This document shows positions 1 through 36,228 of a stretch of DNA of 36,228 bases, one piece after another; positions within the stretch are counted from its first letter, which is position 1; each line of letters begins with the position of its first letter. Where the stretch lies: assembly GCA_016211165.1 (NCBI GenBank), contig JACQSU010000003.1, positions 1 to 36,228 on the forward strand. Direction: 5' to 3'. Source of the stretch: Candidatus Woesearchaeota archaeon. GTDB lineage: Archaea > Nanobdellota > Nanobdellia > Woesearchaeales > JAGWAF01. The notes below the pieces were generated by a model. The model did not search any database and was not told the DNA's origin. It saw nothing but the letters and a program-made list of their open reading frames with translations. Position numbers and translations under genes: made by a program.

Positions 1-104
1 GTTCAATAATTAATGAGATTCGCTATTATATCATGTTTCCTGCATATGGGGAGCAACAAGACGAGGTTGTTGTGTTCACAAAGAGCTTTGCTCTTTGTTG
101 AGTT

Positions 105-458
105 TCAAACTAACTCAATCTCTATTCTGCTTTTATCCGCAGGATACATACGCGCTCTGGTCTTCGTCGTTATGCCTGCGAATTTAGCTATCTTGGGAGG
201 AACGCGAAAGACAAGGGAGTTGCCAGATTTCGTAGCCTGAATCTCTTCTTGCAGTCCAAATATTCGTTTTTTCTTTACTTCCGCTTCAATGTCATGAAGG
301 ACGGCATCATCAAGGAATTCGCTGTCGCACGTCGTGCAGACTTCGCATGGGCGTTCTCCAAAGCTGATCCCAAAGAACTCAACTGTGCAGAAGCTGCGCT
401 TGAGTTTTCCTCCGCAGCTGCATGGGTAATCAAGTAATGTTTCCATTGTGTTCACCAT
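105..458 (-). CDS. putative antitoxin with an N-terminal zinc ribbon and a C-terminal AbrB/SpoVT-like domain
   Basis: 117-aa ORF. Cys pairs CSCGG and CEVCTTC form a likely zinc ribbon. The C-terminal SLVFRVPPKIAKFAGI...RIEIELV looks like an AbrB/MazE-type swapped hairpin. It overlaps the upstream DUF4258-like ORF by 7 nt. Confidence 0.5.
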   Translation of the reverse strand: MVNTMETLLDYPCSCGGKLKRSFCTVEFFGISFGERPCEVCTTCDSEFLDDAVLHDIEAEVKKKRIFGLQEEIQATKSGNSLVFRVPPKIAKFAGITTKTRARMYPADKSRIEIELV

Positions 459-700
459 AGTTTGACTGTGATGGGATATATTTTGTGAAGATCCTTATTT
501 TTGAGGATGAATTCTTGATAGACAACAGAGTAAAACGAATACAGAGCTTCTGTGAGCCCGGTCTCTTTCTGCTTGTGCTTCTGGCCTGCCTGTATAGCTT
601 TTTTTATGTCCTCTTCAGATAAACCGCGGAGCCACATTCGTTCGATCGCGTGTTTGCACCGTTTATGATCCCAGTTGACTTTCAGTCTCATGTAATACAC
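452..700 (-). CDS. DUF4258-like small toxin candidate
   Basis: 82-aa ORF containing HAIERMWLRGLSEEDIKKAI, which matches the H-A-x-x-R-M-x-x-R-G-I/L-s signature I associate with DUF4258. It is translationally coupled to the zinc-ribbon ORF downstream. Confidence 0.5.
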   Translation of the reverse strand: MYYMRLKVNWDHKRCKHAIERMWLRGLSEEDIKKAIQAGQKHKQKETGLTEALYSFYSVVYQEFILKNKDLHKIYPITVKLW

Positions 701-798
701 ATATTACATTGTAATATTTAAGTGTTGCGGCTGTATGTCCAGTCGGAGGATAAGGTCAACAAAGCAATCAATAAAAGGGGTGGTATATTTGAGTGCCT

Positions 799-1314
799 AT
801 GTCCGACAAGAAATTCGTCAAATTTCCTGACAAGCTGTGGTTTCTCTCAAACAAAGAAGCGCGACCAATTCTCGAAGCGCTTGAGCGTCAGTGGGGTTTT
901 ACCGAGAAGCTGGATTATGTCTTCATCCGCACTGCGCAGGACAATGTCTATATCGCGCATCGGGATTTCGCCAATCTTGATCGGACTAGTCTTCGCATCA
1001 ACAATGTAGGGATCTACTTTTGTGAGATTCAAAAGAACGGTGATGTAAGACTTTCAATCGAAGGTTCACAGATCATTGGTCCAAAGGCAACAAAGAACAT
1101 CCTGGACCTTGAGGATCAGCAGGTCGATTTATGGATGAAGGGGTATGAGCTTGAGAATTTCGACCAGGAAAGAAAGGGCCACTTCATCATCCGTCACGGC
1201 GAGGACTTTATGGGCTGTGGCTACATTGTTCCTGGTAAGAAGATTCTCAATTACGTGCCAAAGGCGCGAAGGATTCATGCGACTCTGGCGCCGATTGCTC
1301 GAGAAGCAGCCTAA
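799..1314 (+). CDS. NIP7-like (UPF0113) pre-PUA/PUA RNA-binding protein
   Basis: About 171 aa. The C-terminal ...GEDFMGCGYIVPGKKILNYVPKARRI resembles the PUA end of archaeal Nip7 homologues. ATG at 799; the track starts at GTG 793. Confidence 0.5.
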   Translation: MSDKKFVKFPDKLWFLSNKEARPILEALERQWGFTEKLDYVFIRTAQDNVYIAHRDFANLDRTSLRINNVGIYFCEIQKNGDVRLSIEGSQIIGPKATKNILDLEDQQVDLWMKGYELENFDQERKGHFIIRHGEDFMGCGYIVPGKKILNYVPKARRIHATLAPIAREAA

Positions 1315-1441
1315 AAAGACATATAAAGATGAATGGTACCATAAAAAAATGCGCAAGATCATAATTGGAGTGCACCCCTTAAAGTAGACAACCAGATAAC
1401 GAAATCCGTAGCCATAATGTGGGTTACAGAGGTGCATTTCC

Positions 1442-2071
1442 ATGAGACGTCAATTTACTCCAGAATTCAAGAAGATTATCATCAATGAGCTTGGATCAAG
1501 ATCCCTGACTGAGGCTACGATTGCACGGGCTTGAACGCATGCTTGGTGAGTTGTATGCTGAGAATGTGCTTTTAAAAAAAGTCATCGAGAGAAGCAAGGA
1601 GCGATCACTCGAAGAGCGACGCGCCATGATCCAGACAAGCACGCTTCCAATCACTCGCTCTTGCCAGGCCCTTGATGTCAAGCGCAGCACGTACTACAAC
1701 TGGATAGGGCAAACGCAAACGCCAGACCATAACCAGGAACTCCTTGCCATTGGCTTTGTGTACCTGGCAACCATTCTTGATTGATTCAGCAGGAAATGCA
1801 TCGGTTGGGCACTCAGTCGTAGCATAGACACGCAACTCTGTCTTGAAGCGCTACACATGGCAATCACCAAGCGCGCAGCACTCGGGTTTAGCGGGCTGAT
1901 CCATCACTAGGATCGTGGAGTGCAGTACGCCTCGCATGTCTACATCCAAAGATTGCTTGATATTGGCGCTACTCCAAGCATGACCGAGACTGGAAACCCG
2001 CGCGAGAACGCGCACGGCGAGAGCTTCTTTAAGACACTCAAAGTCGAGGAAGTATACCTCAAAAAGTCTTG
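1442..2071 (+). mobile_element. degraded IS3-family insertion sequence (transposase pseudogene fragments)
   Basis: Three frame-broken pieces. (1) MRRQFTPEFKKIIINELGS..., an OrfA HTH. (2) LERMLGELYAENVLLKKVIE...ALDVKRSTYYNW, a leucine zipper plus HTH. (3) FSRKCIGWALSRSIDTQLCLEALHMAI...GLIHH*DRGVQYAS...SMTETGNPRENAHGESFFKTLKVEEVY, a DDE core with an in-frame stop. Large internal deletions; the 3' end is cut at the repeat starting at 2072. Confidence 0.75.
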
Positions 2072-2136
2072 GGCGACTCAACTTGCTTATTAACCAGTTG
2101 ACTCTATTGTTCATATATCCAATCAACTGGCTATAA
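2072..2136. repeat. 65-bp dispersed repeat, copy 1 (partner at 35279-35343)
   Basis: GGCGACTCAACTTGCTTATTAACCAGTTGACTCTATTGTTCATATATCCAATCAACTGGCTATAA. It has 60/65 identity with the direct-orientation copy at 35279. It contains the inverted repeat CCAGTTGAYT-N17-AATCAACTGG. Confidence 0.9.
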
Positions 2137-2367
2137 ATATTCGCTAACTCAGTGTCCAAGAACAAGGGTGCACTCCAGTTTCCACCCAAACAGTGCAAAG
2201 ACTTCATCAATGAGTTCATCTCCTGCACCCCCGAAGTTGAGGCTGGACGGGTCTTGTACAACCATGAATGTCGCACGTTTCGGTTTCATATGTATATATT
2301 GTCGGAGTCACTTGTCCACTGCCGGAAACTTTCCTCGAGTGGATCTGAGGGTCGTAGTCCCGCTTTG

Positions 2368-2850
2368 TCACATACTCCAAATCCTGTCTCCTACGTAATG
2401 TAGGTTTTTCACGCATGGTCCTTTGTCAACCGTTTTAAGATCCGTTCCAGCGTGTAGTGCCTCGCCTACAGCGATTGGTTTTGAGAATTTTTCATCAACA
2501 ATAACAACAATCTCTCCTTTTGCAATGTCTGCATCCCAGTCTCTAATGCCAGGCCTCATGACATCAGCTCCTTTGGTGACAAATGGAATCGCGCCCATAT
2601 CCACAACAACTTTCTTGAGTAGTCCAGGAGAGTCAAGCATTGATCGAAGTGTTGGTAATATCCTATCTCCAAGTTTGAAGAATCGTGGTTGGTCATTGAC
2701 GAGGTAGATTGTGCTATCAACAAGTTCGACTCTATCGCGTGGTGTCACAAGGTCGCTTTTGCGCAGATTCTTTTTGAGTTCTTCAGACAATTGCCAAATG
2801 TCGTTTTTGGAGAGTTGTTGTTTCATTAAGGGCCATTGGGCAGGCTTCAT
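2368..2850 (-). CDS. PUA-domain RNA-binding protein (archaeal MCT-1/Tma20-like, COG2016 type)
   Basis: 160 aa. VVVDMGAIPFVTKGADVMRPGI...IVVIVDEKFSKPIAVGEAL is a typical PUA core. A TATA-like CTATTAAGG lies about 25 nt upstream of the ATG. Confidence 0.85.
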   Translation of the reverse strand: MKPAQWPLMKQQLSKNDIWQLSEELKKNLRKSDLVTPRDRVELVDSTIYLVNDQPRFFKLGDRILPTLRSMLDSPGLLKKVVVDMGAIPFVTKGADVMRPGIRDWDADIAKGEIVVIVDEKFSKPIAVGEALHAGTDLKTVDKGPCVKNLHYVGDRIWSM

Positions 2851-3140
2851 TAAATAACTGCCGAAACCTTAATAGATAGATGAGATATTGTATGAGATAT
2901 GATTGAAGCTGATACTTTGACTCCTATGCACTCTACGCTATTGTAAGAGGACATCCAAACTACGAAGCGTACACCACTGGTGTTCGGGTGGTTACAACGA
3001 TCATGAATTTGTATGAAATCTATTATTCTCTTCTCAAGGATGGATTTGTGGATGAAGCAGAACAGTTCTATGGGATTGCGATTTCTTACTGGTGACATGG
3101 CCTTCAAAGCGATGCCAAACGTGGAGTATGTAAAAGCGGA

Positions 3141-3545
3141 TTAGGCAGGTTCCACTCGCAGCACGATCTTTTGTTCCGGACGCTTCATCTTTTGGACAAA
3201 ATCCCGTGGCAAATCAACGCACGCCATTGATGCGCGTACGCCGGCAGTCCTTTCGGACACAAATTCTCCGCGTCTGAAGACAATCTCGTGGCTATCCTCA
3301 AAGTAGGGATTGGTCTCTGCAGTGAATGTCAATGCATCGCCATCGATGTCAATGGTGACACACATTTTTTTGCATGACGACAAAAATGCTTTCAACTCTT
3401 CTGCATCAAACTCCGCTCGGACGCCGATGATGCAGTCCCCATTCAGAGTCAAATCTGAAGCAGCAGTTACTTCCATGGTTGTCTTGTGCGTGGCAAGGAC
3501 ATTCGGGTGGCCATAGGAAGTGATGGTTATCATTCTAGTCGACAA
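3141..3545 (-). CDS. DUF371 family protein
   Basis: 134 aa. HPNVLATHKTTMEVTAASDLTLNGDCIIGVRA matches the ATHKTT...GDCIIG signature of archaeal DUF371. The start may be the second Met, at 3533. Confidence 0.65.
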   Translation of the reverse strand: MSTRMITITSYGHPNVLATHKTTMEVTAASDLTLNGDCIIGVRAEFDAEELKAFLSSCKKMCVTIDIDGDALTFTAETNPYFEDSHEIVFRRGEFVSERTAGVRASMACVDLPRDFVQKMKRPEQKIVLRVEPA

Positions 3546-3571
3546 GTGGCTACGCGTTATAAAGTAATCTT

Positions 3572-3790
3572 CAGCGTAGCATCAGGACGTGGGGGATTGT
3601 TGAGAAATCAGAGTCTGTTGTGACGATCTTGGCATTCATTCGTTTGCTAAGATCTGCAACAAAGGCATCTGGCAGGCTCAAGTTGGGGGAATGCGCCAAA
3701 GTAGTCCTTGCGACGTCTGGTTACTTCAATGTCTACTAAGTCGTTTTCTCCGATTCCTTCTGCTTCTATGAGTTCTTTTGTTGCATCAAG
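3572..3790 (-). pseudogene. PIN-domain (VapC-like) relic, frameshifted and N-terminally truncated
   Basis: My manual translation of the minus strand gives ...NLSLPDAFVADLSKRMNAKIVTTDSDFSTIPHVLMLR-stop, the typical PIN C-terminus (TxDxDF). An upstream piece, DATKELIEAEGIGENDLVDIEVT..., is in another frame. No intact start; it abuts the stop of the surface-protein gene. Confidence 0.4.
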
Positions 3791-5852
3791 GCTCGCGACT
3801 CTGTCCAAACAACATGTACATCACCATCCACACAAAACCGATGAAGAGTAATGCTCCGCCAAAGATATAGTAGTCGCGTGATGTCCATGTGGTCTCATCA
3901 TCAATGACTTCCTTGACATCTGTGGGTTCCATGCCTGGGACCTTTGATGGCAGGTCTAAGAGATTGATGGGCGTATCATCAGGGACATCGGTTGTGGCAG
4001 CTGTTTCTTGCGCCGCTTCAAGTTGACACGTTTCAACCAGTGCAGGCGAAGCCGTCGGCCTAAAACAGTAGTTTACATCAAGACAGCTTCGCGTTCGTGT
4101 TCCATTGACCTGGCATTCACCAAATGATCCGCACCTCCAGTCCGATGTGCAAGCGGCTCCTGTGACTGGTGTTGCCGGTATCGGCACAGGCGCAGATGGT
4201 GTTGTAATGACGATCTGTTTCACAGCAGAATGTTCCAGTCCTTCCACCCTATACATATTGATGCTTTCATTAAGCACGCATCGTCTATTACTCCGGAGAA
4301 CTGCGTCGCAGAGGAGTTTCTGCTCGTCCGTAGCACTACATGTTGCAGTAATATCAGTAAGTGACGTAACCGTTGCATCCTTGATACAGACGCCATCAAA
4401 ACTAGCGTTAGCTCTGGCAATGTGGACGTGTTTGCGGAACGCAAGGCCATTGACGATGATTGATGAGCCAGTGATGGCGTCATCGACCACCACGGTTACT
4501 GCGGAGAGATTCACCTGCACTTTGTCAAAGTTTGTCGTCATCTCAACTACAGGTTTTCCATTGCGCATCAGGCGCAGGGTCTGTGCACCGTGCCGTGTCT
4601 TTCCCTCTTCGTTTGCACCATCAATCGTCGCAGACAATGCCACATTCGACATCCCAACAGATCCATTGCCCAGGATTGGGTCGTCCCAGTCTGCAACGTC
4701 ATCGTCATCATCATCCGGGTCCTGTCCATCATCGACGCCGTCGATATCTCCATCGATTCCTGTGGTATTGATAATCAATCTGTGGCTTGTGCTAGTATCA
4801 TTGACCATGAGTGGGTATTGTGATGTGCTGCTTCCATTAAGCACAGCGCCTATGGTCTTGTTGAGCATTCGTGTGGAGTTTGCCGTAATCAACAGGATTG
4901 TTTCAGAACCTTCATTGTAGAGATTGGCGTATCCCGCATCAGAAGAAAAGAACGCGGCACAGCTCCTGCGAAGAAGTGTTTCGTGCGTGTTTGTGCACGT
5001 GCCGATGATGATTTGTGGTGTTGCTCCGATGTTTGCAGAGGTGATAATAGCACGTCGTTGCTCGGAGCTAAGAGTGTTGGATTTGTTCAGAAGAATGGTG
5101 CTTAGCATTACTTCTCCGAGCGGTGTATCCGTGGTCATGATGGTCGCGTTCCATCGGTTGCTTCGGAAGAATGTCTTGAGTGCTCCTGTGTTATAGGGTG
5201 TTGAGATGGCGGTGTCAAGTGTGGCCGTTGAGGTATTGGCTCCGATGCTTATCGCGCGTGTGGCTGTAGAATGCGCGAAGCGTCGGTCCGTGTCATTGCT
5301 CACGTCTGCTTCGATGATCACGTGAATGGTTCCAGAAGGGATCCTGCCACTTGTTGGCCTGATGCGTACGCCAAATCGTTTTGTGTAGTCGCTGTAATTG
5401 ATGATCTTGTTATAGACATAGGACAAATTCCCCTGGGTGAAATCCATTTGTTTGATCCCATAATCATACAAGTAGTCCTCCTGGTATCCTGCAGCGATCA
5501 TTGCGCTTACGTTGCTAATATTGGGAGCAGCGTCCGGAGGCTTGGTGTACATCACAAGGGAGTTATTTCGTCGAATCGAGCTTTCCGAGTTGTTGTACAC
5601 ATTGACAAACTCAACAATAAGCCCGGTATTATCCAGGAGATTGGATCCATTGAACGTGACTGCGATAGGTATCTTACTGGTGCTATTGTATAGCGGGTGC
5701 GAATCAAACGTGAAGTTGCGCAAGACAAATGTGATGACCAGGTCTTTGTTGTCGGGTTGGTTTACAGGCGCGCCAATGTCTGTGATGTGATGTGATGGTT
5801 CTGCGAGCACGTAGGGAGCGATGAATAAGAGGAGGAAGAGACTCATCTGCAT
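3786..5852 (-). CDS. large cell-surface (S-layer-like) glycoprotein with signal peptide and C-terminal TM anchor
   Basis: The ORF extends to 5918, but MQMSLFLLLFIAPYVLAEP (Met at 5852) is the plausible signal peptide. I count about 23 N-x-S/T sequons. It has an acidic DGDIDGVDDGQDPDDDDDD block, a Cys-rich module CTSDWRCGSFGECQVNGTRTRSCLDVNYC, and a C-terminal TM YYIFGGALLFIGFVWMVMYMLF. Confidence 0.75.
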   Translation of the reverse strand: MQMSLFLLLFIAPYVLAEPSHHITDIGAPVNQPDNKDLVITFVLRNFTFDSHPLYNSTSKIPIAVTFNGSNLLDNTGLIVEFVNVYNNSESSIRRNNSLVMYTKPPDAAPNISNVSAMIAAGYQEDYLYDYGIKQMDFTQGNLSYVYNKIINYSDYTKRFGVRIRPTSGRIPSGTIHVIIEADVSNDTDRRFAHSTATRAISIGANTSTATLDTAISTPYNTGALKTFFRSNRWNATIMTTDTPLGEVMLSTILLNKSNTLSSEQRRAIITSANIGATPQIIIGTCTNTHETLLRRSCAAFFSSDAGYANLYNEGSETILLITANSTRMLNKTIGAVLNGSSTSQYPLMVNDTSTSHRLIINTTGIDGDIDGVDDGQDPDDDDDDVADWDDPILGNGSVGMSNVALSATIDGANEEGKTRHGAQTLRLMRNGKPVVEMTTNFDKVQVNLSAVTVVVDDAITGSSIIVNGLAFRKHVHIARANASFDGVCIKDATVTSLTDITATCSATDEQKLLCDAVLRSNRRCVLNESINMYRVEGLEHSAVKQIVITTPSAPVPIPATPVTGAACTSDWRCGSFGECQVNGTRTRSCLDVNYCFRPTASPALVETCQLEAAQETAATTDVPDDTPINLLDLPSKVPGMEPTDVKEVIDDETTWTSRDYYIFGGALLFIGFVWMVMYMLFGQSREP

Positions 5853-5928
5853 TCTGAATCCCGCCGACCCGTCAGTGGTGGCAGGATTTCGATGATGAGG
5901 GTACTTATAGGTGTTCACGACCGTAGAA

Positions 5929-5945
5929 CCGCCAGCTGCGGCGGG
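5929..5945. promoter_or_regulatory. 17-nt GC-rich motif CCGCCAGCTGCGGCGGG next to a TATA-like element (identical copy at 36002-36018)
   Basis: Exact 17-mer shared by two loci. In both it lies 5-8 nt downstream (minus strand) of a TATA-like element, ATAAAAG or CTATAATT, of a minus-strand gene. It can form a CCGCC/GGCGG hairpin. Confidence 0.4.
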
Positions 5946-5984
5946 ACCTCTTTTATTGTATAGGCCATACCCACTGTTCTTGAA

Positions 5985-6875
5985 TTACCTCGATAAAATC
6001 CTTCTGATTCCGCCGACCGGTGCGGCAACATCGCCTTTATACCGTGGCAAGATATGGACATGCAGATGCGGAGTGGTTTGTCCTGCCCATTCGCCGTCAT
6101 TGACGCCGACATTATATCCATCCGGTCGGTGCATGGAGTCGATATGAGTCTTGGTGGATTTGATAAGTGCATGAAGTTCAGCGGCTTCGTCAGTGGAGAG
6201 ATCAAAGTATGATGTGACATGTCTGAAGGGGATGACTAATGCATGTCCCTTGGCTACGGGTCGTGTATCCCACTGTGCATAAAAGTGGGTCGATGTTTTC
6301 ACAGGGGTTTGGGTTCTTCGGCAGAAGACGCAGTCTTTTGGTCCTGGTGGTGGAAGTGCGGCTTCTCGTTGTGCTGCGAGCATTTGCTTTCTGCGTGACA
6401 CAAACTGTTCTCCGGATTCATCGGGGTCTTCTCGTCGCTCAGCGACAACGCGTTTGAGTACTTGCGGAATAAATCCTCCTGCGCCTCGTGGTGGTGGGCT
6501 GGATGCTCGTTCTGCTGGTCTGAAGCGCACGGGTGCAGATGGTGGCAGGGATGTAGGTCGTCCTGATGCTCCGCGCAGGGCAAGTCCGCCTTTATTTCGT
6601 GCGCCCATCTGTCCTGCAAGTGATCCGTCGCGTGGCGGCATCATGACTGTGGGGCGCGAAGGTTGTATCCTTGTTGGTCGTGTTGTGTTCCGATCAACCA
6701 TCTGGATGCCAAGGTCATCGTTATTACTAAGTGTGCGATTCTGGTCTAACTCAACATATTCATCATCTGGGGGGTTGGCAAGAGGAGGGACCCTTTTCCA
6801 GGAGTTTAAAAGAGGGGTGGAACCCCTCTTTTTCTCAGCTTCCCACTGCTCTCTCATCTCTTTCGATGACGCCAT
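5985..6875 (-). CDS. HIT-family nucleotide hydrolase/transferase with a long low-complexity N-terminal extension (start uncertain)
   Basis: The C-terminal approx. 130 aa carry DCVFC...GHALVIPFRH...GQTTPHLHVHILPR, the HxHxHxx histidine triad. The N-terminal approx. 165 aa are Pro/Arg/Gly/Ser-rich. An alternative start at Met165 (6383) would give a canonical-size HIT protein. Confidence 0.8.
   Translation of the reverse strand: MASSKEMREQWEAEKKRGSTPLLNSWKRVPPLANPPDDEYVELDQNRTLSNNDDLGIQMVDRNTTRPTRIQPSRPTVMMPPRDGSLAGQMGARNKGGLALRGASGRPTSLPPSAPVRFRPAERASSPPPRGAGGFIPQVLKRVVAERREDPDESGEQFVSRRKQMLAAQREAALPPPGPKDCVFCRRTQTPVKTSTHFYAQWDTRPVAKGHALVIPFRHVTSYFDLSTDEAAELHALIKSTKTHIDSMHRPDGYNVGVNDGEWAGQTTPHLHVHILPRYKGDVAAPVGGIRRILSR
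6801..6834. repeat. G4-hairpin element (family copy)
   Basis: GGAGTTTAAAAGAGGGGTGGAACCCCTCTTTTTC, a 10-bp stem flanked by an A-run and a T-run. It is close to the copy at 9268. Confidence 0.8.
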
Positions 6876-6977
6876 CGACGAAGGTATCCACCCCTGGTAT
6901 AAATATGCTGTGTGGTCACTAGATGGTCATTTCGCCCGATGCCCTCTTTTTATGTCTCTCTCTCTCTCCGCCTAGGT

Positions 6978-8054
6978 ATGTACCCAATTCCACGTGGATT
7001 TGTGATCTTGCCGGAATCCCCGCAGAGTCTGGATGATGTTCTTAACGCTACCGAAATTCGGATGGCTCCGGGCCAAGCAAAGGCTGTTACATTCGAAGAG
7101 TTGCAGTCAAAAGGGTACTATGGTGGCGTGCGCGAGCAACTCAAGGCAAAGCTCGGGCGCGACCTTCAGCCAGGTGATGAGAAATTGGTATCTCGTGATT
7201 TTAACACCGCGCTTGAAGAACGACTCAATTGGGCAGTGGCCAATAAAGAAATCAATAAGGGCCAGTTCGATGACCGCAAACTGCGATTTGCAGGTTATGA
7301 GAAGGATGGTTCCCAAATCACGCTGTATTTCGGTCCAAGTCACTTTGAGGAACACGTCGCTTCCAATGTGAAGTCGATCAACGATCTTGAATTCCGCAAA
7401 CAACTCTTGGACAAGGGCGTTTCCGAATACAAAGACCAGTTTGCGTATTATGCTGGAAATCTTGCTCTCAATTGTGTCATTGTTACGTCTGAACCCGATG
7501 GCTCCGAGAAGGTGCTCGTTGGATTGCGTGCTCCATCACAACGGTTGTACCCAGGCTTCTGGCACAATGTAGGCGGCTTTGCTGATTCCGCTTCGATCTT
7601 GCCACTTCTGCAAAGTGGGGATAGCAAAGGTGTGCGCGAGGCATTCACAAACGCGATGCGCAGGGAACTCTTGGAAGAAGCGACTGTCACCCAGGATGAC
7701 GTGATCCAGATTCGCGAGATCGGGTTGTCGTACGGCTGGAGTTCTTTTGATATAAATTACATGGCCAAGATCAAGAGTTCAGCTGAGCATGTGTGCACTA
7801 AAGGTCACTTCAAAGGCAAGGACAAGGGCGAGCACTCCGGTTTTGTAGGTCTCACATTTGATGATCTTGTTGCCGTGCTTGCAGGAGACAAGGTCCTTGA
7901 TGTCAAGCAAGGGGCGGTTCCAAGGTCGGGCGGTGTGGGACCCAGTGACTTTGTGCCGATTGGTATGGCAGGATTGCTTACCTATGTTGGACTAAAAGAC
8001 CAGGCGAAGCTCCAATACATCTTAAGCAAACCGCAATATCAGAATTTAGAATAA
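6978..8054 (+). CDS. Nudix-fold hydrolase with a large N-terminal domain
   Basis: Degenerate Nudix box GGFADSA...REAFTNAMRRELLEEATV (the REx2EE part is clear). ATG at 6978 is preceded by CTTTTTATG about 27 nt upstream, so I prefer it to the track start at GTG 6912. Confidence 0.6.
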   Translation: MYPIPRGFVILPESPQSLDDVLNATEIRMAPGQAKAVTFEELQSKGYYGGVREQLKAKLGRDLQPGDEKLVSRDFNTALEERLNWAVANKEINKGQFDDRKLRFAGYEKDGSQITLYFGPSHFEEHVASNVKSINDLEFRKQLLDKGVSEYKDQFAYYAGNLALNCVIVTSEPDGSEKVLVGLRAPSQRLYPGFWHNVGGFADSASILPLLQSGDSKGVREAFTNAMRRELLEEATVTQDDVIQIREIGLSYGWSSFDINYMAKIKSSAEHVCTKGHFKGKDKGEHSGFVGLTFDDLVAVLAGDKVLDVKQGAVPRSGGVGPSDFVPIGMAGLLTYVGLKDQAKLQYILSKPQYQNLE

Positions 8055-8074
8055 CTCTCCTAATCTCTATCAAA

Positions 8075-9055
8075 ATGAAGGAACAAGTTCGGGTGAATTC
8101 GGCGCATCCCGCACTCACAAAAGATGTTGTCTTTGAGACAACGCATGCAGTTGTGAGTTCATTTCAAAAACTCCGTCCATATCTTGGTCGTCGATGGGAC
8201 GTCATCGGCAAGGATGATGGCGTGGATATGAAGTCCCAGTTTGATCAGCCCTTAGAAGAAGCTGTGAAGGCTCGTCTCGAAAAAACAACTGGTATTCCCT
8301 GTGTTGGTGAAGAGCTTGGTGGCGATCTTGCCGCAAAGCTGCGCTTTGATGTTGACATTATCGACGGCACGCCTAATGCTGGCGATGAGATGGACTGTTG
8401 GGGAATGATCACCAGTCTTAATGATAATGTGACTGGTCTTGTCACTGCGGCATATCTTCCGAAAAGGGGTGAGTTCTATCTTGCTGTGAAAGGCATGGGC
8501 GCGTATATGTTTGACTTGTCTCATGATCATGTTGATGCAACATCGGAAGGTCTCGCTAAGAAGATTGTCGATACACTCTTTACTGAACCGAACCCGTCTC
8601 TCCTAACTGCAACTCGACTGCAAGTCCATAGTATGAGACATCTTCCTCCTAAAGAGGGCGAAAAAAAGTACCAACCATTCAAGAGATTCCATGTTTCAGA
8701 AGATCTTGGTTATGAAGGCAGGGATTGGAAACTGCGCATGATTGCAAACTATGCTAACGACGTAAAGTATATGCCTATCTTCGGTTCGATCTTGTACAGT
8801 CTTTGCATGATTGCAAAGGGAAATCTCCAAGGCCACATAGCATTTGACGTGGGACGTAATGACACGAATCACTTTGCATTGATGCAAGAGTCAGGAATGG
8901 TGTTCTCAAATGGTAAGGGTGATCCATTCACCATGGATTCGAGAACACTTGTAGTAGCCAATTGCGAGGAGTTCCGAAAGTTCCTTGTTGAGCGGATTAA
9001 CCAGCCGTTTGATCCGCTTTATATTGTGCCTCAAAATGGCAAGTACTGGTATTAA
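8075..9055 (+). CDS. inositol monophosphatase / FBPase / CysQ superfamily phosphatase-like protein
   Basis: 326 aa. CVGEELGG...FDVDIIDGTPNAGDEMDCWGMITSL corresponds to the EE...DP(I/L)DGT metal-binding motifs. C-terminal ...IAKGNLQGHIAF...ALMQESGMVFSNGKGDPF fits the fold, with the WD motif changed to ND. Confidence 0.7.
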   Translation: MKEQVRVNSAHPALTKDVVFETTHAVVSSFQKLRPYLGRRWDVIGKDDGVDMKSQFDQPLEEAVKARLEKTTGIPCVGEELGGDLAAKLRFDVDIIDGTPNAGDEMDCWGMITSLNDNVTGLVTAAYLPKRGEFYLAVKGMGAYMFDLSHDHVDATSEGLAKKIVDTLFTEPNPSLLTATRLQVHSMRHLPPKEGEKKYQPFKRFHVSEDLGYEGRDWKLRMIANYANDVKYMPIFGSILYSLCMIAKGNLQGHIAFDVGRNDTNHFALMQESGMVFSNGKGDPFTMDSRTLVVANCEEFRKFLVERINQPFDPLYIVPQNGKYWY

Positions 9056-9251
9056 TCGCTTCGCGCATCTTCTCGGCATCGCCTGGCTCAAGGATTCCCA
9101 CGAGATCAAAGAGGGAATATTTCCCAAACTCTTTTTTGATGACATCTGAAAAAGATTCCTTGCCCTCCTTCCGAGCTGCAAGCATTCGGTACGTCTCGTC
9201 AGTTATCGTGATAGTCCGTGTAGCCACATTGATCTGGTATGTGTACATCAA
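8997..9251 (-). CDS. VapB-type antitoxin (archaeal PF02697-like), orphan
   Basis: RTITITDETYRMLAARKEGKESFSDVIKKEF...LVGILEPGDAEKMREAI matches the tItIsdevY...K...eSFSdvI...G.l..ee.e.m pattern. No PIN gene follows. Its last 59 nt overlap the convergent IMPase-like gene. Confidence 0.6.
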   Translation of the reverse strand: MMYTYQINVATRTITITDETYRMLAARKEGKESFSDVIKKEFGKYSLFDLVGILEPGDAEKMREAINTSTCHFEAQYKADQTAG

Positions 9252-9267
9252 TTTAAGTCTTTCGTCA

Positions 9268-9299
9268 GGGGTTTAAAAGGGGGTGAAACCCCCTTTTTT
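9268..9299. repeat. G4-hairpin element (family copy)
   Basis: GGGGTTTAAAAGGGGGTGAAACCCCCTTTTTTG. It lies between divergent genes, so it is not at a gene 3' end. Confidence 0.8.
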
Positions 9300-9304
9300 G
9301 TAAT

Positions 9305-9322
9305 AACCTTTTTATAAAGGTT
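9305..9322 (+). promoter_or_regulatory. palindromic TATA region upstream of the thermosome gene
   Basis: AACCTTT-TTAT-AAAGGTT, with 7-bp arms around a TTTTTATAAA TATA-like core, about 85 nt upstream of ATG 9402. GGAGGG Shine-Dalgarno at 9381-9386. Confidence 0.4.
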
Positions 9323-9401
9323 CCATATCCCCGGCGCTGCTGGGGCGGAATGCGGTCCCCAGACCTACAAACTACTACAACATACCACGGAGGGAATTAA
9401 T

Positions 9402-11045
9402 ATGCCACAACAAGTACAGCCCATCTTCATTTTGCCAGAAGGCACCACCAAGACTAGTGGTCGTACTGCGCAGAAGCTCAATATCGAGGCGGCCAAACTC
9501 GTCGCTGACCAGGTCCGCACTACATTAGGTCCAAAGGGCATGGACAAGATGATTGTTGACTCCTTGGGCGACATCACCATTACAAATGACGGTGTCACGA
9601 TTCTTCAAGAGATGAATATCGAGCATCCTACTGCGAAGATGATTGTGGAGATCGCAAAAACCCAGGAGGCTGAAGTCGGAGACGGTACAACGACAGCGGT
9701 TATTCTTGCTGGCGAGCTTCTCAAGAATGCCGAAGGCCTCTTAGAGCAAAACGTTCACCCGACCATCGTGGCTAAGGGTTTTATCCTTGCCGAAGCGAAA
9801 TCGCAAGAAGTCCTCAACAAGATCGCGGAAGACTGCTCGATTAAGGACAAAGCGCTTCTCAAAAACATCGCAATAACTGCGATGACAGGAAAGTCTGCCG
9901 AGTCTCATAAGGATTATCTTGCGGATCTTATCGTGACCGCTGTGACAAGTGTCGCTGAAGAGCACAACAGCAAGCTCTCTGTTGACCTCACGAACATCAA
10001 GCTTGAAAAGAAAGTCGGTGGCGGCATTCACGATACAGAACTTGTGCAGGGTATCGTGCTTGATAAGGAGCGCGTGCATCCAGGTATGCCAACGCAAGTC
10101 AAGAATGCCAAGATCGCGATATTGGATTGTGCGATTGAGGTCAAGGACACCGAGACTGACGCAAAGATTCAGATTACTGACCCAAGGCAGATTCAGGCGT
10201 TCATTGATCAAGAGGAAAAGATGATTATGGATAAGGTCAATAAGATTCTCGCGTCAGGTGCGAATGTGGTCTTTTGTCAAAAGGGTATTGATGATACAGC
10301 GCAGTATTTTCTTGCAAAGAATGGAGTCTATGCAGCCCGCAGGGTCGCAAAGTCAGATCTTGAGAAGCTTGGCAAGGCTACAGGCGCCAATATTGTCACA
10401 AGTCTAAAAGAGCTCGCGGCAAAGGATCTTGGAAACGCAGGTTTTGTTGAGGAGATCAAGTTTGGCGATGAGCAGATGACTGCTGTTCGGGATTGCAAGA
10501 ATCCAAAGGCAGTGACGGTCCTTGTTCGGGGCGGCACCGAGCATGTTGTTGCGGAGATTAAGCGCACGCTCACCGATGGCATTGGTGATGTCCGATCAGC
10601 ATTGATGTCCGGTAAGGTGGTTGCTGGCGCTGGTTCTGTTGAGATCGAGCTTGCAAAGCACCTTCGCAAATACGCAGATTCGCTTGAGGGAAAAGAACAG
10701 CTTGCTGTGATAGCATTTGCCAATGCAGTCGAAGTCGTGCCGCGCACGCTTGCCGAATCTGCTGGTCTTGACCCGATTGACAAGCTTGCCGAGCTCAAGT
10801 CTGCTCATGACAAGGGCCAAAGATGGGCTGGCATCGATGTGTTCACTGGCAAGGTTCGCGATGCGTGGAAGGCTAATGTGATTGAGCCGCTTAAGATTAA
10901 GACGCAGGCAATCAAGTCCGCTTCTGAAGTCGCGACGATGATCCTGCGCATTGACGATGTCTTTGCTGGCGGCAGGAACTCTGGCGCTGGTATGCCTGCT
11001 CCCCGTGGGGGAATGGGCGGTATGCCAGGCATGGACATGATGTGA
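9402..11045 (+). CDS. ths: thermosome subunit (group II chaperonin)
   Basis: 547 aa. [37 protein letters not shown] and VAGAGSVE motifs, plus a C-terminal [12 protein letters not shown] tail. Confidence 0.97.
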
Positions 11046-11062
11046 AAAGGGGGCCGCGCCCC
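11046..11062. terminator. GC hairpin between the convergent thermosome and prs genes
   Basis: AAAGGGGGCCGCGCCCC, immediately after the thermosome stop and 4 nt before the frameshift-corrected prs stop. Confidence 0.35.
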
Positions 11063-11066
11063 ATGC

Positions 11067-12183
11067 TCACATAAATTCGGGTGGAATTGGCGGCAAGAAG
11101 TAGTCTTTGATGTTTGATTCTCCCGCGAGAGCCCGTTGTTCATTGCGCTGCATTGATTCGGTGAGGCTGTTGCCCACATGGTTGCACAGAATCGCGTCAC
11201 CCACGTATTTCGTGAGTCTCATCGTGCGCAACCAAGGGCGCGCAAGAGAACGGTACTCTGGTATCCGTGGCGAGGAGTCTGTTGTGACAACCTCGGATGT
11301 TCGCCTCAAAGAGTCGTTGTTCTGGCACAGGCTGCCCGGGTCGCCTGTTGAAGAGTCCGTGTGTAGCCATGGCATAGACTCTGGGGAGCGCGCCATTTTT
11401 GCGAAGCAGTTCAGCGCATGAGATTAGTGTTCCTCCTGTGCCAATCATATCCTCGATAAGCACGGCTGTTTTCCCCTTGACATCGCCGATGAATCGGAGT
11501 GCTTGTGATCCTCCAGATTGATGGATTTTTTCGATGACCGCAAGTCCAACGCCTAGGTGATCGGCGTAATCTCGCGTTCGGGGCAAGGCTCCGGCATCGG
11601 CGGCGACTGTGACGACGTTGTCTTTTTGTCGCAGGGTAGGGTGGTTCTTAGAATACATCAGCCAGAGGGGACGTGCGGTGAGTTCATCAACTGGGTAATT
11701 GGTGAAACCCATAATCGCTCGGACATGCATGTCGACGGATATAAGCCTTGCAGGAACAGGCGCAATGCTGTTAAAAATCTCATCGATGATTAGTTTTGCC
11801 GTGATTGGTTCGCGTCCGCTGGTCTTGCGCTCTTGTCGCAGGTAAGGGATATAGGGGAGTACATTGGTGATTTCTCTGGCGCCTGCTCGTCGGAGGGAGT
11901 CATTGACAATTTTAAGTTCCATGTAGTCTTTGTGAAAATCGTGTCCAAGCTCGCTTGCTTCCTGGCTAAAGAGATGGACGACGCATAGGCGTTTTCCGCG
12001 GACACTCTCCTGGCTGACAGGAAATACTTCTCCGCCGGCGAACTCCGTGATGCTAAATTGTGCAACGTGCACTTTTCCTTCCCTGCGGGCGTATTCCCCA
12101 AGGTTGACTTTTTCAATGAGGTCTGTGACGAATTCCCGGGCGGCCCTGCAAGACACGATGACCAAATCGTCCAGGCTGCCCAT
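11067..12183 (-). CDS. prs: ribose-phosphate pyrophosphokinase (PRPP synthase) with an apparent 1-nt frameshift near 11291-11300
   Basis: Frame 1 carries ...PYIPYLRQERK..., VTVAADAGAL, GKTAVLIEDMIGTGGTL and ATHGLF, then degenerates. The expected C-terminus (EVVTTDSSP...LTKYVGDAILCNHVGNSLTESM) continues in the ORF 11067-11396. The likely start is MGSLDDLVIV at 12183, because a TTTATATA box sits at 12273-12280. Confidence 0.85.
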
Positions 12184-12369
12184 GCGGCAGGGTGTCTGCA
12201 AACTCGCATTTATCCCTTTCGTCGTCCCTGTGTTGTAATACTGGGAATTGGGTTCCGCCTTTTTTCGATGCATTTATATACCATCAATATACTAAATTGT
12301 ATACTCGTATCAAGTGGAATGAAGATAATGTAATAATGTATATTGGTGCGGGAAACAAGAGGTGTGATA

Positions 12370-12879
12370 GTGGCGCAAGAGCAGAGATCTGTGCTTGAAC
12401 CTAATGACGAGTACGAAATTCTCCCCCATAAAGAGATTCACGAGCTGCGCGATCAGCTCAATCGATTAAAAGAGCGTCCTACTGAGCGCACGCTCCAGCT
12501 TGCGCTTGCTGAGTCGACGGCAAAGACGGATCGTCTTATCAACATCTTCGAAGAAGCCCTGACCATGATTAAGGTTGAGGAGGGTTCGCTCTCATTTACA
12601 GAGAAGCTTCGACCCTTGATGCAGAAGATGGATACAATTCTTGAGCAGAATTCTGAGATTGCCACCGGCCTTGTCGGCATCCACGACATTCTTGCTGATG
12701 TCAAAGAACAAGTGGATGTGCTTAAGAAAAAGCAGGATGAGCGTCCTGTTGCTCCTGTGAGTTCCTTTGGCGGATTTCCCAGTGCTGGTTTGATGTCGCC
12801 TGGGGGTCCAGCAATTCCTGGTGTGCAGGGTGTTCCTGCCTTTGCGCCGTTTCCCCCGCCTCCCCCGCCGAGGAAGTGA
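12370..12879 (+). CDS. coiled-coil protein with a Pro-rich C-terminal tail, function unknown
   Basis: No ATG near the 5' end. GTG at 12370 is preceded by GAGGTG. Heptad-like helical middle region, ending ...PGVQGVPAFAPFPPPPPPRK. Confidence 0.5.
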   Translation: MAQEQRSVLEPNDEYEILPHKEIHELRDQLNRLKERPTERTLQLALAESTAKTDRLINIFEEALTMIKVEEGSLSFTEKLRPLMQKMDTILEQNSEIATGLVGIHDILADVKEQVDVLKKKQDERPVAPVSSFGGFPSAGLMSPGGPAIPGVQGVPAFAPFPPPPPPRK

Positions 12880-12882
12880 ACA

Positions 12883-13467
12883 ATGTTCGGCGCTGATCGT
12901 GACAAGTCGCAATTCTTCTTTGTGCACCTCTTGGCAGCCGCACAGAGGCATGAGCGTAAAGTGGATGCCAGGGAGCGTCTTAAGACCCAGTTAGGCAAGC
13001 TAAAGGATCTCAAGCTTGACGATTCTATAAAACAGCAAATCGCGATTCTCGAGCGCAGTGTTAATGACGTGGTCAATACGGAGCGTCAAATCCTAAGAGT
13101 ACAAGATAGCGAGCGTCGCATTGACCAAGCTGTTGCGTATCGTCTTGGCGTGATGGAGCGCAAACTCGATGATTGGAAGAGTGTGCATAAGAAAAAGGAG
13201 CAGGCGCTAACTGATCTTGAGAAGCGCATTGACGCGCGGCTCAAGAAGACGCGGGTCGTTCGTAATGAACTCCCTAATCGAAATAGTGAGCAGAAATGGA
13301 AAGATATCGAACGTGCAGCGCAGGTGCGCAGGCTCAAGTCGGGTCTTGTTGCACTTGAGCGATTGTATCGTAATCTGTCGCATCAAAAGGGTGTATCTAA
13401 GGCAAAGCTTGCGCAAGTCGATAAGAGGATTAGGAGCATCAAATCGACTATCAAGAAAATGGAGTAA
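12883..13467 (+). CDS. basic coiled-coil protein, function unknown
   Basis: 194 aa, rich in K/R/E/L throughout. It starts 4 nt after the preceding stop, so the two genes are probably an operon pair. Confidence 0.5.
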   Translation: MFGADRDKSQFFFVHLLAAAQRHERKVDARERLKTQLGKLKDLKLDDSIKQQIAILERSVNDVVNTERQILRVQDSERRIDQAVAYRLGVMERKLDDWKSVHKKKEQALTDLEKRIDARLKKTRVVRNELPNRNSEQKWKDIERAAQVRRLKSGLVALERLYRNLSHQKGVSKAKLAQVDKRIRSIKSTIKKME

Positions 13468-13472
13468 CCTCA

Positions 13473-13518
13473 GAGAACTTTGAAAAATTCGCTTCCGGCT
13501 CATTTTTTCAAAGTTCTC
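13473..13518 (+). terminator. perfect 15-bp hairpin followed by a T-run
   Basis: GAGAACTTTGAAAAA-N16-TTTTTCAAAGTTCTC, starting 6 nt after the stop at 13467. A related hairpin follows ccdA at 19186-19233. Confidence 0.55.
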
Positions 13519-13554
13519 CTTTGCAGAAGTTACGTAGGGGTATATTTGGGGATG

Positions 13555-13596
13555 AAAAATCGTTTAAGCTCCGAAGGAGCATTAAACGATTTTTTG
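13555..13596. repeat. 17-bp-stem hairpin repeat (second copy at 29721-29759)
   Basis: AAAAATCGTTTAAGCTCCGAAGGAGCATTAAACGATTTTTT. It is nearly identical to the element directly after lemA. The right arm alone recurs at 19242-19255. Confidence 0.85.
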
Positions 13597-13630
13597 GGGG
13601 TTAGAAAGTGGGGCTTGCCCCCTTTTTTTT
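13596..13630. repeat. G4-hairpin element (family copy)
   Basis: GGGGGTTAGAAAGTGGGGCTTGCCCCCTTTTTTTT, between convergent genes. Confidence 0.75.
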
Positions 13631-13790
13631 AGAGGTCCTTTGCCATCACAGTGCGTCTGCCATTTGCTTGCGCTCGTGTGCATGCGTCTTTGATCACTTG
13701 TTCCACTTTTTGGTTGAGTGCATCAGAGAAATCAGATGCAACAGAGAGTTCACCTGCAAGGTCTTTGATCTTTGCTTTGACAATGAGCAC
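13629..13790 (-). CDS. DUF1931-type histone-fold-like small protein (not in the ORF track, 53 aa)
   Basis: My manual translation: (GTG)LIVKAKIKDLAGELSVASDFSDALNQKVEQVIKDACTRAQANGRRTVMAKDL-stop. It resembles the DUF1931 pattern ...vs.df.eaLnekve.li..A..rA.aNgRkTv...Dl. A TTATATA box lies about 20 nt upstream. Confidence 0.55.
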   Translation of the reverse strand: MLIVKAKIKDLAGELSVASDFSDALNQKVEQVIKDACTRAQANGRRTVMAKDL

Positions 13791-14023
13791 GGGTCTTGGC
13801 TGGTATATAAGGATTTAAGGGTTTCGCAAGATTGGGGACGCCCACAAGCGAGTGCTGTATATGCGCTCGGCGGCGGCTCCGCAGAGTCCCTAGGAATCTT
13901 TTCGTCTCCTATTTTTTTTATCTTAATCGATGAACATTGTTTTATGTATCTCTAATCCATAACGCATTAGTTATACCACTCCACAACGTTCCTAAAGGCA
14001 CAAAACGCCTTGGAGGTGTCGGT

Positions 14024-14194
14024 ATGGAGTGGTTCGAGGATGAAGACGAAGTTGGTGCATGGCATCATGAAGAACTGCGCTTGCGCTTGCGTGAGGAGCT
14101 TCTTAATGAATGGGAGCTTGGATATCTCGATGCGTACAAAAGAAGATGCGCCGGTGCGGGACGCAACAAAGGATTGTGTCATGAATTTTGTTGA
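14024..14194 (+). CDS. small acidic protein (56 aa) ending in Cys, unknown function
   Basis: Strong GGAGGTG 6 nt upstream of ATG 14024. MEWFEDEDEVGAWHHEELRLRLREELL...CAGAGRNKGLCHEFC-stop. Confidence 0.35.
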   Translation: MEWFEDEDEVGAWHHEELRLRLREELLNEWELGYLDAYKRRCAGAGRNKGLCHEFC

Positions 14195-14209
14195 AACTCC
14201 GTAAGACAG

Positions 14210-14262
14210 TTATAGCAAGTTGAGTTAATGTTGGAACTTTTGCGTCGGACTGTCACGAAGTG
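14210..14262. repeat. 53-bp repeat (second copy at 36027-36079)
   Basis: TTATAGCAAGTTGAGTTAATGTTGGAACTTTTGCGTCGGACTGTCACGAAGTG against TTATAGCAAATTGAGTTAATATTAGAACTTTGGTGTCTGGCTGTCGCGAAGCG, 44/53 identical by my count. Confidence 0.75.
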
Positions 14263-14267
14263 CATCT

Positions 14268-14316
14268 CGACTCAACTTGGACGCAAAAGTTCATATAATT
14301 CGTCAACTGCCTATAA
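14268..14316. repeat. short variant of the 65-bp repeat family
   Basis: CGACTCAACTTG...GTTCATATA...TCAACTGCCTATAA shares the blocks CGACTCAACTTG, GTTCATATA and TCAACTG(G/C)CTATAA, in the same order, with the copies at 2072 and 35279. Confidence 0.6.
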
Positions 14317-14329
14317 TTGATAGTGTTAA

Positions 14330-14462
14330 TGTGACTGTAAAAGTGGGGCGCAGCCCCTCTTTTCATATAATGCCAAGGATACGTCATGGTCTTGCGCCCG
14401 GCGCAAGACCTGACGAGGAGCACGGCGGAAGGGGTTCAAAATGGGGCCGTGCCCCCTTTTTT
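14330..14462 (+). ncRNA. candidate small structured RNA (speculative)
   Basis: A promoter-like TCAACTGCCTATAATT (14303-14318) is followed by three strong hairpins: GGGGCGCAGCCCC, GGTCTTGCGC-CCG-GCGCAAGACC at 14388-14410, and GGGGCCGTGCCCCC plus T6. No ORF with a start codon or SD. The hairpins may instead simply be terminators for the convergent gltX. Confidence 0.2.
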
Positions 14463-16156
14463 CATTTGTGCGTGTACACAAATATGTACACATTCCCTTG
14501 TTTTCCTTCAAATCGTGCGAAGTAGTGTCTCTCAAATTGCACGATCTGTCCTGGCTTGATACTGGCAAGATGTCGTTCGCCCTTTCCTTTTTGCACGGTT
14601 CCATCATTCATCAGGACTTCGACATCAAGGTTCTCCGGTGATGCAGGCAGCCAGTGCATGATGCGGCCACCGAGTTTGCGGTATGTTGCCACATCAGAGC
14701 TGTGGAATCGATAGGCGTGTGCCTCACTGGTGAAATTGAGTCCTTCCATGAGTCGATAGACTTGTCCGGTAGGGAGGGCGGCAAGATCCTCTGCTTGCAA
14801 CAAGAACGTGCCTTCGGCGGATAATTTCCTTCCGCCTTTGCGATGTTCAGGGTGCAAGTCGAATTCAGCATACACCGCAGGCGCGTCAAGGACCGTGACT
14901 TCTTTGGGGTCAATGACAAGGAAGTATCGATTGGCATCTGCTTCGATGAGTTGCCGATTGTGGTATTCAAGCGATTTGAAAAATTCCTTCACGTCCACGT
15001 GTTTGTCAGTCAAAGAGATCCCCATTCCTATGACGAATCGTCGAAACGCTTCTGCCTGGAATCCGCGTCTGCGAAGTGCCCCTATCGTGGGCAGGCGGAC
15101 ATCGTTCCATCCGTCGTATGTCCCTGCCGTGATTGCGGCCTTGGTTTCCGTGGTCGAGAGGCGTAGTCCATCGAATTGGATGCGTCCATAGTGGATATAT
15201 TCAGGAGTTTTCCATCCGAGGTAGTCAAAGATGTACTTCTGTCGTCTGGTGTTGTCAAAATGATCCTTGCCGCGCAAGACATGGGTTAGGCCCATCGAGT
15301 AGTCATCGGCAGCGACCGAGAAGTTCATCAGTGGCCAGACGCGGTATTTGTTCCCCTGCCGCGGGTGTTCAGTCTCGTTGATGCGCAGGATGGCGAAGTC
15401 CCGCATTGCAGGGTTCTTGTGCGCGACATCGGTTTTAAGGCGTACAACTGCTGCTCCTTCAGGGTATTCTCCTGTGTGCATCTTATGCCAATCTTCGATA
15501 TTGGACTTCGCAGACTTGTCGCGGCACGGGCAGGGTGATCCTTCTTCAATGAGGTTCTTCCACGCCTCACCTTCGCATGTGCAGACGTAGGCGTGATGCT
15601 CTTCAAGCAGTGCAAGGGCGGTTTGATAGTAGAGTTCCATCCGTTCTGATTGTATGAACACTTCGTTAAGATTATTCTGCGAGAGCCATCGCGTGTCGTC
15701 CTCGATCATCTTGTATGCTTCGGGCATGACATTGTCCTGGTTGGTGTCTTCAAGGCGCAGGATGAATGCTCCGCCGTACATCTTGACATATTCAGCGTTG
15801 GGGATGATGGTGAATGCGTGGCCGATGTGAAGTGGTCCGGAGGGTGATGGCGCCGCGCGCATCCGGACCGGCCCGCTCACATTCGGTAGCGGCTTGAGCA
15901 CGTCTTTTTTTGCGCCTTCTTTTTTCTCGAGAAGATCAGGCGCTTCAGAAGCAAGAATGCGCACGCATTCATCTGCTCCGAGTGTGTTGATCTCTATGAC
16001 AACAGGCGCAATCTTCACCATCAGTTCTTTTGCTTTGGGTTTGAGTTCAGGGTTCTCGCCAAGGATTCTCGAAAGGACGGAGTCTGCTTGGGCTACGCCA
16101 TTGTGGAGTGCCGCGTTTTGGAGTGTGAAGAGTCGGATGAGTTTGGCAAGGGTCAT
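14462..16156 (-). CDS. gltX: glutamyl-tRNA synthetase, archaeal type
   Basis: PSGPLHIGHA (HIGH motif) and a class I catalytic core. The N-terminal helical domain LIRLFTLQNAALHNGVAQADSVLSRILGENPELKPKAKEL is typical of archaeal GluRS. The likely start is MTLAKL at 16156; the track ORF extends to 16189. Confidence 0.92.
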   Translation of the reverse strand: MTLAKLIRLFTLQNAALHNGVAQADSVLSRILGENPELKPKAKELMVKIAPVVIEINTLGADECVRILASEAPDLLEKKEGAKKDVLKPLPNVSGPVRMRAAPSPSGPLHIGHAFTIIPNAEYVKMYGGAFILRLEDTNQDNVMPEAYKMIEDDTRWLSQNNLNEVFIQSERMELYYQTALALLEEHHAYVCTCEGEAWKNLIEEGSPCPCRDKSAKSNIEDWHKMHTGEYPEGAAVVRLKTDVAHKNPAMRDFAILRINETEHPRQGNKYRVWPLMNFSVAADDYSMGLTHVLRGKDHFDNTRRQKYIFDYLGWKTPEYIHYGRIQFDGLRLSTTETKAAITAGTYDGWNDVRLPTIGALRRRGFQAEAFRRFVIGMGISLTDKHVDVKEFFKSLEYHNRQLIEADANRYFLVIDPKEVTVLDAPAVYAEFDLHPEHRKGGRKLSAEGTFLLQAEDLAALPTGQVYRLMEGLNFTSEAHAYRFHSSDVATYRKLGGRIMHWLPASPENLDVEVLMNDGTVQKGKGERHLASIKPGQIVQFERHYFARFEGKQGNVYIFVYTHK

Positions 16157-16204
16157 AGTCTCACGCAGAAGGGAGCTTGTTATATACATTGTGGTGGAGT
16201 GATA

Positions 16205-16957
16205 TTAGAATCGTCCGATCGTGGCCAGGCGATAAGAATTCAAGTGCTGTTTGGCTTTACGGATATGTTTGTTAGATCCCTGCCTGCGTGCTGCGTACTG
16301 ATCTGCTGTTCGTTCCTCACGATCAAGTTCTCGTTCAAGTCCGAACCAGGCGACAGGTGAAATGAGCGCGGCGTGTCGTGAGAGTGCAAGCATGCTCGAT
16401 TTTTGTGCGATATGACCAATCTCATGAAGAAGCACGGCTTCGGTTTCCTTTTTGGACAAAAGATCCATCAGTCCTACCGATACGAAGATGCGTGGTGTGC
16501 CAAGTGAGAAGCTAAACGCGATGGGTTTGGCAGTGTCAATCACGTGTAGGGCAGGTGAAGTGATCCGAGCGTCCAGTGCAGCAGAGGCGACAAATCGTGC
16601 GAGCGATCCGTTCTCAAGGCGTCGTGAGCGTTGTGCCATCCTTCGCACAAAGACAAATGGCGCGCATAGCAAGCTTACCAGGATGCTGATTCCTGAAGTG
16701 ATGATCGCAAGCCATATAGTGTGTCGTGCAGTCTCACACGAATCCAACATCGCGGCGCATCCGCCGTATGTTCCATACAACACCACGGGAAAGAGCAGAA
16801 AGAAGACGTGCAAGTACAGAGCTCCGAGTTTTGTCTTGGTGGCCTTGCTTCCAAAGAATGCCGCAAGGGCAAGCAATGCAAACACAAGCGATCCGATGGA
16901 GAGCCATAATTTGAGTGGATCTGTGACAAAGCTTTGCACGCATTCCCCGCACATCAT
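16205..16957 (-). CDS. BlaR1/MecR1-like M56-family membrane metalloprotease (sensor-transducer) without an extracellular sensor domain
   Basis: 250 aa with 4 predicted TM segments and an HEXXH site, AVLLHEIGHIAQ. N-terminal MMCGEC (CxxC) and GGCAAMLDSC. ATGA overlap with the blaI-like gene. Confidence 0.75.
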   Translation of the reverse strand: MMCGECVQSFVTDPLKLWLSIGSLVFALLALAAFFGSKATKTKLGALYLHVFFLLFPVVLYGTYGGCAAMLDSCETARHTIWLAIITSGISILVSLLCAPFVFVRRMAQRSRRLENGSLARFVASAALDARITSPALHVIDTAKPIAFSFSLGTPRIFVSVGLMDLLSKKETEAVLLHEIGHIAQKSSMLALSRHAALISPVAWFGLERELDREERTADQYAARRQGSNKHIRKAKQHLNSYRLATIGRF

Positions 16958-17313
16958 TTGCGAAACCTCTCGTGGAAGTAACTTACGGCTGTGGATCCAA
17001 ATCGATTAATGAGGCCATTCACGACGTCCTCGACAACAGACTTCTCAAATTCCTTCCGGTTCTTGGTTGGGAAGTAGATATAGCGCACGCCTCCGCGTGC
17101 AGTCTCCATGTTCCGCTCGACGAGTCCTTTGAGAAAGAGACGGTCCAAGATGACAGCGACGGAGCTGACTGCGACGTTGCGTTTTCCTTTGAGTTTTGCG
17201 TGTATCTCTCGGACGCGCAGCGACTTGTCCGGCCATAGTATCGAGATGACATCGTTCTCCAGTGGTGAGAGGATATCGCTATTGGATTTCACCGCACGCA
17301 CTGCGTCTTTCAT
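16954..17313 (-). CDS. BlaI/MecI/CopY-family winged-helix repressor
   Basis: 119 aa. LSPLENDVISILWPDKSLRVREIHAKL...VAVSSVAVILDRLFLKGLVER is typical of Penicillinase_R. There is no C-terminal CxC metal motif, so it is BlaI-like rather than CopY-like. AGGAGGG Shine-Dalgarno. Confidence 0.8.
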   Translation of the reverse strand: MKDAVRAVKSNSDILSPLENDVISILWPDKSLRVREIHAKLKGKRNVAVSSVAVILDRLFLKGLVERNMETARGGVRYIYFPTKNRKEFEKSVVEDVVNGLINRFGSTAVSYFHERFRK

Positions 17314-17345
17314 GTGATCCCTCCTAACGCTATTCTATAAATATC

Positions 17346-17360
17346 TTACGAAGATTGTAA
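17346..17360. promoter_or_regulatory. TTAC-N7-GTAA dyad (candidate BlaI-type operator) at the blaI-like promoter
   Basis: TTACGAAGATTGTAA, directly adjacent to the TATA-like TTCTATAAATAT (17333-17344). The flanking 12-mer AAAGCATTACAA (minus strand) is identical to 19273-19284. Confidence 0.45.
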
Positions 17361-17365
17361 TGCTT

Positions 17366-18094
17366 TTATCGGTGTTCAAGATATTCTTTGTCAAGCAATC
17401 CTCTGCGAACCCAGTCCTGCATCACAGAGTCATCTAGCGCAGGTTCAGGAGTCACGATCGCAGGATATTTACCACGCTCGATTGTCGACAGATTCCGCGC
17501 CAGGACATCAAGTGTTGTTGCTTTGAATTGGTCTTCCGGAGTCATCACAAGTCCATACCGTTCAAGAAAGCCATCGATTGTGTGGAGATGCTGCTCTTTT
17601 TTGTCAGGCTCGATCGTGATGTGGTAGACTTCAAGGATGTATCCGAATGATGCGGCGCCGCCCCACATATGCTGTATGCTGCTAATCAATTCTGTGCCAA
17701 TGTGTTTTGCATGGTGCTTGGTGACGCGCTTTGCCCACCAGGGATCGGGGTGGATGCCAAGGTCTTCGATGGCGCAGGCAATGTATTGTGCATAGTGAGC
17801 ATCGATCACTCGCGGATCCCTCACGCGCATATTGGCGAAGATGTCGCCGTGCTCGCGTTTGTTGCTTAGCATCTCGTATGTATCCCACGTGTTGGGCTCG
17901 GGTCCCATCCAGCGGATTCGTAGGTCGCCATTGTTTTTGGCAAGTGATCCGAATCGATGCGTGAGGATATAGTAAGTGTCGATGCGCCGCCACTGCTGGT
18001 CCAATGCTGTAAGGAGGCGTTGGTACTGTGCAAGATTGAGACGCGCGCGGCGTTGGACTTGGTATTTCTTGTCCCTCATAGTTGTGTTTGTCAT
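17366..18094 (-). CDS. hypothetical protein, weakly CYTH-like
   Basis: The likely start is MTNTTM at 18094, with a CCTATATTC TATA-like box about 22 nt upstream. Patterns DTYY, LRIRW, AKRVTKHH and GYILEVY loosely follow CYTH strand motifs, but the ExExK position reads QVQRR. Confidence 0.55.
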   Translation of the reverse strand: MTNTTMRDKKYQVQRRARLNLAQYQRLLTALDQQWRRIDTYYILTHRFGSLAKNNGDLRIRWMGPEPNTWDTYEMLSNKREHGDIFANMRVRDPRVIDAHYAQYIACAIEDLGIHPDPWWAKRVTKHHAKHIGTELISSIQHMWGGAASFGYILEVYHITIEPDKKEQHLHTIDGFLERYGLVMTPEDQFKATTLDVLARNLSTIERGKYPAIVTPEPALDDSVMQDWVRRGLLDKEYLEHR

Positions 18095-18152
18095 AGTTTT
18101 GGGGAGACGAATATAGGCTCTTAATGGTTTCCATAACATTCTTAAAGATTAG

Positions 18153-18167
18153 TTACATCAGTTGTAA
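18153..18167. promoter_or_regulatory. TTAC-N7-GTAA dyad in the divergent region between the hypothetical gene and ccdA
   Basis: TTACATCAGTTGTAA (TTACA/TGTAA arms), 21 nt upstream of the ccdA ATG. Confidence 0.45.
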
Positions 18168-18187
18168 TACTTTGGCTTTGGTGGAAT

Positions 18188-19180
18188 ATGAATATGGATC
18201 TGAATAAGCTCATGCTTGTCTTGCTTGTGATTCTGGCTGTTGTAGTGGCATCCTCCCCAGTCCTTGCCTTGGAGCTTCCCACGTCGCTTCAGAACCTGCA
18301 GTCGCAAAATGAGCAGAACACCCAGCGATTTGTGGCAACCATTACGTTTTTTGTCGCATTTCTTGCTGGCATTATCAGCTTTGTGAGTCCGTGCATTCTC
18401 CCGGTCTTTCCTGCGTTCTTTGCGTATGCGTTTACAAAAAAGCGTGACTTGAAGAAAGCCACTCTTGCCTTCTCTGCCGGGATGATTGTGGTAATGGTCG
18501 CAATCGGTTTGCTTGCAGCATATGTTGGCCGTCTTCTCTTAGACGAGTACCGCGCGACTATTGTCTTTTATCTCGGATTCCTCTTTATTGGTCTTGGCAT
18601 GGTCATCGCCTTGGGCCGGACATTTGGTGTTGCATCACAAAGGAAAATCAAGATAGACTCATTATGGTCCATCGCAGGGTTTGGCGCGCTCTTTGGCATC
18701 GGCTTCACGCCGTGTATTGGCCCGATTTTTGGCGGCATTCTTGCGATTGCGATGGTGCTTGGTGACTATTTATGGTCCGGTCTCTTGTTCGCATTCTATG
18801 CGATAGGCATCTCATTTCCACTCTATTTCCTCTCTGTATATTATGACAAATGGGAGTTGCACAAAAGGCCCTGGATGCGCGGCAAGACTTTCACGATCAA
18901 TCTTGGCAAGAAACGCATTGAGACACATTCCCACAATCTGCTCTCGGGAGGCATCCTCATCTTCTTTGGATCCCTCTTCGTCTTGCACAATGGCACATTT
19001 CTCTTTAATGCGCTCAGTGGTGGATACTTGAGTCACTTGTGGTTTATGTATAATGACGCGCTTCTGCAAGGCAGTCCTGCGTGGTATTGGGCATCGCTTG
19101 TGGTCTTTGTTCTCGCCATACTCTTTGTGGCAAAATCGTTGAAGTCGTCCGGAGGGCGGCATTATAGCAAATCTCGTTGA
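18188..19180 (+). CDS. ccdA: CcdA/DsbD-family thiol:disulfide electron transporter
   Basis: 330 aa, polytopic. Both conserved Cys motifs are present: FVSPCILPVFPAF and FTPCIGPIFGGIL. Confidence 0.88.
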   Translation: MNMDLNKLMLVLLVILAVVVASSPVLALELPTSLQNLQSQNEQNTQRFVATITFFVAFLAGIISFVSPCILPVFPAFFAYAFTKKRDLKKATLAFSAGMIVVMVAIGLLAAYVGRLLLDEYRATIVFYLGFLFIGLGMVIALGRTFGVASQRKIKIDSLWSIAGFGALFGIGFTPCIGPIFGGILAIAMVLGDYLWSGLLFAFYAIGISFPLYFLSVYYDKWELHKRPWMRGKTFTINLGKKRIETHSHNLLSGGILIFFGSLFVLHNGTFLFNALSGGYLSHLWFMYNDALLQGSPAWYWASLVVFVLAILFVAKSLKSSGGRHYSKSR

Positions 19181-19185
19181 TTATG

Positions 19186-19255
19186 GAGGACTTTGAAAAG
19201 CTCGAGCGTAACGAGGGGTTATTCAAAGTTCTCAATTCGCTATTAAACGATTTTT
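19186..19255 (+). terminator. hairpin cassette after ccdA, related to 13473-13596
   Basis: GAGGACTTTGAAAA...TTCAAAGTTCTC, followed by ATTAAACGATTTTT. Confidence 0.5.
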
Positions 19256-19278
19256 CGTAAGGTATAAATACTAAAGCA

Positions 19279-19293
19279 TTACAAGATTCGTAA
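19279..19293. promoter_or_regulatory. TTAC-N7-GTAA dyad at the promoter of the MVGGC/Trx/CopA operon
   Basis: TTACAAGATTCGTAA, 8 nt downstream of GGTATAAATAC. A second TATA-like element, CTTTATATA, is at about 19318. Confidence 0.45.
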
Positions 19294-19372
19294 CAGTTTA
19301 GGCATCGTCGGGACAACCTTTATATACCGACGCCAAATGTCGAGAACAAGACAAGAGGGGTGAACTATCACA

Positions 19373-20104
19373 ATGGCAAAAAAGGAATCATCGGTTGAGT
19401 ACACATTCAATATTCCAACACTCGTCCTCATTGCGTTGTTTGCAGGAATCATCATATTCAACCAATACCAGATTATGACATTTGGTATAAGCGGCCCGGG
19501 CACATTCTCATTGTCAGGGCGAACAAACCTTGCGCTTCCACCCGGAAGCCAGGGGACGACACTGGGCCCGGTCTTTAATTCGGATGGCCGTACAACAAGT
19601 GTCAAGGAGCTCCCAACAATTTCTGCGACTCCTGATCCTGCTCCGAGCGGCGACCCTGTGCAAGACGCGATCAACAGATACGTCCCAACAGGAACACCAG
19701 AATACGGCGCTGCCTTGGGTGTCTCATTTGATGATCCAATCAATTCACTTAACAAGCTCGCGCGTTACGACCAGACTGAACAACTTGATACGCCAGAAGA
19801 GAAAGCTCGCTATGACAAGCTCGCGTATGGGTTTAGCTGTGACTTCTGTTGTGGAGGTCCGAATTCAGTGACGCACATCTCAAACTGTGGTTGCTCGCAC
19901 GCAGCTGCGTGGCGCGGTGTCTTCAAGTACTTTATCAAGAACAATCCAGAGTACACCGATGAACAGCTGATAGGCGAGGCGACTCGGTGGAAGACGCTTT
20001 GGTATCCAGGTCCTATGATGAAGCGGATCCTCTCTGAAGGATCAAGCGGGTCAGTGGACGCATCGACACTATCACAGCTCCCCGGCATGGTCGGCGGCTG
20101 CTAA
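19373..20104 (+). CDS. membrane-anchored extracytoplasmic Cys-cluster protein ending in LPGMVGGC
   Basis: 243 aa. N-terminal TM IPTLVLIALFAGIIIF. Cys cluster CDFCCGGPNSVTHISNCGCSH. The final residues are LPGMVGGC-stop. GAGGGGTGA Shine-Dalgarno. Confidence 0.7.
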   Translation: MAKKESSVEYTFNIPTLVLIALFAGIIIFNQYQIMTFGISGPGTFSLSGRTNLALPPGSQGTTLGPVFNSDGRTTSVKELPTISATPDPAPSGDPVQDAINRYVPTGTPEYGAALGVSFDDPINSLNKLARYDQTEQLDTPEEKARYDKLAYGFSCDFCCGGPNSVTHISNCGCSHAAAWRGVFKYFIKNNPEYTDEQLIGEATRWKTLWYPGPMMKRILSEGSSGSVDASTLSQLPGMVGGC

Positions 20105-20126
20105 GAGGGACGAAGTCCCTCTTTTT
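20103..20126. terminator. 9-bp hairpin plus T-run between the two MVGGC genes
   Basis: AAGAGGGAC-GAA-GTCCCTCTT followed by TTT. It overlaps the stop codon of the upstream gene. Confidence 0.4.
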
Positions 20127-20139
20127 GGAGGAATCAAAA

Positions 20140-20361
20140 ATGGAAAAGAACACGATTGTCGCGGTCGTTCTGGGCGTGCTTGTCCTAGTTTCATTAGTGC
20201 AAGCATTCCAGCTCTACGGCCTTAAGAATTCAGTGTCCGGCGGGGCGACGGTTCGCCAAGTGTCAGCTGCGGCTCCACTAGCAAGCGCTCCTGCATCGTC
20301 AGGTGCGCCTGCGCTTCCTGCGAGTCTGAACAACTTGCCAGAGATGGTCGGCGGCTGTTAG
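20140..20361 (+). CDS. small membrane-anchored protein ending in LPEMVGGC
   Basis: 73 aa from ATG 20140, with GGAGG 9 nt upstream. TM IVAVVLGVLVLVSLV, an Ala/Ser/Pro linker, then LPEMVGGC-stop. Confidence 0.65.
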   Translation: MEKNTIVAVVLGVLVLVSLVQAFQLYGLKNSVSGGATVRQVSAAAPLASAPASSGAPALPASLNNLPEMVGGC

Positions 20362-20424
20362 ATTTTTTTACTTTCAATCTATTTGTAGCTAAGAGCAGCT
20401 GCAAACTACCAAAGGGGGATACTC

Positions 20425-21546
20425 ATGAAGTCCAATGTCGATCACCGATTGATGATTAACACGCTCTTGCTTGTGCTCACGTTCTTTGTGCTCCTCAATT
20501 TGTTCCTGACCTATGATCTTCGTCAGGAAGTCGCCGAGCGCGTCCGCTTGGATGCGCTTTCCCGTGTTCCTCCGATGATGGAGCTTGTTGTGATCTCTGA
20601 TGATTCCTGTGTCGATTGCTTTAATATCTCTCCTGTGGTTTCCCAGATAAAGGCGATGAATGTAAATCTCACCAAGGAGTCTGTGCTTCAATATGGTTCC
20701 GATGAAGCGAGGGCGCAAATCGAGAAGTATAGTGTACAAAGTATTCCTTCAGTCATCCTTCTGGGCGCTCCGGAGACATTTTCATTAAGCGGATTCAAGC
20801 GCACGAAAGATGCTCTAATCCTAAGCGAAGTGCGTCCAATCTACATCGACGCGACGACAGGTCAAGCAAAAGGGCGCCTTGAGATGACGCTCATTAACGA
20901 TCCATCCTGCAAGGGTTGTTTTAACATCGGCATCGTTGCAGGTCAGATCAAGCGGTTGACCTCGGTGCGCCAAGAGATTACGCTCTCATCTGCGAGTGCG
21001 CAAGCAAAGAAGCTCATCGCCAAGTACAATATCACGAAGTTGCCGGCGCTTATCTTAAGCGAAGACACGTCGGTGTATGCTGCCATTGCAAGTGAGTGGG
21101 CCAATGTGGGCACGGTTGAATCCGATGGGATGTATGTCCTGCGCGAACTTCCGCCGCCCTATGTTGATGTCGCAACAGGTCAAGTCGTGGGGCGTGTGAG
21201 TGTAACATATCTCACAGATGTGTCGTGCAAGGCGTGTTATGATGTTTCCATTCACAAGGCTGTGCTTGCGCAATTGGGCATTGCTCCTGCCATCGAGTCA
21301 AGGATGGATGTTGCAAGTGCGCAAGGTAAGATGCTGGTCGCGAAGTATGGAATCGAGTCTGTTCCAACAGTGATCCTTAGTAGGGACGCTAAGGCCTTTG
21401 ACGTTATGAGCTCTGTGTGGGAGCAAGTGGGTACCATCGAGTCCGATGGCAGCTATGTATTCCGCAATCTAGGCGCCATCGGTGGCGTGACGTATCACAA
21501 TCTGTCCAGTGGCGCTGTACAAAACGCGACCCTGCCGCAGCAGTGA
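20425..21546 (+). CDS. membrane-anchored protein with three tandem thioredoxin-fold CxxC repeats
   Basis: N-terminal TM, then three units of about 110 aa, each with D-x-S-C-x-x-C (CVDC, CKGC, CKAC) and a (K/E)KY(S/N/G)(V/I)xx(I/L/V)P(S/A/T)(V/L)IL cis-Pro-like block. Confidence 0.8.
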   Translation: MKSNVDHRLMINTLLLVLTFFVLLNLFLTYDLRQEVAERVRLDALSRVPPMMELVVISDDSCVDCFNISPVVSQIKAMNVNLTKESVLQYGSDEARAQIEKYSVQSIPSVILLGAPETFSLSGFKRTKDALILSEVRPIYIDATTGQAKGRLEMTLINDPSCKGCFNIGIVAGQIKRLTSVRQEITLSSASAQAKKLIAKYNITKLPALILSEDTSVYAAIASEWANVGTVESDGMYVLRELPPPYVDVATGQVVGRVSVTYLTDVSCKACYDVSIHKAVLAQLGIAPAIESRMDVASAQGKMLVAKYGIESVPTVILSRDAKAFDVMSSVWEQVGTIESDGSYVFRNLGAIGGVTYHNLSSGAVQNATLPQQ

Positions 21547-21580
21547 AGTAGAGGGATTGGCCCTCCTGGTGGTGACGAAT

Positions 21581-21610
21581 GGGGGTTCAAAAGGGGGTTT
21601 CCCCCTTTTC
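21581..21610. repeat. G4-hairpin element (family copy)
   Basis: GGGGGTTCAAAAGGGGGTTTCCCCCTTTTC, between two same-strand genes of the operon. Confidence 0.75.
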
Positions 21611-21617
21611 AAGAGTG

Positions 21618-22001
21618 ATGGTGGCGATCCTTGTATGGGTCGCTGTGCTTGCCAGTCTGTATGCCGTCATCGGCATTGATGATACGGATCGGCAGAACTG
21701 CCCGTACAAATCTGGTGGCAATCCCAATGCGTCACTGCGCATTGCCTACTTTGGGAATCCATTCTGCATTTGGTGTCTCATTCTTGAGCCCAAGCTTGAG
21801 CGTCTTGTTGAGCAAAAGGGGCGGTCGTTTTATATCCAGTATTTTGATGATAGGTATTGTGTGAATGAGGCAGAGGCCTTTGGCGTGCAGGCAGTGCCGT
21901 TTTTTGTGTTTAACAAGAGTGGTGTGATCACGCCGCATGCAGGGTATATTGAAGAGAGTGATATGCGCAGTATTATTTGTCAAGAGACAGGTGATTGTTA
22001 A
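21618..22001 (+). CDS. membrane-anchored thioredoxin-like protein (CIWC)
   Basis: Start taken at MVAILVWVAVLASLYAV, because the track start at 21579 would put the hairpin repeat inside the coding region. FGNPFCIWC...VQAVPFFVF Trx fold. Ends ...QETGDC-stop. TAATG overlap with the next gene. Confidence 0.7.
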   Translation: MVAILVWVAVLASLYAVIGIDDTDRQNCPYKSGGNPNASLRIAYFGNPFCIWCLILEPKLERLVEQKGRSFYIQYFDDRYCVNEAEAFGVQAVPFFVFNKSGVITPHAGYIEESDMRSIICQETGDC

Positions 22002-22648
22002 TGACAGGCAAGACTACGGATATCATGATGATGGCCGTCCTCGTGGTGCTCGTGGTTATGCTGTCCGCAGGCGCGGTCTTTATTGATGATCTGATTCCCT
22101 CACCATCCTTGCCAAAGGCAAGCGCCAAAGTTGATCCGTCGCTGGCACGGGTTTCGTTCGGGTCCAATCCTAATGCCTCCGTGCATATGCTCGTCTTTGG
22201 TGATTATGAATGTGCAAATACAAAGGTAGATTGGGAGATGATCAAGCGTATTCGATCTGATTATGGTAAAAAGATCAATCTTGTGTGGGTGCACACGCCG
22301 CTGGATGTTCATCCTCATTCTCAAGCAGCGGCGCGTGCCGTTGTCTGTGCGCAGGCGCAAGGCAAGTTCTGGGAGTTTAGTGATGTGCTCTTTGCGAATC
22401 AGGATCGTCTTGATGATGGCGCGCTTTTAGAGTATGCGGCAAGGATCGGTCTTGATCAGACAGTGTTCCGCTCCTGCTTCTACTCTTCACGTGCAGAGAA
22501 CAAGGTGCGTGATGATCTTGTCTTTGCTCTTGGTCATGGCATCCGCGGCACGCCGACGTACGTGATTAGTGGCCGATGGTTTGAGGGTGTGCAGGATGAG
22601 GGGTTCTTGCGAGGGGTCTTGGATTCTGCTGTGGAGGCAGGACAATGA
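22001..22648 (+). CDS. DsbA/BdbD-like thioredoxin-fold protein with the active site changed to C-A-N-T
   Basis: VFGDYECANTKV occupies the position where the family has DxxCPxC. HPHSQAAARAVVCAQAQGKFWEF and GIRGTPTYVISG match the DsbA-like family. N-terminal TM anchor. Confidence 0.8.
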   Translation: MTGKTTDIMMMAVLVVLVVMLSAGAVFIDDLIPSPSLPKASAKVDPSLARVSFGSNPNASVHMLVFGDYECANTKVDWEMIKRIRSDYGKKINLVWVHTPLDVHPHSQAAARAVVCAQAQGKFWEFSDVLFANQDRLDDGALLEYAARIGLDQTVFRSCFYSSRAENKVRDDLVFALGHGIRGTPTYVISGRWFEGVQDEGFLRGVLDSAVEAGQ

Positions 22649-23409
22649 ATCTCGCGCAAGTCGCTTTGAGGGGTGCGCGGTTGAGTGATCCGTTTTCTTT
22701 GTGGAGGCCGATTGTGGGTGATGTGGGTTTTTTGTTTGCGCTTGGTTTTGTTGGCGGTGCGATTGGTAAGAAGATAGAGGCAGTGCTAATCGCAGCAGGG
22801 GCGTCCATTGCAAGGCAGAGTCAGGGTACGGATGCGGTGGTGCTTACAGCGATGGATAAGTCACTTCTATGGCAGGCATTGGGTTTGCATCTGGTGCTAG
22901 TGCTTGTGATCTATGTTCTGTTTTGCGCGTTTGCAAGTATTGGCTGGTGGTGGGCGGTGAATAGAAAGGGTGTCATCACTATGTCGCTTTATGTGCGCAG
23001 GTTCTTTGGAGTGCATGCCCTATTGATTCCTCTGGGGGTTATCGTCGATGCATTGGGATTTTGGGCAGAGCATCAGAGGCTTGCAGAGCCAGCATCGATG
23101 ATGACGACTCTTTTTATAGGCGGCTATAGTGCCGGTTTGCTTATGCTGGGGATTGTTTCGGTAATCGCTTCTGTGAGGATCTTGCGCAGTGCTGCGTGGA
23201 TAGCGTGGAAGGAGGCTGTTGTCTTGCTCTGTTCTCCACGCAAGTCGCTTGTTCCAGTGGGGCTTATTGTGTTGGGATTCGGGATCATCAATGCAGGTAT
23301 ATGGCTGGCTTCTGCCCTTGATCCTCGCTTTGGCATTGTGGTTGGTATTGGTGTTTTATTTCCTTATCTTGCATTCACTCGACTCTTTCTCGTGGAGGTG
23401 TTTGGATGA
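22645..23409 (+). CDS. polytopic membrane protein, unknown family
   Basis: 254 aa with about 6 hydrophobic segments. ATGA overlaps at both ends. I recognise no motif. Confidence 0.6.
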   Translation: MNLAQVALRGARLSDPFSLWRPIVGDVGFLFALGFVGGAIGKKIEAVLIAAGASIARQSQGTDAVVLTAMDKSLLWQALGLHLVLVLVIYVLFCAFASIGWWWAVNRKGVITMSLYVRRFFGVHALLIPLGVIVDALGFWAEHQRLAEPASMMTTLFIGGYSAGLLMLGIVSVIASVRILRSAAWIAWKEAVVLLCSPRKSLVPVGLIVLGFGIINAGIWLASALDPRFGIVVGIGVLFPYLAFTRLFLVEVFG

Positions 23410-24104
23410 ATCCTGGCAAACTCATGGTCGGCGTCCTCATTCATGCAATTCTTATTGTCATTCTTGCGCTTATCGGGTCGGCGTCAGTCACTGCGTGGCA
23501 GTCGTTCTTTGGTGGCGTTCTGCCCCAGGATCTGGTCAGTAGGCTGTGGATGATCGTGTTTGTCACCGTGGTGTTCTTTGTGCCGCAGTGGTTTGCGTTT
23601 TCAACAGTATCCTATGTCGCGATTTCCTACCTGTCCTATGGCGTGTGGTGGCGTCGCGGCTCGTACGTTCGTTTCCTAAAGACGCACGCGTGGTTTCTTC
23701 TCTTGTTGATGGGATCCTTCATCCTGTGGGATGTGCTTGGTGGGTATGTGCGTGAGTCCTCGGTAATCATCTGGGGCTTTGTTGGAATCGCGGCCTTGGG
23801 TGTGATCTATCTGTATCTGCATCATCGTCGATTGCGTCATTTCGTTGATGTCGCGCACAAGGAATGTGTCTGTATTCGGAAGGCGGTTCCCTGGATCGCC
23901 CTGCACTGGACTGGTGGAATCGTTGCACTTTCGCTCATTGCATTTGTCCTTCCGATAAAGGAATCCTGGCTTGAGATGTTGGTTGTGAGCGGTGTGTTTG
24001 GCGCTGTGTTGACTTTGGATACAGAGCGCTTTCGGGTTGTGATGCAGACGCATGATATGAAAGGGTCGGAGCGCGTTTCGCACACGGCGAGGGGCAGAAG
24101 ATAA
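23406..24104 (+). CDS. polytopic membrane protein, unknown family (CVC motif)
   Basis: 232 aa with about 6 hydrophobic segments. Loop HKECVCIRK. ATGA overlap with the upstream gene. copA starts 30 nt downstream. Confidence 0.6.
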   Translation: MNPGKLMVGVLIHAILIVILALIGSASVTAWQSFFGGVLPQDLVSRLWMIVFVTVVFFVPQWFAFSTVSYVAISYLSYGVWWRRGSYVRFLKTHAWFLLLLMGSFILWDVLGGYVRESSVIIWGFVGIAALGVIYLYLHHRRLRHFVDVAHKECVCIRKAVPWIALHWTGGIVALSLIAFVLPIKESWLEMLVVSGVFGAVLTLDTERFRVVMQTHDMKGSERVSHTARGRR

Positions 24105-24133
24105 GTAATATATAGGATGCGGAGAGTCTTACG

Positions 24134-26317
24134 ATGATGAAGAAAACGTCGATTAAGATTACAGGTATGCATTGTGCAAGTTGCGCTGGTAAAATCGAGA
24201 AGGCGCTCAAGGCAAAGCCCGGAGTTGTCGTGGCATCGGTGAATTTCGGCACCGAGACTGCGCAAGTCGAGCATGATGTGATTAAGAGTAGTGTGCAGGA
24301 TCTCATTGAGGCGATCAAGGCGCAGGGATATGGTGCTTTTGGACAGGGTGAGCCTGGTCATGCAGAGTCTATGAATCATGAAACGCATGATGGGCAGGAT
24401 CTAAAAATCAAGCTTCTTGTCTCGATCCTTCTGACATTGCCCATTGTCTTGTGGACGATGACGCCTGTGGTGTATCCTCTCCCATTTGCAAAGGAGTGGG
24501 TGTTGTTAGTCCTCGCGACTCCTGTGGTCTTGTGGGGTGGCTCCTTTCTCTTTGTGAACACTGTAAAGGCGATTCGTCGGATGTCTGCTGATATGGACAC
24601 GCTTATCGCGATCGGTGTCGGCGCCGCCTACCTATATAGTGTTGCGACAACAGTGGGTCTTGTTGCAGGTCCCCAGTTCTTTGAGACTGCGTCGGCTTTG
24701 GTGTGTTTTATCATTTTGGGCAGGGTTCTTGAGGCGCGGGCGCGTGGAAAGACTAAGCAGTCATTGCAAAAGCTTGTTGAGCTTGCGCCAAAGGAGGCGA
24801 CGGTGTTCCGGGATGGTAGACAAATCAAGATTCCGGTTAAGGACATCATTGTAGGTGATTTGGTGATTGTCAAGCCTGGTGAGAAGATTCCCGTGGATGG
24901 TATCGTTTCAAAAGGTCATTCATCTGTGGATGAGTCGATGATTTCTGGTGAGAGCATTCCAATTGAGAAAAAGCCAGGGGATGCTGTGATTGGTTCGACC
25001 ATCAACAAGTCAGGATCCTTTGCATTCACTGCGCAGAAGGTGGGTAAGGATACCGTGCTTGCGCAGATAATCAGGATGGTTGAGGAGGCCATGTCAAGTA
25101 AGCCGTCAGTCCAGCGACTTGCTGACAAGGTCTCATCGATCTTTGTCCCAGTAGTCTTAGTCCTTGCCATTCTCACATTCCTGTTTTGGTATTACATAGC
25201 TGCGATGGGTTTTGTCTTTGCGCTCACGCTTGCGATCACGACGCTTGTCATTGCGTGTCCATGCGCATTAGGGCTTGCGACGCCGACTGCTGTGATGGTA
25301 GGTACTGGTGTTGGCGCCGAGCATGGTATTTTGATCAAGTCAGGTGATGCGCTTGAGAATGTGGGCAAGCTCACGACGATTGTGCTTGATAAGACAGGCA
25401 CGCTTACTCTTGGCAAGCCGGAAGTGACGGATGTAATCGAGCTCGCATCAAAGCGTGAGGACATTCTTAAGTTTGCGGCGATTGGTGAGGTTAAGTCAGA
25501 GCATCCTTTGGCTGATGCGATTGTGCAGGCGGCAAAGTTGGATAATATTGTGATTCCTGAAGCGACCTTTTTCCGCAATCACGAAGGCCTTGGGATCGAG
25601 GCGTCCTGGCGTGGCAAGCATGTGCTTGTTGGCAATCTCCGTTTGATGAAACAGCATCGTATTCCCACTGACGATTCCTTGGAGCGTCTTGAAGCTCTTG
25701 AGTCCGAGGGCAAGACCGTGATGTGTGTTGCGATTGAGAATAAGCTTGCTGGTCTCGTCGCTGTGGCTGATGTGCTCAAGGCTGATGCAAAGGCCGCTGT
25801 TGATGGGCTTACGTCCTTGGGTCTTGGAGTGATGATGCTTACTGGTGATAATGAGCGTGTCGCGAATGGCATTGCGAAAAAGGCAGGCATTGATTCCGTG
25901 ATCGCGCAGGTGCTTCCAAAAGACAAGCTTGAGAAGATCAGGGAGTTGCAAGCGCAGGGCAAGCGTGTGGCAATGGTTGGTGATGGGGTCAATGATGCTC
26001 CAGCTCTGACGCAGGCTGATGTGGGAATTGCCATTGGCGGGGGGACGGATATCGCAAGGGAATCAGGGGACATTGTGCTTATCAAGAGTAATGTGAATGA
26101 TGTCGTGATGGCAATCAAGCTCTCGCGGCTGACCTTGCGCAAGATTTATCAGAATCTGTATTGGGCCTTTGGGTATAATGTGATTGGCATTCCTGTGGCA
26201 ATGGGTGTGCTGTACCCTGTGGGTATCCTGCTTCCTGCCGAGGCCGCTGGTCTTGCGATGGCTCTCTCGAGCGTCAGCGTTGTGACGAATAGTTTACGTA
26301 TTAGGAAGTTTGCCTGA
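24134..26317 (+). CDS. copA: copper-translocating P1B-type ATPase
   Basis: 727 aa. N-terminal HMA domain GMHCASC, TM6 CPC ([11 protein letters not shown]), DKTGTLT, MLTGDN and [10 protein letters not shown]. Confidence 0.95.
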
Positions 26318-26442
26318 TGGAAAAACATGTAATGTCGGTCCTGAGCCGATTTTCTAGTATACACATTTCCACACCAAAAAGTATTTAAATAGCGTTTCGG
26401 GTGGATTCTGTAACATTACGCTCTCTAGAGAGGTGATATATA

Positions 26443-26940
26443 ATGACTGAAGAGAAAGGTTATGGGTTGCTCATATCAGCAATCGTCTCCATCGTGGCGA
26501 TTGTTGGTATGGTTGTGCTCTTCTCAAGTGGAGGAAGCAGCGGCCAGGTAGTGAGCAGATCAGGCGGGTATGGAGGTCATCCTACCTTCGGAACCAGCGA
26601 CCGCGTTGCGGGCAATGAGCGGTTCTTCTTCGTCGAGCCTGGATTTGTGGACGACTTTGGCATAGTATGCGAGGGCATCGCGAGCAGGGATGGCACAACT
26701 GGTGTGACCACCTGCGGTCAGCTTGGCGACAACTGGGGTCGAATGCTCTCGACAAAGTCCGAGAGGCTTGCGCGTAGCGCATCTCAAGGATACTTTGATG
26801 AGTACTCCGGTGTGACTGGCTCTGGCGAGATGCGCACAACTGCCTCGATCGAGTACGGCAGTCCTGCGGGTGATCTTGCTGAGCACGGTGTGCCAAGTGA
26901 GAGTCAGACCCAGTACGGCCGTCCGATGACGATGGAGTAA
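26443..26940 (+). CDS. N-terminally anchored Gly/Ser-rich protein, unknown function
   Basis: 165 aa. AGAGGTG Shine-Dalgarno. TM GLLISAIVSIVAIVGMVVLF. Confidence 0.5.
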   Translation: MTEEKGYGLLISAIVSIVAIVGMVVLFSSGGSSGQVVSRSGGYGGHPTFGTSDRVAGNERFFFVEPGFVDDFGIVCEGIASRDGTTGVTTCGQLGDNWGRMLSTKSERLARSASQGYFDEYSGVTGSGEMRTTASIEYGSPAGDLAEHGVPSESQTQYGRPMTME

Positions 26941-27015
26941 GGTTTTCTTTTTTTTTTCTTTTCTGTTTTCAAAACGTTTATTAACATCTAAAATGGGTTT
27001 TCCCTCGGTGATAGT

Positions 27016-27363
27016 ATGGATCTTGCTGATTATGCTGTGATTGCAGTTGCGCTTGTGGCTCTTATTGGTGTGTTCCAGTCGATGAGTGGCGCAACAGGCA
27101 ACGCGATCTATTTCCCTGCAAAGGCGCTTGGCAATGCCGTGTGTACCGAGAGTGGCGCATGCGATGCTGGCTGGCAGTGTTGTGATAAGGGTTCGTGCCA
27201 TTGCGCGTATGATGATGATGCAAGACTCTACCAGGCAGTGATGCGTGATGTGGGAAGTTCCCAGTGCGTGACTGATGAGCAGGGTTTGTTGCATTGTGAG
27301 CCGTCATCTCCTGCGATGGGCCGTCCACGTGATGAAACAACAGAGGGAATTTTTGTCCGATGA
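27016..27363 (+). CDS. small anchored Cys-rich (9 Cys) extracytoplasmic protein
   Basis: 115 aa. TM, then SGATGNAIYFP. Contains CTESGACDAGWQCCDKGSCHC...QCVTDEQGLLHC. Confidence 0.5.
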   Translation: MDLADYAVIAVALVALIGVFQSMSGATGNAIYFPAKALGNAVCTESGACDAGWQCCDKGSCHCAYDDDARLYQAVMRDVGSSQCVTDEQGLLHCEPSSPAMGRPRDETTEGIFVR

Positions 27364-27791
27364 AGCCGCAAACAGTGACTGGCGTGTTCGCGATCCTCGC
27401 GATGCTTGGGATGCTCTTGTTTGGCTCTTCGATCACAGGTGCCGCTGTTTCTGAAGTCGGCCGGTGTCGTCACGTTCTCAATCCAAGTGGAGTGATCTCG
27501 ACCGAGTGTGAGTATGAGGGTCCAGTCGCTCCAATGTTCCGGTTGCGTCCTGGTGCGATTCTCTTTGTGCCAAGTGGTGTTCAGCAGTGGGATGATTTTG
27601 GTTCGGGAAGCACGTATGATCGTCGGGTGTTCCGGCAGGCAGTGCGTGATCGGATGGGTTTTGCAGGTGGAACGCGTATTGGCGTGATTTCACAAAGCGG
27701 TGAGAATCTGGTCTTTGAGAACCCGGAGAGGATCCGCAAGAATATGCAGCGAGAGGCTGCTGCACAGGATCGATCGCCAGTAGTGTACTAG
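27360..27791 (+). CDS. small secreted/anchored protein, unknown function
   Basis: 143 aa. ATGA overlap with the upstream gene. Signal-like FAILAMLGMLLFGSSITGAAV. Confidence 0.5.
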   Translation: MKPQTVTGVFAILAMLGMLLFGSSITGAAVSEVGRCRHVLNPSGVISTECEYEGPVAPMFRLRPGAILFVPSGVQQWDDFGSGSTYDRRVFRQAVRDRMGFAGGTRIGVISQSGENLVFENPERIRKNMQREAAAQDRSPVVY

Positions 27792-27833
27792 GGGCGTGCA
27801 AACGTATTTTAATGAGCGCAGGATTATGTTCAT

Positions 27834-28676
27834 ATGCGCATAAGATGGTTGCTGATGGTTGTTCTTGCCGTGGGCTGTGTGTCTGCATATCCTGCCCCTG
27901 TGGGTTACGTCAATGACTTCGCCGATGTCTTGGATTCTGCCATGCGTGTTGAGCTCGAATCCAGGCTGGTAAGAATAGAGCAGAACTCATCTGCCCAAAT
28001 CGCTGTCGTTACGATCCCTTCCCTCGACGGCGAAGATATCGATTCGTATGCTGTGAAACTCTTCGAAGTGTGGAAGATCGGCAGGGTCGGCGTGGATAAT
28101 GGTCTTCTTATCCTCGTTGCTCCGCATGAGAAGAAGTGGCGCATTGAGGTGGGGTATGGTCTCGAGGGGATTGTCACGGATTCTATCTCTAGTCGAGTAG
28201 GCCGGGCAATGGTTCCCTATTTCAAGGAAGGAAACTTCAGCGCAGGAATTGTTGCTGGTCTTAATCTTCTTGAGCCCCTGCTTCGCGGTGACGAGGTTCC
28301 CTTTGCCCAAGATGTCCCTTCGGCGCTTGGCGAGGCCTGGGTGATTCGCAATGCATTTGCGATCCTTGCCATCCACTGGTTTGTGTGTGCGATCTGCTTT
28401 TCGTGGTACCAATCCCTTGGCAAGAAGAAACGAAAGCAGGTGCTCATCGCCCTTCCGTGGGCACTCGTAGTCTTTATTGCCTTTCTCTCTCTTGTTTTTG
28501 GGGTCGTGCTTGCGGTCTTCACTCTGATCTGGTTCGTGTCGTCTTTTGGCAATCGTGGGCGTGGTGCAGGAGGATGGTATGGTGGTGGCGTTGGAGGGAT
28601 GGGTGGCTCATCCGGCGGGTTTGGAGGGTTTGGGGGTGGTGGTTCCGGTGGTGGTGGATCGAGCGGGGGATGGTGA
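27834..28676 (+). CDS. TPM-domain (TLP18.3/Psb32/MOLO-1, YgcG-like) protein with TM and a Gly-rich tail
   Basis: GYVNDFADVLD...QIAVVTIPSL...VDNGLLILVA...RIEVGYGLEG, then TM segments, then the ...GGGGSGGGGSSGGW tail typical of the family. Confidence 0.85.
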   Translation: MRIRWLLMVVLAVGCVSAYPAPVGYVNDFADVLDSAMRVELESRLVRIEQNSSAQIAVVTIPSLDGEDIDSYAVKLFEVWKIGRVGVDNGLLILVAPHEKKWRIEVGYGLEGIVTDSISSRVGRAMVPYFKEGNFSAGIVAGLNLLEPLLRGDEVPFAQDVPSALGEAWVIRNAFAILAIHWFVCAICFSWYQSLGKKKRKQVLIALPWALVVFIAFLSLVFGVVLAVFTLIWFVSSFGNRGRGAGGWYGGGVGGMGGSSGGFGGFGGGGSGGGGSSGGW

Positions 28677-28899
28677 CGCTTATGTCGACGATAATGCTTC
28701 GTTCTCGGACAAAGTCCAATGCCTTACGGATATGTTCGGAAGAGATGCTTCGTTTGAGTAACTTGCGTCGTACTTCAAAAAGCGTGATCGCGGAGCAGGA
28801 AACGCGTGTGTCTGATTCAATGAGGGTCGTACAGATTGGTTCGCTATCAAAAAAGTAACCTAGCCACACCGACGTGTCGAGGAATTTAGAATCGATCAT
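28519..28899 (-). CDS. vapC: PIN-domain (VapC-like) toxin, probably degenerate at its 3' half
   Basis: The N-terminal MIDSKFLDTSVWLGYF...AITLFEVRRKL is PIN-like. After about residue 74 the ORF runs antisense through the Gly-rich tail of the TPM gene (His/Arg/Thr-rich) and lacks the distal TxDxDF block. Confidence 0.5.
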   Translation of the reverse strand: MIDSKFLDTSVWLGYFFDSEPICTTLIESDTRVSCSAITLFEVRRKLLKRSISSEHIRKALDFVRERSIIVDISVTIPRSIHHHRNHHPQTLQTRRMSHPSLQRHHHTILLHHAHDCQKTTRTRSE

Positions 28900-29113
28900 G
28901 CTTGTCTCGCAGGTCCTTGAGTATCGCGTTCATGGGGATCTTTGTCTTGAGAAATCCCTTCAGGCTCAGGGGTCTGGTGTGGGCTATCATGCGTCTGATT
29001 GTCTCATCGTAGCTTGCCAAGTGGTATTGTTGGCGCAGCCGTTTGAGTGTGGTCGCAGTCTCAGCGCTGACTTGGATGGCGGTCATCATAAGGGCTATTT
29101 CGCCGAAACTCAT
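28886..29113 (-). CDS. vapB: antitoxin (VapB-like, RHH-type) partner of the PIN ORF
   Basis: 75 aa. AIQVSAETATTLKRLRQQYHLASYDETIRRMI. It overlaps the PIN ORF start by 14 nt. Confidence 0.5.
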   Translation of the reverse strand: MSFGEIALMMTAIQVSAETATTLKRLRQQYHLASYDETIRRMIAHTRPLSLKGFLKTKIPMNAILKDLRDKHDRF

Positions 29114-29140
29114 TTAAACAGGAGTCGCTCTTCAACTGCC

Positions 29141-29722
29141 ATGGCAAAATCCTCGGAATCAAAAATGTGGCTCTACGTCCTTGGCGGCGTGCTCTTGCTC
29201 GCTCTGATTCTCGTCGGCTGGGTTGTGGGCGCGTACAATTCCCTTATTTCGCTCTCCCAGGGTGCTGATAAGGCGTGGTCGAATGTCGAGACGGATTATC
29301 AGCGCCGCTTTGATCTGATTCCTAATCTTGTCGAGACAGTCAAAGGAATCGTGAAGCAGGAGCAGACTGTGTTTACCGAGGTGGCCCAGCTCCGATCGCA
29401 GTGGGCAGCGGCATCAACCCCTGATGAGAAGATGCGTATCGCGCAAGCATCGGATAGCGTGCTCGGTCGCCTTATTGCCGTAGCAGAGGCGTATCCACAG
29501 ATCAAATCCAATGAGAACTTCCTCGCGCTCCAAGATCAGCTTGAGGGCACAGAGAATCGTATCACAGTTTCACGTCAGCGCTACAATGAGGCAGTGACTG
29601 CTTACAATATCAAGACGATGCGTGTACCGTCAAATATCATCGCGAATCTCTTTGGCTTTGGGGAAAAGGAGCTCTTTAAGGCAGCAGCAGGCAGTGAGCA
29701 GGCGCCGGGCGTCAAATTCTAA
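29141..29722 (+). CDS. lemA: LemA family membrane protein
   Basis: Start at MAKSSESKMW (the track ORF extends upstream over the vapB antisense). NSLISLSQGADKAWSNVETDYQRRFDLIPNLVETVKG...AYPQIKSNENF...RYNEAV. Confidence 0.9.
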   Translation: MAKSSESKMWLYVLGGVLLLALILVGWVVGAYNSLISLSQGADKAWSNVETDYQRRFDLIPNLVETVKGIVKQEQTVFTEVAQLRSQWAAASTPDEKMRIAQASDSVLGRLIAVAEAYPQIKSNENFLALQDQLEGTENRITVSRQRYNEAVTAYNIKTMRVPSNIIANLFGFGEKELFKAAAGSEQAPGVKF

Positions 29723-29759
29723 AATCGTTTAAGCTCCGCAGGAGCATTAAACGATTTTT
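29721..29759. repeat. 17-bp-stem hairpin repeat, copy 2
   Basis: AAAATCGTTTAAGCTCCGCAGGAGCATTAAACGATTTTT. It overlaps the lemA stop codon. Confidence 0.85.
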
Positions 29760-29802
29760 AAAGAAAGGTTTTTATAACGTCATTCCGAGTGTTTCCATCG
29801 TG

Positions 29803-30267
29803 ATGAGGCGTGCAGTATGGTTACTCTTGTCAATCTGCCTAGTTGCCTCATCATTTGCAAAGTATTCTCCAGGCCCTGGATACGTCGGTGAGCCGGCGCT
29901 TTCGCAGATGTATATGACCAATCGCGCGTATCCGATGCAGGCAGGGTATCGCGTGCTCGCACAGAGCAAGCCCTCGACATTGTCGATTCCTACGGTAATC
30001 GCGTCTAAGCCGGTCTTTCGTCAGCCTACCCCAGGCGATTACAGGCCTGGCACGCTGACGCTTCGGGCGCGTCTCTGTCCTAATGGGGGTATTCCAATGA
30101 CGCAGGCGCTCATCAATGAGGGGCGTTCTGGTGCGTTTGTGACGAAGTGTGTTACTGATTCAAAGATTATTCGGCAGGATCGTCCGACATTTCCGCCGCG
30201 TGAGAGTGGGTGGCATTTGTATGATCGGTTCCGCGCTCCAGAGTATATAACAAAGGTGTATAGTTGA
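29803..30267 (+). CDS. secreted protein, unknown function (RLCP...CVT)
   Basis: Signal peptide MRRAVWLLLSICLVASSFA. Two Cys, in RLCPNGG...KCVT. Confidence 0.5.
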   Translation: MRRAVWLLLSICLVASSFAKYSPGPGYVGEPALSQMYMTNRAYPMQAGYRVLAQSKPSTLSIPTVIASKPVFRQPTPGDYRPGTLTLRARLCPNGGIPMTQALINEGRSGAFVTKCVTDSKIIRQDRPTFPPRESGWHLYDRFRAPEYITKVYS

Positions 30268-30271
30268 GGTG

Positions 30272-30679
30272 ATGAGTATGTTGATAAAATCCCATCCGCA
30301 TCTGGTTCTGCCCGGGCTTGCTGTTGCTTTCGTGGCGCTTGTGGCGCTGATGAGTGTGCCGACGGATGCGGCGTTGCAGCGTAATGCTGCGTTCCGCAGT
30401 CTTGCGGGAAATGCCGTGGATGAGCAGGCGCACGGTTGGTACACGACTGTTGGCGTTCGTCAGCATCAGACCTTTTCGTCGCGTCTGTGCCCAGATCCGA
30501 GGCGTCCTGTACCGGTGCTTCGAACAATGGCGACGACAGGCACAGGTAAAGTCGTGATTCATGCGTGTGTGACAGGGCAAGAGCCGATTCCTGCGTCCCG
30601 CTGGACCTTTGAGCCAAGTCAGCGCCGCAAGGATCAGGCTACGGGGCCGTATGCGCACGTGTTTCGCGTGCTCTCCTAG
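30272..30679 (+). CDS. secreted protein, weak paralogue of the preceding gene (RLCP...CVT)
   Basis: Signal-like LVLPGLAVAFVALVALMSVPTDA, then RLCPDPR...ACVT. It starts 5 nt after the previous stop. Confidence 0.45.
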   Translation: MSMLIKSHPHLVLPGLAVAFVALVALMSVPTDAALQRNAAFRSLAGNAVDEQAHGWYTTVGVRQHQTFSSRLCPDPRRPVPVLRTMATTGTGKVVIHACVTGQEPIPASRWTFEPSQRRKDQATGPYAHVFRVLS

Positions 30680-30702
30680 GTCGTAAACATGAGGTGAATG
30701 AC

Positions 30703-30897
30703 ATGGCAAAAAAAGAAGAAACATCCTGTGCATGGAATTGCACTGCTCTTGGTTGGGCTGTGCTTGTGGTCGGCGTCTTGTATGTGCTTAAGGACTTGAA
30801 TCTGAGCATTGTTGATTGGATGCCAAACATTGATCCGGCAACTGTGCTTCTGCTCTTAATTGGCCTCAAGATCGTGTGGATGAGTAAGAGGATGTAA
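30703..30897 (+). CDS. small two-TM membrane protein
   Basis: 64 aa from ATG 30703, with GAGGTG 6 nt upstream. SCAWNC motif, then two hydrophobic segments. Confidence 0.4.
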   Translation: MAKKEETSCAWNCTALGWAVLVVGVLYVLKDLNLSIVDWMPNIDPATVLLLLIGLKIVWMSKRM

Positions 30898-30922
30898 GAG
30901 GTTCGGCGCTTGCATAAAGAAG

Positions 30923-31513
30923 CTAGTGCCAGGCTCTTCGTTTCTGCCACTGCCATCCGGCAATGGTGATGATGCCTCCAAGGGTCACGGCGATGATGTC
31001 GTGCATTGAGTCTGTGTATCCGGTGGATCTCATAAAAAGTGGCGGGGGCAGTATGCTTATCAGCCATTCAAAGACTTCCCACCATCCTGCCATTGCGCCG
31101 ACGCTAAGAAGCGTGCAGGCGGCGAGTGTGTAGGGGTTTTTGACAAAGCGTGAGAGTGCGATGATGGCGAGCGCTGCCACCCAGGCTCCTGCGAGCAAGT
31201 GTAGGATTTTGTCAAAGCCAAATGGGCTGTCCTGTCTGTTCCAAAAGTCGATGAGAAAGAGGCTTGCATTGACAAAGAAGAGTGAGATGATGCTAATATC
31301 GAGATGGTAGTAGCGTGAGTCTTTGCGTGCTGCCCACAGGAGTGGCAGTGTGATAAGGAACGCGGGCAAGTTGGCGGCAACGACATGAAGCCGCCCACTC
31401 GCAAGAAAATAGGTGAGTAAGGCGACAAACGCCGCGCGTACACTGTATGCAAGGGTACTGGTTTGCATGGAAGGTCGTTCCAGAGTCCCTTGCTTTCTTG
31501 CTGGTCTCGCCAT
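30923..31513 (-). CDS. polytopic membrane protein, unknown family
   Basis: 196 aa with 5-6 hydrophobic segments. The start may be the internal MQTSTL. Confidence 0.55.
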   Translation of the reverse strand: MARPARKQGTLERPSMQTSTLAYSVRAAFVALLTYFLASGRLHVVAANLPAFLITLPLLWAARKDSRYYHLDISIISLFFVNASLFLIDFWNRQDSPFGFDKILHLLAGAWVAALAIIALSRFVKNPYTLAACTLLSVGAMAGWWEVFEWLISILPPPLFMRSTGYTDSMHDIIAVTLGGIITIAGWQWQKRRAWH

Positions 31514-31584
31514 CCCTGCGAATCATTCCTCATCTTTTTAAATGTCTCGTCTCAAGGCGCGTCGGGTGATAGTGGAGTTTGCCT

Positions 31585-32055
31585 ATGCGTGTCTGGGTTG
31601 GAGTCTTCCTTATCATCCTCTCCGCTGTGGCCTTTGTTGCTGCGGCCAAGCAAATCGAGATGCCTGCGTTTATCAATGGTTCTGCGCAGGATCGTCCGTC
31701 CCCATATCCGCGTATTGGGCGTGACCGCATCCACTTGTTTCCTGATCGCATCGTGATCGACTTGGTGGACGCGCACTGGGCAACGTTTACGGATTCAAAT
31801 TCGATGGATCCGCTCTTTGATGAGGGGCATTTCGCCATCCAAGTAACACCCAAGACCGAACAAGACATTCATGTGGGCGACATCATCTCATACAGCGTCG
31901 CGGGAACAGATGGCATTATTGTTCATCGTGTGGTCGCGATTGGCGATGATGGTGAGTGGTATGCGATTGTGCGCGGTGATAACAATTCCTTGCCCGATCC
32001 TGGTAAGGTGCGTTTTGGACAGATCAAGCGTGTGATGGCTGCGATTATCTATTGA
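31585..32055 (+). CDS. signal peptidase I, archaeal/ER (Sec11) type
   Basis: N-terminal TM. SNSMDPLF holds the catalytic Ser, IIVHRVV holds His in place of the bacterial Lys, and GDNN is present. Confidence 0.85.
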   Translation: MRVWVGVFLIILSAVAFVAAAKQIEMPAFINGSAQDRPSPYPRIGRDRIHLFPDRIVIDLVDAHWATFTDSNSMDPLFDEGHFAIQVTPKTEQDIHVGDIISYSVAGTDGIIVHRVVAIGDDGEWYAIVRGDNNSLPDPGKVRFGQIKRVMAAIIY

Positions 32056-32059
32056 ATTC

Positions 32060-32215
32060 TTAGTATTTCAATAGTTTGAGCCCATCAACATTGGCAAATC
32101 CTGCCTTGCGTGTCCATGCTCGTCGCTCCATGATTGCCTTTTCCATAGCTTCACCACCTTCTTTGCTAAGTGCTCCAAAGAAATCTCGCAGACGTTTTCG
32201 TTTGGATAGAGCCAA
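32060..32215 (-). pseudogene. possible C-terminal fragment of a VapB (PF02697-like) antitoxin (not in the ORF track)
   Basis: My manual translation: (TTG)ALSKRKRLRDFFGALSKEGGEAMEKAIMERRAWTRKAGFANVDGLKLLKY-stop. The L-x-D-x-x-G-x-L...E-x-M-x-x-A-I pattern parallels the C-terminal half of the 8997-9251 protein. The N-terminal half is absent. Confidence 0.25.
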
Positions 32216-32224
32216 ACCTTTTTA

Positions 32225-33157
32225 ATGCCACATCTGCGACGCCTCGTTATGTTCACGAAGTATTCTGATGAGGAGTATGCTAATTGGCGCAAGGCTTCGA
32301 TTATCGCGGCAAAGGCGCGGGAGTACGGCAGATTGCTTATCAAGCCAGGAGCTAAGCTTCTTGATGTGAGCGAAGCAGTAGAAGATAAGATCCGGAAGCT
32401 TGGCGCGTTGCCTGCGTTTCCTGCGCAGATCTCGCTTAATAACACTGCTGCGCACAATTGCGCTGATCCTAATGATACAACGATTCTCGAAGATCAAGTG
32501 ATCAAACTTGATTGCGGCGCTCACATCGGCGGCGCTGTTGCAGATAATGCGGTTTGTGTTGATCTGTCAGGCAAATGGTCAGACCTCATAAAAGCAAGTA
32601 GGGAGGCGTGTCTTACAGCGTCCAAAGTCGCTGGTCCCGGTGTCTGCGTCACTGATGTAGGGCGGGAGATTGATCGTGTGATCGCAAGTTATGGCTTTCG
32701 CGCAGTGCGAAATCTCTGTGGACACGGCCTCGCCCCATTTACAGTGCATACCTATCCGACGATTCCCAATTTTGATTCTGGTGATGATGAGATTCTTGAG
32801 GAAGGTATGGTGATTGCAATCGAGCCATTTGCAACTCCAGGCACTGGTCTCGTGCAGGAGATCGATAAAGCAAATATCTTCATGTTTCAAAAAAAGAAGC
32901 CCGTGCGTAGTCCGTATGCCAGGGAAGTTTTAGGTGAAATCGAGTTGTTTCAAGGTCTTCCATTTACAACGCGATGGCTTTCGTCGAAGTTTTCAGCAGC
33001 CAAGCTAACCCTGGGTCTGCGCGAGCTCCTTGCCGCAGGTGTTATCCGTCAGTATCCTCCACTCACTGAAGTTTCAAAGAATGTTGTGTCCCAGTATGAG
33101 AATTCGTGGCTGATCACGGCGAATGGGTGTGAGCTGTTGACGAAAGGGGACGAATGA
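32225..33157 (+). CDS. map: methionine aminopeptidase, type 2 (archaeal)
   Basis: AFPAQISLNNTAAHNCA, KLDCGAHIGG, NLCGHGL, IAIEPF and YENSWL metal-ligand blocks. The start may be the Met at 32249. Confidence 0.9.
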   Translation: MPHLRRLVMFTKYSDEEYANWRKASIIAAKAREYGRLLIKPGAKLLDVSEAVEDKIRKLGALPAFPAQISLNNTAAHNCADPNDTTILEDQVIKLDCGAHIGGAVADNAVCVDLSGKWSDLIKASREACLTASKVAGPGVCVTDVGREIDRVIASYGFRAVRNLCGHGLAPFTVHTYPTIPNFDSGDDEILEEGMVIAIEPFATPGTGLVQEIDKANIFMFQKKKPVRSPYAREVLGEIELFQGLPFTTRWLSSKFSAAKLTLGLRELLAAGVIRQYPPLTEVSKNVVSQYENSWLITANGCELLTKGDE

Positions 33158-33366
33158 TCTGTGACTGCAGCGCTAAGCACGTCGGTGTCGTGTTGTACAT
33201 GGTACAGAATGCGTGGAATAACATTGCTTGGTGCTTGATCTGGTAGTCTCTGATGTCGATGAGTTCAAAGTTCAAATAATCGTTAAGTGAAGGTTGCTTG
33301 CAGGTCAGGTAGAAGTTGGTCAGAAGTTCTCGGGCAGTGAGGGAGCGTTCTGCGCCAGGTCCATTA

Positions 33367-33945
33367 TCAAAACGTCCTCTTCTTCTTGAGGTGCTGGACT
33401 AATCCCTTGGCAAACACAGGCTCACCGTCGCTTCCGCGCACATACCGATACGGCAGACCCACGCATTCATATTCGCCAAGTTCGATACTGATATTGTCAA
33501 CAAATGGAATCTCGGAGAGCTTCTTGCCATCGCAAATCATCTTGGCAACACGAACAGCAGTGTCTGTTGACATTTGTAGAGGTCCAAGGTGGCGGGTGAC
33601 AACGTCCGCTGGCAGTTTAGACGTCAGTTCTTCTCTTGTGCGCGCTCGTGGTGGGTAGTCGCCAAGGATGCCGCCAAAGACAAGGTAGTCATAGTGTGTG
33701 CAGTCTGCAGGGGTTAGTTCTTGCTTCGCTGCAGGGTCGAGCACAATCATCTTGGGAAACTGCAATGATGTTATGCTCTCCTTTCGTACTGCTCCAAGGC
33801 CTTCCAAAAACAGGTTCTTGGTTTTGACATTGGTAAAGATAAGATTAGACTTGCCCACGATTCGAGAGATTTCCGAATACTCCAGTTTCACCCAGGCTGA
33901 GACTTTTAGTTCGAGGTGCTCAATGACGAATTTCATAAGGCGCAT
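33367..33945 (-). CDS. predicted SAM-dependent RNA methyltransferase (DUF431 / Bmt5-like)
   Basis: FVIEHLE...W...LEYSEI..., VLDPAA...LTPADCTHYDYLVFGGILGDYPPRARTREL and LGPLQMSTDTAVRV match my recollection of PF04252. Confidence 0.55.
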   Translation of the reverse strand: MRLMKFVIEHLELKVSAWVKLEYSEISRIVGKSNLIFTNVKTKNLFLEGLGAVRKESITSLQFPKMIVLDPAAKQELTPADCTHYDYLVFGGILGDYPPRARTREELTSKLPADVVTRHLGPLQMSTDTAVRVAKMICDGKKLSEIPFVDNISIELGEYECVGLPYRYVRGSDGEPVFAKGLVQHLKKKRTF

Positions 33946-33987
33946 GACGAGGCGAGGTTTAAAAACTCTGCCGGGTGAAGTTCTAGA

Positions 33988-35118
33988 ATGTTGCTTAATG
34001 ATCTTACCAGGCAGGATATTGAACTCCAGATAGGAAAGATTATCGATCTGATGCGTGCAGGCAAGTCCTCTGATCAGATCAAGATTACTCTAGATCTCCC
34101 GCATGCAAAAGAGTTGGTTAGTATTGCCAAGGCAAGAATCACTAATGTCAAGGACAAGAAGATCGGTAAGCCGTATCTGATGAATGAAGAGGACCTGCGT
34201 TTCGCGACCAATATGCACGTTGCGAAGTGGCGGGCAAAGCGCCTTGCCTCTGACACGATCATCGAGATCGGCTGCGGCATTGGTGTGCAGTCGATCGAGT
34301 TTGCAAGGACATGCAAGAATGTCATTGCTATCGACATCGATGCAAGAAAGGTCGCATACGCCTGGGAGAATGCCAAGGCAGAGGGTGTCTCTAATATCAC
34401 ATTTGTGGACGTTGATGGCATTGAGTATCTCAAGAAGGTCAAGCAAGCAGATGTCATTTTTGTTGATCCAGATCGTCTGGCCACAGAGGCCCATCGTACC
34501 TTGGAGACGATTAAGCCATCGATCCCAGATCTTCTCAAGATCGCAAAGCGTCTCACAGTAAAGGTCGCAATAGAGCTTCCGCCGCAGATACAAGATCTTA
34601 CAATGGGTGGTGAATATGAGTACGCTTCGGTTGATGGCAGGCTCAATCGTCTCACAGTCTACCTTGGCGATCTGATGCAGAATCCCCGATCCGCGGTGCT
34701 TCTTCCTAAAGGCGTTTCGATTGGAGGAGCGCCGCAGGGGACTTTGTCAAAGGTCGGGGCAGCTGCGTATCTGTATGATCTGGATCCTGCAGTGGAGAAA
34801 GCTGGGTTTTTGGGTAGGATTGCTGGTGTGGCGCTCTATGATTTCCCTGATGGGCATCTTGTGGCGTCTTCCCGTCGTCTCAAGAGCCTGTTTTTTAAGC
34901 GGACCTTCCGGTTATTGTATGATGGTGCGGCAGGTGATGCTATTGTCCGTAAGGTTTTGCTCCATCACAGTATTGGCAAAGTGGTGTTGCGTGGATCGAT
35001 TGATCCGCGTGAGTATTGGGATATCAGGAAGAAGTATGAGTCAGGTCTTAAGGGGTCCATCATTGCCCATGTTTTCTTGTCTCGTGGTAGGGTCCTGATC
35101 TGTGAGCAGGTCGACTAG
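33988..35118 (+). CDS. class I SAM-dependent methyltransferase with an extra C-terminal domain
   Basis: Motif I IIEIGCGIGVQS, motif II AIDIDARKV, and post-III IFVDPDR. The overall architecture resembles the roughly 390-aa methyltransferases that carry a THUMP-like C-terminal domain; that domain assignment is uncertain. Confidence 0.7.
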   Translation: MLLNDLTRQDIELQIGKIIDLMRAGKSSDQIKITLDLPHAKELVSIAKARITNVKDKKIGKPYLMNEEDLRFATNMHVAKWRAKRLASDTIIEIGCGIGVQSIEFARTCKNVIAIDIDARKVAYAWENAKAEGVSNITFVDVDGIEYLKKVKQADVIFVDPDRLATEAHRTLETIKPSIPDLLKIAKRLTVKVAIELPPQIQDLTMGGEYEYASVDGRLNRLTVYLGDLMQNPRSAVLLPKGVSIGGAPQGTLSKVGAAAYLYDLDPAVEKAGFLGRIAGVALYDFPDGHLVASSRRLKSLFFKRTFRLLYDGAAGDAIVRKVLLHHSIGKVVLRGSIDPREYWDIRKKYESGLKGSIIAHVFLSRGRVLICEQVD

Positions 35119-35278
35119 GTCGTGGCGTTGATGGGGGTGCGGATGCCGTGTGAGGAGAAGAGGTCCCAGACGATTCGTGAGAAGAGGTAGCGTCCAAAGG
35201 CATTTGTGAACAACTCTTTTTTTGCGAGTGCGTGATCTATTGAGTGGAGGTATGCCATGATAAGAAAATCATTGCGTT

Positions 35279-35343
35279 GGCGACTCAACTTGCTTATTAG
35301 CCAGTTGATTCTATTGTTTATATATTTAATCAACTGGCTATAA
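35279..35343. repeat. 65-bp dispersed repeat, copy 2
   Basis: GGCGACTCAACTTGCTTATTAGCCAGTTGATTCTATTGTTTATATATTTAATCAACTGGCTATAA. Perfect 10-bp inverted repeat at 35301-35310 and 35328-35337. Confidence 0.9.
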
Positions 35344-35354
35344 GTTTGACGGGC

Positions 35355-35975
35355 CTAAAGCGGGCGGTCGATCATCGTCGGTATAATGTGCGTGATGAGG
35401 TTGTCCACCGCGATCTTTGCCTCTTCTGCCTCGACGAATGCAAGCCTTGATGTCGTCGCCGGATGCTTGGGTCCAAGCAAATTGCAGATCTCTGGTCCTT
35501 TGCTTGTGTTATAGGTGTCAAGTTCTCGTGCTCGTGCAATGATCTCTTGTTTATTGAGGCATAGGAGTGGTCGCAGGATAGGTAACGTCGTTGCCGTGCT
35601 GATCGTTGCTAAATTTGATAGAGTCTGTGATCCGACTTGTCCAAGGGATTCGCCAGTGATGATAGCTGATGCCCCCTCATCGCGTGCGATCCGCTCTGCG
35701 AGTCTGAGCATTAATCGCTTTTGGAGGATAAAGAAGAGTCTGTGGTTGCAGTTTTTGCTAATCTCTGCGAGTTGGTGACCATACTTCAATGTGATGAACT
35801 TCACGCATCCAATCTTTTTGGCAAGTTCAATGCTCTTGCGTTCAGCAGCGTCATCAGTAAGAGGTTCTTGTGAGAGGTGCAGTGCGATAAGTTCGTACTC
35901 AAGGCGTTTCATCATTGCGCCTGCTACTGGTGAATCAATACCGCCGGAGATGAGTAATACGGATCGTTTGGCCAT
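35355..35975 (-). CDS. thiI: ThiI-like PP-loop ATPase (tRNA 4-thiouridine synthase catalytic domain only)
   Basis: SVLLISGGIDSPVA (PP-loop), ITGESLGQVGSQTL and LRPLLCLNKQEI. Only about 206 aa, with no N-terminal ferredoxin-like or THUMP domains. Confidence 0.8.
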   Translation of the reverse strand: MAKRSVLLISGGIDSPVAGAMMKRLEYELIALHLSQEPLTDDAAERKSIELAKKIGCVKFITLKYGHQLAEISKNCNHRLFFILQKRLMLRLAERIARDEGASAIITGESLGQVGSQTLSNLATISTATTLPILRPLLCLNKQEIIARARELDTYNTSKGPEICNLLGPKHPATTSRLAFVEAEEAKIAVDNLITHIIPTMIDRPL

Positions 35976-36001
35976 GTGGTTCGTTCCCATACCCGCCGCT
36001 G

Positions 36002-36018
36002 CCGCCAGCTGCGGCGGG
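36002..36018. promoter_or_regulatory. 17-nt motif CCGCCAGCTGCGGCGGG, copy 2, in the thiI-like upstream region
   Basis: Exact match to 5929-5945. Here it is embedded in a longer 8-bp-stem hairpin, CCCGCCGC...GCGGCGGG. Confidence 0.4.
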
Positions 36019-36026
36019 TGTGAGAA

Positions 36027-36079
36027 TTATAGCAAATTGAGTTAATATTAGAACTTTGGTGTCTGGCTGTCGCGAAGCG
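36027..36079. repeat. 53-bp repeat, copy 2
   Basis: See 14210-14262. It is followed by a long hairpin, CGGATTCGCC...GGCGAATCCG (36081-36130). Confidence 0.75.
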
Positions 36080-36228
36080 ACGGATTCGCCACATACCCTG
36101 GAGCTTGCTTCGGTTGGGTAGGCGAATCCGAGGCATTTCTGTTGATTTTCGTTGGTTTTTCTGCCGCCTATATCAGGAGGAGATTGACAATTTTTGTCCG
36201 AATATTAATCTCCTCCGCTATAATGAGA

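Follow-up and report, generated by a model that had tools for sequence, protein, structure and literature searches.

Three copies of the dyad TTAC-N7-GTAA stand at three neighbouring promoters of the 36,228-nt stretch of DNA analysed here (the window), which comes from a Woesearchaeota-type (DPANN) archaeon, and we read them, with a probability of about three in four, as operators of a 119-aa BlaI/MecI/CopY-family repressor that represses its own gene, controls a small local regulon and is released by proteolysis. On this reading the regulon comprises the blaI-M48 operon, an MVGGC243-MVGGC78-Trx-(DsbA...CopA) operon, and ccdA and/or the gene for a 257-aa protein. The preliminary description of this DNA had proposed a putative BlaI-type regulon at these promoters; comparative genomics strongly supports it, with binding predicted from sequence. 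The sites are non-random, and their position, spacing and target genes are kept across about 80 species. We infer the identity of the binder, repression, proteolytic release and the signal.

Three dyads in the window

An exhaustive scan for TTAC-N7-GTAA on both strands of the 36-kb window returned three matches, precisely the three 15-mers named in the preliminary description: TTACGAAGATTGTAA at 17346-17360, TTACATCAGTTGTAA at 18153-18167 and TTACAAGATTCGTAA at 19279-19293. All three adjoin TATA boxes, inside 2 kb. Chance had been expected to give well below one, and dinucleotide-preserving shuffles agree, with a mean of 0.17 matches, a maximum of 1 and none of 100 reaching three. Allowing one mismatch adds just two sites, at 8845 and 14326, and the resulting five are background (5.9 expected). 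With a motif matrix derived from orthologous loci, the three sites rank top at 24.0, 23.2 and 19.3 bits. The next-best window site (11.8 bits) falls within the null, whose maximum averages 11.1 bits with a 95th percentile of 15.3. Neither the one-mismatch nor the matrix scan placed a further operator above the null in the window, for example at CopA. The 12-mer AAAGCATTACAA is indeed common to site 1 (minus strand) and site 3. The promoter contexts described earlier were also recovered: 2 nt separate site 1 from TATAAATA at 17336-17343, the ccdA ATG at 18188 comes 20 nt after the end of site 2, and site 3 begins 8 nt after GGTATAAATAC at 19261-19271. The putative operators and promoter elements are as follows.

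17336..17343, minus strand: TATA box of the blaI-M48 operon, TATTTATA on the minus strand
17346..17366, minus strand: operator O1, core 17346-17360, with flank AAAGCATTACAATCTTCGTAA on the minus strand, matrix score 23.2 bits; predicted autoregulatory site of the blaI-like gene, dyad start at -47 from the ATG
18140..18149, no strand assigned: TATA-like element TCTTAAAGAT, 3 nt from O2, from reading the sequence alone
18153..18173, minus strand: operator O2, core 18153-18167, with flank AAAGTATTACAACTGATGTAA on the minus strand, 19.3 bits
19263..19270, plus strand: TATA box 1, TATAAATA, 8 nt upstream of the O3 core
19273..19293, plus strand: operator O3, core 19279-19293, with flank AAAGCATTACAAGATTCGTAA, 24.0 bits
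19319..19326, plus strand: TATA box 2, TTTATATA, 25 nt past O3, with the ATG 46 nt further downstream

Architecture of the predicted operators and their promoters

The extended half-site reads AAAGC-n-TTACA, and a dimer probably recognises two of them arranged as TTACA-N5-TGTAA. The motif as a whole covers 21-27 bp, with a set spacing and one of two stereotyped placements about the TATA box.

In the first placement, at blaI, the TATA box begins 4 nt after the dyad core and the 3' half-site GTAA fills the BRE position; at 41 sites in the DPANN loci a TATA box begins at +19, counted from the dyad start. The ATG follows ~22 nt downstream of TATA, and the blaI-M48 transcript is predicted to be leaderless. 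A small sample of generic promoters from these genomes has TATA at -31 to -29 and a BRE-like G[A/C]AA; these promoters carry TATA and an A-rich BRE-like element, and the dyad is absent from them. Site 1 also sits 5 nt past the stop codon of the 257-aa gene.

The second placement is found at MVGGC243 promoters, where the order TATA, 6-10 nt, dyad recurs across the DPANN loci. In the window, O3 is the putative operator of the MVGGC/Trx/.../CopA operon, and the transcription start belonging to TATA box 1 is predicted to lie inside it. The block TATAAATACTAAAGCATTACA at O3 is 100% conserved between the window and its closest relative, locus L001, and in alignments of the two intergenic conservation is limited to operator and TATA islands. 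Some 20 loci besides L001 also keep TATA box 2, which may serve as a second promoter outside O3. Lying downstream of O3, it would escape occlusion, which counts against a repression model.

O2 occupies the divergent region between ccdA and the 257-aa gene and is kept in L001 between ccdA and the homologue of that gene. The element TCTTAAAGAT comes before O2 in the direction of ccdA (plus strand) and after it in the direction of the 257-aa gene (minus strand).

Conservation across DPANN loci

The orthologous-promoter comparison called for in the preliminary description was carried out on 80 loci from different DPANN archaeal species, each encoding a repressor 50-72% identical to that of the window. 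These loci hold 126 exact dyads against ~17 expected, a 7-fold enrichment. It is confined to a spacing of seven: every other spacing from 0 to 15 yields 2-18 matches, counting apart GTAA-N4-TTAC, which is slightly raised (21 matches) due to one sub-clade variant. Of 79 loci, 63 have an exact dyad no more than 250 nt ahead of the repressor gene. In 43 of 75, the dyad begins 41-50 nt upstream of the blaI ATG, usually at -47, its position in the window. Where the blaI start is placeable, 78 of 120 dyads are within 200 nt upstream of it. The blaI promoters of 43 orthologous loci give the consensus AAgCnTTACAa-N4-CGTAA-AgT-ATTTAWAg.

The loci scored with the motif matrix are those from which it derives, the exact-pattern tests alone being fully independent of it. 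At a threshold of at least 14 bits the matrix places a site upstream of the BlaI gene in 70 of 73 loci and upstream of MVGGC243 in 49 of 55 (exact dyad, 25 of 43). Sites precede MVGGC243 in 24 of 28 cases where it lies more than 450 nt from blaI and in 25 of 27 where it is near. At the same threshold no site precedes the internal and control genes M48 (0/67), Trx373 (0/40) and GluRS (0/22), and 21 of 580 ORFs that lie more than 450 nt from blaI and outside the named families carry one. At least some of those 21 are extra target families. At 16 bits or more, 145 of 160 sites fall outside ORFs, which cover 84% of the DNA.

A metagenome-wide scan for the 14-nt AAGCNTTACANNNNNTGTAA returned mostly AT-rich background (median GC 0.40) in the 120 matches listed, among which there was no BlaI-family ORF and one match at an unrelated P-type ATPase. 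The motif alone is not predictive at metagenome scale, outside genomes encoding this regulator.

The proposed repressor and its partner protease

Two overlapping genes downstream of O1 encode the proposed regulator and its partner.

16954..17313, minus strand: blaI-like gene, 119 aa, BlaI/MecI/CopY family (PF03965)
16205..16957, minus strand: M48/M56 membrane zinc protease, 250 aa, HEIGH motif, 4-nt overlap with blaI

The 119-aa protein belongs, as first described, to Penicillinase_R (PF03965, E 1.5e-15, 57.9 bits against a cut-off of 22.6). Its more than 160 homologues (53-87% identity) come nearly all from DPANN archaea, and PF03965 is found in all 120 listed. An AlphaFold2 model (pLDDT 74.9) predicts helices at residues 17-26, 34-41 and 49-61, a beta-hairpin wing at 65-82 and one long C-terminal helix at 86-117 instead of the BlaI/MecI helical bundle. 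The modelled N-terminal winged helix-turn-helix and C-terminal helical region agree with membership of the family. Foldseek ranks 1xsd (BlaI-DNA), 1sax (MecI-DNA), 1okr and 2g9w (Rv1846c) at the top, with TM about 0.55. In sequence, too, the nearest PDB entry is Rv1846c (2g9w, E 7.7e-6), with 29% identity in the fold alignment.

Sequence similarity to known BlaI-family members is weak (E 1e-4 to 1e-5). The HMMER alignment stops at residue 65 for S. aureus BlaI and at residue 86 for M. tuberculosis Rv1846c, and the C-terminal regions, BlaI N-F site included, are not alignable by sequence. The S. aureus repressor is inactivated by cleavage at Asn101-Phe102, in its C-terminal domain. In an alignment of 27 sequences of the archaeal repressor, a SYFNERF segment is conserved. 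The recognition helix ALSSVAVILDRL is almost invariant among homologues; its residues presumably differ from those of S. aureus BlaI despite similar half-sites, and the TACA shared with the bacterial half-site could be partly coincidental. We consider the repressor the likely binder because of its PF03965 match, the BlaI/MecI-DNA folds, the near-invariant recognition helix and the TACA/TGTA half-site. The blaI-like gene is the sole conserved regulator gene in the loci. A CopY-type metal sensor is ruled out: neither the 119-aa protein nor any member of the 27-sequence alignment has a cysteine, and the best NCBIfam match, CopY_TcrY (TIGR02698), scores 34 bits against a cut-off of 122.

The gene after blaI was confirmed as an M48/M56 peptidase: Peptidase_M48 matches it above cut-off (36.9 bits), with Peptidase_M56 below (24.1 bits, cut-off 31). 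It lies directly downstream of blaI in 74 of the 80 loci, and 67 orthologues (190-294 aa) conserve HExxH, EExxAD and a Cys pair. The protein has three clear transmembrane segments and a protease domain predicted to be cytoplasmic. Its Cys pair, C67-X6-C74, lies in a TM2-TM3 loop predicted from hydropathy and the positive-inside rule to face outward. The EL1 signalling loop of BlaR1 occupies the corresponding position. No penicillin-binding sensor domain (PF00905) was found in the 250-aa protease, which ends ~45 residues past the protease motifs. A protease of this kind, lacking a sensor domain and co-transcribed with blaI, points to release of the repressor by proteolysis.

Candidate target genes and the proposed regulon

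The candidate targets downstream of O2 and O3 are listed here.

17366..18139, minus strand: gene of the 257-aa orphan protein, probable true start ATG at 18094; possible O2 target
18188..19180, plus strand: ccdA, DsbD_TM thiol-disulfide transporter (PF02683, E 8.6e-12); possible O2 target
19373-20104, plus strand: MVGGC243, membrane-anchored, LPxMVGGC end; conserved first gene of the regulated operon
20125-20361, plus strand: MVGGC78, membrane-anchored, LPxMVGGC end
20425..26317, plus strand: remainder of the operon, with a triple thioredoxin-fold protein, Trx, DsbA, two membrane proteins and the CopA P-type ATPase

At the conserved core of the predicted regulon stand blaI-M48 and the MVGGC243/MVGGC78/Trx operon. 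MVGGC243 bears a CxxCCG...CGCxH motif. The MVGGC proteins have 239 homologues, all 'hypothetical', free of Pfam domains and found only in DPANN; no significant Pfam or NCBIfam match emerged for MVGGC243, MVGGC78 or either membrane protein at 22645-24104. Intergenic gaps in the remainder of the operon run from -7 to 63 nt, and the matrix scan found no further operator within it. Co-transcription of the MVGGC...CopA genes is assumed solely because of this spacing.

Two gene calls of the preliminary description, DsbD_TM/CcdA at 18188-19180 (PF02683) and CopA at 24134-26317 (TIGR01511, E 3.7e-186), were confirmed. The system has a linked ccdA gene in 47 of the 80 loci, lying within or beside an operator-controlled operon or carrying a site of its own; its usual place is within one of the conserved operons. 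CopA is linked in just 7 of 80. At locus L074, CopZ-CopA has its own dyad directly upstream. Other recurring targets encode a His-rich lipoprotein (weak YtkA match), a CHxLC membrane protein and a TlpA-type redoxin; with CopZ-CopA, these extra targets point to copper and thiol chemistry.

The 'CYTH-like' label once given to the 257-aa gene did not hold: the protein has no Pfam or NCBIfam match, and one distant relative gives a sub-threshold CYTH hit (E 0.01). A word-index search returned no homologues and HMMER six relatives among 1.84 billion representatives. Apart from the window, only L001 among the 80 loci carries the gene. A single-sequence AlphaFold2 model of the protein was unusable (pLDDT 33.5).

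Comparison with known BlaI, MecI and CopY systems

The operators of bla, mec and cop genes share a central palindrome, TACA-N2-TGTA (PMC1935004, PMC7253601). The preliminary description had likened the window dyads to these TACA/TGTA-type sites. The half-sites do match, whereas the spacing, TACA-N5-TGTA, is 3 bp wider than that of the cop box. The bacterial spacing, TTAC-N4-GTAA, is at background in the 80 loci (10 matches vs 126 for N7) and gives no match in the window. The extended bacterial half-site is AAAGTATTACA. The literature covered confirms only TACANNTGTA, the cop box.

The closest organisation is that of BlaI/BlaR1 and MecI/MecR1 (S. aureus, B. licheniformis). Here too a Penicillinase_R winged-helix repressor is followed in one operon by a membrane zinc protease with HExxH, and predicted operators mark both the promoter of the repressor gene and that of a neighbouring target. 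BlaI and MecI operators likewise set TACA/TGTA half-sites in a longer imperfect dyad (PMC1935004). BlaR1, which cleaves BlaI directly, signals via its TM2-TM3 extracellular loop (PMC9834060), and the archaeal protease has a predicted extracellular loop at this EL1 position. Unlike these systems, the archaeal one has a spacing of N5, not N2, a protease without a penicillin-binding sensor domain, no beta-lactamase or PBP target, and BRE/TATA promoters. The repressor's C-terminal region is also shorter than in BlaI/MecI and is modelled as one long helix.

CopY/CopR of Enterococcus, Lactococcus and Streptococcus (cop box TACANNTGTA, refined to RNYKACANNYGTMRNY) share the family and the TACA/TGTA half-site, and have the CopA copper ATPase in or near the regulated operon, as do the window and 7 of 80 loci. 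CopY is defined by a CxCx4CxC Cu/Zn site (PMC11672702), which is missing from the archaeal repressor; the archaeal system also includes a partner protease, and its conserved targets are thiol-disulfide and MVGGC proteins, not copZ/copA.

M. tuberculosis BlaI/BlaR (Rv1846c/Rv1845c) and C. difficile CenIR pair a transpeptidase-less protease with a BlaI-like repressor and control small envelope-related regulons unrelated to beta-lactamase, and such sensor-less BlaR homologues paired with BlaI are the commonest bacterial architecture (PMC13492132). They differ from the archaeal system in being bacterial with sigma-factor promoters, and in their regulons, one comprising ATP synthase and cell division and the other Cwp6 and CDR_0474. 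In C. thermocellum, DAP-seq of BlaI_0696 and BlaI_1845 revealed autoregulated, very small regulons like the one predicted here, with inverted repeats, often two dyads per target and hexamer repeats 5 nt apart (PMC8457756). These bacterial proteins recognise GTCTAT/GACTAT, not TTACA, and their sites show that half-site and spacing vary within the BlaI family.

Archaeal repressors such as MDR1, LrpA, Phr and TrmB-type proteins block BRE/TATA or the transcription start, and they respond to effectors that bind them directly. Their operators, over BRE/TATA or between TATA box and start site, are placed like those described here, whereas the proteins belong to other families. We know of none that is released by a partner membrane protease. 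The literature searched reports no characterised archaeal BlaI/CopY.

Proposed mechanism and its significance

In our preferred reading, a repressor dimer would occupy two AAAGC-n-TTACA half-sites. At its own promoter the site lies over the BRE and abuts TATA, so the bound repressor would be expected to exclude TFB/TBP, giving negative autoregulation of blaI-M48. The MVGGC243 site, and probably the one at ccdA, lies between TATA and the predicted transcription start, where the repressor would be expected to keep RNA polymerase from being recruited. An envelope signal, probably thiol-reactive (copper/disulfide stress), would act on the M48/M56 protease, which once activated would cleave the repressor and relieve repression, as in bacterial BlaI/BlaR; proteolytic release of the repressor is only an analogy.

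Tentatively, and we regard this as doubtful, a bacterial-type regulated-proteolysis pathway may operate on archaeal promoters across DPANN. The Cys-X6-Cys loop of the sensor-less protease would sense copper/disulfide stress directly, the protease would cleave the cysteine-free repressor, which would otherwise compete with TFB/TBP, and a DPANN-specific envelope thiol/copper system with two uncharacterised LPxMVGGC-tailed proteins at its head would be turned on, with a single-helix dimer geometry behind the wider operator. The groups named for this pathway are Woesearchaeota/Nanoarchaeia, Aenigmatarchaeota and Micrarchaeota.

DPANN archaea are uncultivated or barely cultivated, with tiny genomes and few regulators, and to our knowledge no regulon has been defined experimentally for them. 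The shared sites define a small conserved DPANN gene set for envelope thiol/copper, with a concrete predicted regulator-operator pairing and defined targets kept across several DPANN phyla. They also give a DPANN-restricted, cysteine-rich 'hypothetical' family a physiological context in envelope thiol-disulfide and copper handling. By analogy, the BlaI/BlaR regulated-proteolysis design, lately recognised as a general bacterial envelope-sensing module (PMC13492132), may extend to archaeal transcription machinery; the archaeal variant is new and the mechanism category already known. For studies of dimer geometry in this repressor family, the wider half-site spacing gives a simple structure-function handle.

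Alternative readings

Position-dependent activation or repression is known for the archaeal regulators SurR and TrmBL1, and the two conserved placements (dyad, 4 nt, TATA at blaI; TATA, 6-10 nt, dyad at MVGGC243) would suit a dual-function regulator that represses MVGGC243 and activates its own promoter by recruiting TFB. The blaI dyad centre lies ~42 bp upstream of the predicted transcription start, from where some archaeal regulators activate. The half-site GTAA, however, sits at the G[A/C]AA BRE-like position, where a winged helix would be expected to compete with TFB. Autorepression is the rule for every characterised BlaI-family member (PMC8457756), and in L004-type loci the site lies between a shared TATA box and the divergent gene, a repressing position. 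We consider dual function unlikely. The overlap of the 3' half-site with the BRE-like position might also suggest a general promoter-proximal element, or real dyads bound by another protein. This we find very improbable: the motif is absent at the window's other promoters and reaches only the 21 of 580 distant ORFs noted above, while the dyad tracks blaI, the loci's one conserved regulator, at a set distance in at least 43 species with a half-site that agrees with the known one of the BlaI family (PMC1935004). A generic promoter element is rejected for lack of the dyad at other promoters of these genomes.

Repression by the BlaI-like protein would act on DNA, whereas inverted repeats could also act in RNA as small hairpins (terminator, attenuator or processing signal), and the place of site 1 just past a stop codon would fit. 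Such a role is disfavoured to the point of having a minimal chance: the hairpins are weak (-1.3 to -4.3 kcal/mol; z -1.5 to +0.5 against shuffled sequence), Rfam and tRNA searches gave no match, the blaI dyad lies upstream of TATA and thus outside the blaI transcript, and it is the sequence (TTACA/TGTAA plus AAAGC flanks) that is conserved, not compensatory pairing. That an AT-rich pattern specified by 8 nt clusters by chance is lent some colour by its shortness and by the many background matches of the 14-nt version at metagenome scale. Chance is refuted, with a residual weight close to nil, by the shuffles, none of 100 reaching three, by the 7-fold enrichment at a single spacing in 80 independent loci and by the set distance to the ATG.

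Dyads and genes of the window locus

The preliminary description placed TTAC-N7-GTAA dyads at 17346-17360, 18153-18167 and 19279-19293 (sites 1 to 3, or O1 to O3), and each 15-mer was found exactly there. The exhaustive scan it proposed, run here on both strands, returned only these three matches in the 36,228-bp window, all of them intergenic. Dinucleotide shuffles of the window gave a mean of 0.17 matches and never attained three. With one mismatch permitted, two more, unrelated sites appear, which is background frequency. How far the sites lie from the TATA-like elements and from the start of ccdA was also given correctly, as was the 12-mer AAAGCATTACAA common to sites 1 and 3. Aligned on their respective strands (minus, minus and plus), the three sites have a longer asymmetric consensus, AAAG[C/T]ATTACAA-N4-[C/T]GTAA. 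The finding is correct, with good in silico support. The relevant features are as follows.

14462-16189, same strand as and directly downstream of blaI-M48 (15-nt gap): archaeal-type glutamyl-tRNA synthetase (GluRS) gene
16205-16957: M48/M56 zinc protease (M48), 250 aa, HEIGH motif, 4-nt overlap with the 119-aa ORF
16954-17313, minus: Penicillinase_R (BlaI/MecI/CopY) protein (blaI), 119 aa, E 1.5e-15
17366-18139: 257-aa orphan between blaI and ccdA, no family assignment
18140-18149: single TATA-like element at site 2, 3 nt from the dyad
18188-19180: DsbD_TM/CcdA protein
19319-19326: second TATA box, TTTATATA, 25 nt downstream of O3, not covered by the operator
19373-26317, plus: close-packed row of genes for two MVGGC-ending proteins, thioredoxin-fold proteins, DsbA, two membrane proteins and the CopA copper ATPase
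19373-20104 and 20125-20361: the adjacent genes MVGGC243 and MVGGC78, with membrane-anchored products both ending LPxMVGGC

The 257-aa gene had been labelled CYTH-like, a label that we could not confirm: the sole CYTH signal is a sub-threshold match in one distant relative. The gene itself has no family match, six detectable relatives among 1.84 billion representative proteins, and a counterpart in just one of 80 related loci (L001, the closest relative). With just 14 nt between the dyad and the first ATG of the ORF (18139), translation probably begins at 18094 or 18079 instead. GluRS directly follows blaI-M48 in 25 of the 80 related loci too, with no operator in front. The roughly 500 nt downstream of the GluRS gene (13956-14461) hold no convincing ORF and gave no match in tRNA and Rfam searches; GC-rich hairpins, with T runs behind them, occur at about 14344-14365 and 14443-14465.

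Conservation of the putative operator

The proposed comparison of orthologous promoters covered 80 loci from different GTDB species (774 kb), each oriented by its repressor gene, with the exact pattern fixed beforehand from the window alone. The dyad occurs 126 times against about 17 expected. Enrichment is confined to the N7 spacing; all other spacings from 0 to 15 give 2-18 matches, with 10 for the bacterial N4. Where a blaI start could be placed, 78 of 120 dyads fall within 200 nt upstream of it, and 61 of 75 loci carry at least one within 160 nt, gene starts and ORFs in the compared loci being crudely called. The dyad begins 41-50 nt upstream of the ATG in 43 of these, mostly at -47, the window position. 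Loci lacking the exact pattern have one-mismatch variants at the same place. The proximal-site consensus is AAgCnTTACAa-N4-CGTAA-AgT-ATTTAWAg, with the ATG beyond a stretch of about 22 unconserved nt; symmetrised, the motif reads aAaGCtTTACA-N5-TGTAAaGCtTt. In L001, whose repressor is 71% identical to that of the window, the three-site layout is the same, and the intergenic DNA aligns only at operator and TATA islands.

A motif matrix was made from the very loci that it scores; the exact-pattern tests are the independent evidence. The matrix finds no site in the window beyond the three, so that CopA could be controlled only via read-through from O3. At 16 bits or more, 145 of 160 matrix sites lie outside ORFs, which make up 84% of the DNA.

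In one sub-clade (L005, L010, L020, L023, L035, L041, L051, L056) an inverted GTAA-N4-TTAC arrangement, TTGTAA-AGCT-TTACAA, sits about 40-60 nt upstream of blaI and is followed by a degenerate AGAAA half-site before the blaI TATA box; these may be overlapping or tandem operators. A metagenome-wide motif scan gave background only among the matches listed. L124 (metagenome contig SAMEA3663179__coassemble_7152), with 59% GC, has three closely spaced TTACAAASTTTGTAA dyads at its end (2080-2157); the 2.2 kb available contain no ORF of the BlaI family.

Promoter architecture

Going by the named homologues of the repressor, the host is a DPANN archaeon, and the TATA-like elements of the preliminary description are best taken as archaeal TATA boxes. 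Operators take two stereotyped placements relative to the TATA box. At blaI promoters the dyad comes first, with the TATA box 4 nt behind it (41 sites), and the 3' half-site GTAA takes the position of a G[A/C]AA BRE-like element in ordinary promoters of these genomes, as drawn from a small sample of 20. From the spacing between TATA box and ATG, the transcript is predicted to be leaderless. At MVGGC243 promoters the order is TATA, 6-10 nt, dyad, so that the site covers the predicted transcription start; many loci carry a variant here, TTTCA-N5-TGTAA. The most economical reading is that the adjacent BlaI-family protein would bind the dyads as a dimer and repress, excluding TFB/TBP at its own promoter and blocking polymerase recruitment at target promoters. 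Chief among the alternatives is a dual regulator whose effect depends on position and which would activate at O1, where we infer the direction of regulation. An RNA-level reading of the dyads is disfavoured, as their hairpins are weak and no better than those of shuffled sequence; an Rfam search at the dyads gave no match.

The second TATA box behind O3 has counterparts in L001 and about 20 other loci, set about 20 nt beyond the dyad and outside the operator. The promoters may therefore be tandem, with the operator overlapping the first alone. The element at site 2 could belong to ccdA, read in the order TATA, dyad, or to the 257-aa gene, read in the order dyad, TATA; the two genes might also share it. 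At about 5913-5938 in L004, L007, L016, L024 and loci like them, 8 nt separate the blaI operator from the start of a divergent gene; its product is a His-rich lipoprotein with HxDHxHPE and ExEHxHDE motifs and a weak YtkA match. The two genes appear to have one quasi-palindromic TATA box in common, which implies bidirectional leaderless transcription from a single TATA-plus-operator unit.

Probable target genes

M48 follows blaI in 74 of the 80 loci; MVGGC243 is present in 54, CcdA in 47, the triple-thioredoxin-fold protein (Trx373) in 46 and MVGGC78 in 39. With 250 nt upstream as the limit, exact dyads precede blaI in 63 of 79 loci and MVGGC243 in 25 of 43; none precedes M48 (0/67), Trx373 (0/45) or GluRS (0/16). 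The matrix test is tabulated below.

Motif-matrix sites (at least 14 bits) within 200 nt upstream, by gene
BlaI: 70/73 loci
MVGGC243 near blaI: 25/27
MVGGC243 more than 450 nt from blaI: 24/28
M48: 0/67
Trx373: 0/40
GluRS: 0/22
All other distant ORFs: 21/580

Other recurrent targets are the His-rich lipoprotein with the weak YtkA match (12 loci), CcdA with its own site (9), a CHxLC membrane protein (6), an HWH...C protein (3) and TlpA-type redoxins (2). Mostly ccdA lies inside or beside an operator-controlled operon; it stands alone with its own site in the window and L001. CopA or CopZ is near the system in seven loci, and in L074 a dyad immediately precedes CopZ-CopA. The operator's most conserved target is MVGGC243, a 243-aa protein with a conserved CxxCCG...CGCxH block. 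Its 239 homologues are confined to DPANN archaea, always annotated as hypothetical, and no Pfam domain was found; this principal target family is DPANN-restricted and wholly uncharacterised.

Putative repressor, partner protease and known systems

The protein family fits the repressor reading: the protein carries PF03965, and the closest structural counterparts of its model, which has a winged helix, are M. tuberculosis BlaI and the DNA complexes of BlaI and MecI. Across the repressor clade the putative recognition helix, ALSSVAVILDRL, hardly varies, which predicts a conserved operator. Operators of characterised BlaI/MecI/CopY members are built on TACA/TGTA (PMC1935004, PMC7253601), and family members typically autoregulate and have small regulons, in which a target carries more than one dyad (PMC8457756). 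The metal site of CopY is CxC (PMC11672702). The archaeal repressor has no cysteine, which excludes the CopY mechanism; without the metal motif it does not count as a CopY, and it belongs to the broad Penicillinase_R family.

In BlaI/BlaR systems, BlaR1 cleaves BlaI directly, the signal passing via the extracellular TM2-TM3 loop and helix 3 (PMC9834060). By analogy the archaeal system may work alike, and we infer repressor cleavage here as well. Its conserved operon partner is a BlaR-like protease with the sensor domain absent, the commonest architecture among bacterial BlaR homologues (PMC13492132). Judged by hydropathy and the positive-inside rule, its TM2-TM3 loop is predicted to lie outside the cell; the loop contains a Cys-X6-Cys pair (window protein residues 63-80) that is conserved in an alignment of 67 orthologues. 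BlaR1 has its EL1 signalling loop at this position, which makes the pair a candidate built-in sensor; together with the thiol-disulfide and copper nature of the targets, it suggests a thiol-reactive envelope signal. A CGEC motif at the start of the window protease is not conserved.

Unlike the canonical beta-lactam BlaI/BlaR1 pair, the archaeal system has no sensor domain and no resistance-gene target, and its operator has a spacing 3 bp wider. No description of an archaeal member was found in the searchable literature. The system would represent a rare, testable regulon for DPANN archaea rather than a new category of mechanism.

Repressor homologues show 53-87% identity, and the named ones are almost all from Woesearchaeota, Nanoarchaeia or Nanoarchaeota. 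Many records with this DPANN-type locus (L001, L006, L007, L012, L015, L062 and others) have 'uncultured Methanosarcinales archaeon', 'Candidatus Binatia bacterium' or 'bacterium' as their title, and are probably taxonomic mislabels or mis-binned contigs.

Follow-up and report, generated by a model that had tools for sequence, protein, structure and literature searches.

The window analysed here is a stretch of 36,228 nucleotides from Candidatus Woesearchaeota archaeon (GCA_016211165.1, contig JACQSU010000003.1, positions 1 to 36,228 of the forward strand). It contains nine open reading frames at 18188-26317, all on the plus strand. A preliminary description had listed these nine genes with their motifs and overlaps, and all were present; it had missed a divergent blaI-like/M48 gene pair just upstream of 18188. 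The genes and associated elements are:

16205-16957, minus strand: M48/M56 (BlaR1-like) membrane zinc protease; Peptidase_M48 36.9 bits (cutoff 20.3)
16954-17313, minus strand: BlaI/MecI/CopY-family winged-helix repressor, 119 aa; Penicillinase_R 57.9 bits (cutoff 22.6)
17346-17360: operator-like palindrome O1, TTACGAAGATTGTAA, 33-47 nt upstream of the blaI-like start
17366-18139, minus strand: unknown cytoplasmic protein, 257 aa, between blaI and ccdA and divergent from ccdA
18153-18167: operator-like palindrome O2, TTACATCAGTTGTAA, 21-35 nt upstream of the ccdA start
18188-19180, plus strand: ccdA; DsbD_TM 45.2 bits (cutoff 27.1)
19279-19293: operator-like palindrome O3, TTACAAGATTCGTAA, upstream of p2
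19373-20104, plus strand: p2, ending LPGMVGGC before a TAA stop
20105-20126, plus strand: hairpin GAGGGAC-GAA-GTCCCTC followed by T5, between p2 and p3, read from the sequence
20125-20361, plus strand: p3, ending LPEMVGGC before a TAG stop
20425-21546, plus strand: p4, membrane-anchored, with three thioredoxin-fold modules; Pfam Thioredoxin_3 28.3 and Thioredoxin 27.5 bits
21579-22001, plus strand: p5, thioredoxin-like, membrane-anchored, with a CIWC motif and ending TGDC
22001-22648, plus strand: p6, membrane-anchored, DsbA/BdbD/ScsC class; DSBA 46.4 bits (cutoff 25.6), Thioredoxin_4 41.8 bits
22645-23409, plus strand: p7, polytopic membrane protein found only in the window lineage, its start overlapping the p6 stop (ATGA)
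23406-24104, plus strand: p8, polytopic membrane protein found only in the window lineage, its start overlapping the p7 stop (ATGA)
24107-24114, plus strand: TATA-like box AATATATA in the p8-copA gap, about 20 nt upstream of the copA ATG
24134-26317, plus strand: copA; TIGR01511 620 bits (cutoff 397)
26334-26360, plus strand: terminator-like hairpin with a T-run, directly 3′ of the copA stop

CcdA matches the solved CcdA structure PDB 5vkv (E=1.5e-13). Its two cysteines lie in SPC/TPC motifs within transmembrane helices, and positions 69 and 176 are Cys in 93% of 61 sequences. CcdA is accordingly classed as a minimal membrane thiol-disulfide electron transporter of the DsbD superfamily, with Cys69 and Cys176 as the catalytic residues. 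The 36 kb window was found to contain neither Ccm/Ccs genes nor any credible CxxCH protein, in agreement with the earlier observation that cytochrome c maturation genes are missing. Roles of CcdA beyond cytochrome c maturation are already well known, and its occurrence here is therefore less unusual than had been implied. As the 192 nt spacer between ccdA and p2 contains promoter-like and operator-like elements, ccdA probably forms its own transcription unit.

Proteins p2 to p6 are each predicted to carry one N-terminal transmembrane anchor, which bears out the proposal of extracytoplasmic thiol proteins fed by CcdA. CcdA, p2, p3 and p4 are all membrane-anchored, and all of these except CcdA are predicted to face outward. 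In p4 the CxxC motif and cis-proline of each module are invariant among 30 homologues (C62/C65/P108, C162/C165/P207 and C268/C271/P314). The modules are homologous repeats (hhalign probability 99.4-100%), and among solved structures p4 is most closely related to archaeal protein disulfide oxidoreductases (PDO; PDB 1j08 and 1a8l, E~1e-8).

Proteins p2 and p3 share the same C-terminal LPxMVGGC tail. In p2 the N-terminal anchor is followed by a globular domain and then the tail. The domain contains invariant C156, C159, C160, C172, C174 and H176 within the aligned motif F[ST]C[DE][FY]CCGxP...CGCxH, a cluster that could be a structural zinc site or a disulfide knot. A confident AF2 model of p2 (pLDDT 84.1, pTM 0.72) gave no fold match in the PDB (best E=1.0), and there was no sequence match in the PDB either. 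The p2 family comprises 312 representatives at 50% identity, all from DPANN archaea where the source name is informative. The likelier start of p3 is the ATG at 20140, after GGAGG, which gives a protein of 73 aa. It consists of a transmembrane or signal segment ending in VQAFQL, a low-complexity A/P/S/G linker and the LPEMVGGC tail. A T7 run follows the p3 stop codon, and the hairpin between p2 and p3 could be an attenuator or an RNA-stability element. In related loci, an M(V/Q)GGC terminus was present in 82 of 82 p3 homologues and 49 of 86 p2 homologues.

For the remaining genes, 21579 is a likelier start for p5 than 21618, since it places a charged N-region ahead of the transmembrane helix, as in the orthologue. 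The Pfam Thioredoxin score of p5 (21.5 bits) is below the cutoff of 23.5; FCxWC is conserved in the alignment. The PDB relatives of p6 include DsbA (4pwp, E=7e-30), BdbD (3eu3) and ScsC (4gxz, E=1.5e-17). Its active site is monothiol (C-A-N-T), with a conserved cis-proline (GTP); CxxT/S occurs in 4 of the 12 aligned sequences and CPxC in the others. A word-indexed search of 5.8e9 proteins with p7 returned only p7 itself; p7 is 40% identical to its orthologue in the related locus L008, and its cysteines are not conserved. After its fourth transmembrane helix p8 has an H-x-E-C-x-C motif, of which the CxC is kept in the sole orthologue. The idea that several components are undescribed held up: p2, p3, p7 and p8 had no match to a Pfam or NCBIfam family and are classed as undescribed, and MVGGC in this context was not found in the searchable literature.

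CopA contains E1-E2_ATPase and Hydrolase domains, an N-terminal HMA domain (GMHCASC), and the motifs CPC, YN and MALSS (MxxSS). On these features it is assigned as a P1B-1 Cu(I)-exporting ATPase. The genes from p5 onward are closely packed, with a TAATG junction at p5/p6, ATGA junctions at p6/p7 and p7/p8, and a gap of 29 nt between p8 and copA (78 nt in L008). Because the AATATATA box lies in this gap, copA may have its own promoter, and the box could drive a separate, leaderless copA transcript. The transcription unit probably ends at the hairpin at 26334-26360.

Comparison of the neighbourhood across 80 species-level loci of DPANN archaea showed that what is conserved is a three-gene cassette, p2-p3-p4, whose order recurs in about 80 species-level genomes, more than expected by chance. 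Among the 80 loci p3 was found in 78, p4 in 66, CcdA in 39-49 and BlaI/M48 in 32-35, the BlaI-like gene being paired with M48 in 32-34. In the subset of 21 loci that extend 6 kb or more in both directions, the numbers for p3, p4, CcdA and BlaI/M48 were 21, 20, 14 and 15. Thus the cassette is usually accompanied by CcdA and a divergent pair of BlaI-like repressor and M48-M56 protease. A thioredoxin-reductase-like gene lies near it in 6 loci. The neighbourhood is therefore conserved as to p2-p3-p4, but the eight-gene operon put forward in the preliminary description is not conserved as a unit. Apart from the window, only one 78%-identical relative (L006/L008) has full-length orthologues of p5-p8 with copA after them; it is the only close relative and keeps the full arrangement at 40-78% protein identity. 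L001, a syntenic relative, carries the cassette but neither p5-p8 nor copA; p6-p8 with copA occur only in the window and L006/L008, and p5 is an accessory part of the cassette, found in 6 of 80 loci.

CopA is found 10 kb or less from the cassette in 10 of the 80 loci, and in 5 of the 21-locus subset defined above, compared with a background of about 2% that is an estimate for a single-copy gene in a genome of about 1 Mb, not a measured value. In several unrelated lineages CopA is in same-strand arrays contiguous with the module but with different intervening genes, running from p2 to copA in L082 and L087 and from blaI-M48 to copA in L085 and L069. Most cassette loci lack CopA, and in the other loci the palindrome was never found ahead of copA. 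Among the cassette's neighbours are YtkA-like proteins and others that carry CDxCGM, membrane CHxxC or HCPLC motifs. The full p5-p8-copA set is confined to the window and one relative, yet CopA is near the cassette in 10 of 80 loci, and we therefore regard the suggested link to copper export as real but accessory, as judged from gene neighbourhoods.

The pattern TTACRN5YGTAA, a palindrome of the TTTACA-N5-TGTAAA type defined from the window's own three sites and then applied to other loci, occurs 3 times in the window against 0.02 expected, each time in a promoter region (before blaI, ccdA and p2). TATA-like boxes lie on either side of O3, at 19262-19270 and 19319-19326. In related loci there were 60 strict sites in 0.98 Mb, 53 of them no further than 150 nt ahead of a gene start. 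The genes targeted were blaI (29), p2 (29), the unknown family cl2 (10), ccdA (3; L001, L008 and L014), YtkA-like (3) and TlpA/AhpC-like (2) genes, and in many loci the palindrome is 12-66 nt upstream of blaI. TACA/TGTA half-sites are common to BlaI, MecI and CopY; control is exerted by proteolysis in the case of BlaI and through C-terminal CxC motifs in that of CopY (PMC7253601). The repressor in the window contains no cysteine, and its gene overlaps the protease gene by 4 nt. The protease has three N-terminal transmembrane helices, with a CX6C pair (C67, C74) in a predicted outside loop, and a cytoplasmic part with HExxH plus E and no penicillin-binding domain; its Peptidase_M56 score (24.1) is below the cutoff of 31. 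Among 35 sequences, each of positions 67 and 74 is Cys in 91%, and H178, E179, H182 and E215 are conserved in at least 85%. The protease is a candidate sensor-transducer, and its CX6C pair could be structural rather than sensing. The 17366-18139 protein has no Pfam match and is conserved only in the close relative (37.5% identity to the L008 orthologue); its membership of the module is uncertain.

Two of the cell-surface cysteine proteins are of a kind never described before, and the set is widespread in relatives of this small symbiotic archaeon. We put at roughly 0.5 the probability that the locus encodes a stress-inducible pathway for thiols and thiol-binding metals on the outer face of the membrane, in which surface cysteines are kept reduced and thiol-binding metals are buffered. 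On this reading the pathway would be typical of DPANN archaea, and the copper exporter would have been added in the window lineage. Surface cysteine proteins under repressor control, together with a copper pump, would suggest a new way of shielding the cell surface from copper or oxidants. The likeness to bacterial Scs systems proposed earlier is one of function: the module is not homologous to Scs as a system, it lacks both ScsA and an N-terminal domain of the ScsB type, and its DsbA-like p6 is monothiol (CxxT), so that the comparison is an analogy only.

In such a pathway the BlaI-like repressor would sit on the three operators in unstressed cells. A thiol-reactive signal, which may be an oxidant or a soft metal such as Cu(I), would modify the CX6C pair of the protease's outside loop. 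The protease would then inactivate the repressor, which has no cysteine, in the way that BlaR1 acts on BlaI. Cytoplasmic thioredoxin would supply reducing equivalents, which CcdA would pass to the three thioredoxin modules of p4. In turn, p4 would hold the p2 cysteine cluster and the C-terminal cysteine of each flexible MVGGC tail in the reduced state; that electrons move in this direction through p4, p2 and p3 is an assumption based on the polarity known for CcdA. In the window lineage p5 (thioredoxin), p6 (monothiol DsbA-like), p7/p8 and CopA would be transcribed directly downstream on the same strand, so that cytoplasmic Cu(I) export and surface thiol protection would be induced together. 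The tails would act as tethered thiols, and may either bind Cu(I) through the Met thioether, Cys thiolate and C-terminal carboxylate, or resolve oxidised or metal-bound surface cysteines. The LPxMVGGC motif is strongly conserved over its whole length, which would be as well explained by recognition by an enzyme as by metal chelation. Ordinary p3 linkers have no Met, His or Cys outside the tail, so that the evidence that the tail binds metal is indirect; variant p3 proteins have MMxHH ahead of the tail and Cys/His-rich cytoplasmic N-termini.

Nine open reading frames occupy positions 18188-26317 on the forward strand, and all contain the motifs ascribed to them in the preliminary description. 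A minor correction concerns p5, for which a start at 21579 is favoured over 21618. Together with the divergent gene pair upstream, they are as follows.

16205-16957, reverse strand: M48/M56 membrane zinc protease, 250 aa
16954-17313, reverse strand: BlaI-like repressor, 119 aa
18188-19180, forward strand: p1, CcdA, 330 aa
19373-20104, forward strand: p2, 243 aa, C-terminal MVGGC
20125-20361, forward strand: p3, 78 aa (73 aa if the ATG at 20140 is used), C-terminal MVGGC
20425-21546, forward strand: p4, predicted triple thioredoxin-fold protein
21579-22001, forward strand: p5, thioredoxin-like, active site CIWC
22001-22648, forward strand: p6, DsbA-like, active site CxxT
22645-23409, forward strand: p7, polytopic membrane protein
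23406-24104, forward strand: p8, polytopic membrane protein
24134-26317, forward strand: p9, CopA, Cu(I)-type P1B-1 ATPase

Stop and start codons overlap at p5/p6 (TAATG) and at p6/p7 and p7/p8 (ATGA), and p8 is separated from copA by 29 nt, confirming the tight spacing reported earlier. The grouping of ccdA with an eight-gene operon stood in part: the genes are there, but 192 nt lie between ccdA and p2, ccdA is probably a separate transcription unit, and the conserved core comprises only p2-p3-p4, referred to here as the cassette. Co-transcription of copA with the genes upstream is likely but, given a TATA-like box in the gap after p8, not certain. A terminator-like hairpin is present 3′ of copA. 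A sigma-70 promoter scan was set aside because its consensus is bacterial and the host is an archaeon, leaving the terminator-like match after copA as the only one used.

Each of p2 to p6 has a single N-terminal transmembrane segment, and these proteins are therefore predicted to face outwards. The membrane proteins p7 and p8 matched no Pfam or NCBIfam family. A word-indexed search with p7 returned p7 itself only; since it also missed an orthologue with 40% identity in a related locus (L008), this type of search is insensitive for p7. In p8, an H-x-E-C-x-C motif (residues 151-156) follows the fourth transmembrane segment and a basic run, and is kept in the sole orthologue; in these two sequences it could form a cytoplasmic metal site adjoining CopA.

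CcdA and CopA each fall within a known family as ordinary members. The DsbD_TM domain of p1 (PF02683) scored 45.2 bits, above the Pfam gathering score of 27.1, and was the single significant domain; p1 also matched the solved Thermus CcdA (5vkv, E=1.5e-13). Its catalytic residues C69 (FVSPCILP) and C176 (FTPCIGP) are its only two cysteines, are each preceded by proline within predicted transmembrane segments, and are each conserved in 93% of 61 homologues. Domain and transmembrane searches of p1 detected no periplasmic thioredoxin or Ig-like domain. From its family, p1 is predicted to carry electrons from cytoplasmic thioredoxin to thioredoxin-like partners outside. p9 matched TIGR01511 with 620.2 bits (cutoff 397) and HMA with 54.8 bits, and its translation contains ACPCALG (CPC), GYNVIG (YN), MALSS (MxxSS) and an N-terminal HMA CxxC, GMHCASC. 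By these motifs p9 is classed as a Cu(I)-type P1B-1 ATPase, CopA.

CcdA together with a membrane-anchored thioredoxin-like protein forms the classical reducing branch of System II, and the Pfam domain name reflects this. The thiol proteins could then serve System II-like cytochrome c maturation, the remaining genes being unrelated neighbours. We consider this extremely improbable. As previously noted, genes for cytochrome c maturation are missing: no ResB/CcsB, ResC/CcsA or Ccm gene was found in the 36-kb window or among the annotated neighbours of the cassette elsewhere. The sole CxxCH in a long open reading frame of the window is in an alternative frame overlapping the TPM gene, so that the window encodes no real CxxCH protein. 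The cassette is restricted to DPANN archaea, which to our knowledge have no respiratory chains.

In the CcdA-Etrx-MsrAB system of streptococci and the CcdA-StoA system of Bacillus, both of them CcdA-dependent reducing pathways outside the cytoplasm, CcdA likewise passes electrons to a membrane-anchored thioredoxin-like protein without cytochrome c maturation. The streptococcal MsrAB pathway is the subject of PMC7034828. The window differs from these systems in having no Msr gene, a triple-module acceptor resembling protein disulfide oxidoreductases (PDO), and proteins with MVGGC tails.

The likely acceptor of CcdA electrons, p4, has three CxxC pairs and three cis-prolines that are invariant in 30 sequences. 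The three modules are homologous to one another (hhalign probability 99.4-100%), and p4 exceeded the Pfam cutoffs for Thioredoxin_3 (28.3 bits, cutoff 24.8), Thioredoxin (27.5, cutoff 23.5) and Thioredoxin_2 (27.8, cutoff 27). These features identify p4, at the level of its sequence, as a three-module thioredoxin-fold thiol-disulfide oxidoreductase. A single-sequence AF2 model had a pLDDT of 36 and was unusable. When the family profile was compared with the PDB, the closest solved proteins were the archaeal PDOs (1a8l, 1j08, 2hls), and TIGR02187 was matched too. Both p4 and PDO consist of tandem thioredoxin-fold units with a CxxC in each, but PDO is cytoplasmic and has two units, whereas p4 is membrane-anchored, faces outwards and has three; the similarity is weak (E~1e-8, with the family profile). 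The DsbA-like protein p6 matched DSBA (PF01323) with 46.4 bits (cutoff 25.6), and T184 and the cis-proline P185 are invariant. Its active site reads C-A-N-T, and that of its orthologue C-P-N-T; CPxC is kept in 8 of 12 aligned homologues. p6 is related in sequence to ScsC structures (4gxz, E=1.5e-17; also 6mhh and 6nen).

A second monothiol protein was observed in related loci. In 28 of them (the L013-L031 group; for example L021:4152-4622) a 156-aa protein with the motif YGAMDWCK[YF]TQ is encoded between p3 and p4. Except for its CxxT, we take it to resemble the thioredoxin-like domain that is found joined to VKOR in bacteria. It forms cluster 7 of the neighbouring proteins and has a weak similarity to p6 (E=5e-5). 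The cassette thus has a monothiol thioredoxin-fold protein as a recurrent accessory.

The distribution of the cassette was followed with p2. In a set of 5.8 billion proteins, p2 had 239 relatives, all without protein names, with sources that point to Woesearchaeota, Micrarchaeia and Aenigmarchaeota. An exhaustive profile search of 1.84 billion proteins gave 312 representatives at 50% identity, and a p2 relative was present in 386 genomes when one genome per species was scanned. The best 80 of these 386 were used for locus analysis. In nearly all loci p2, p3 and p4 are found in this order on one strand (p3 in 78/80, p4 in 66/80, with many contigs truncated). Where 6 kb or more flanked the cassette on each side (21 loci), p3 was present in 21, p4 in 20, the BlaI-like repressor with the M48 protease in 15 and CcdA in 14. 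Genes resembling p5 and p6 were found in 6 and 10 of the 80 loci respectively, and p7 and p8 occur outside the window in L008 only (the same contig as L006; its p2 is 78% identical). That contig retains the whole array from p2 to p8 and copA, with the genes downstream, at 40-78% protein identity. Another locus, L001, has the thermosome/GluRS context of the window, yet contains only blaI-M48, ccdA and p2-p3-p4. These two comparisons indicate that the three-gene cassette is widespread and that its extension to the eight-gene operon is lineage-specific; the window is one of two known carriers of the p5-p8 extension. Conservation of the gene neighbourhood, proposed as a check on the original idea, was thus found for p2-p3-p4 in about 80 species, but p7 and p8 recur in only one relative and copA, within 10 kb, in 10 of 80 loci. 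We would rather describe the system as a regulon that is found across DPANN, is governed by a BlaI-type repressor and comprises CcdA, the triple thioredoxin and two new terminal-cysteine proteins.

These results bear on whether the array is a unit at all, or whether genes for membrane and secreted proteins follow one another on one strand by accident. The latter would be in keeping with the lack of detectable relatives of p7 and p8 beyond one orthologue each, and with own promoters for ccdA and perhaps copA. It is already contradicted by the comparative data, namely the gene order kept in about 80 species and the preservation of the whole array in a relative as diverged as L008; the overlapping start and stop codons from p5 to p8, and the operator palindromes common to the genes (described below), also speak against it. 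We therefore regard a chance run as very improbable.

Many loci (L008-L011, L013, L016 and others) are labelled ‘uncultured Methanosarcinales archaeon’, while the family is elsewhere found in Woesearchaeota, Nanoarchaeia, Micrarchaeia and Aenigmatarchaeota; these labels look like automatic mis-assignments. Proteins of a heterogeneous cluster without known function (cluster 2) are encoded near the cassette in 62 of 80 loci, some preceded by the palindrome (L009:6110-7232, L082:4176-4937, L087:4010-5810). They include small CHxxC proteins with four transmembrane segments and others, about 250 aa long, that contain CDxCGM and HxH. None of the cluster 2, YtkA-like, TlpA-like or NTF2-like families is represented in the window, the only link of this kind being the weak similarity of p6 to cluster 7. 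A second cassette type (L055:740-3000, L063:18876-20605, L085:16718-19718) contains a membrane-tethered winged-helix regulator, a p2 paralogue, a p3 variant with MMxHH ahead of an MVGGC or QGGC tail and a cytoplasmic N-terminus rich in Cys and His, an HCPLC membrane protein and a small CHxxC membrane protein, and its motifs suggest metal binding. One woesearchaeote has a gene for a full-length Lgt (PF01790, E=1.5e-79) in the vicinity of the cassette (L079:8170-8943), and several cassette neighbours have bacterial-type lipoboxes.

The two remaining cassette proteins, p2 and p3, belong to no known family, and p2, p3, p7 and p8 bear out the earlier statement that several components are undescribed. 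A family alignment of p2 shows invariant C156, C159, C160, C172, C174 and H176 in the motif F[ST]C[DE][FY]CCGxP...CGCxH. An AlphaFold model built with 23 sequences had a pLDDT of 84.1 (core >90) and a pTM of 0.72. When compared with the PDB by Foldseek it gave no fold match (best E=1.0), and the p2 family profile found nothing at E<=1 among PDB sequences. Pfam searches of long p2 homologues revealed one fusion to an FKBP prolyl isomerase and otherwise no useful domain. p3 begins with a transmembrane or signal segment, which ends in (V/F)-Q-A-x-Q-L, and continues through a low-complexity linker to the tail. All 82 p3 homologues and 49 of 86 p2 homologues end in M(V/Q)GGC; a terminal cysteine is otherwise found in about 1.5% of neighbouring ORFs. 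As p2 and p3 have in common both the motif at the end of the transmembrane segment and the nine-residue LPxMVGGC tail, we infer that the same partner would recognise both.

Other explanations of the tail were examined. Selenocysteine or read-through beyond MVGGC was ruled out by ordinary stop codons, TAA for p2 and TAG for p3. A sortase LPxTG signal, an archaeosortase PGF-CTERM signal and a lipobox were rejected because the cysteine is the last residue and no C-terminal transmembrane helix is present. A literature search on MVGGC returned nothing relevant to p2 or p3. Terminal cysteines were also observed in p5 (21579-22001), which ends ...TGDC, and in rhodanese-domain proteins encoded near the cassette in other loci, which end ...GEFGC, ...ELGC or ...TFGC (L039:9239-9871, L048:7200-7820, L059:5216-5833, L075:237-851). 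Between p2 and p3 there is a GC-rich hairpin followed by T5 (20105-20126), and T7 lies directly 3′ of the p3 stop codon (20362-20372); in 34% of the related loci p3 is followed by a run of at least five T, compared with a background of 12%. These may be putative sites of partial termination that boost expression of p2 and p3 over the downstream genes.

The minus-strand pair upstream of ccdA overlaps at its ends by 4 nt. The repressor matched Penicillinase_R (PF03965; 57.9 bits, cutoff 22.6), the BlaI/MecI/CopY family. It contains no cysteine, and no cysteine column was found across 37 homologues. The protease scored 36.9 bits with Peptidase_M48 (cutoff 20.3) and 24.1 with Peptidase_M56, under the cutoff of 31; a PF05569 match is recorded, unmarked, for the orthologue in L006. 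HExxH and a further glutamate are conserved, and the cysteines of a CX6C motif in the loop between transmembrane segments 2 and 3 are present in 91% of sequences. By the positive-inside rule this loop is predicted to face outwards. The protein, at 250 aa, ends after the protease domain and matched no penicillin-binding (transpeptidase-like) domain.

The window contains three copies, and no more, of a 15-bp palindrome, TTACR-N5-YGTAA (0.02 expected), each in a promoter region.

17346-17360: palindrome, 33-47 nt 5′ of the repressor gene
18153-18167: palindrome, 21-35 nt 5′ of ccdA
19279-19293: palindrome, 5′ of p2, beside TATA-like boxes

As the pattern was derived from these three sites themselves, the related loci provide the real test. 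Across 0.98 Mb of such loci there are 60 strict palindromes, of which 53 have a gene start no more than 150 nt downstream. Their targets are blaI (29), p2 (29), the cluster 2 family (10), ccdA (3), YtkA-like genes (3) and TlpA/AhpC-like lipoprotein genes (2). A typical site, TTTACAnnnnnTGTAAA, lies about 30 nt 5′ of p2 or 12-66 nt 5′ of blaI. No palindrome was found before copA, either in the window or in the related loci, a counterpoint to the link to copper discussed below.

These elements resemble the BlaI/BlaR1 and MecI/MecR1 systems, in which a Penicillinase_R repressor and an HExxH membrane zinc protease are divergent from the genes that they regulate, and TACA/TGTA palindromic operators include an autoregulatory site. 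TACA/TGTA half-sites are common to BlaI, MecI and CopY; BlaI is inactivated through proteolysis, and CopY senses copper via C-terminal CxC motifs (PMC7253601). The window pair differs from BlaI/BlaR1 in that the 250-aa protease has the outside CX6C loop in place of a penicillin-binding sensor, the half-sites are spaced by N5 rather than N2, the targets are thiol and metal genes rather than β-lactamase or PBP2a, and the pair is archaeal. The copYZAB operon of Firmicutes, under CopY/CopR, also has a repressor of the same family, a TACA...TGTA palindrome and a terminal gene for a Cu(I) P1B ATPase. However, the window has no CopZ, its operator TTACR-N5-YGTAA differs from the cop box KACANNTGTA (RNYKACANNTGTMRNY) in a spacing of 5 against 2, and its cysteine-free repressor cannot sense Cu(I) through CxC...CxC. 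The lack of cysteine thus excludes a CopY-type mechanism and makes a BlaR1-type mechanism the natural reading, with sensing presumably delegated to the protease. Literature searches combining archaeal BlaR1/M56 with copper, and DPANN with CcdA or disulfide, yielded no description of the present system.

An autoregulated receptor-protease and repressor next to a small secreted protein might also be a peptide circuit, in which p3 is cut after V-Q-A to release a cysteine-terminated signal or antimicrobial peptide, p2 and a PedC-like p4 mature or carry it, and the BlaR1-like protease is its receptor. The signal-peptide-like N-terminus of p3, with its conserved (V/F)-x-A before Q-L, would fit, and the hairpin and T-runs after p2 and p3 could favour their expression over that of the genes downstream. 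Pfam matches to PedC among p4 homologues are faint, however, and PedC-type helpers form disulfides whereas CcdA supplies reductant. Genes for a transporter, a leader peptidase or immunity are not among the conserved companions of the cassette; only the transmembrane end and the tail of p3 are kept, the low-complexity linker being poorly conserved; and the same tail is borne by the large, anchored p2. A peptide circuit is therefore improbable.

To assess the link to copper, we recorded the position of CopA in the related loci. Of the 80 loci, 10 have CopA no more than 10 kb from the cassette, as have 5 of the 21 with long flanks; about 2% would be expected, an estimate for a single-copy gene in a genome of about 1 Mb. 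In L087, p2-p4, two cluster 2 genes, a CHxxC membrane protein, NTF2-like and YtkA-like genes and copA form one tight same-strand array, and a similar array is found in L082. L085 and L069 have copA downstream of blaI-M48 in the same orientation, a copA fragment lies upstream of p2 in L081, and copA is adjacent to p3 and convergent in L014. Because the intervening genes differ, these juxtapositions are independent. CopA is thus an accessory rather than a core component, joined to the cassette independently in several lineages. There are other hints of metal handling: p3 variants have MMxHH before the tail (MVGGC or QGGC) and Cys/His-rich cytoplasmic N-termini, and neighbouring proteins include some with CDxCGM, CHxxC and HCPLC motifs, rhodaneses ending in GC, TlpA/AhpC-like lipoproteins and thioredoxin-reductase-like proteins. 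Using copA as the anchor, as the preliminary description had also proposed, was uninformative: a scan of metagenome contigs gave only four distant loci, with 36-37% identity.

The original comparison with the bacterial Scs system (ScsABCD of Salmonella, Proteus and Caulobacter) was borne out only as an analogy. Both contain a DsbD-superfamily transporter that feeds envelope proteins of the DsbA and TlpA classes, both are linked to copper, and p6 is related to ScsC. PMC3322552 presents ScsB as a distinct DsbD class with envelope substrates. The window transporter is a minimal CcdA without the N-terminal periplasmic domain of ScsB, p6 has a monothiol CxxT in place of the CxxC of ScsC, and ScsA is absent. 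Moreover, p2, p3 and the triple-thioredoxin p4 have no Scs counterpart, a CopA gene is part of the array, the regulator is of the BlaI/BlaR1 type, and the host is archaeal. By this comparison the module would be a functional analogue of Scs but is not a member of that system; Scs-like copper protection is predicted from the genomic association with CopA.

The same genes could serve general thiol maintenance and repair of oxidative damage outside the cytoplasm, electrons passing from CcdA through p4 to p2, p3, p5 and p6 for the benefit of secreted and surface proteins in a cytochrome-less organism. Copper would then be one insult among several, and the position of copA secondary and lineage-specific. 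Such a system would be akin to CcdA-Etrx-MsrAB, DsbD-DsbC/G and ScsB-peroxiredoxin, and roles of CcdA-type proteins beyond cytochrome c maturation are described for streptococci and for ScsB (PMC7034828 and PMC3322552). The conserved core lacks a metal transporter; CSSC TlpA/AhpC-type lipoproteins, thioredoxin-reductase-like genes and monothiol thioredoxin-like proteins recur by the cassette; and the likeness of p4 to protein disulfide oxidoreductases, the FKBP fusion of one p2 homologue and the small cysteine-rich secreted proteins directly 3′ of copA (27016-27363, 8 Cys) point the same way. On the other hand, CopA is enriched near the cassette, in contiguous same-strand arrays of several unrelated lineages, and there are Met/His-rich p3 variants and neighbours that bear metal-type cysteine motifs. 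The window operon contains no Msr gene or recognisable peroxidase, and a dedicated repressor argues against a housekeeping role in folding. We regard general repair as a possible reading, with less than even odds.

We favour a BlaI-switched thiol/metal system of the cell surface, and assign this model as a whole a probability of about 0.5. It starts from the observed gene content, motifs, conservation, operator distribution and CopA association; its predicted parts are the nature of the signal, the course of the relay (direction and order), the function of the tails and copA co-transcription. Under the BlaI-like repressor, blaI-M48, ccdA and the p2 operon would stay silent. The CX6C loop of the protease would be modified by a thiol-reactive signal at the surface, for which Cu(I) or another soft metal is the likeliest candidate and an oxidant a possible one, and the protease would then inactivate the repressor. 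CcdA would relay electrons from cytoplasmic thioredoxin to p4, and p4 would maintain the cysteine cluster of p2 and the terminal cysteines of the MVGGC arms in the reduced state. The arms may bind metal or resolve damaged surface thiols, and in the lineage of the window p5, p6, p7/p8 and CopA would be co-induced. As a bolder and more tentative extension, p2 and p3 may represent a new class of surface ‘tethered terminal-cysteine’ proteins, in which the LPxMVGGC arm docks in a domain of five cysteines and one histidine not seen before and is recycled by the triple-thioredoxin protein and CcdA. The switch would be a BlaR1-like protease with an outward cysteine pair instead of an antibiotic-binding domain, and the whole a DPANN-specific device, with no bacterial homologue, for capture of Cu(I), soft metals or oxidants.

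Abundant episymbionts with tiny genomes, the DPANN archaea are for the most part uncultured, and the presence of the cassette in several hundred species-level genomes suggests that it is important at their cell surface. There is precedent both for reducing pathways outside the cytoplasm and for BlaI-type switches; the new elements are the signature proteins p2 and p3, which have no family, structure or literature, and the sensor input, their function being predicted from sequence. If the model is correct, it would explain how surface thiols are protected and exported copper is dealt with in cells that have no cytochromes, quinones or outer membrane. The BlaI/BlaR1 family, best known from antibiotic resistance, would gain a redox or metal input, and p2 and p3 would provide a new cysteine-rich fold and a short C-terminal tag, MVGGC. 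The operator palindrome is a marker by which the regulon can be traced in metagenomes and metatranscriptomes.

Several other features of the window were observed. Two long ORFs, of 710 aa (3786-5918, reverse strand) and 380 aa (6912-8054), matched no Pfam family. Directly 3′ of copA, and kept in L008, are three genes for small secreted signal-anchor proteins of no family (26443-26940, 27016-27363 and 27360-27791). The second encodes 115 aa with eight cysteines, and the three proteins could be substrates of the thiol machinery. They are followed by a TPM-domain protein with a Gly-rich C-terminal tail (27834-28676), adjoining LemA (28874-29722), a couple that is commonly paired. As listed, the LemA ORF overlaps a PIN-domain gene (28519-28899, reverse strand) and its 75-aa partner (28886-29113), which together resemble a toxin-antitoxin pair. 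The LemA start is listed too early, and the true initiating methionine is probably near 29140.

Follow-up and report, generated by a model that had tools for sequence, protein, structure and literature searches.

The window analysed here is a stretch of 36,228 nucleotides from a Candidatus Woesearchaeota archaeon (contig JACQSU010000003.1). It carries two adjacent genes, encoding membrane proteins of 243 aa (here called BIG) and 73 aa (here called small), that share the C-terminal octapeptide LPxMVGGC and lie among thiol, regulator and copper genes. The features considered are as follows.

16205..16957, minus strand: BlaR1-like M48/M56 membrane metalloprotease (PF01435, E 4.3e-9; PF05569, E 2.3e-5)
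16954..17313, minus strand: BlaI/CopY-type winged-helix repressor of 119 aa (PF03965 Penicillinase_R, E 1.5e-15), on the opposite strand and upstream of BIG
18188..19180, plus strand: CcdA/DsbD-type transmembrane thiol-electron transporter (PF02683 DsbD_TM, E 8.6e-12)
19373..20104, plus strand: BIG, a 243-aa type II membrane protein taken from the ORF list, with an N-terminal TM helix, a flexible linker, an ectodomain and a C-terminal LPGMVGGC
19412..19489, plus strand: signal-anchor TM helix of BIG, residues 14-39 (helix from the AlphaFold model), ending in the conserved FNQYQI (N-Q-x-Q)
19838..19900, plus strand: Cys5-His cluster of BIG, C156-x2-C159-C160-G ... C172-G-C174-x-H176 (invariant columns)
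20078..20101, plus strand: tail 1 (BIG), L-P-G-M-V-G-G-C, with stop TAA at 20102-20104
20104..20126, plus strand: perfect 8-bp hairpin AGAGGGAC-GAA-GTCCCTCT that leads into a run of T and separates the BIG stop from the small start (read from the sequence)
20140..20361, plus strand: small, 73 aa, with TM anchor VLGVLVLVSLVQAFQL, a Ser/Ala/Gly-rich linker of ~38 aa and an LPEMVGGC tail
20335..20358, plus strand: tail 2 (small), L-P-E-M-V-G-G-C, with stop TAG at 20359-20361
20425..21546, plus strand: TRX3, a 373-aa membrane-anchored protein with three thioredoxin-fold domains, each with CxxC and cis-Pro (Pfam and NCBIfam thioredoxin matches)
21579..22001, plus strand: single thioredoxin-like membrane-anchored protein of 140 aa, ending in ...TGDC (Pfam Thioredoxin, E 2.4e-4, below the cut-off)
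21995..22648, plus strand: DsbA-like thiol-disulfide oxidoreductase (PF01323, E 5.3e-12; PF13462, E 1.6e-10)
24134..26317, plus strand: CopA-type Cu(I)-exporting P1B ATPase (E1-E2_ATPase, Hydrolase and HMA domains)

Read from the window sequence, BIG ends in ...STLSQLPGMVGGC-TAA and small in ...SLNNLPEMVGGC-TAG, so that the stop codon stands directly 3' of the tail cysteine in both genes, and neither a TM segment nor a basic tail follows the motif. The tail cysteine is the sole Cys of the small protein in the window. The window contains exactly two copies of the 14-mer ATGGTCGGCGGCTG (20087-20100 and 20344-20357), where 100 shuffles give an expectation of 0. The LPxMVGGC ending of the two neighbours is far beyond chance; an earlier note on this DNA had pointed out this common ending, and the window sequence bears it out. 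In a BLASTP comparison of BIG and small, the similarity at the tail spans 13 aa, and the ends of their TM helices, which carry an NQxQ/QxxQ motif, align with an hhalign probability of 94.8%. Outside the tail and this Gln-motif TM end, the two proteins are unrelated in sequence.

Both belong to sizeable families, comprising at least 239 homologues for BIG, among which Pfam annotation and tail were scored on the 120 listed, and 676 representatives at 50% identity for small at E<=1e-3 (219 at E<=1e-10). The earlier note made its reading depend on conservation of the tail in orthologues; we found it kept, with MVGGC at the C-terminus of 107 of the 120 BIG homologues listed and of 149 of 157 small homologues. 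GGC is invariant wherever the tail occurs, including 100% of the tailed small proteins, and position -5 of small is Met in 97% and Gln in 3%. A single Cys is present in 154/157 small homologues, and their Ser/Ala/Gly linker ranges from 25 to 50 aa across the family. The conserved motif is longer than the octapeptide, covering 11-12 residues (hydrophobic-x-N/D-L-P-x-M-V-G-G-C), and the tail is carried by these two families only.

The nucleotide identity between the two tails is a different matter. Across 62 genomes with both genes, all 4 scored synonymous sites were identical between the tail codons in only 8, and the mean match was 2.1 of 4 within a genome vs 1.4 of 4 between genomes, a difference that fits shared codon usage. 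Selection acts on the peptide rather than the DNA. The 14-nt identity stressed in the earlier note is indeed present twice in the window, but it is incidental, since synonymous sites vary in most genomes; the same variation rules out gene conversion or a DNA-level element as its source.

Membrane anchoring was assessed from predicted helices and flanking charges. A single TM segment is predicted in 62/75 BIG and 90/91 small proteins, and N, Q and Q of the BIG NQxQ motif are nearly invariant in a 120-sequence alignment. Around the BIG helix, K+R residues average 2.6 before vs 0.7 after, and around the small helix 2.2 vs 1.6, a weaker bias than in BIG. This K+R bias supports a predicted N-in, C-out topology for both proteins. 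Additionally, the cytoplasmic N-termini of BIG proteins are rich in His (8.4% vs 1.9% background). A type IV pilin-like signal was ruled out, as the N-termini have no class III cleavage motif.

The confident AlphaFold model of BIG is mostly helical (pLDDT 85.6, pTM 0.74), and the CxxCCG...CGCxH cluster of the ectodomain is invariant in one alignment and invariant or nearly so in the 120-sequence alignment. Pfam and NCBIfam scans of BIG and small returned no family, their sole match being a spurious one of YidC to a TM helix, and none of the 120 BIG homologues listed carries a Pfam annotation. A sequence-profile search of the PDB with BIG gave no match, and Foldseek found no structural neighbour of BIG there (best E 1.5, TM below 0.2); run with two confident models, it likewise gave no match, the best E values being 1.5 and 4.0. 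To judge from the model, the ectodomain would be a domain with no known structural relative. When 36 BIG members were scanned against Pfam at E<=1, only sub-threshold matches to ScdA_N (DUF542, PF04405) emerged, weak and found in 8/36 members (best E 0.13). The resemblance of the BIG cluster is to DxCCGG, the hallmark motif of ScdA_N. Membership of that family was rejected, as the matches fall below the gathering threshold and the PDB searches by sequence and by fold retrieved no YtfE/ScdA structure, and the likeness is one of motif only. A heme-attachment site was also ruled out, as CGCxH reads CxCxH and not CxxCH, and cytochrome maturation genes are not linked.

Other branches of the BIG-core superfamily bear Gly-rich C-terminal arms of other metal ligands. 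In CPR BIGs the arm reads HGGAGxDGxHG, and in a distant paralogue family of 2267 homologues it reads DGCGGEGHxxGxH. Naming BIG through this paralogue failed, all 120 of its listed homologues being unannotated. In long BIG variants, the multi-TM CPxC domain at the N-terminus had no significant Pfam match.

To see how widely the tail occurs, loci were collected with a DNA-pattern scan using one genome per species, which gave 120 matches and 110 real loci. Chance as the source of the tail pattern is ruled out: the 10/120 spurious matches all lie outside plausible genes and outside DPANN and CPR, and nearly all of the 110 loci are labelled DPANN archaea or CPR bacteria. The usual gene order is BIG, small, TRX3. 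Among small genes with at least 1.5 kb on both sides (n=55), BIG lies no more than two genes upstream in 46 and TRX3 no more than three genes downstream in 47, usually directly after small. The three genes form a conserved core that is found in DPANN archaea as well as in CPR bacteria. Three BIG homologues without the tail, retrieved without reference to it, each have a tailed small gene one or two genes away, and tail-less BIG variants of 400-450 aa likewise have a tailed small nearby. Many loci hold a tailed BIG with no small nearby, or a small with no tailed BIG.

Neighbourhoods were tallied on 8-kb stretches, with 109 loci for CopA; the loci were chosen by tail presence, and only three were retrieved independently of it. 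TRX3 was present in 82% of the sampled loci, CcdA in 52%, an M48/M56 protease in 22%, BlaI in 21% and CopA in 10% (11/109), where the expectation by chance in genomes of ~1 Mb is, by our own estimate, ~1-2%. The CopA-bearing loci come from both DPANN and CPR. BlaI was found in all three independently retrieved loci. Further neighbours include YHS-domain, MerT/HMA-like and PadR-TRASH proteins, and genes for peroxiredoxin, glutaredoxin and DsbA-like proteins. A His-cluster family (c4) with no significant Pfam match occurs in 39% of loci, and some of its members have Met/His/Cys-rich stretches. This tabulation agrees with the proposal of the earlier note that the tail is tied to thiol and copper genes. 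The thiol link is much stronger than the copper link, because the majority of the sampled stretches contain no metal genes, while the presence of Trx and CcdA is near-universal.

In the window, the thiol genes have the expected active residues. The three CxxC pairs of TRX3 (C62/C65, C162/C165 and C268/C271) are 100% conserved among 60 homologues and its cis-prolines P108, P207 and P314 are 98-100% conserved, while C69 and C176 of CcdA are 100% conserved. The genes of a CcdA/Trx extracytoplasmic reducing system, a CcdA with two conserved Cys and a tethered TRX3, are thus encoded together. The 140-aa thioredoxin-like protein does end in ...TGDC, as the earlier note remarked, but homologues occur in only 3 other sampled loci and just 1 of these 3 homologues has a near-terminal Cys, so this ending is incidental. 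CopA in the window has an N-terminal MHCASC (MxCxxC) and a membrane CPC, the features of a P1B-1 ATPase. The repressor scores 34 bits against CopY_TcrY, where the cut-off is 122 bits, and lacks the CxCx4CxC metal site of the CopY C-terminus; it has no Cys at all and is therefore not a CopY-type copper sensor. It is a generic BlaI-type protein paired with the M48/M56 protease, which is presumably its signal-transducing partner.

The earlier note knew of no characterised family with this tail, and our searches concur: Pfam and NCBIfam are blank for both proteins, and literature searches on MVGGC, archaeal VGGC, CcdA/thioredoxin in DPANN, and copper or disulfide chemistry in DPANN/Patescibacteria found nothing relevant, the sole analogy being DUF4266 (PF14086). 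DUF4266 proteins sit in DsbD/thioredoxin/ApbE/DUF3570 clusters, and the authors propose redox cycling of DUF4266 itself (Méheust et al., eLife 2021, PMC8238504). BIG and small have no Pfam match to DUF4266, itself uncharacterised, which differs in its CXC motif, where the tail has one Cys, and in ApbE flavinylation, which is absent from the BIG/small cassette. A ThiS-MoaD or ubiquitin-like carrier can also be set aside: small consists of a TM helix and a low-complexity linker, BIG is mostly helical with no beta-grasp match, no ThiS/MoaD match was found in either protein in Pfam or NCBIfam, and no E1 or JAMM genes are among the recurrent neighbours. Neither protein matches an HMA/CopZ metallochaperone, whose marks are a ferredoxin-like fold and MxCxxC; HMA matches are confined to CopA and some neighbours.

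Further parallels come from systems that combine reducing power with exposed cysteines. The ScsABCD proteins of Salmonella and Proteus confer copper tolerance and comprise a DsbD-like ScsB, the Trx-fold ScsC and ScsD, and ScsA, a small membrane protein with a Cys motif. The cassette described here is likewise an envelope cassette with a DsbD/CcdA-type electron importer, tethered Trx-fold proteins, a small Cys-motif membrane protein and a copper link. However, ScsABCD is proteobacterial and unrelated in sequence to BIG and small, the CxxC of ScsA is internal where the tail has a single C-terminal Cys, and the system includes neither a triple-Trx protein nor a Cys5-His ectodomain. Flexible C-terminal Cys tails are known from MerA (Cys-Cys), mammalian thioredoxin reductase (Gly-Cys-Sec-Gly), domain 3 of CCS (CXC) and Ctr1 (His-Cys-His), where the cysteines ferry a cargo (Hg(II), Cu(I) or reducing equivalents) to a site that is buried or belongs to a partner. 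They share with the present tail a short, flexible extreme C-terminus with Cys, and in several of them a Gly beside the Cys gives reach. In contrast, they belong to cytoplasmic enzymes or transporters of known fold, have no LPxMV docking part and no arm-only protein, whereas the BIG/small arm would be extracytoplasmic and is common to two gene products. In the CcdA-ResA/StoA and DsbD-DsbG systems, electrons pass to a membrane-tethered Trx-fold protein that reduces external client cysteines, and DsbG specifically guards single cysteines from sulfenylation. The pairing of CcdA with a membrane-tethered Trx-fold redoxin is the same here; the clients of those systems are apocytochrome c, sporulation proteins and L,D-transpeptidases, whereas here the apparent clients are two families defined by a tail and the redoxin has three active domains.

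Taken at its most general, the tail is most likely a flexible cysteine arm for external copper or thiol chemistry. More specifically, we favour, tentatively and with less than even confidence, a tethered terminal-cysteine arm that is reduced by CcdA and TRX3, docks on a conserved partner and passes on Cu(I) or another thiophilic metal. BIG and small would be the signature pair of an envelope cassette whose core is BIG, small and TRX3, usually with CcdA, often with a BlaI/BlaR1-like pair and sometimes with metal genes of copper or mercury type. Each would be anchored by one N-terminal helix with its C-terminus outside, presenting the tail on a flexible linker of variable length. The L, M and V residues of the tail would dock in a groove of the conserved partner, and the Gly-Gly spacer would give the terminal thiol access to a reactive site. 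The likeliest partner may be the Cys5-His cluster of BIG, with the CxxC sites of TRX3 serving as recycling partner. At the outer face of the membrane, the arm may pick up Cu(I) or a different thiophilic metal and hand this to the BIG cluster, which would sequester it or pass it on, while CcdA would give electrons to TRX3, which would keep the single Cys reduced and resolve mixed disulfides made by copper or oxidants. Small would amount to the arm by itself, a minimal protein that is probably abundant and also provides for those BIG variants with no tail of their own; the arm, one Cys on a linker, is its sole reactive feature. Conservation, the topology bias, gene linkage and the lack of known relatives were observed, whereas we infer this function, and with it docking, the binding of metal and the direction in which electrons and metal would move.

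Several observations bear on this tethered arm. Counting for it are redox-competent partners, with TRX3 CxxC/cis-Pro and CcdA cysteines 98-100% conserved; a tail peptide conserved across two domains of life while synonymous sites are free; and the tight BIG-small-TRX3 order, with a tailed small near every tail-less BIG examined. AlphaFold pLDDT is higher in the tail than in the preceding linker, at 80 vs 71 in the window BIG and 76 vs 59-66 in a second subfamily, and this pLDDT difference, on which the point rests, hints at docking in the models of both. It counts against the proposal that the invariant L, P, V, G and G exceed the needs of a simple metal ligand, which points to protein recognition first. 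For a metal role count CopA above our chance estimate, the YHS, MerT/HMA, TRASH and c4 neighbours, the His-rich BIG N-termini and the metal-ligand arms of the paralogues. Against it, the change of Met to Gln in ~3% of small proteins keeps the shape and not the thioether ligand, and one thiol plus one thioether would be a weak Cu(I) site alone; against copper in particular stand the repressor with no Cys and the lack of CopA and other metal genes in most sampled stretches. The Cu(I) hand-off, mixed disulfide with Trx proteins and C-terminal modification suggested in the earlier note are plausible, and gene context is what makes them so. Of these, a hand-off straight from the exit site of CopA has weak support, as CopA occurs in 10% of the 8-kb loci vs 82% for TRX3.

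A pure thiol relay appears nearly as likely as the metal-passing arm, and we consider it possible though doubtful. The arm would then be a tethered stand-in for a low-molecular-weight thiol, forming mixed disulfides with the BIG cluster or oxidised envelope clients and recycled by TRX3 and CcdA with no metal involved, in a logic resembling glutathione/glutaredoxin, mycothiol/mycoredoxin and the Cys-bearing flexible tails of thioredoxin reductase. The strongest and most universal linkage, that to TRX3 (82%) and CcdA (52%) and not to metal genes, argues for such a relay, as do the usual position of TRX3 directly after small, the single Cys of small, the tolerance of Met-to-Gln variants and the closeness of peroxiredoxin, glutaredoxin and DsbA-like genes; strict invariance of the octapeptide would fit a dedicated redoxin that recognises it. 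Reduced biosynthesis is a known trait of CPR and DPANN, and an encoded thiol buffer would suit it. Nevertheless, a relay does not explain why CopA, YHS, TRASH and MerT/HMA genes are enriched, nor does it account for the His-rich N-termini and the His/Cys/Gly arms of the paralogues; we know of no oxidant-detoxifying activity of the BIG fold, and one thiol per polypeptide would make a costly buffer. The odd number (5) of invariant Cys in the BIG core, which the tail raises to six, points instead to a structural cross-link, a stable tail-tail disulfide (BIG-small or homodimer) or one between the tail and the odd fifth Cys of BIG, with Trx and CcdA acting in folding or isomerisation only. The common polar Gln motif at the TM end could pair helices, and small supplies a tail where BIG has none. 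This idea is unlikely, however, as a structural disulfide needs neither seven invariant residues nor an arm-only protein kept in two domains, many loci have a tailed BIG alone or a small with no tailed BIG, and the cassette is dominated by reducing (CcdA) and not oxidising machinery.

We also consider it improbable that the tail is a processing or attachment signal, to be cleaved, anchored or modified by an unidentified transpeptidase, protease or lipid/cofactor transferase. Such signals are, like this tail, short C-terminal motifs on different proteins, here the extreme C-terminus of two otherwise different ones; the L-P-x opening recalls the Leu-Pro of the sortase motif, and an M48/M56 metalloprotease gene is often adjacent. 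However, a sorting signal has three parts, a motif, a TM helix and a basic tail, and needs a sortase, whereas BIG and small end at the motif, the stop following the Cys in the window and in the 149/157 small and 107/120 listed BIG proteins counted above. The claim in the earlier note that the tail is unlike sortase, exosortase or archaeosortase signals therefore holds. The motif is also not an LPXTG-type pentapeptide, as it reads L-P-x-M-V and Thr-Gly is never present, and with no residues after the motif, where a TM helix and an Arg/Lys-rich end would stand, and no NCBIfam match it is not a PGF-CTERM/PEP-CTERM-type signal. CaaX/Rab-type prenylation, which acts on cytosolic proteins with Cys at -4 or a CC/CXC ending, does not fit one Cys at the last position of a C-terminus predicted to lie outside. 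No sortase was found among the annotated recurrent neighbour clusters of the sampled loci, nor any archaeosortase, rhombosortase or transferase among the recurrent neighbour families; the neighbouring protease pairs with the BlaI repressor in BlaR1 fashion; sorting signals usually mark many cargoes and not two families; and BIG and small are already anchored N-terminally. Less probable still is a tail that acts as an external cue for the BlaR1-like protease and BlaI, released or sensed in place according to redox or metal state, with small as an antenna or pheromone precursor. The pair lies divergently upstream in the window and occurs in 21-22% of sampled loci, with BlaI in all three unbiased loci, and the short BlaR1-like protease has no recognisable sensor domain. 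In Gram-positive quorum sensing, small precursors with an active C-terminal end are known and would provide a precedent. Pheromones diversify fast, however, whereas archaea and bacteria have this tail in nearly invariant form. It is also present on a large Cys-cluster protein, and most sampled loci have no BlaI/BlaR pair within reach.

DPANN and CPR make up a large share of microbial diversity and live attached to other cells, and their envelope biochemistry is almost uncharacterised; the cassette is among the few multi-gene modules clearly common to both. The LPxMVGGC tail appears to be undescribed and to occur in hundreds of these tiny symbionts, and BIG (at least 239 members), small (676 representatives at 50% identity) and the 2267-member paralogue family have no Pfam family, structure or literature. 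An octapeptide with a free Cys, on an enzyme-like protein and an arm-only partner, offers a simple testable handle on whether a tethered thiol serves copper defence or redox buffering at the host-contact surface. A more speculative and rather doubtful extension of the tethered arm is that it represents a new class of extracytoplasmic thiol arm with an arm-only carrier, which would plug into a Cys5-His catalytic or metal centre of unseen fold, be recycled by TRX3 and replace soluble low-molecular-weight thiols or periplasmic metallochaperones in ultra-small symbionts, in a cassette exchanged between domains. If true, the tail would be a new entry in the short list of C-terminal functional motifs, and BIG a new fold with a Cys5-His site.

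Two smaller points concern the intergenic region. The hairpin at 20104..20126 does not appear in the terminator-scan output and is probably not conserved across genomes, because small starts at or within a few bases of the BIG stop codon in several of them. The mechanical ORF list opens small at TTG 20125; the true start is instead the ATG at 20140 (MEKNT..., 73 aa), which lies 8 nt after GGAGG and agrees with the N-termini of homologues.

We confirmed that the two adjacent membrane-anchored proteins singled out in the earlier note share the C-terminal end LPxMVGGC (the tail). In both genes the stop codon directly follows the cysteine, and, as had been claimed, no TM segment or basic stretch comes after the motif.

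Features of the tailed gene pair
19373-20104 (+), BIG, the larger tailed protein, 243 aa, C-terminal end ...STLSQLPGMVGGC, then stop TAA
20104-20126, perfect 8-bp hairpin AGAGGGAC GAA GTCCCTCT followed by a T-run, within the 35 nt that separate the BIG stop from the small start
to 20361 (+), small, the shorter tailed protein, C-terminal end ...SLNNLPEMVGGC, then stop TAG

The start of small is almost certainly the ATG at 20140 (73 aa, MEKNT...); GGAGG lies 8 nt upstream, and all small homologues use the equivalent position. One N-terminal hydrophobic helix is present in BIG (AlphaFold model and family-wide analysis) and in small (family-wide analysis). The hairpin could terminate transcription in part or stabilise the transcript, thereby setting how much BIG is made relative to small, and it is probably not conserved, because small starts at the BIG stop codon or a few bases away in several genomes.

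The 14-nt identity reported between the two gene ends also stands: ATGGTCGGCGGCTG occurs exactly twice in the window, at 20087-20100 and 20344-20357, with 0 copies expected from shuffling. Across 62 genomes with both genes, all four synonymous sites of V-G-G-C were alike between the two tails in only 8, and mean identity was 2.1/4 within and 1.4/4 between genomes, a difference expected from shared codon usage. The identity in the window is therefore incidental, and selection acts on the tail peptide rather than on the DNA.

Conservation of the tail exceeds chance by a wide margin. BIG has 239 detectable homologues, the named ones labelled Woesearchaeota, Aenigmarchaeota and Micrarchaeota; among the 120 listed, none carries a Pfam domain, 107 end in MVGGC and 2 in MQGGC. 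For small, a word-indexed search returned 8 homologues, all with the LPxMVGGC end, and an exhaustive profile search of 1.84 billion representatives returned 676 at E<=1e-3 and 219 at E<=1e-10. MVGGC closes 149 of 157 small proteins (QVGGC 4, MQGGC 1, MVEGC 1); in the tailed ones G-G-C is 100%, L(-8) 99% and P(-7) 96% conserved, and the tail cysteine is the sole cysteine in 154/157. Orthologues thus keep the tail, and the conserved stretch is longer than previously noted, reading P-S-(S/N)-(L/I)-Q-(N/D)-L-P-x-M-V-G-G-C in small and hydrophobic-x-(N/D)-L-P-x-M-V-G-G-C in BIG.

A DNA scan for L-P-x-M-V-G-G-C-stop, with one genome for each of 185,579 species, matched at least 120 loci. Among the 120 matches listed, 10 are chance hits without a plausible gene, in Clostridia, Paenibacillus, Planctomycetes, Verrucomicrobia and others, and the other 110 are real. 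By record label, the real loci belong to DPANN archaea or unclassified archaeal MAGs and to CPR/Patescibacteria, the latter with about a dozen loci among the matches listed (Paceibacterota, Magasanikbacteria, Uhrbacteria). Some of these CPR loci lie on contigs of 183-434 kb, a size that argues against mis-binning. Nearly all of the 175 tail-bearing ORFs are BIG, small or small-like variants. Some MAG records with the cassette bear the name 'Methanosarcinales' or 'Candidatus Binatia' (sampled loci L041, L004, L009, L015 and others); since the gene content of these loci matches DPANN contigs, either the naming or the binning is probably at fault.

BIG consists of a Lys-rich N-terminal region with 8.4% His (background 1.9%), one TM helix with a nearly invariant N-Q-x-Q motif at its end, a variable linker and an ectodomain of ~130 residues. 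At least three His precede the helix in 19/76 BIG proteins. The ectodomain contains the invariant residues C156, C159, C160, G161, C172, G173, C174 and H176 (CxxCCG...CGCxH), together with a dozen others. AlphaFold gave confident models (pLDDT 85.6 for the window BIG and 80.4 for a 367-aa subfamily member); neither Foldseek of the BIG models against the PDB (best E 1.5 and 4.0, TM <0.2) nor a PDB sequence-profile search found a relative, and the resemblance to the DxCCGG of ScdA_N is motif-level and sub-threshold. In small, a TM helix with an invariant Q-A-F-Q-L-type end motif leads through a Ser/Ala/Gly-rich linker of 25-50 residues to the tail. The TM-end motifs of the two families align at 94.8% probability in a profile comparison, a value to be read with the caution due to TM matches, and small looks like BIG minus its ectodomain. 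Charge bias (K+R 2.6 before and 0.7 after the helix in BIG; a weaker 2.2 and 1.6 in small) supports an N-in, C-out topology for both. Some small proteins have cytoplasmic N-terminal extensions of metal-binding look, with five HKPHE repeats (L119:3916-4249), HHKHKAHEHRH (L068:2890-3190, minus strand), HHDHCANCNEH (L086:7030-7345, CPR) or ECCKNK (L045:4743-5064, also L058).

The BIG core extends into a wider superfamily. Long variants of 400-450 aa (L114:131-1496, L083:17-1316 and L007:2187-3456, the last on the minus strand) carry an extra N-terminal multi-TM domain with G-x-x-A-x-x-C-P-x-C inside a helix and C-x-x-C past the last helix. This domain, without a Pfam match and reminiscent of MerT/MerF-type metal-passing helices, is a separate ~165-aa gene in CPR, and a stand-alone copy lies at L006:1507-1993 (minus strand). 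Other branches have Gly-rich C-terminal arms of metal-ligand residues, as in CPR BIGs (...HGGAGxDGxHG). A distant paralogue (L019:5310-5874; hhalign probability 94%, E 1e-7; 2267 homologues) is ~190 aa long with an N-terminal anchor, has PCCCxCWRW (core PCCCxCW) in place of CxxCCG...CGCxH, and ends in a conserved arm ...DGCGG(E)GHxxGxH. Its family is very large, unannotated and mostly DPANN, and at times adjoins the cassette.

Clustering the ORFs of 109 loci chosen by presence of the tail revealed the following recurrent neighbours.

Recurrent families at the 109 sampled loci (8-kb samples)
BIG: 100/109, 92%
small: 92/109, 84%
TRX3, triple thioredoxin (window 20425-21546, +): 89/109, 82%
CcdA/DsbD_TM: 57/109, 52%
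c4, ~190 aa with a conserved His cluster, no Pfam: 42/109, 39%
M48/M56 protease: 24/109, 22%
c6, small Trx-like protein: 24/109, 22%
BlaI-type repressor: 23/109, 21%
CopA: 11/109, 10%

BIG, small, (c6) and TRX3 follow one another in an almost constant order. Among 55 small genes flanked on each side by 1.5 kb or more of sequence, BIG lies at most two genes upstream in 46 and TRX3 at most three genes downstream in 47. The three CxxC motifs of TRX3 and their cis-prolines are 98-100% conserved, and both essential cysteines of CcdA 100%. Rarer neighbours are YHS, glutaredoxin, MerT/HMA-like, PadR-TRASH, DUF302 and peroxiredoxin proteins. The window holds the full set: a BlaR1-like protease and BlaI-like repressor upstream on the opposite strand, then, on one strand, CcdA, BIG, small, TRX3, a single Trx, a DsbA-like protein, two polytopic membrane proteins and CopA with its MHCASC and CPC motifs. 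Since the loci had been selected by the tail, three tail-less BIG homologues (P0049, P0044, P0070) were retrieved by exact protein look-up as a control. All three have a small gene ending in LPxMVGGC within one or two genes, as well as BlaI and CcdA; M48 protease and TRX3 each occur in two. The 400-450-aa BIG variants also lack the tail and likewise have a tailed small gene downstream. Every cassette thus seems to come with one tail or more.

From archaea to bacteria, seven of the eight residues in the tail are invariant, which argues that a conserved protein surface recognises the tail, beyond any metal-binding or reactive atom. With a short predicted helix just upstream, its L, M and V look like a peptide-in-groove motif; Gly-Gly is the classic kind of spacer, giving a terminal group the reach to enter a site. 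About 3% of small proteins have Gln in place of Met, which argues that the Met serves at least partly for packing. AlphaFold confidence is higher in the tail than in the preceding linker (80 vs 71 in the window BIG, 76 vs 59-66 in the 367-aa subfamily member), and the models suggest that the tail may dock onto the BIG ectodomain. Five Cys, an odd number, and one His are invariant in the BIG core, and the tail adds a sixth thiol. A purely structural disulfide is an improbable role for the tail. We consider it similarly doubtful that the tail is a processing or attachment signal: no residue follows the motif, sortase-like enzymes do not recur nearby, both proteins are already anchored, and the tail is limited to two families. 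That the tail is a cue for the BlaR1-like/BlaI regulator pair is very improbable.

The proposed tie to thiol genes was borne out, the thiol-reducing context being near-universal (TRX3 at 82% and CcdA at 52% of the 109 loci). The tie to copper genes held in part: the metal context is real but partial, with CopA in 10% of 8-kb samples from archaea and bacteria, an estimated ten times chance for 1-Mb genomes. Further metal context comes from YHS, TRASH and MerT/HMA proteins, His-rich cytoplasmic N-termini and the membrane-anchored, ~190-aa c4 family (L113:5802-6384, L123:11217-11963, L125:8895-10109). c4 conserves H70, H72, H108, H116 and C154, matches no Pfam family, and shows a weak C-terminal likeness to ThiS (E 0.0013, below cut-off); some members have Met/His/Cys-rich inserts, e.g. 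HGHGSEGMMTHM...DGMCDICGM, or carry a fused multi-TM domain. From this context we tentatively favour a tethered arm whose terminal Cys would dock on the Cys5-His centre of BIG, with CcdA and TRX3 holding that Cys reduced and recycling the arm, which would capture Cu(I), or some other thiophilic metal, on the outer face of the membrane and hand it off. A metal-free thiol relay, in which the arm, encoded and membrane-anchored, would stand in for a low-molecular-weight thiol with TRX3 as its dedicated redoxin, would also fit the reducing context, and we regard it as only slightly less likely.

The cassette is similar, both functionally and in its architecture, to envelope reducing pathways driven by CcdA/DsbD and to copper-tolerance systems, ScsABCD among them; the tail is akin in principle to the flexible Cys tails found in MerA, thioredoxin reductase, CCS and Ctr1. 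CcdA, the Trx folds, CopA and BlaI/BlaR1 form a backbone of a known kind, an envelope redox and metal module, and membership was found only for the generic CcdA/Trx pathway and CopA. The tail fits neither sortase, archaeosortase or exosortase signals nor prenylation motifs, and its bearers did not qualify as ubiquitin-like GG carriers, HMA chaperones, or members of ScdA_N or of DUF4266, which is likewise uncharacterised (PMC8238504). Undescribed so far are both tailed families with their common C-terminal motif, the protein that is all arm, and the Cys5-His fold; a truly new mechanism in the tethered-thiol arm is conceivable but somewhat unlikely. The pattern, strikingly clean, is widespread and occurs in organisms that are poorly understood, and it lends itself to direct tests with one peptide and two recombinant domains.

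The single-domain c6, often between small and TRX3 (L030:1853-2315 and 23 other loci), has an active-site-like WCxF that has lost the second Cys, and a conserved near-terminal L-(T/S)-G-C-x(1-3). The 140-aa Trx of the window (21579-22001), which ends in TGDC, may be loosely related to this pattern; both ends are a different motif from the LPxMVGGC tail. Three window ORFs have no family match and none recurs across the sampled loci: a 257-aa soluble-looking protein between repressor and CcdA (17366-18139, minus strand) and two neighbouring polytopic membrane proteins whose genes separate the DsbA-like gene from CopA (22645-23409 and 23406-24104, plus strand). The 36 kb yielded no tRNA genes; the remainder resembles ordinary archaeal housekeeping (9402-11045, 14462-16189 and 27834-29722 among it), with a thermosome subunit, a class I Glu/Gln-tRNA synthetase, PRPP synthetase and a TPM-domain and LemA pair. 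At L123:5598-6635, a 345-aa RVT_1 reverse transcriptase lies just upstream of one cassette's BlaI/M56 pair and may be a retroelement inserted beside the cassette.
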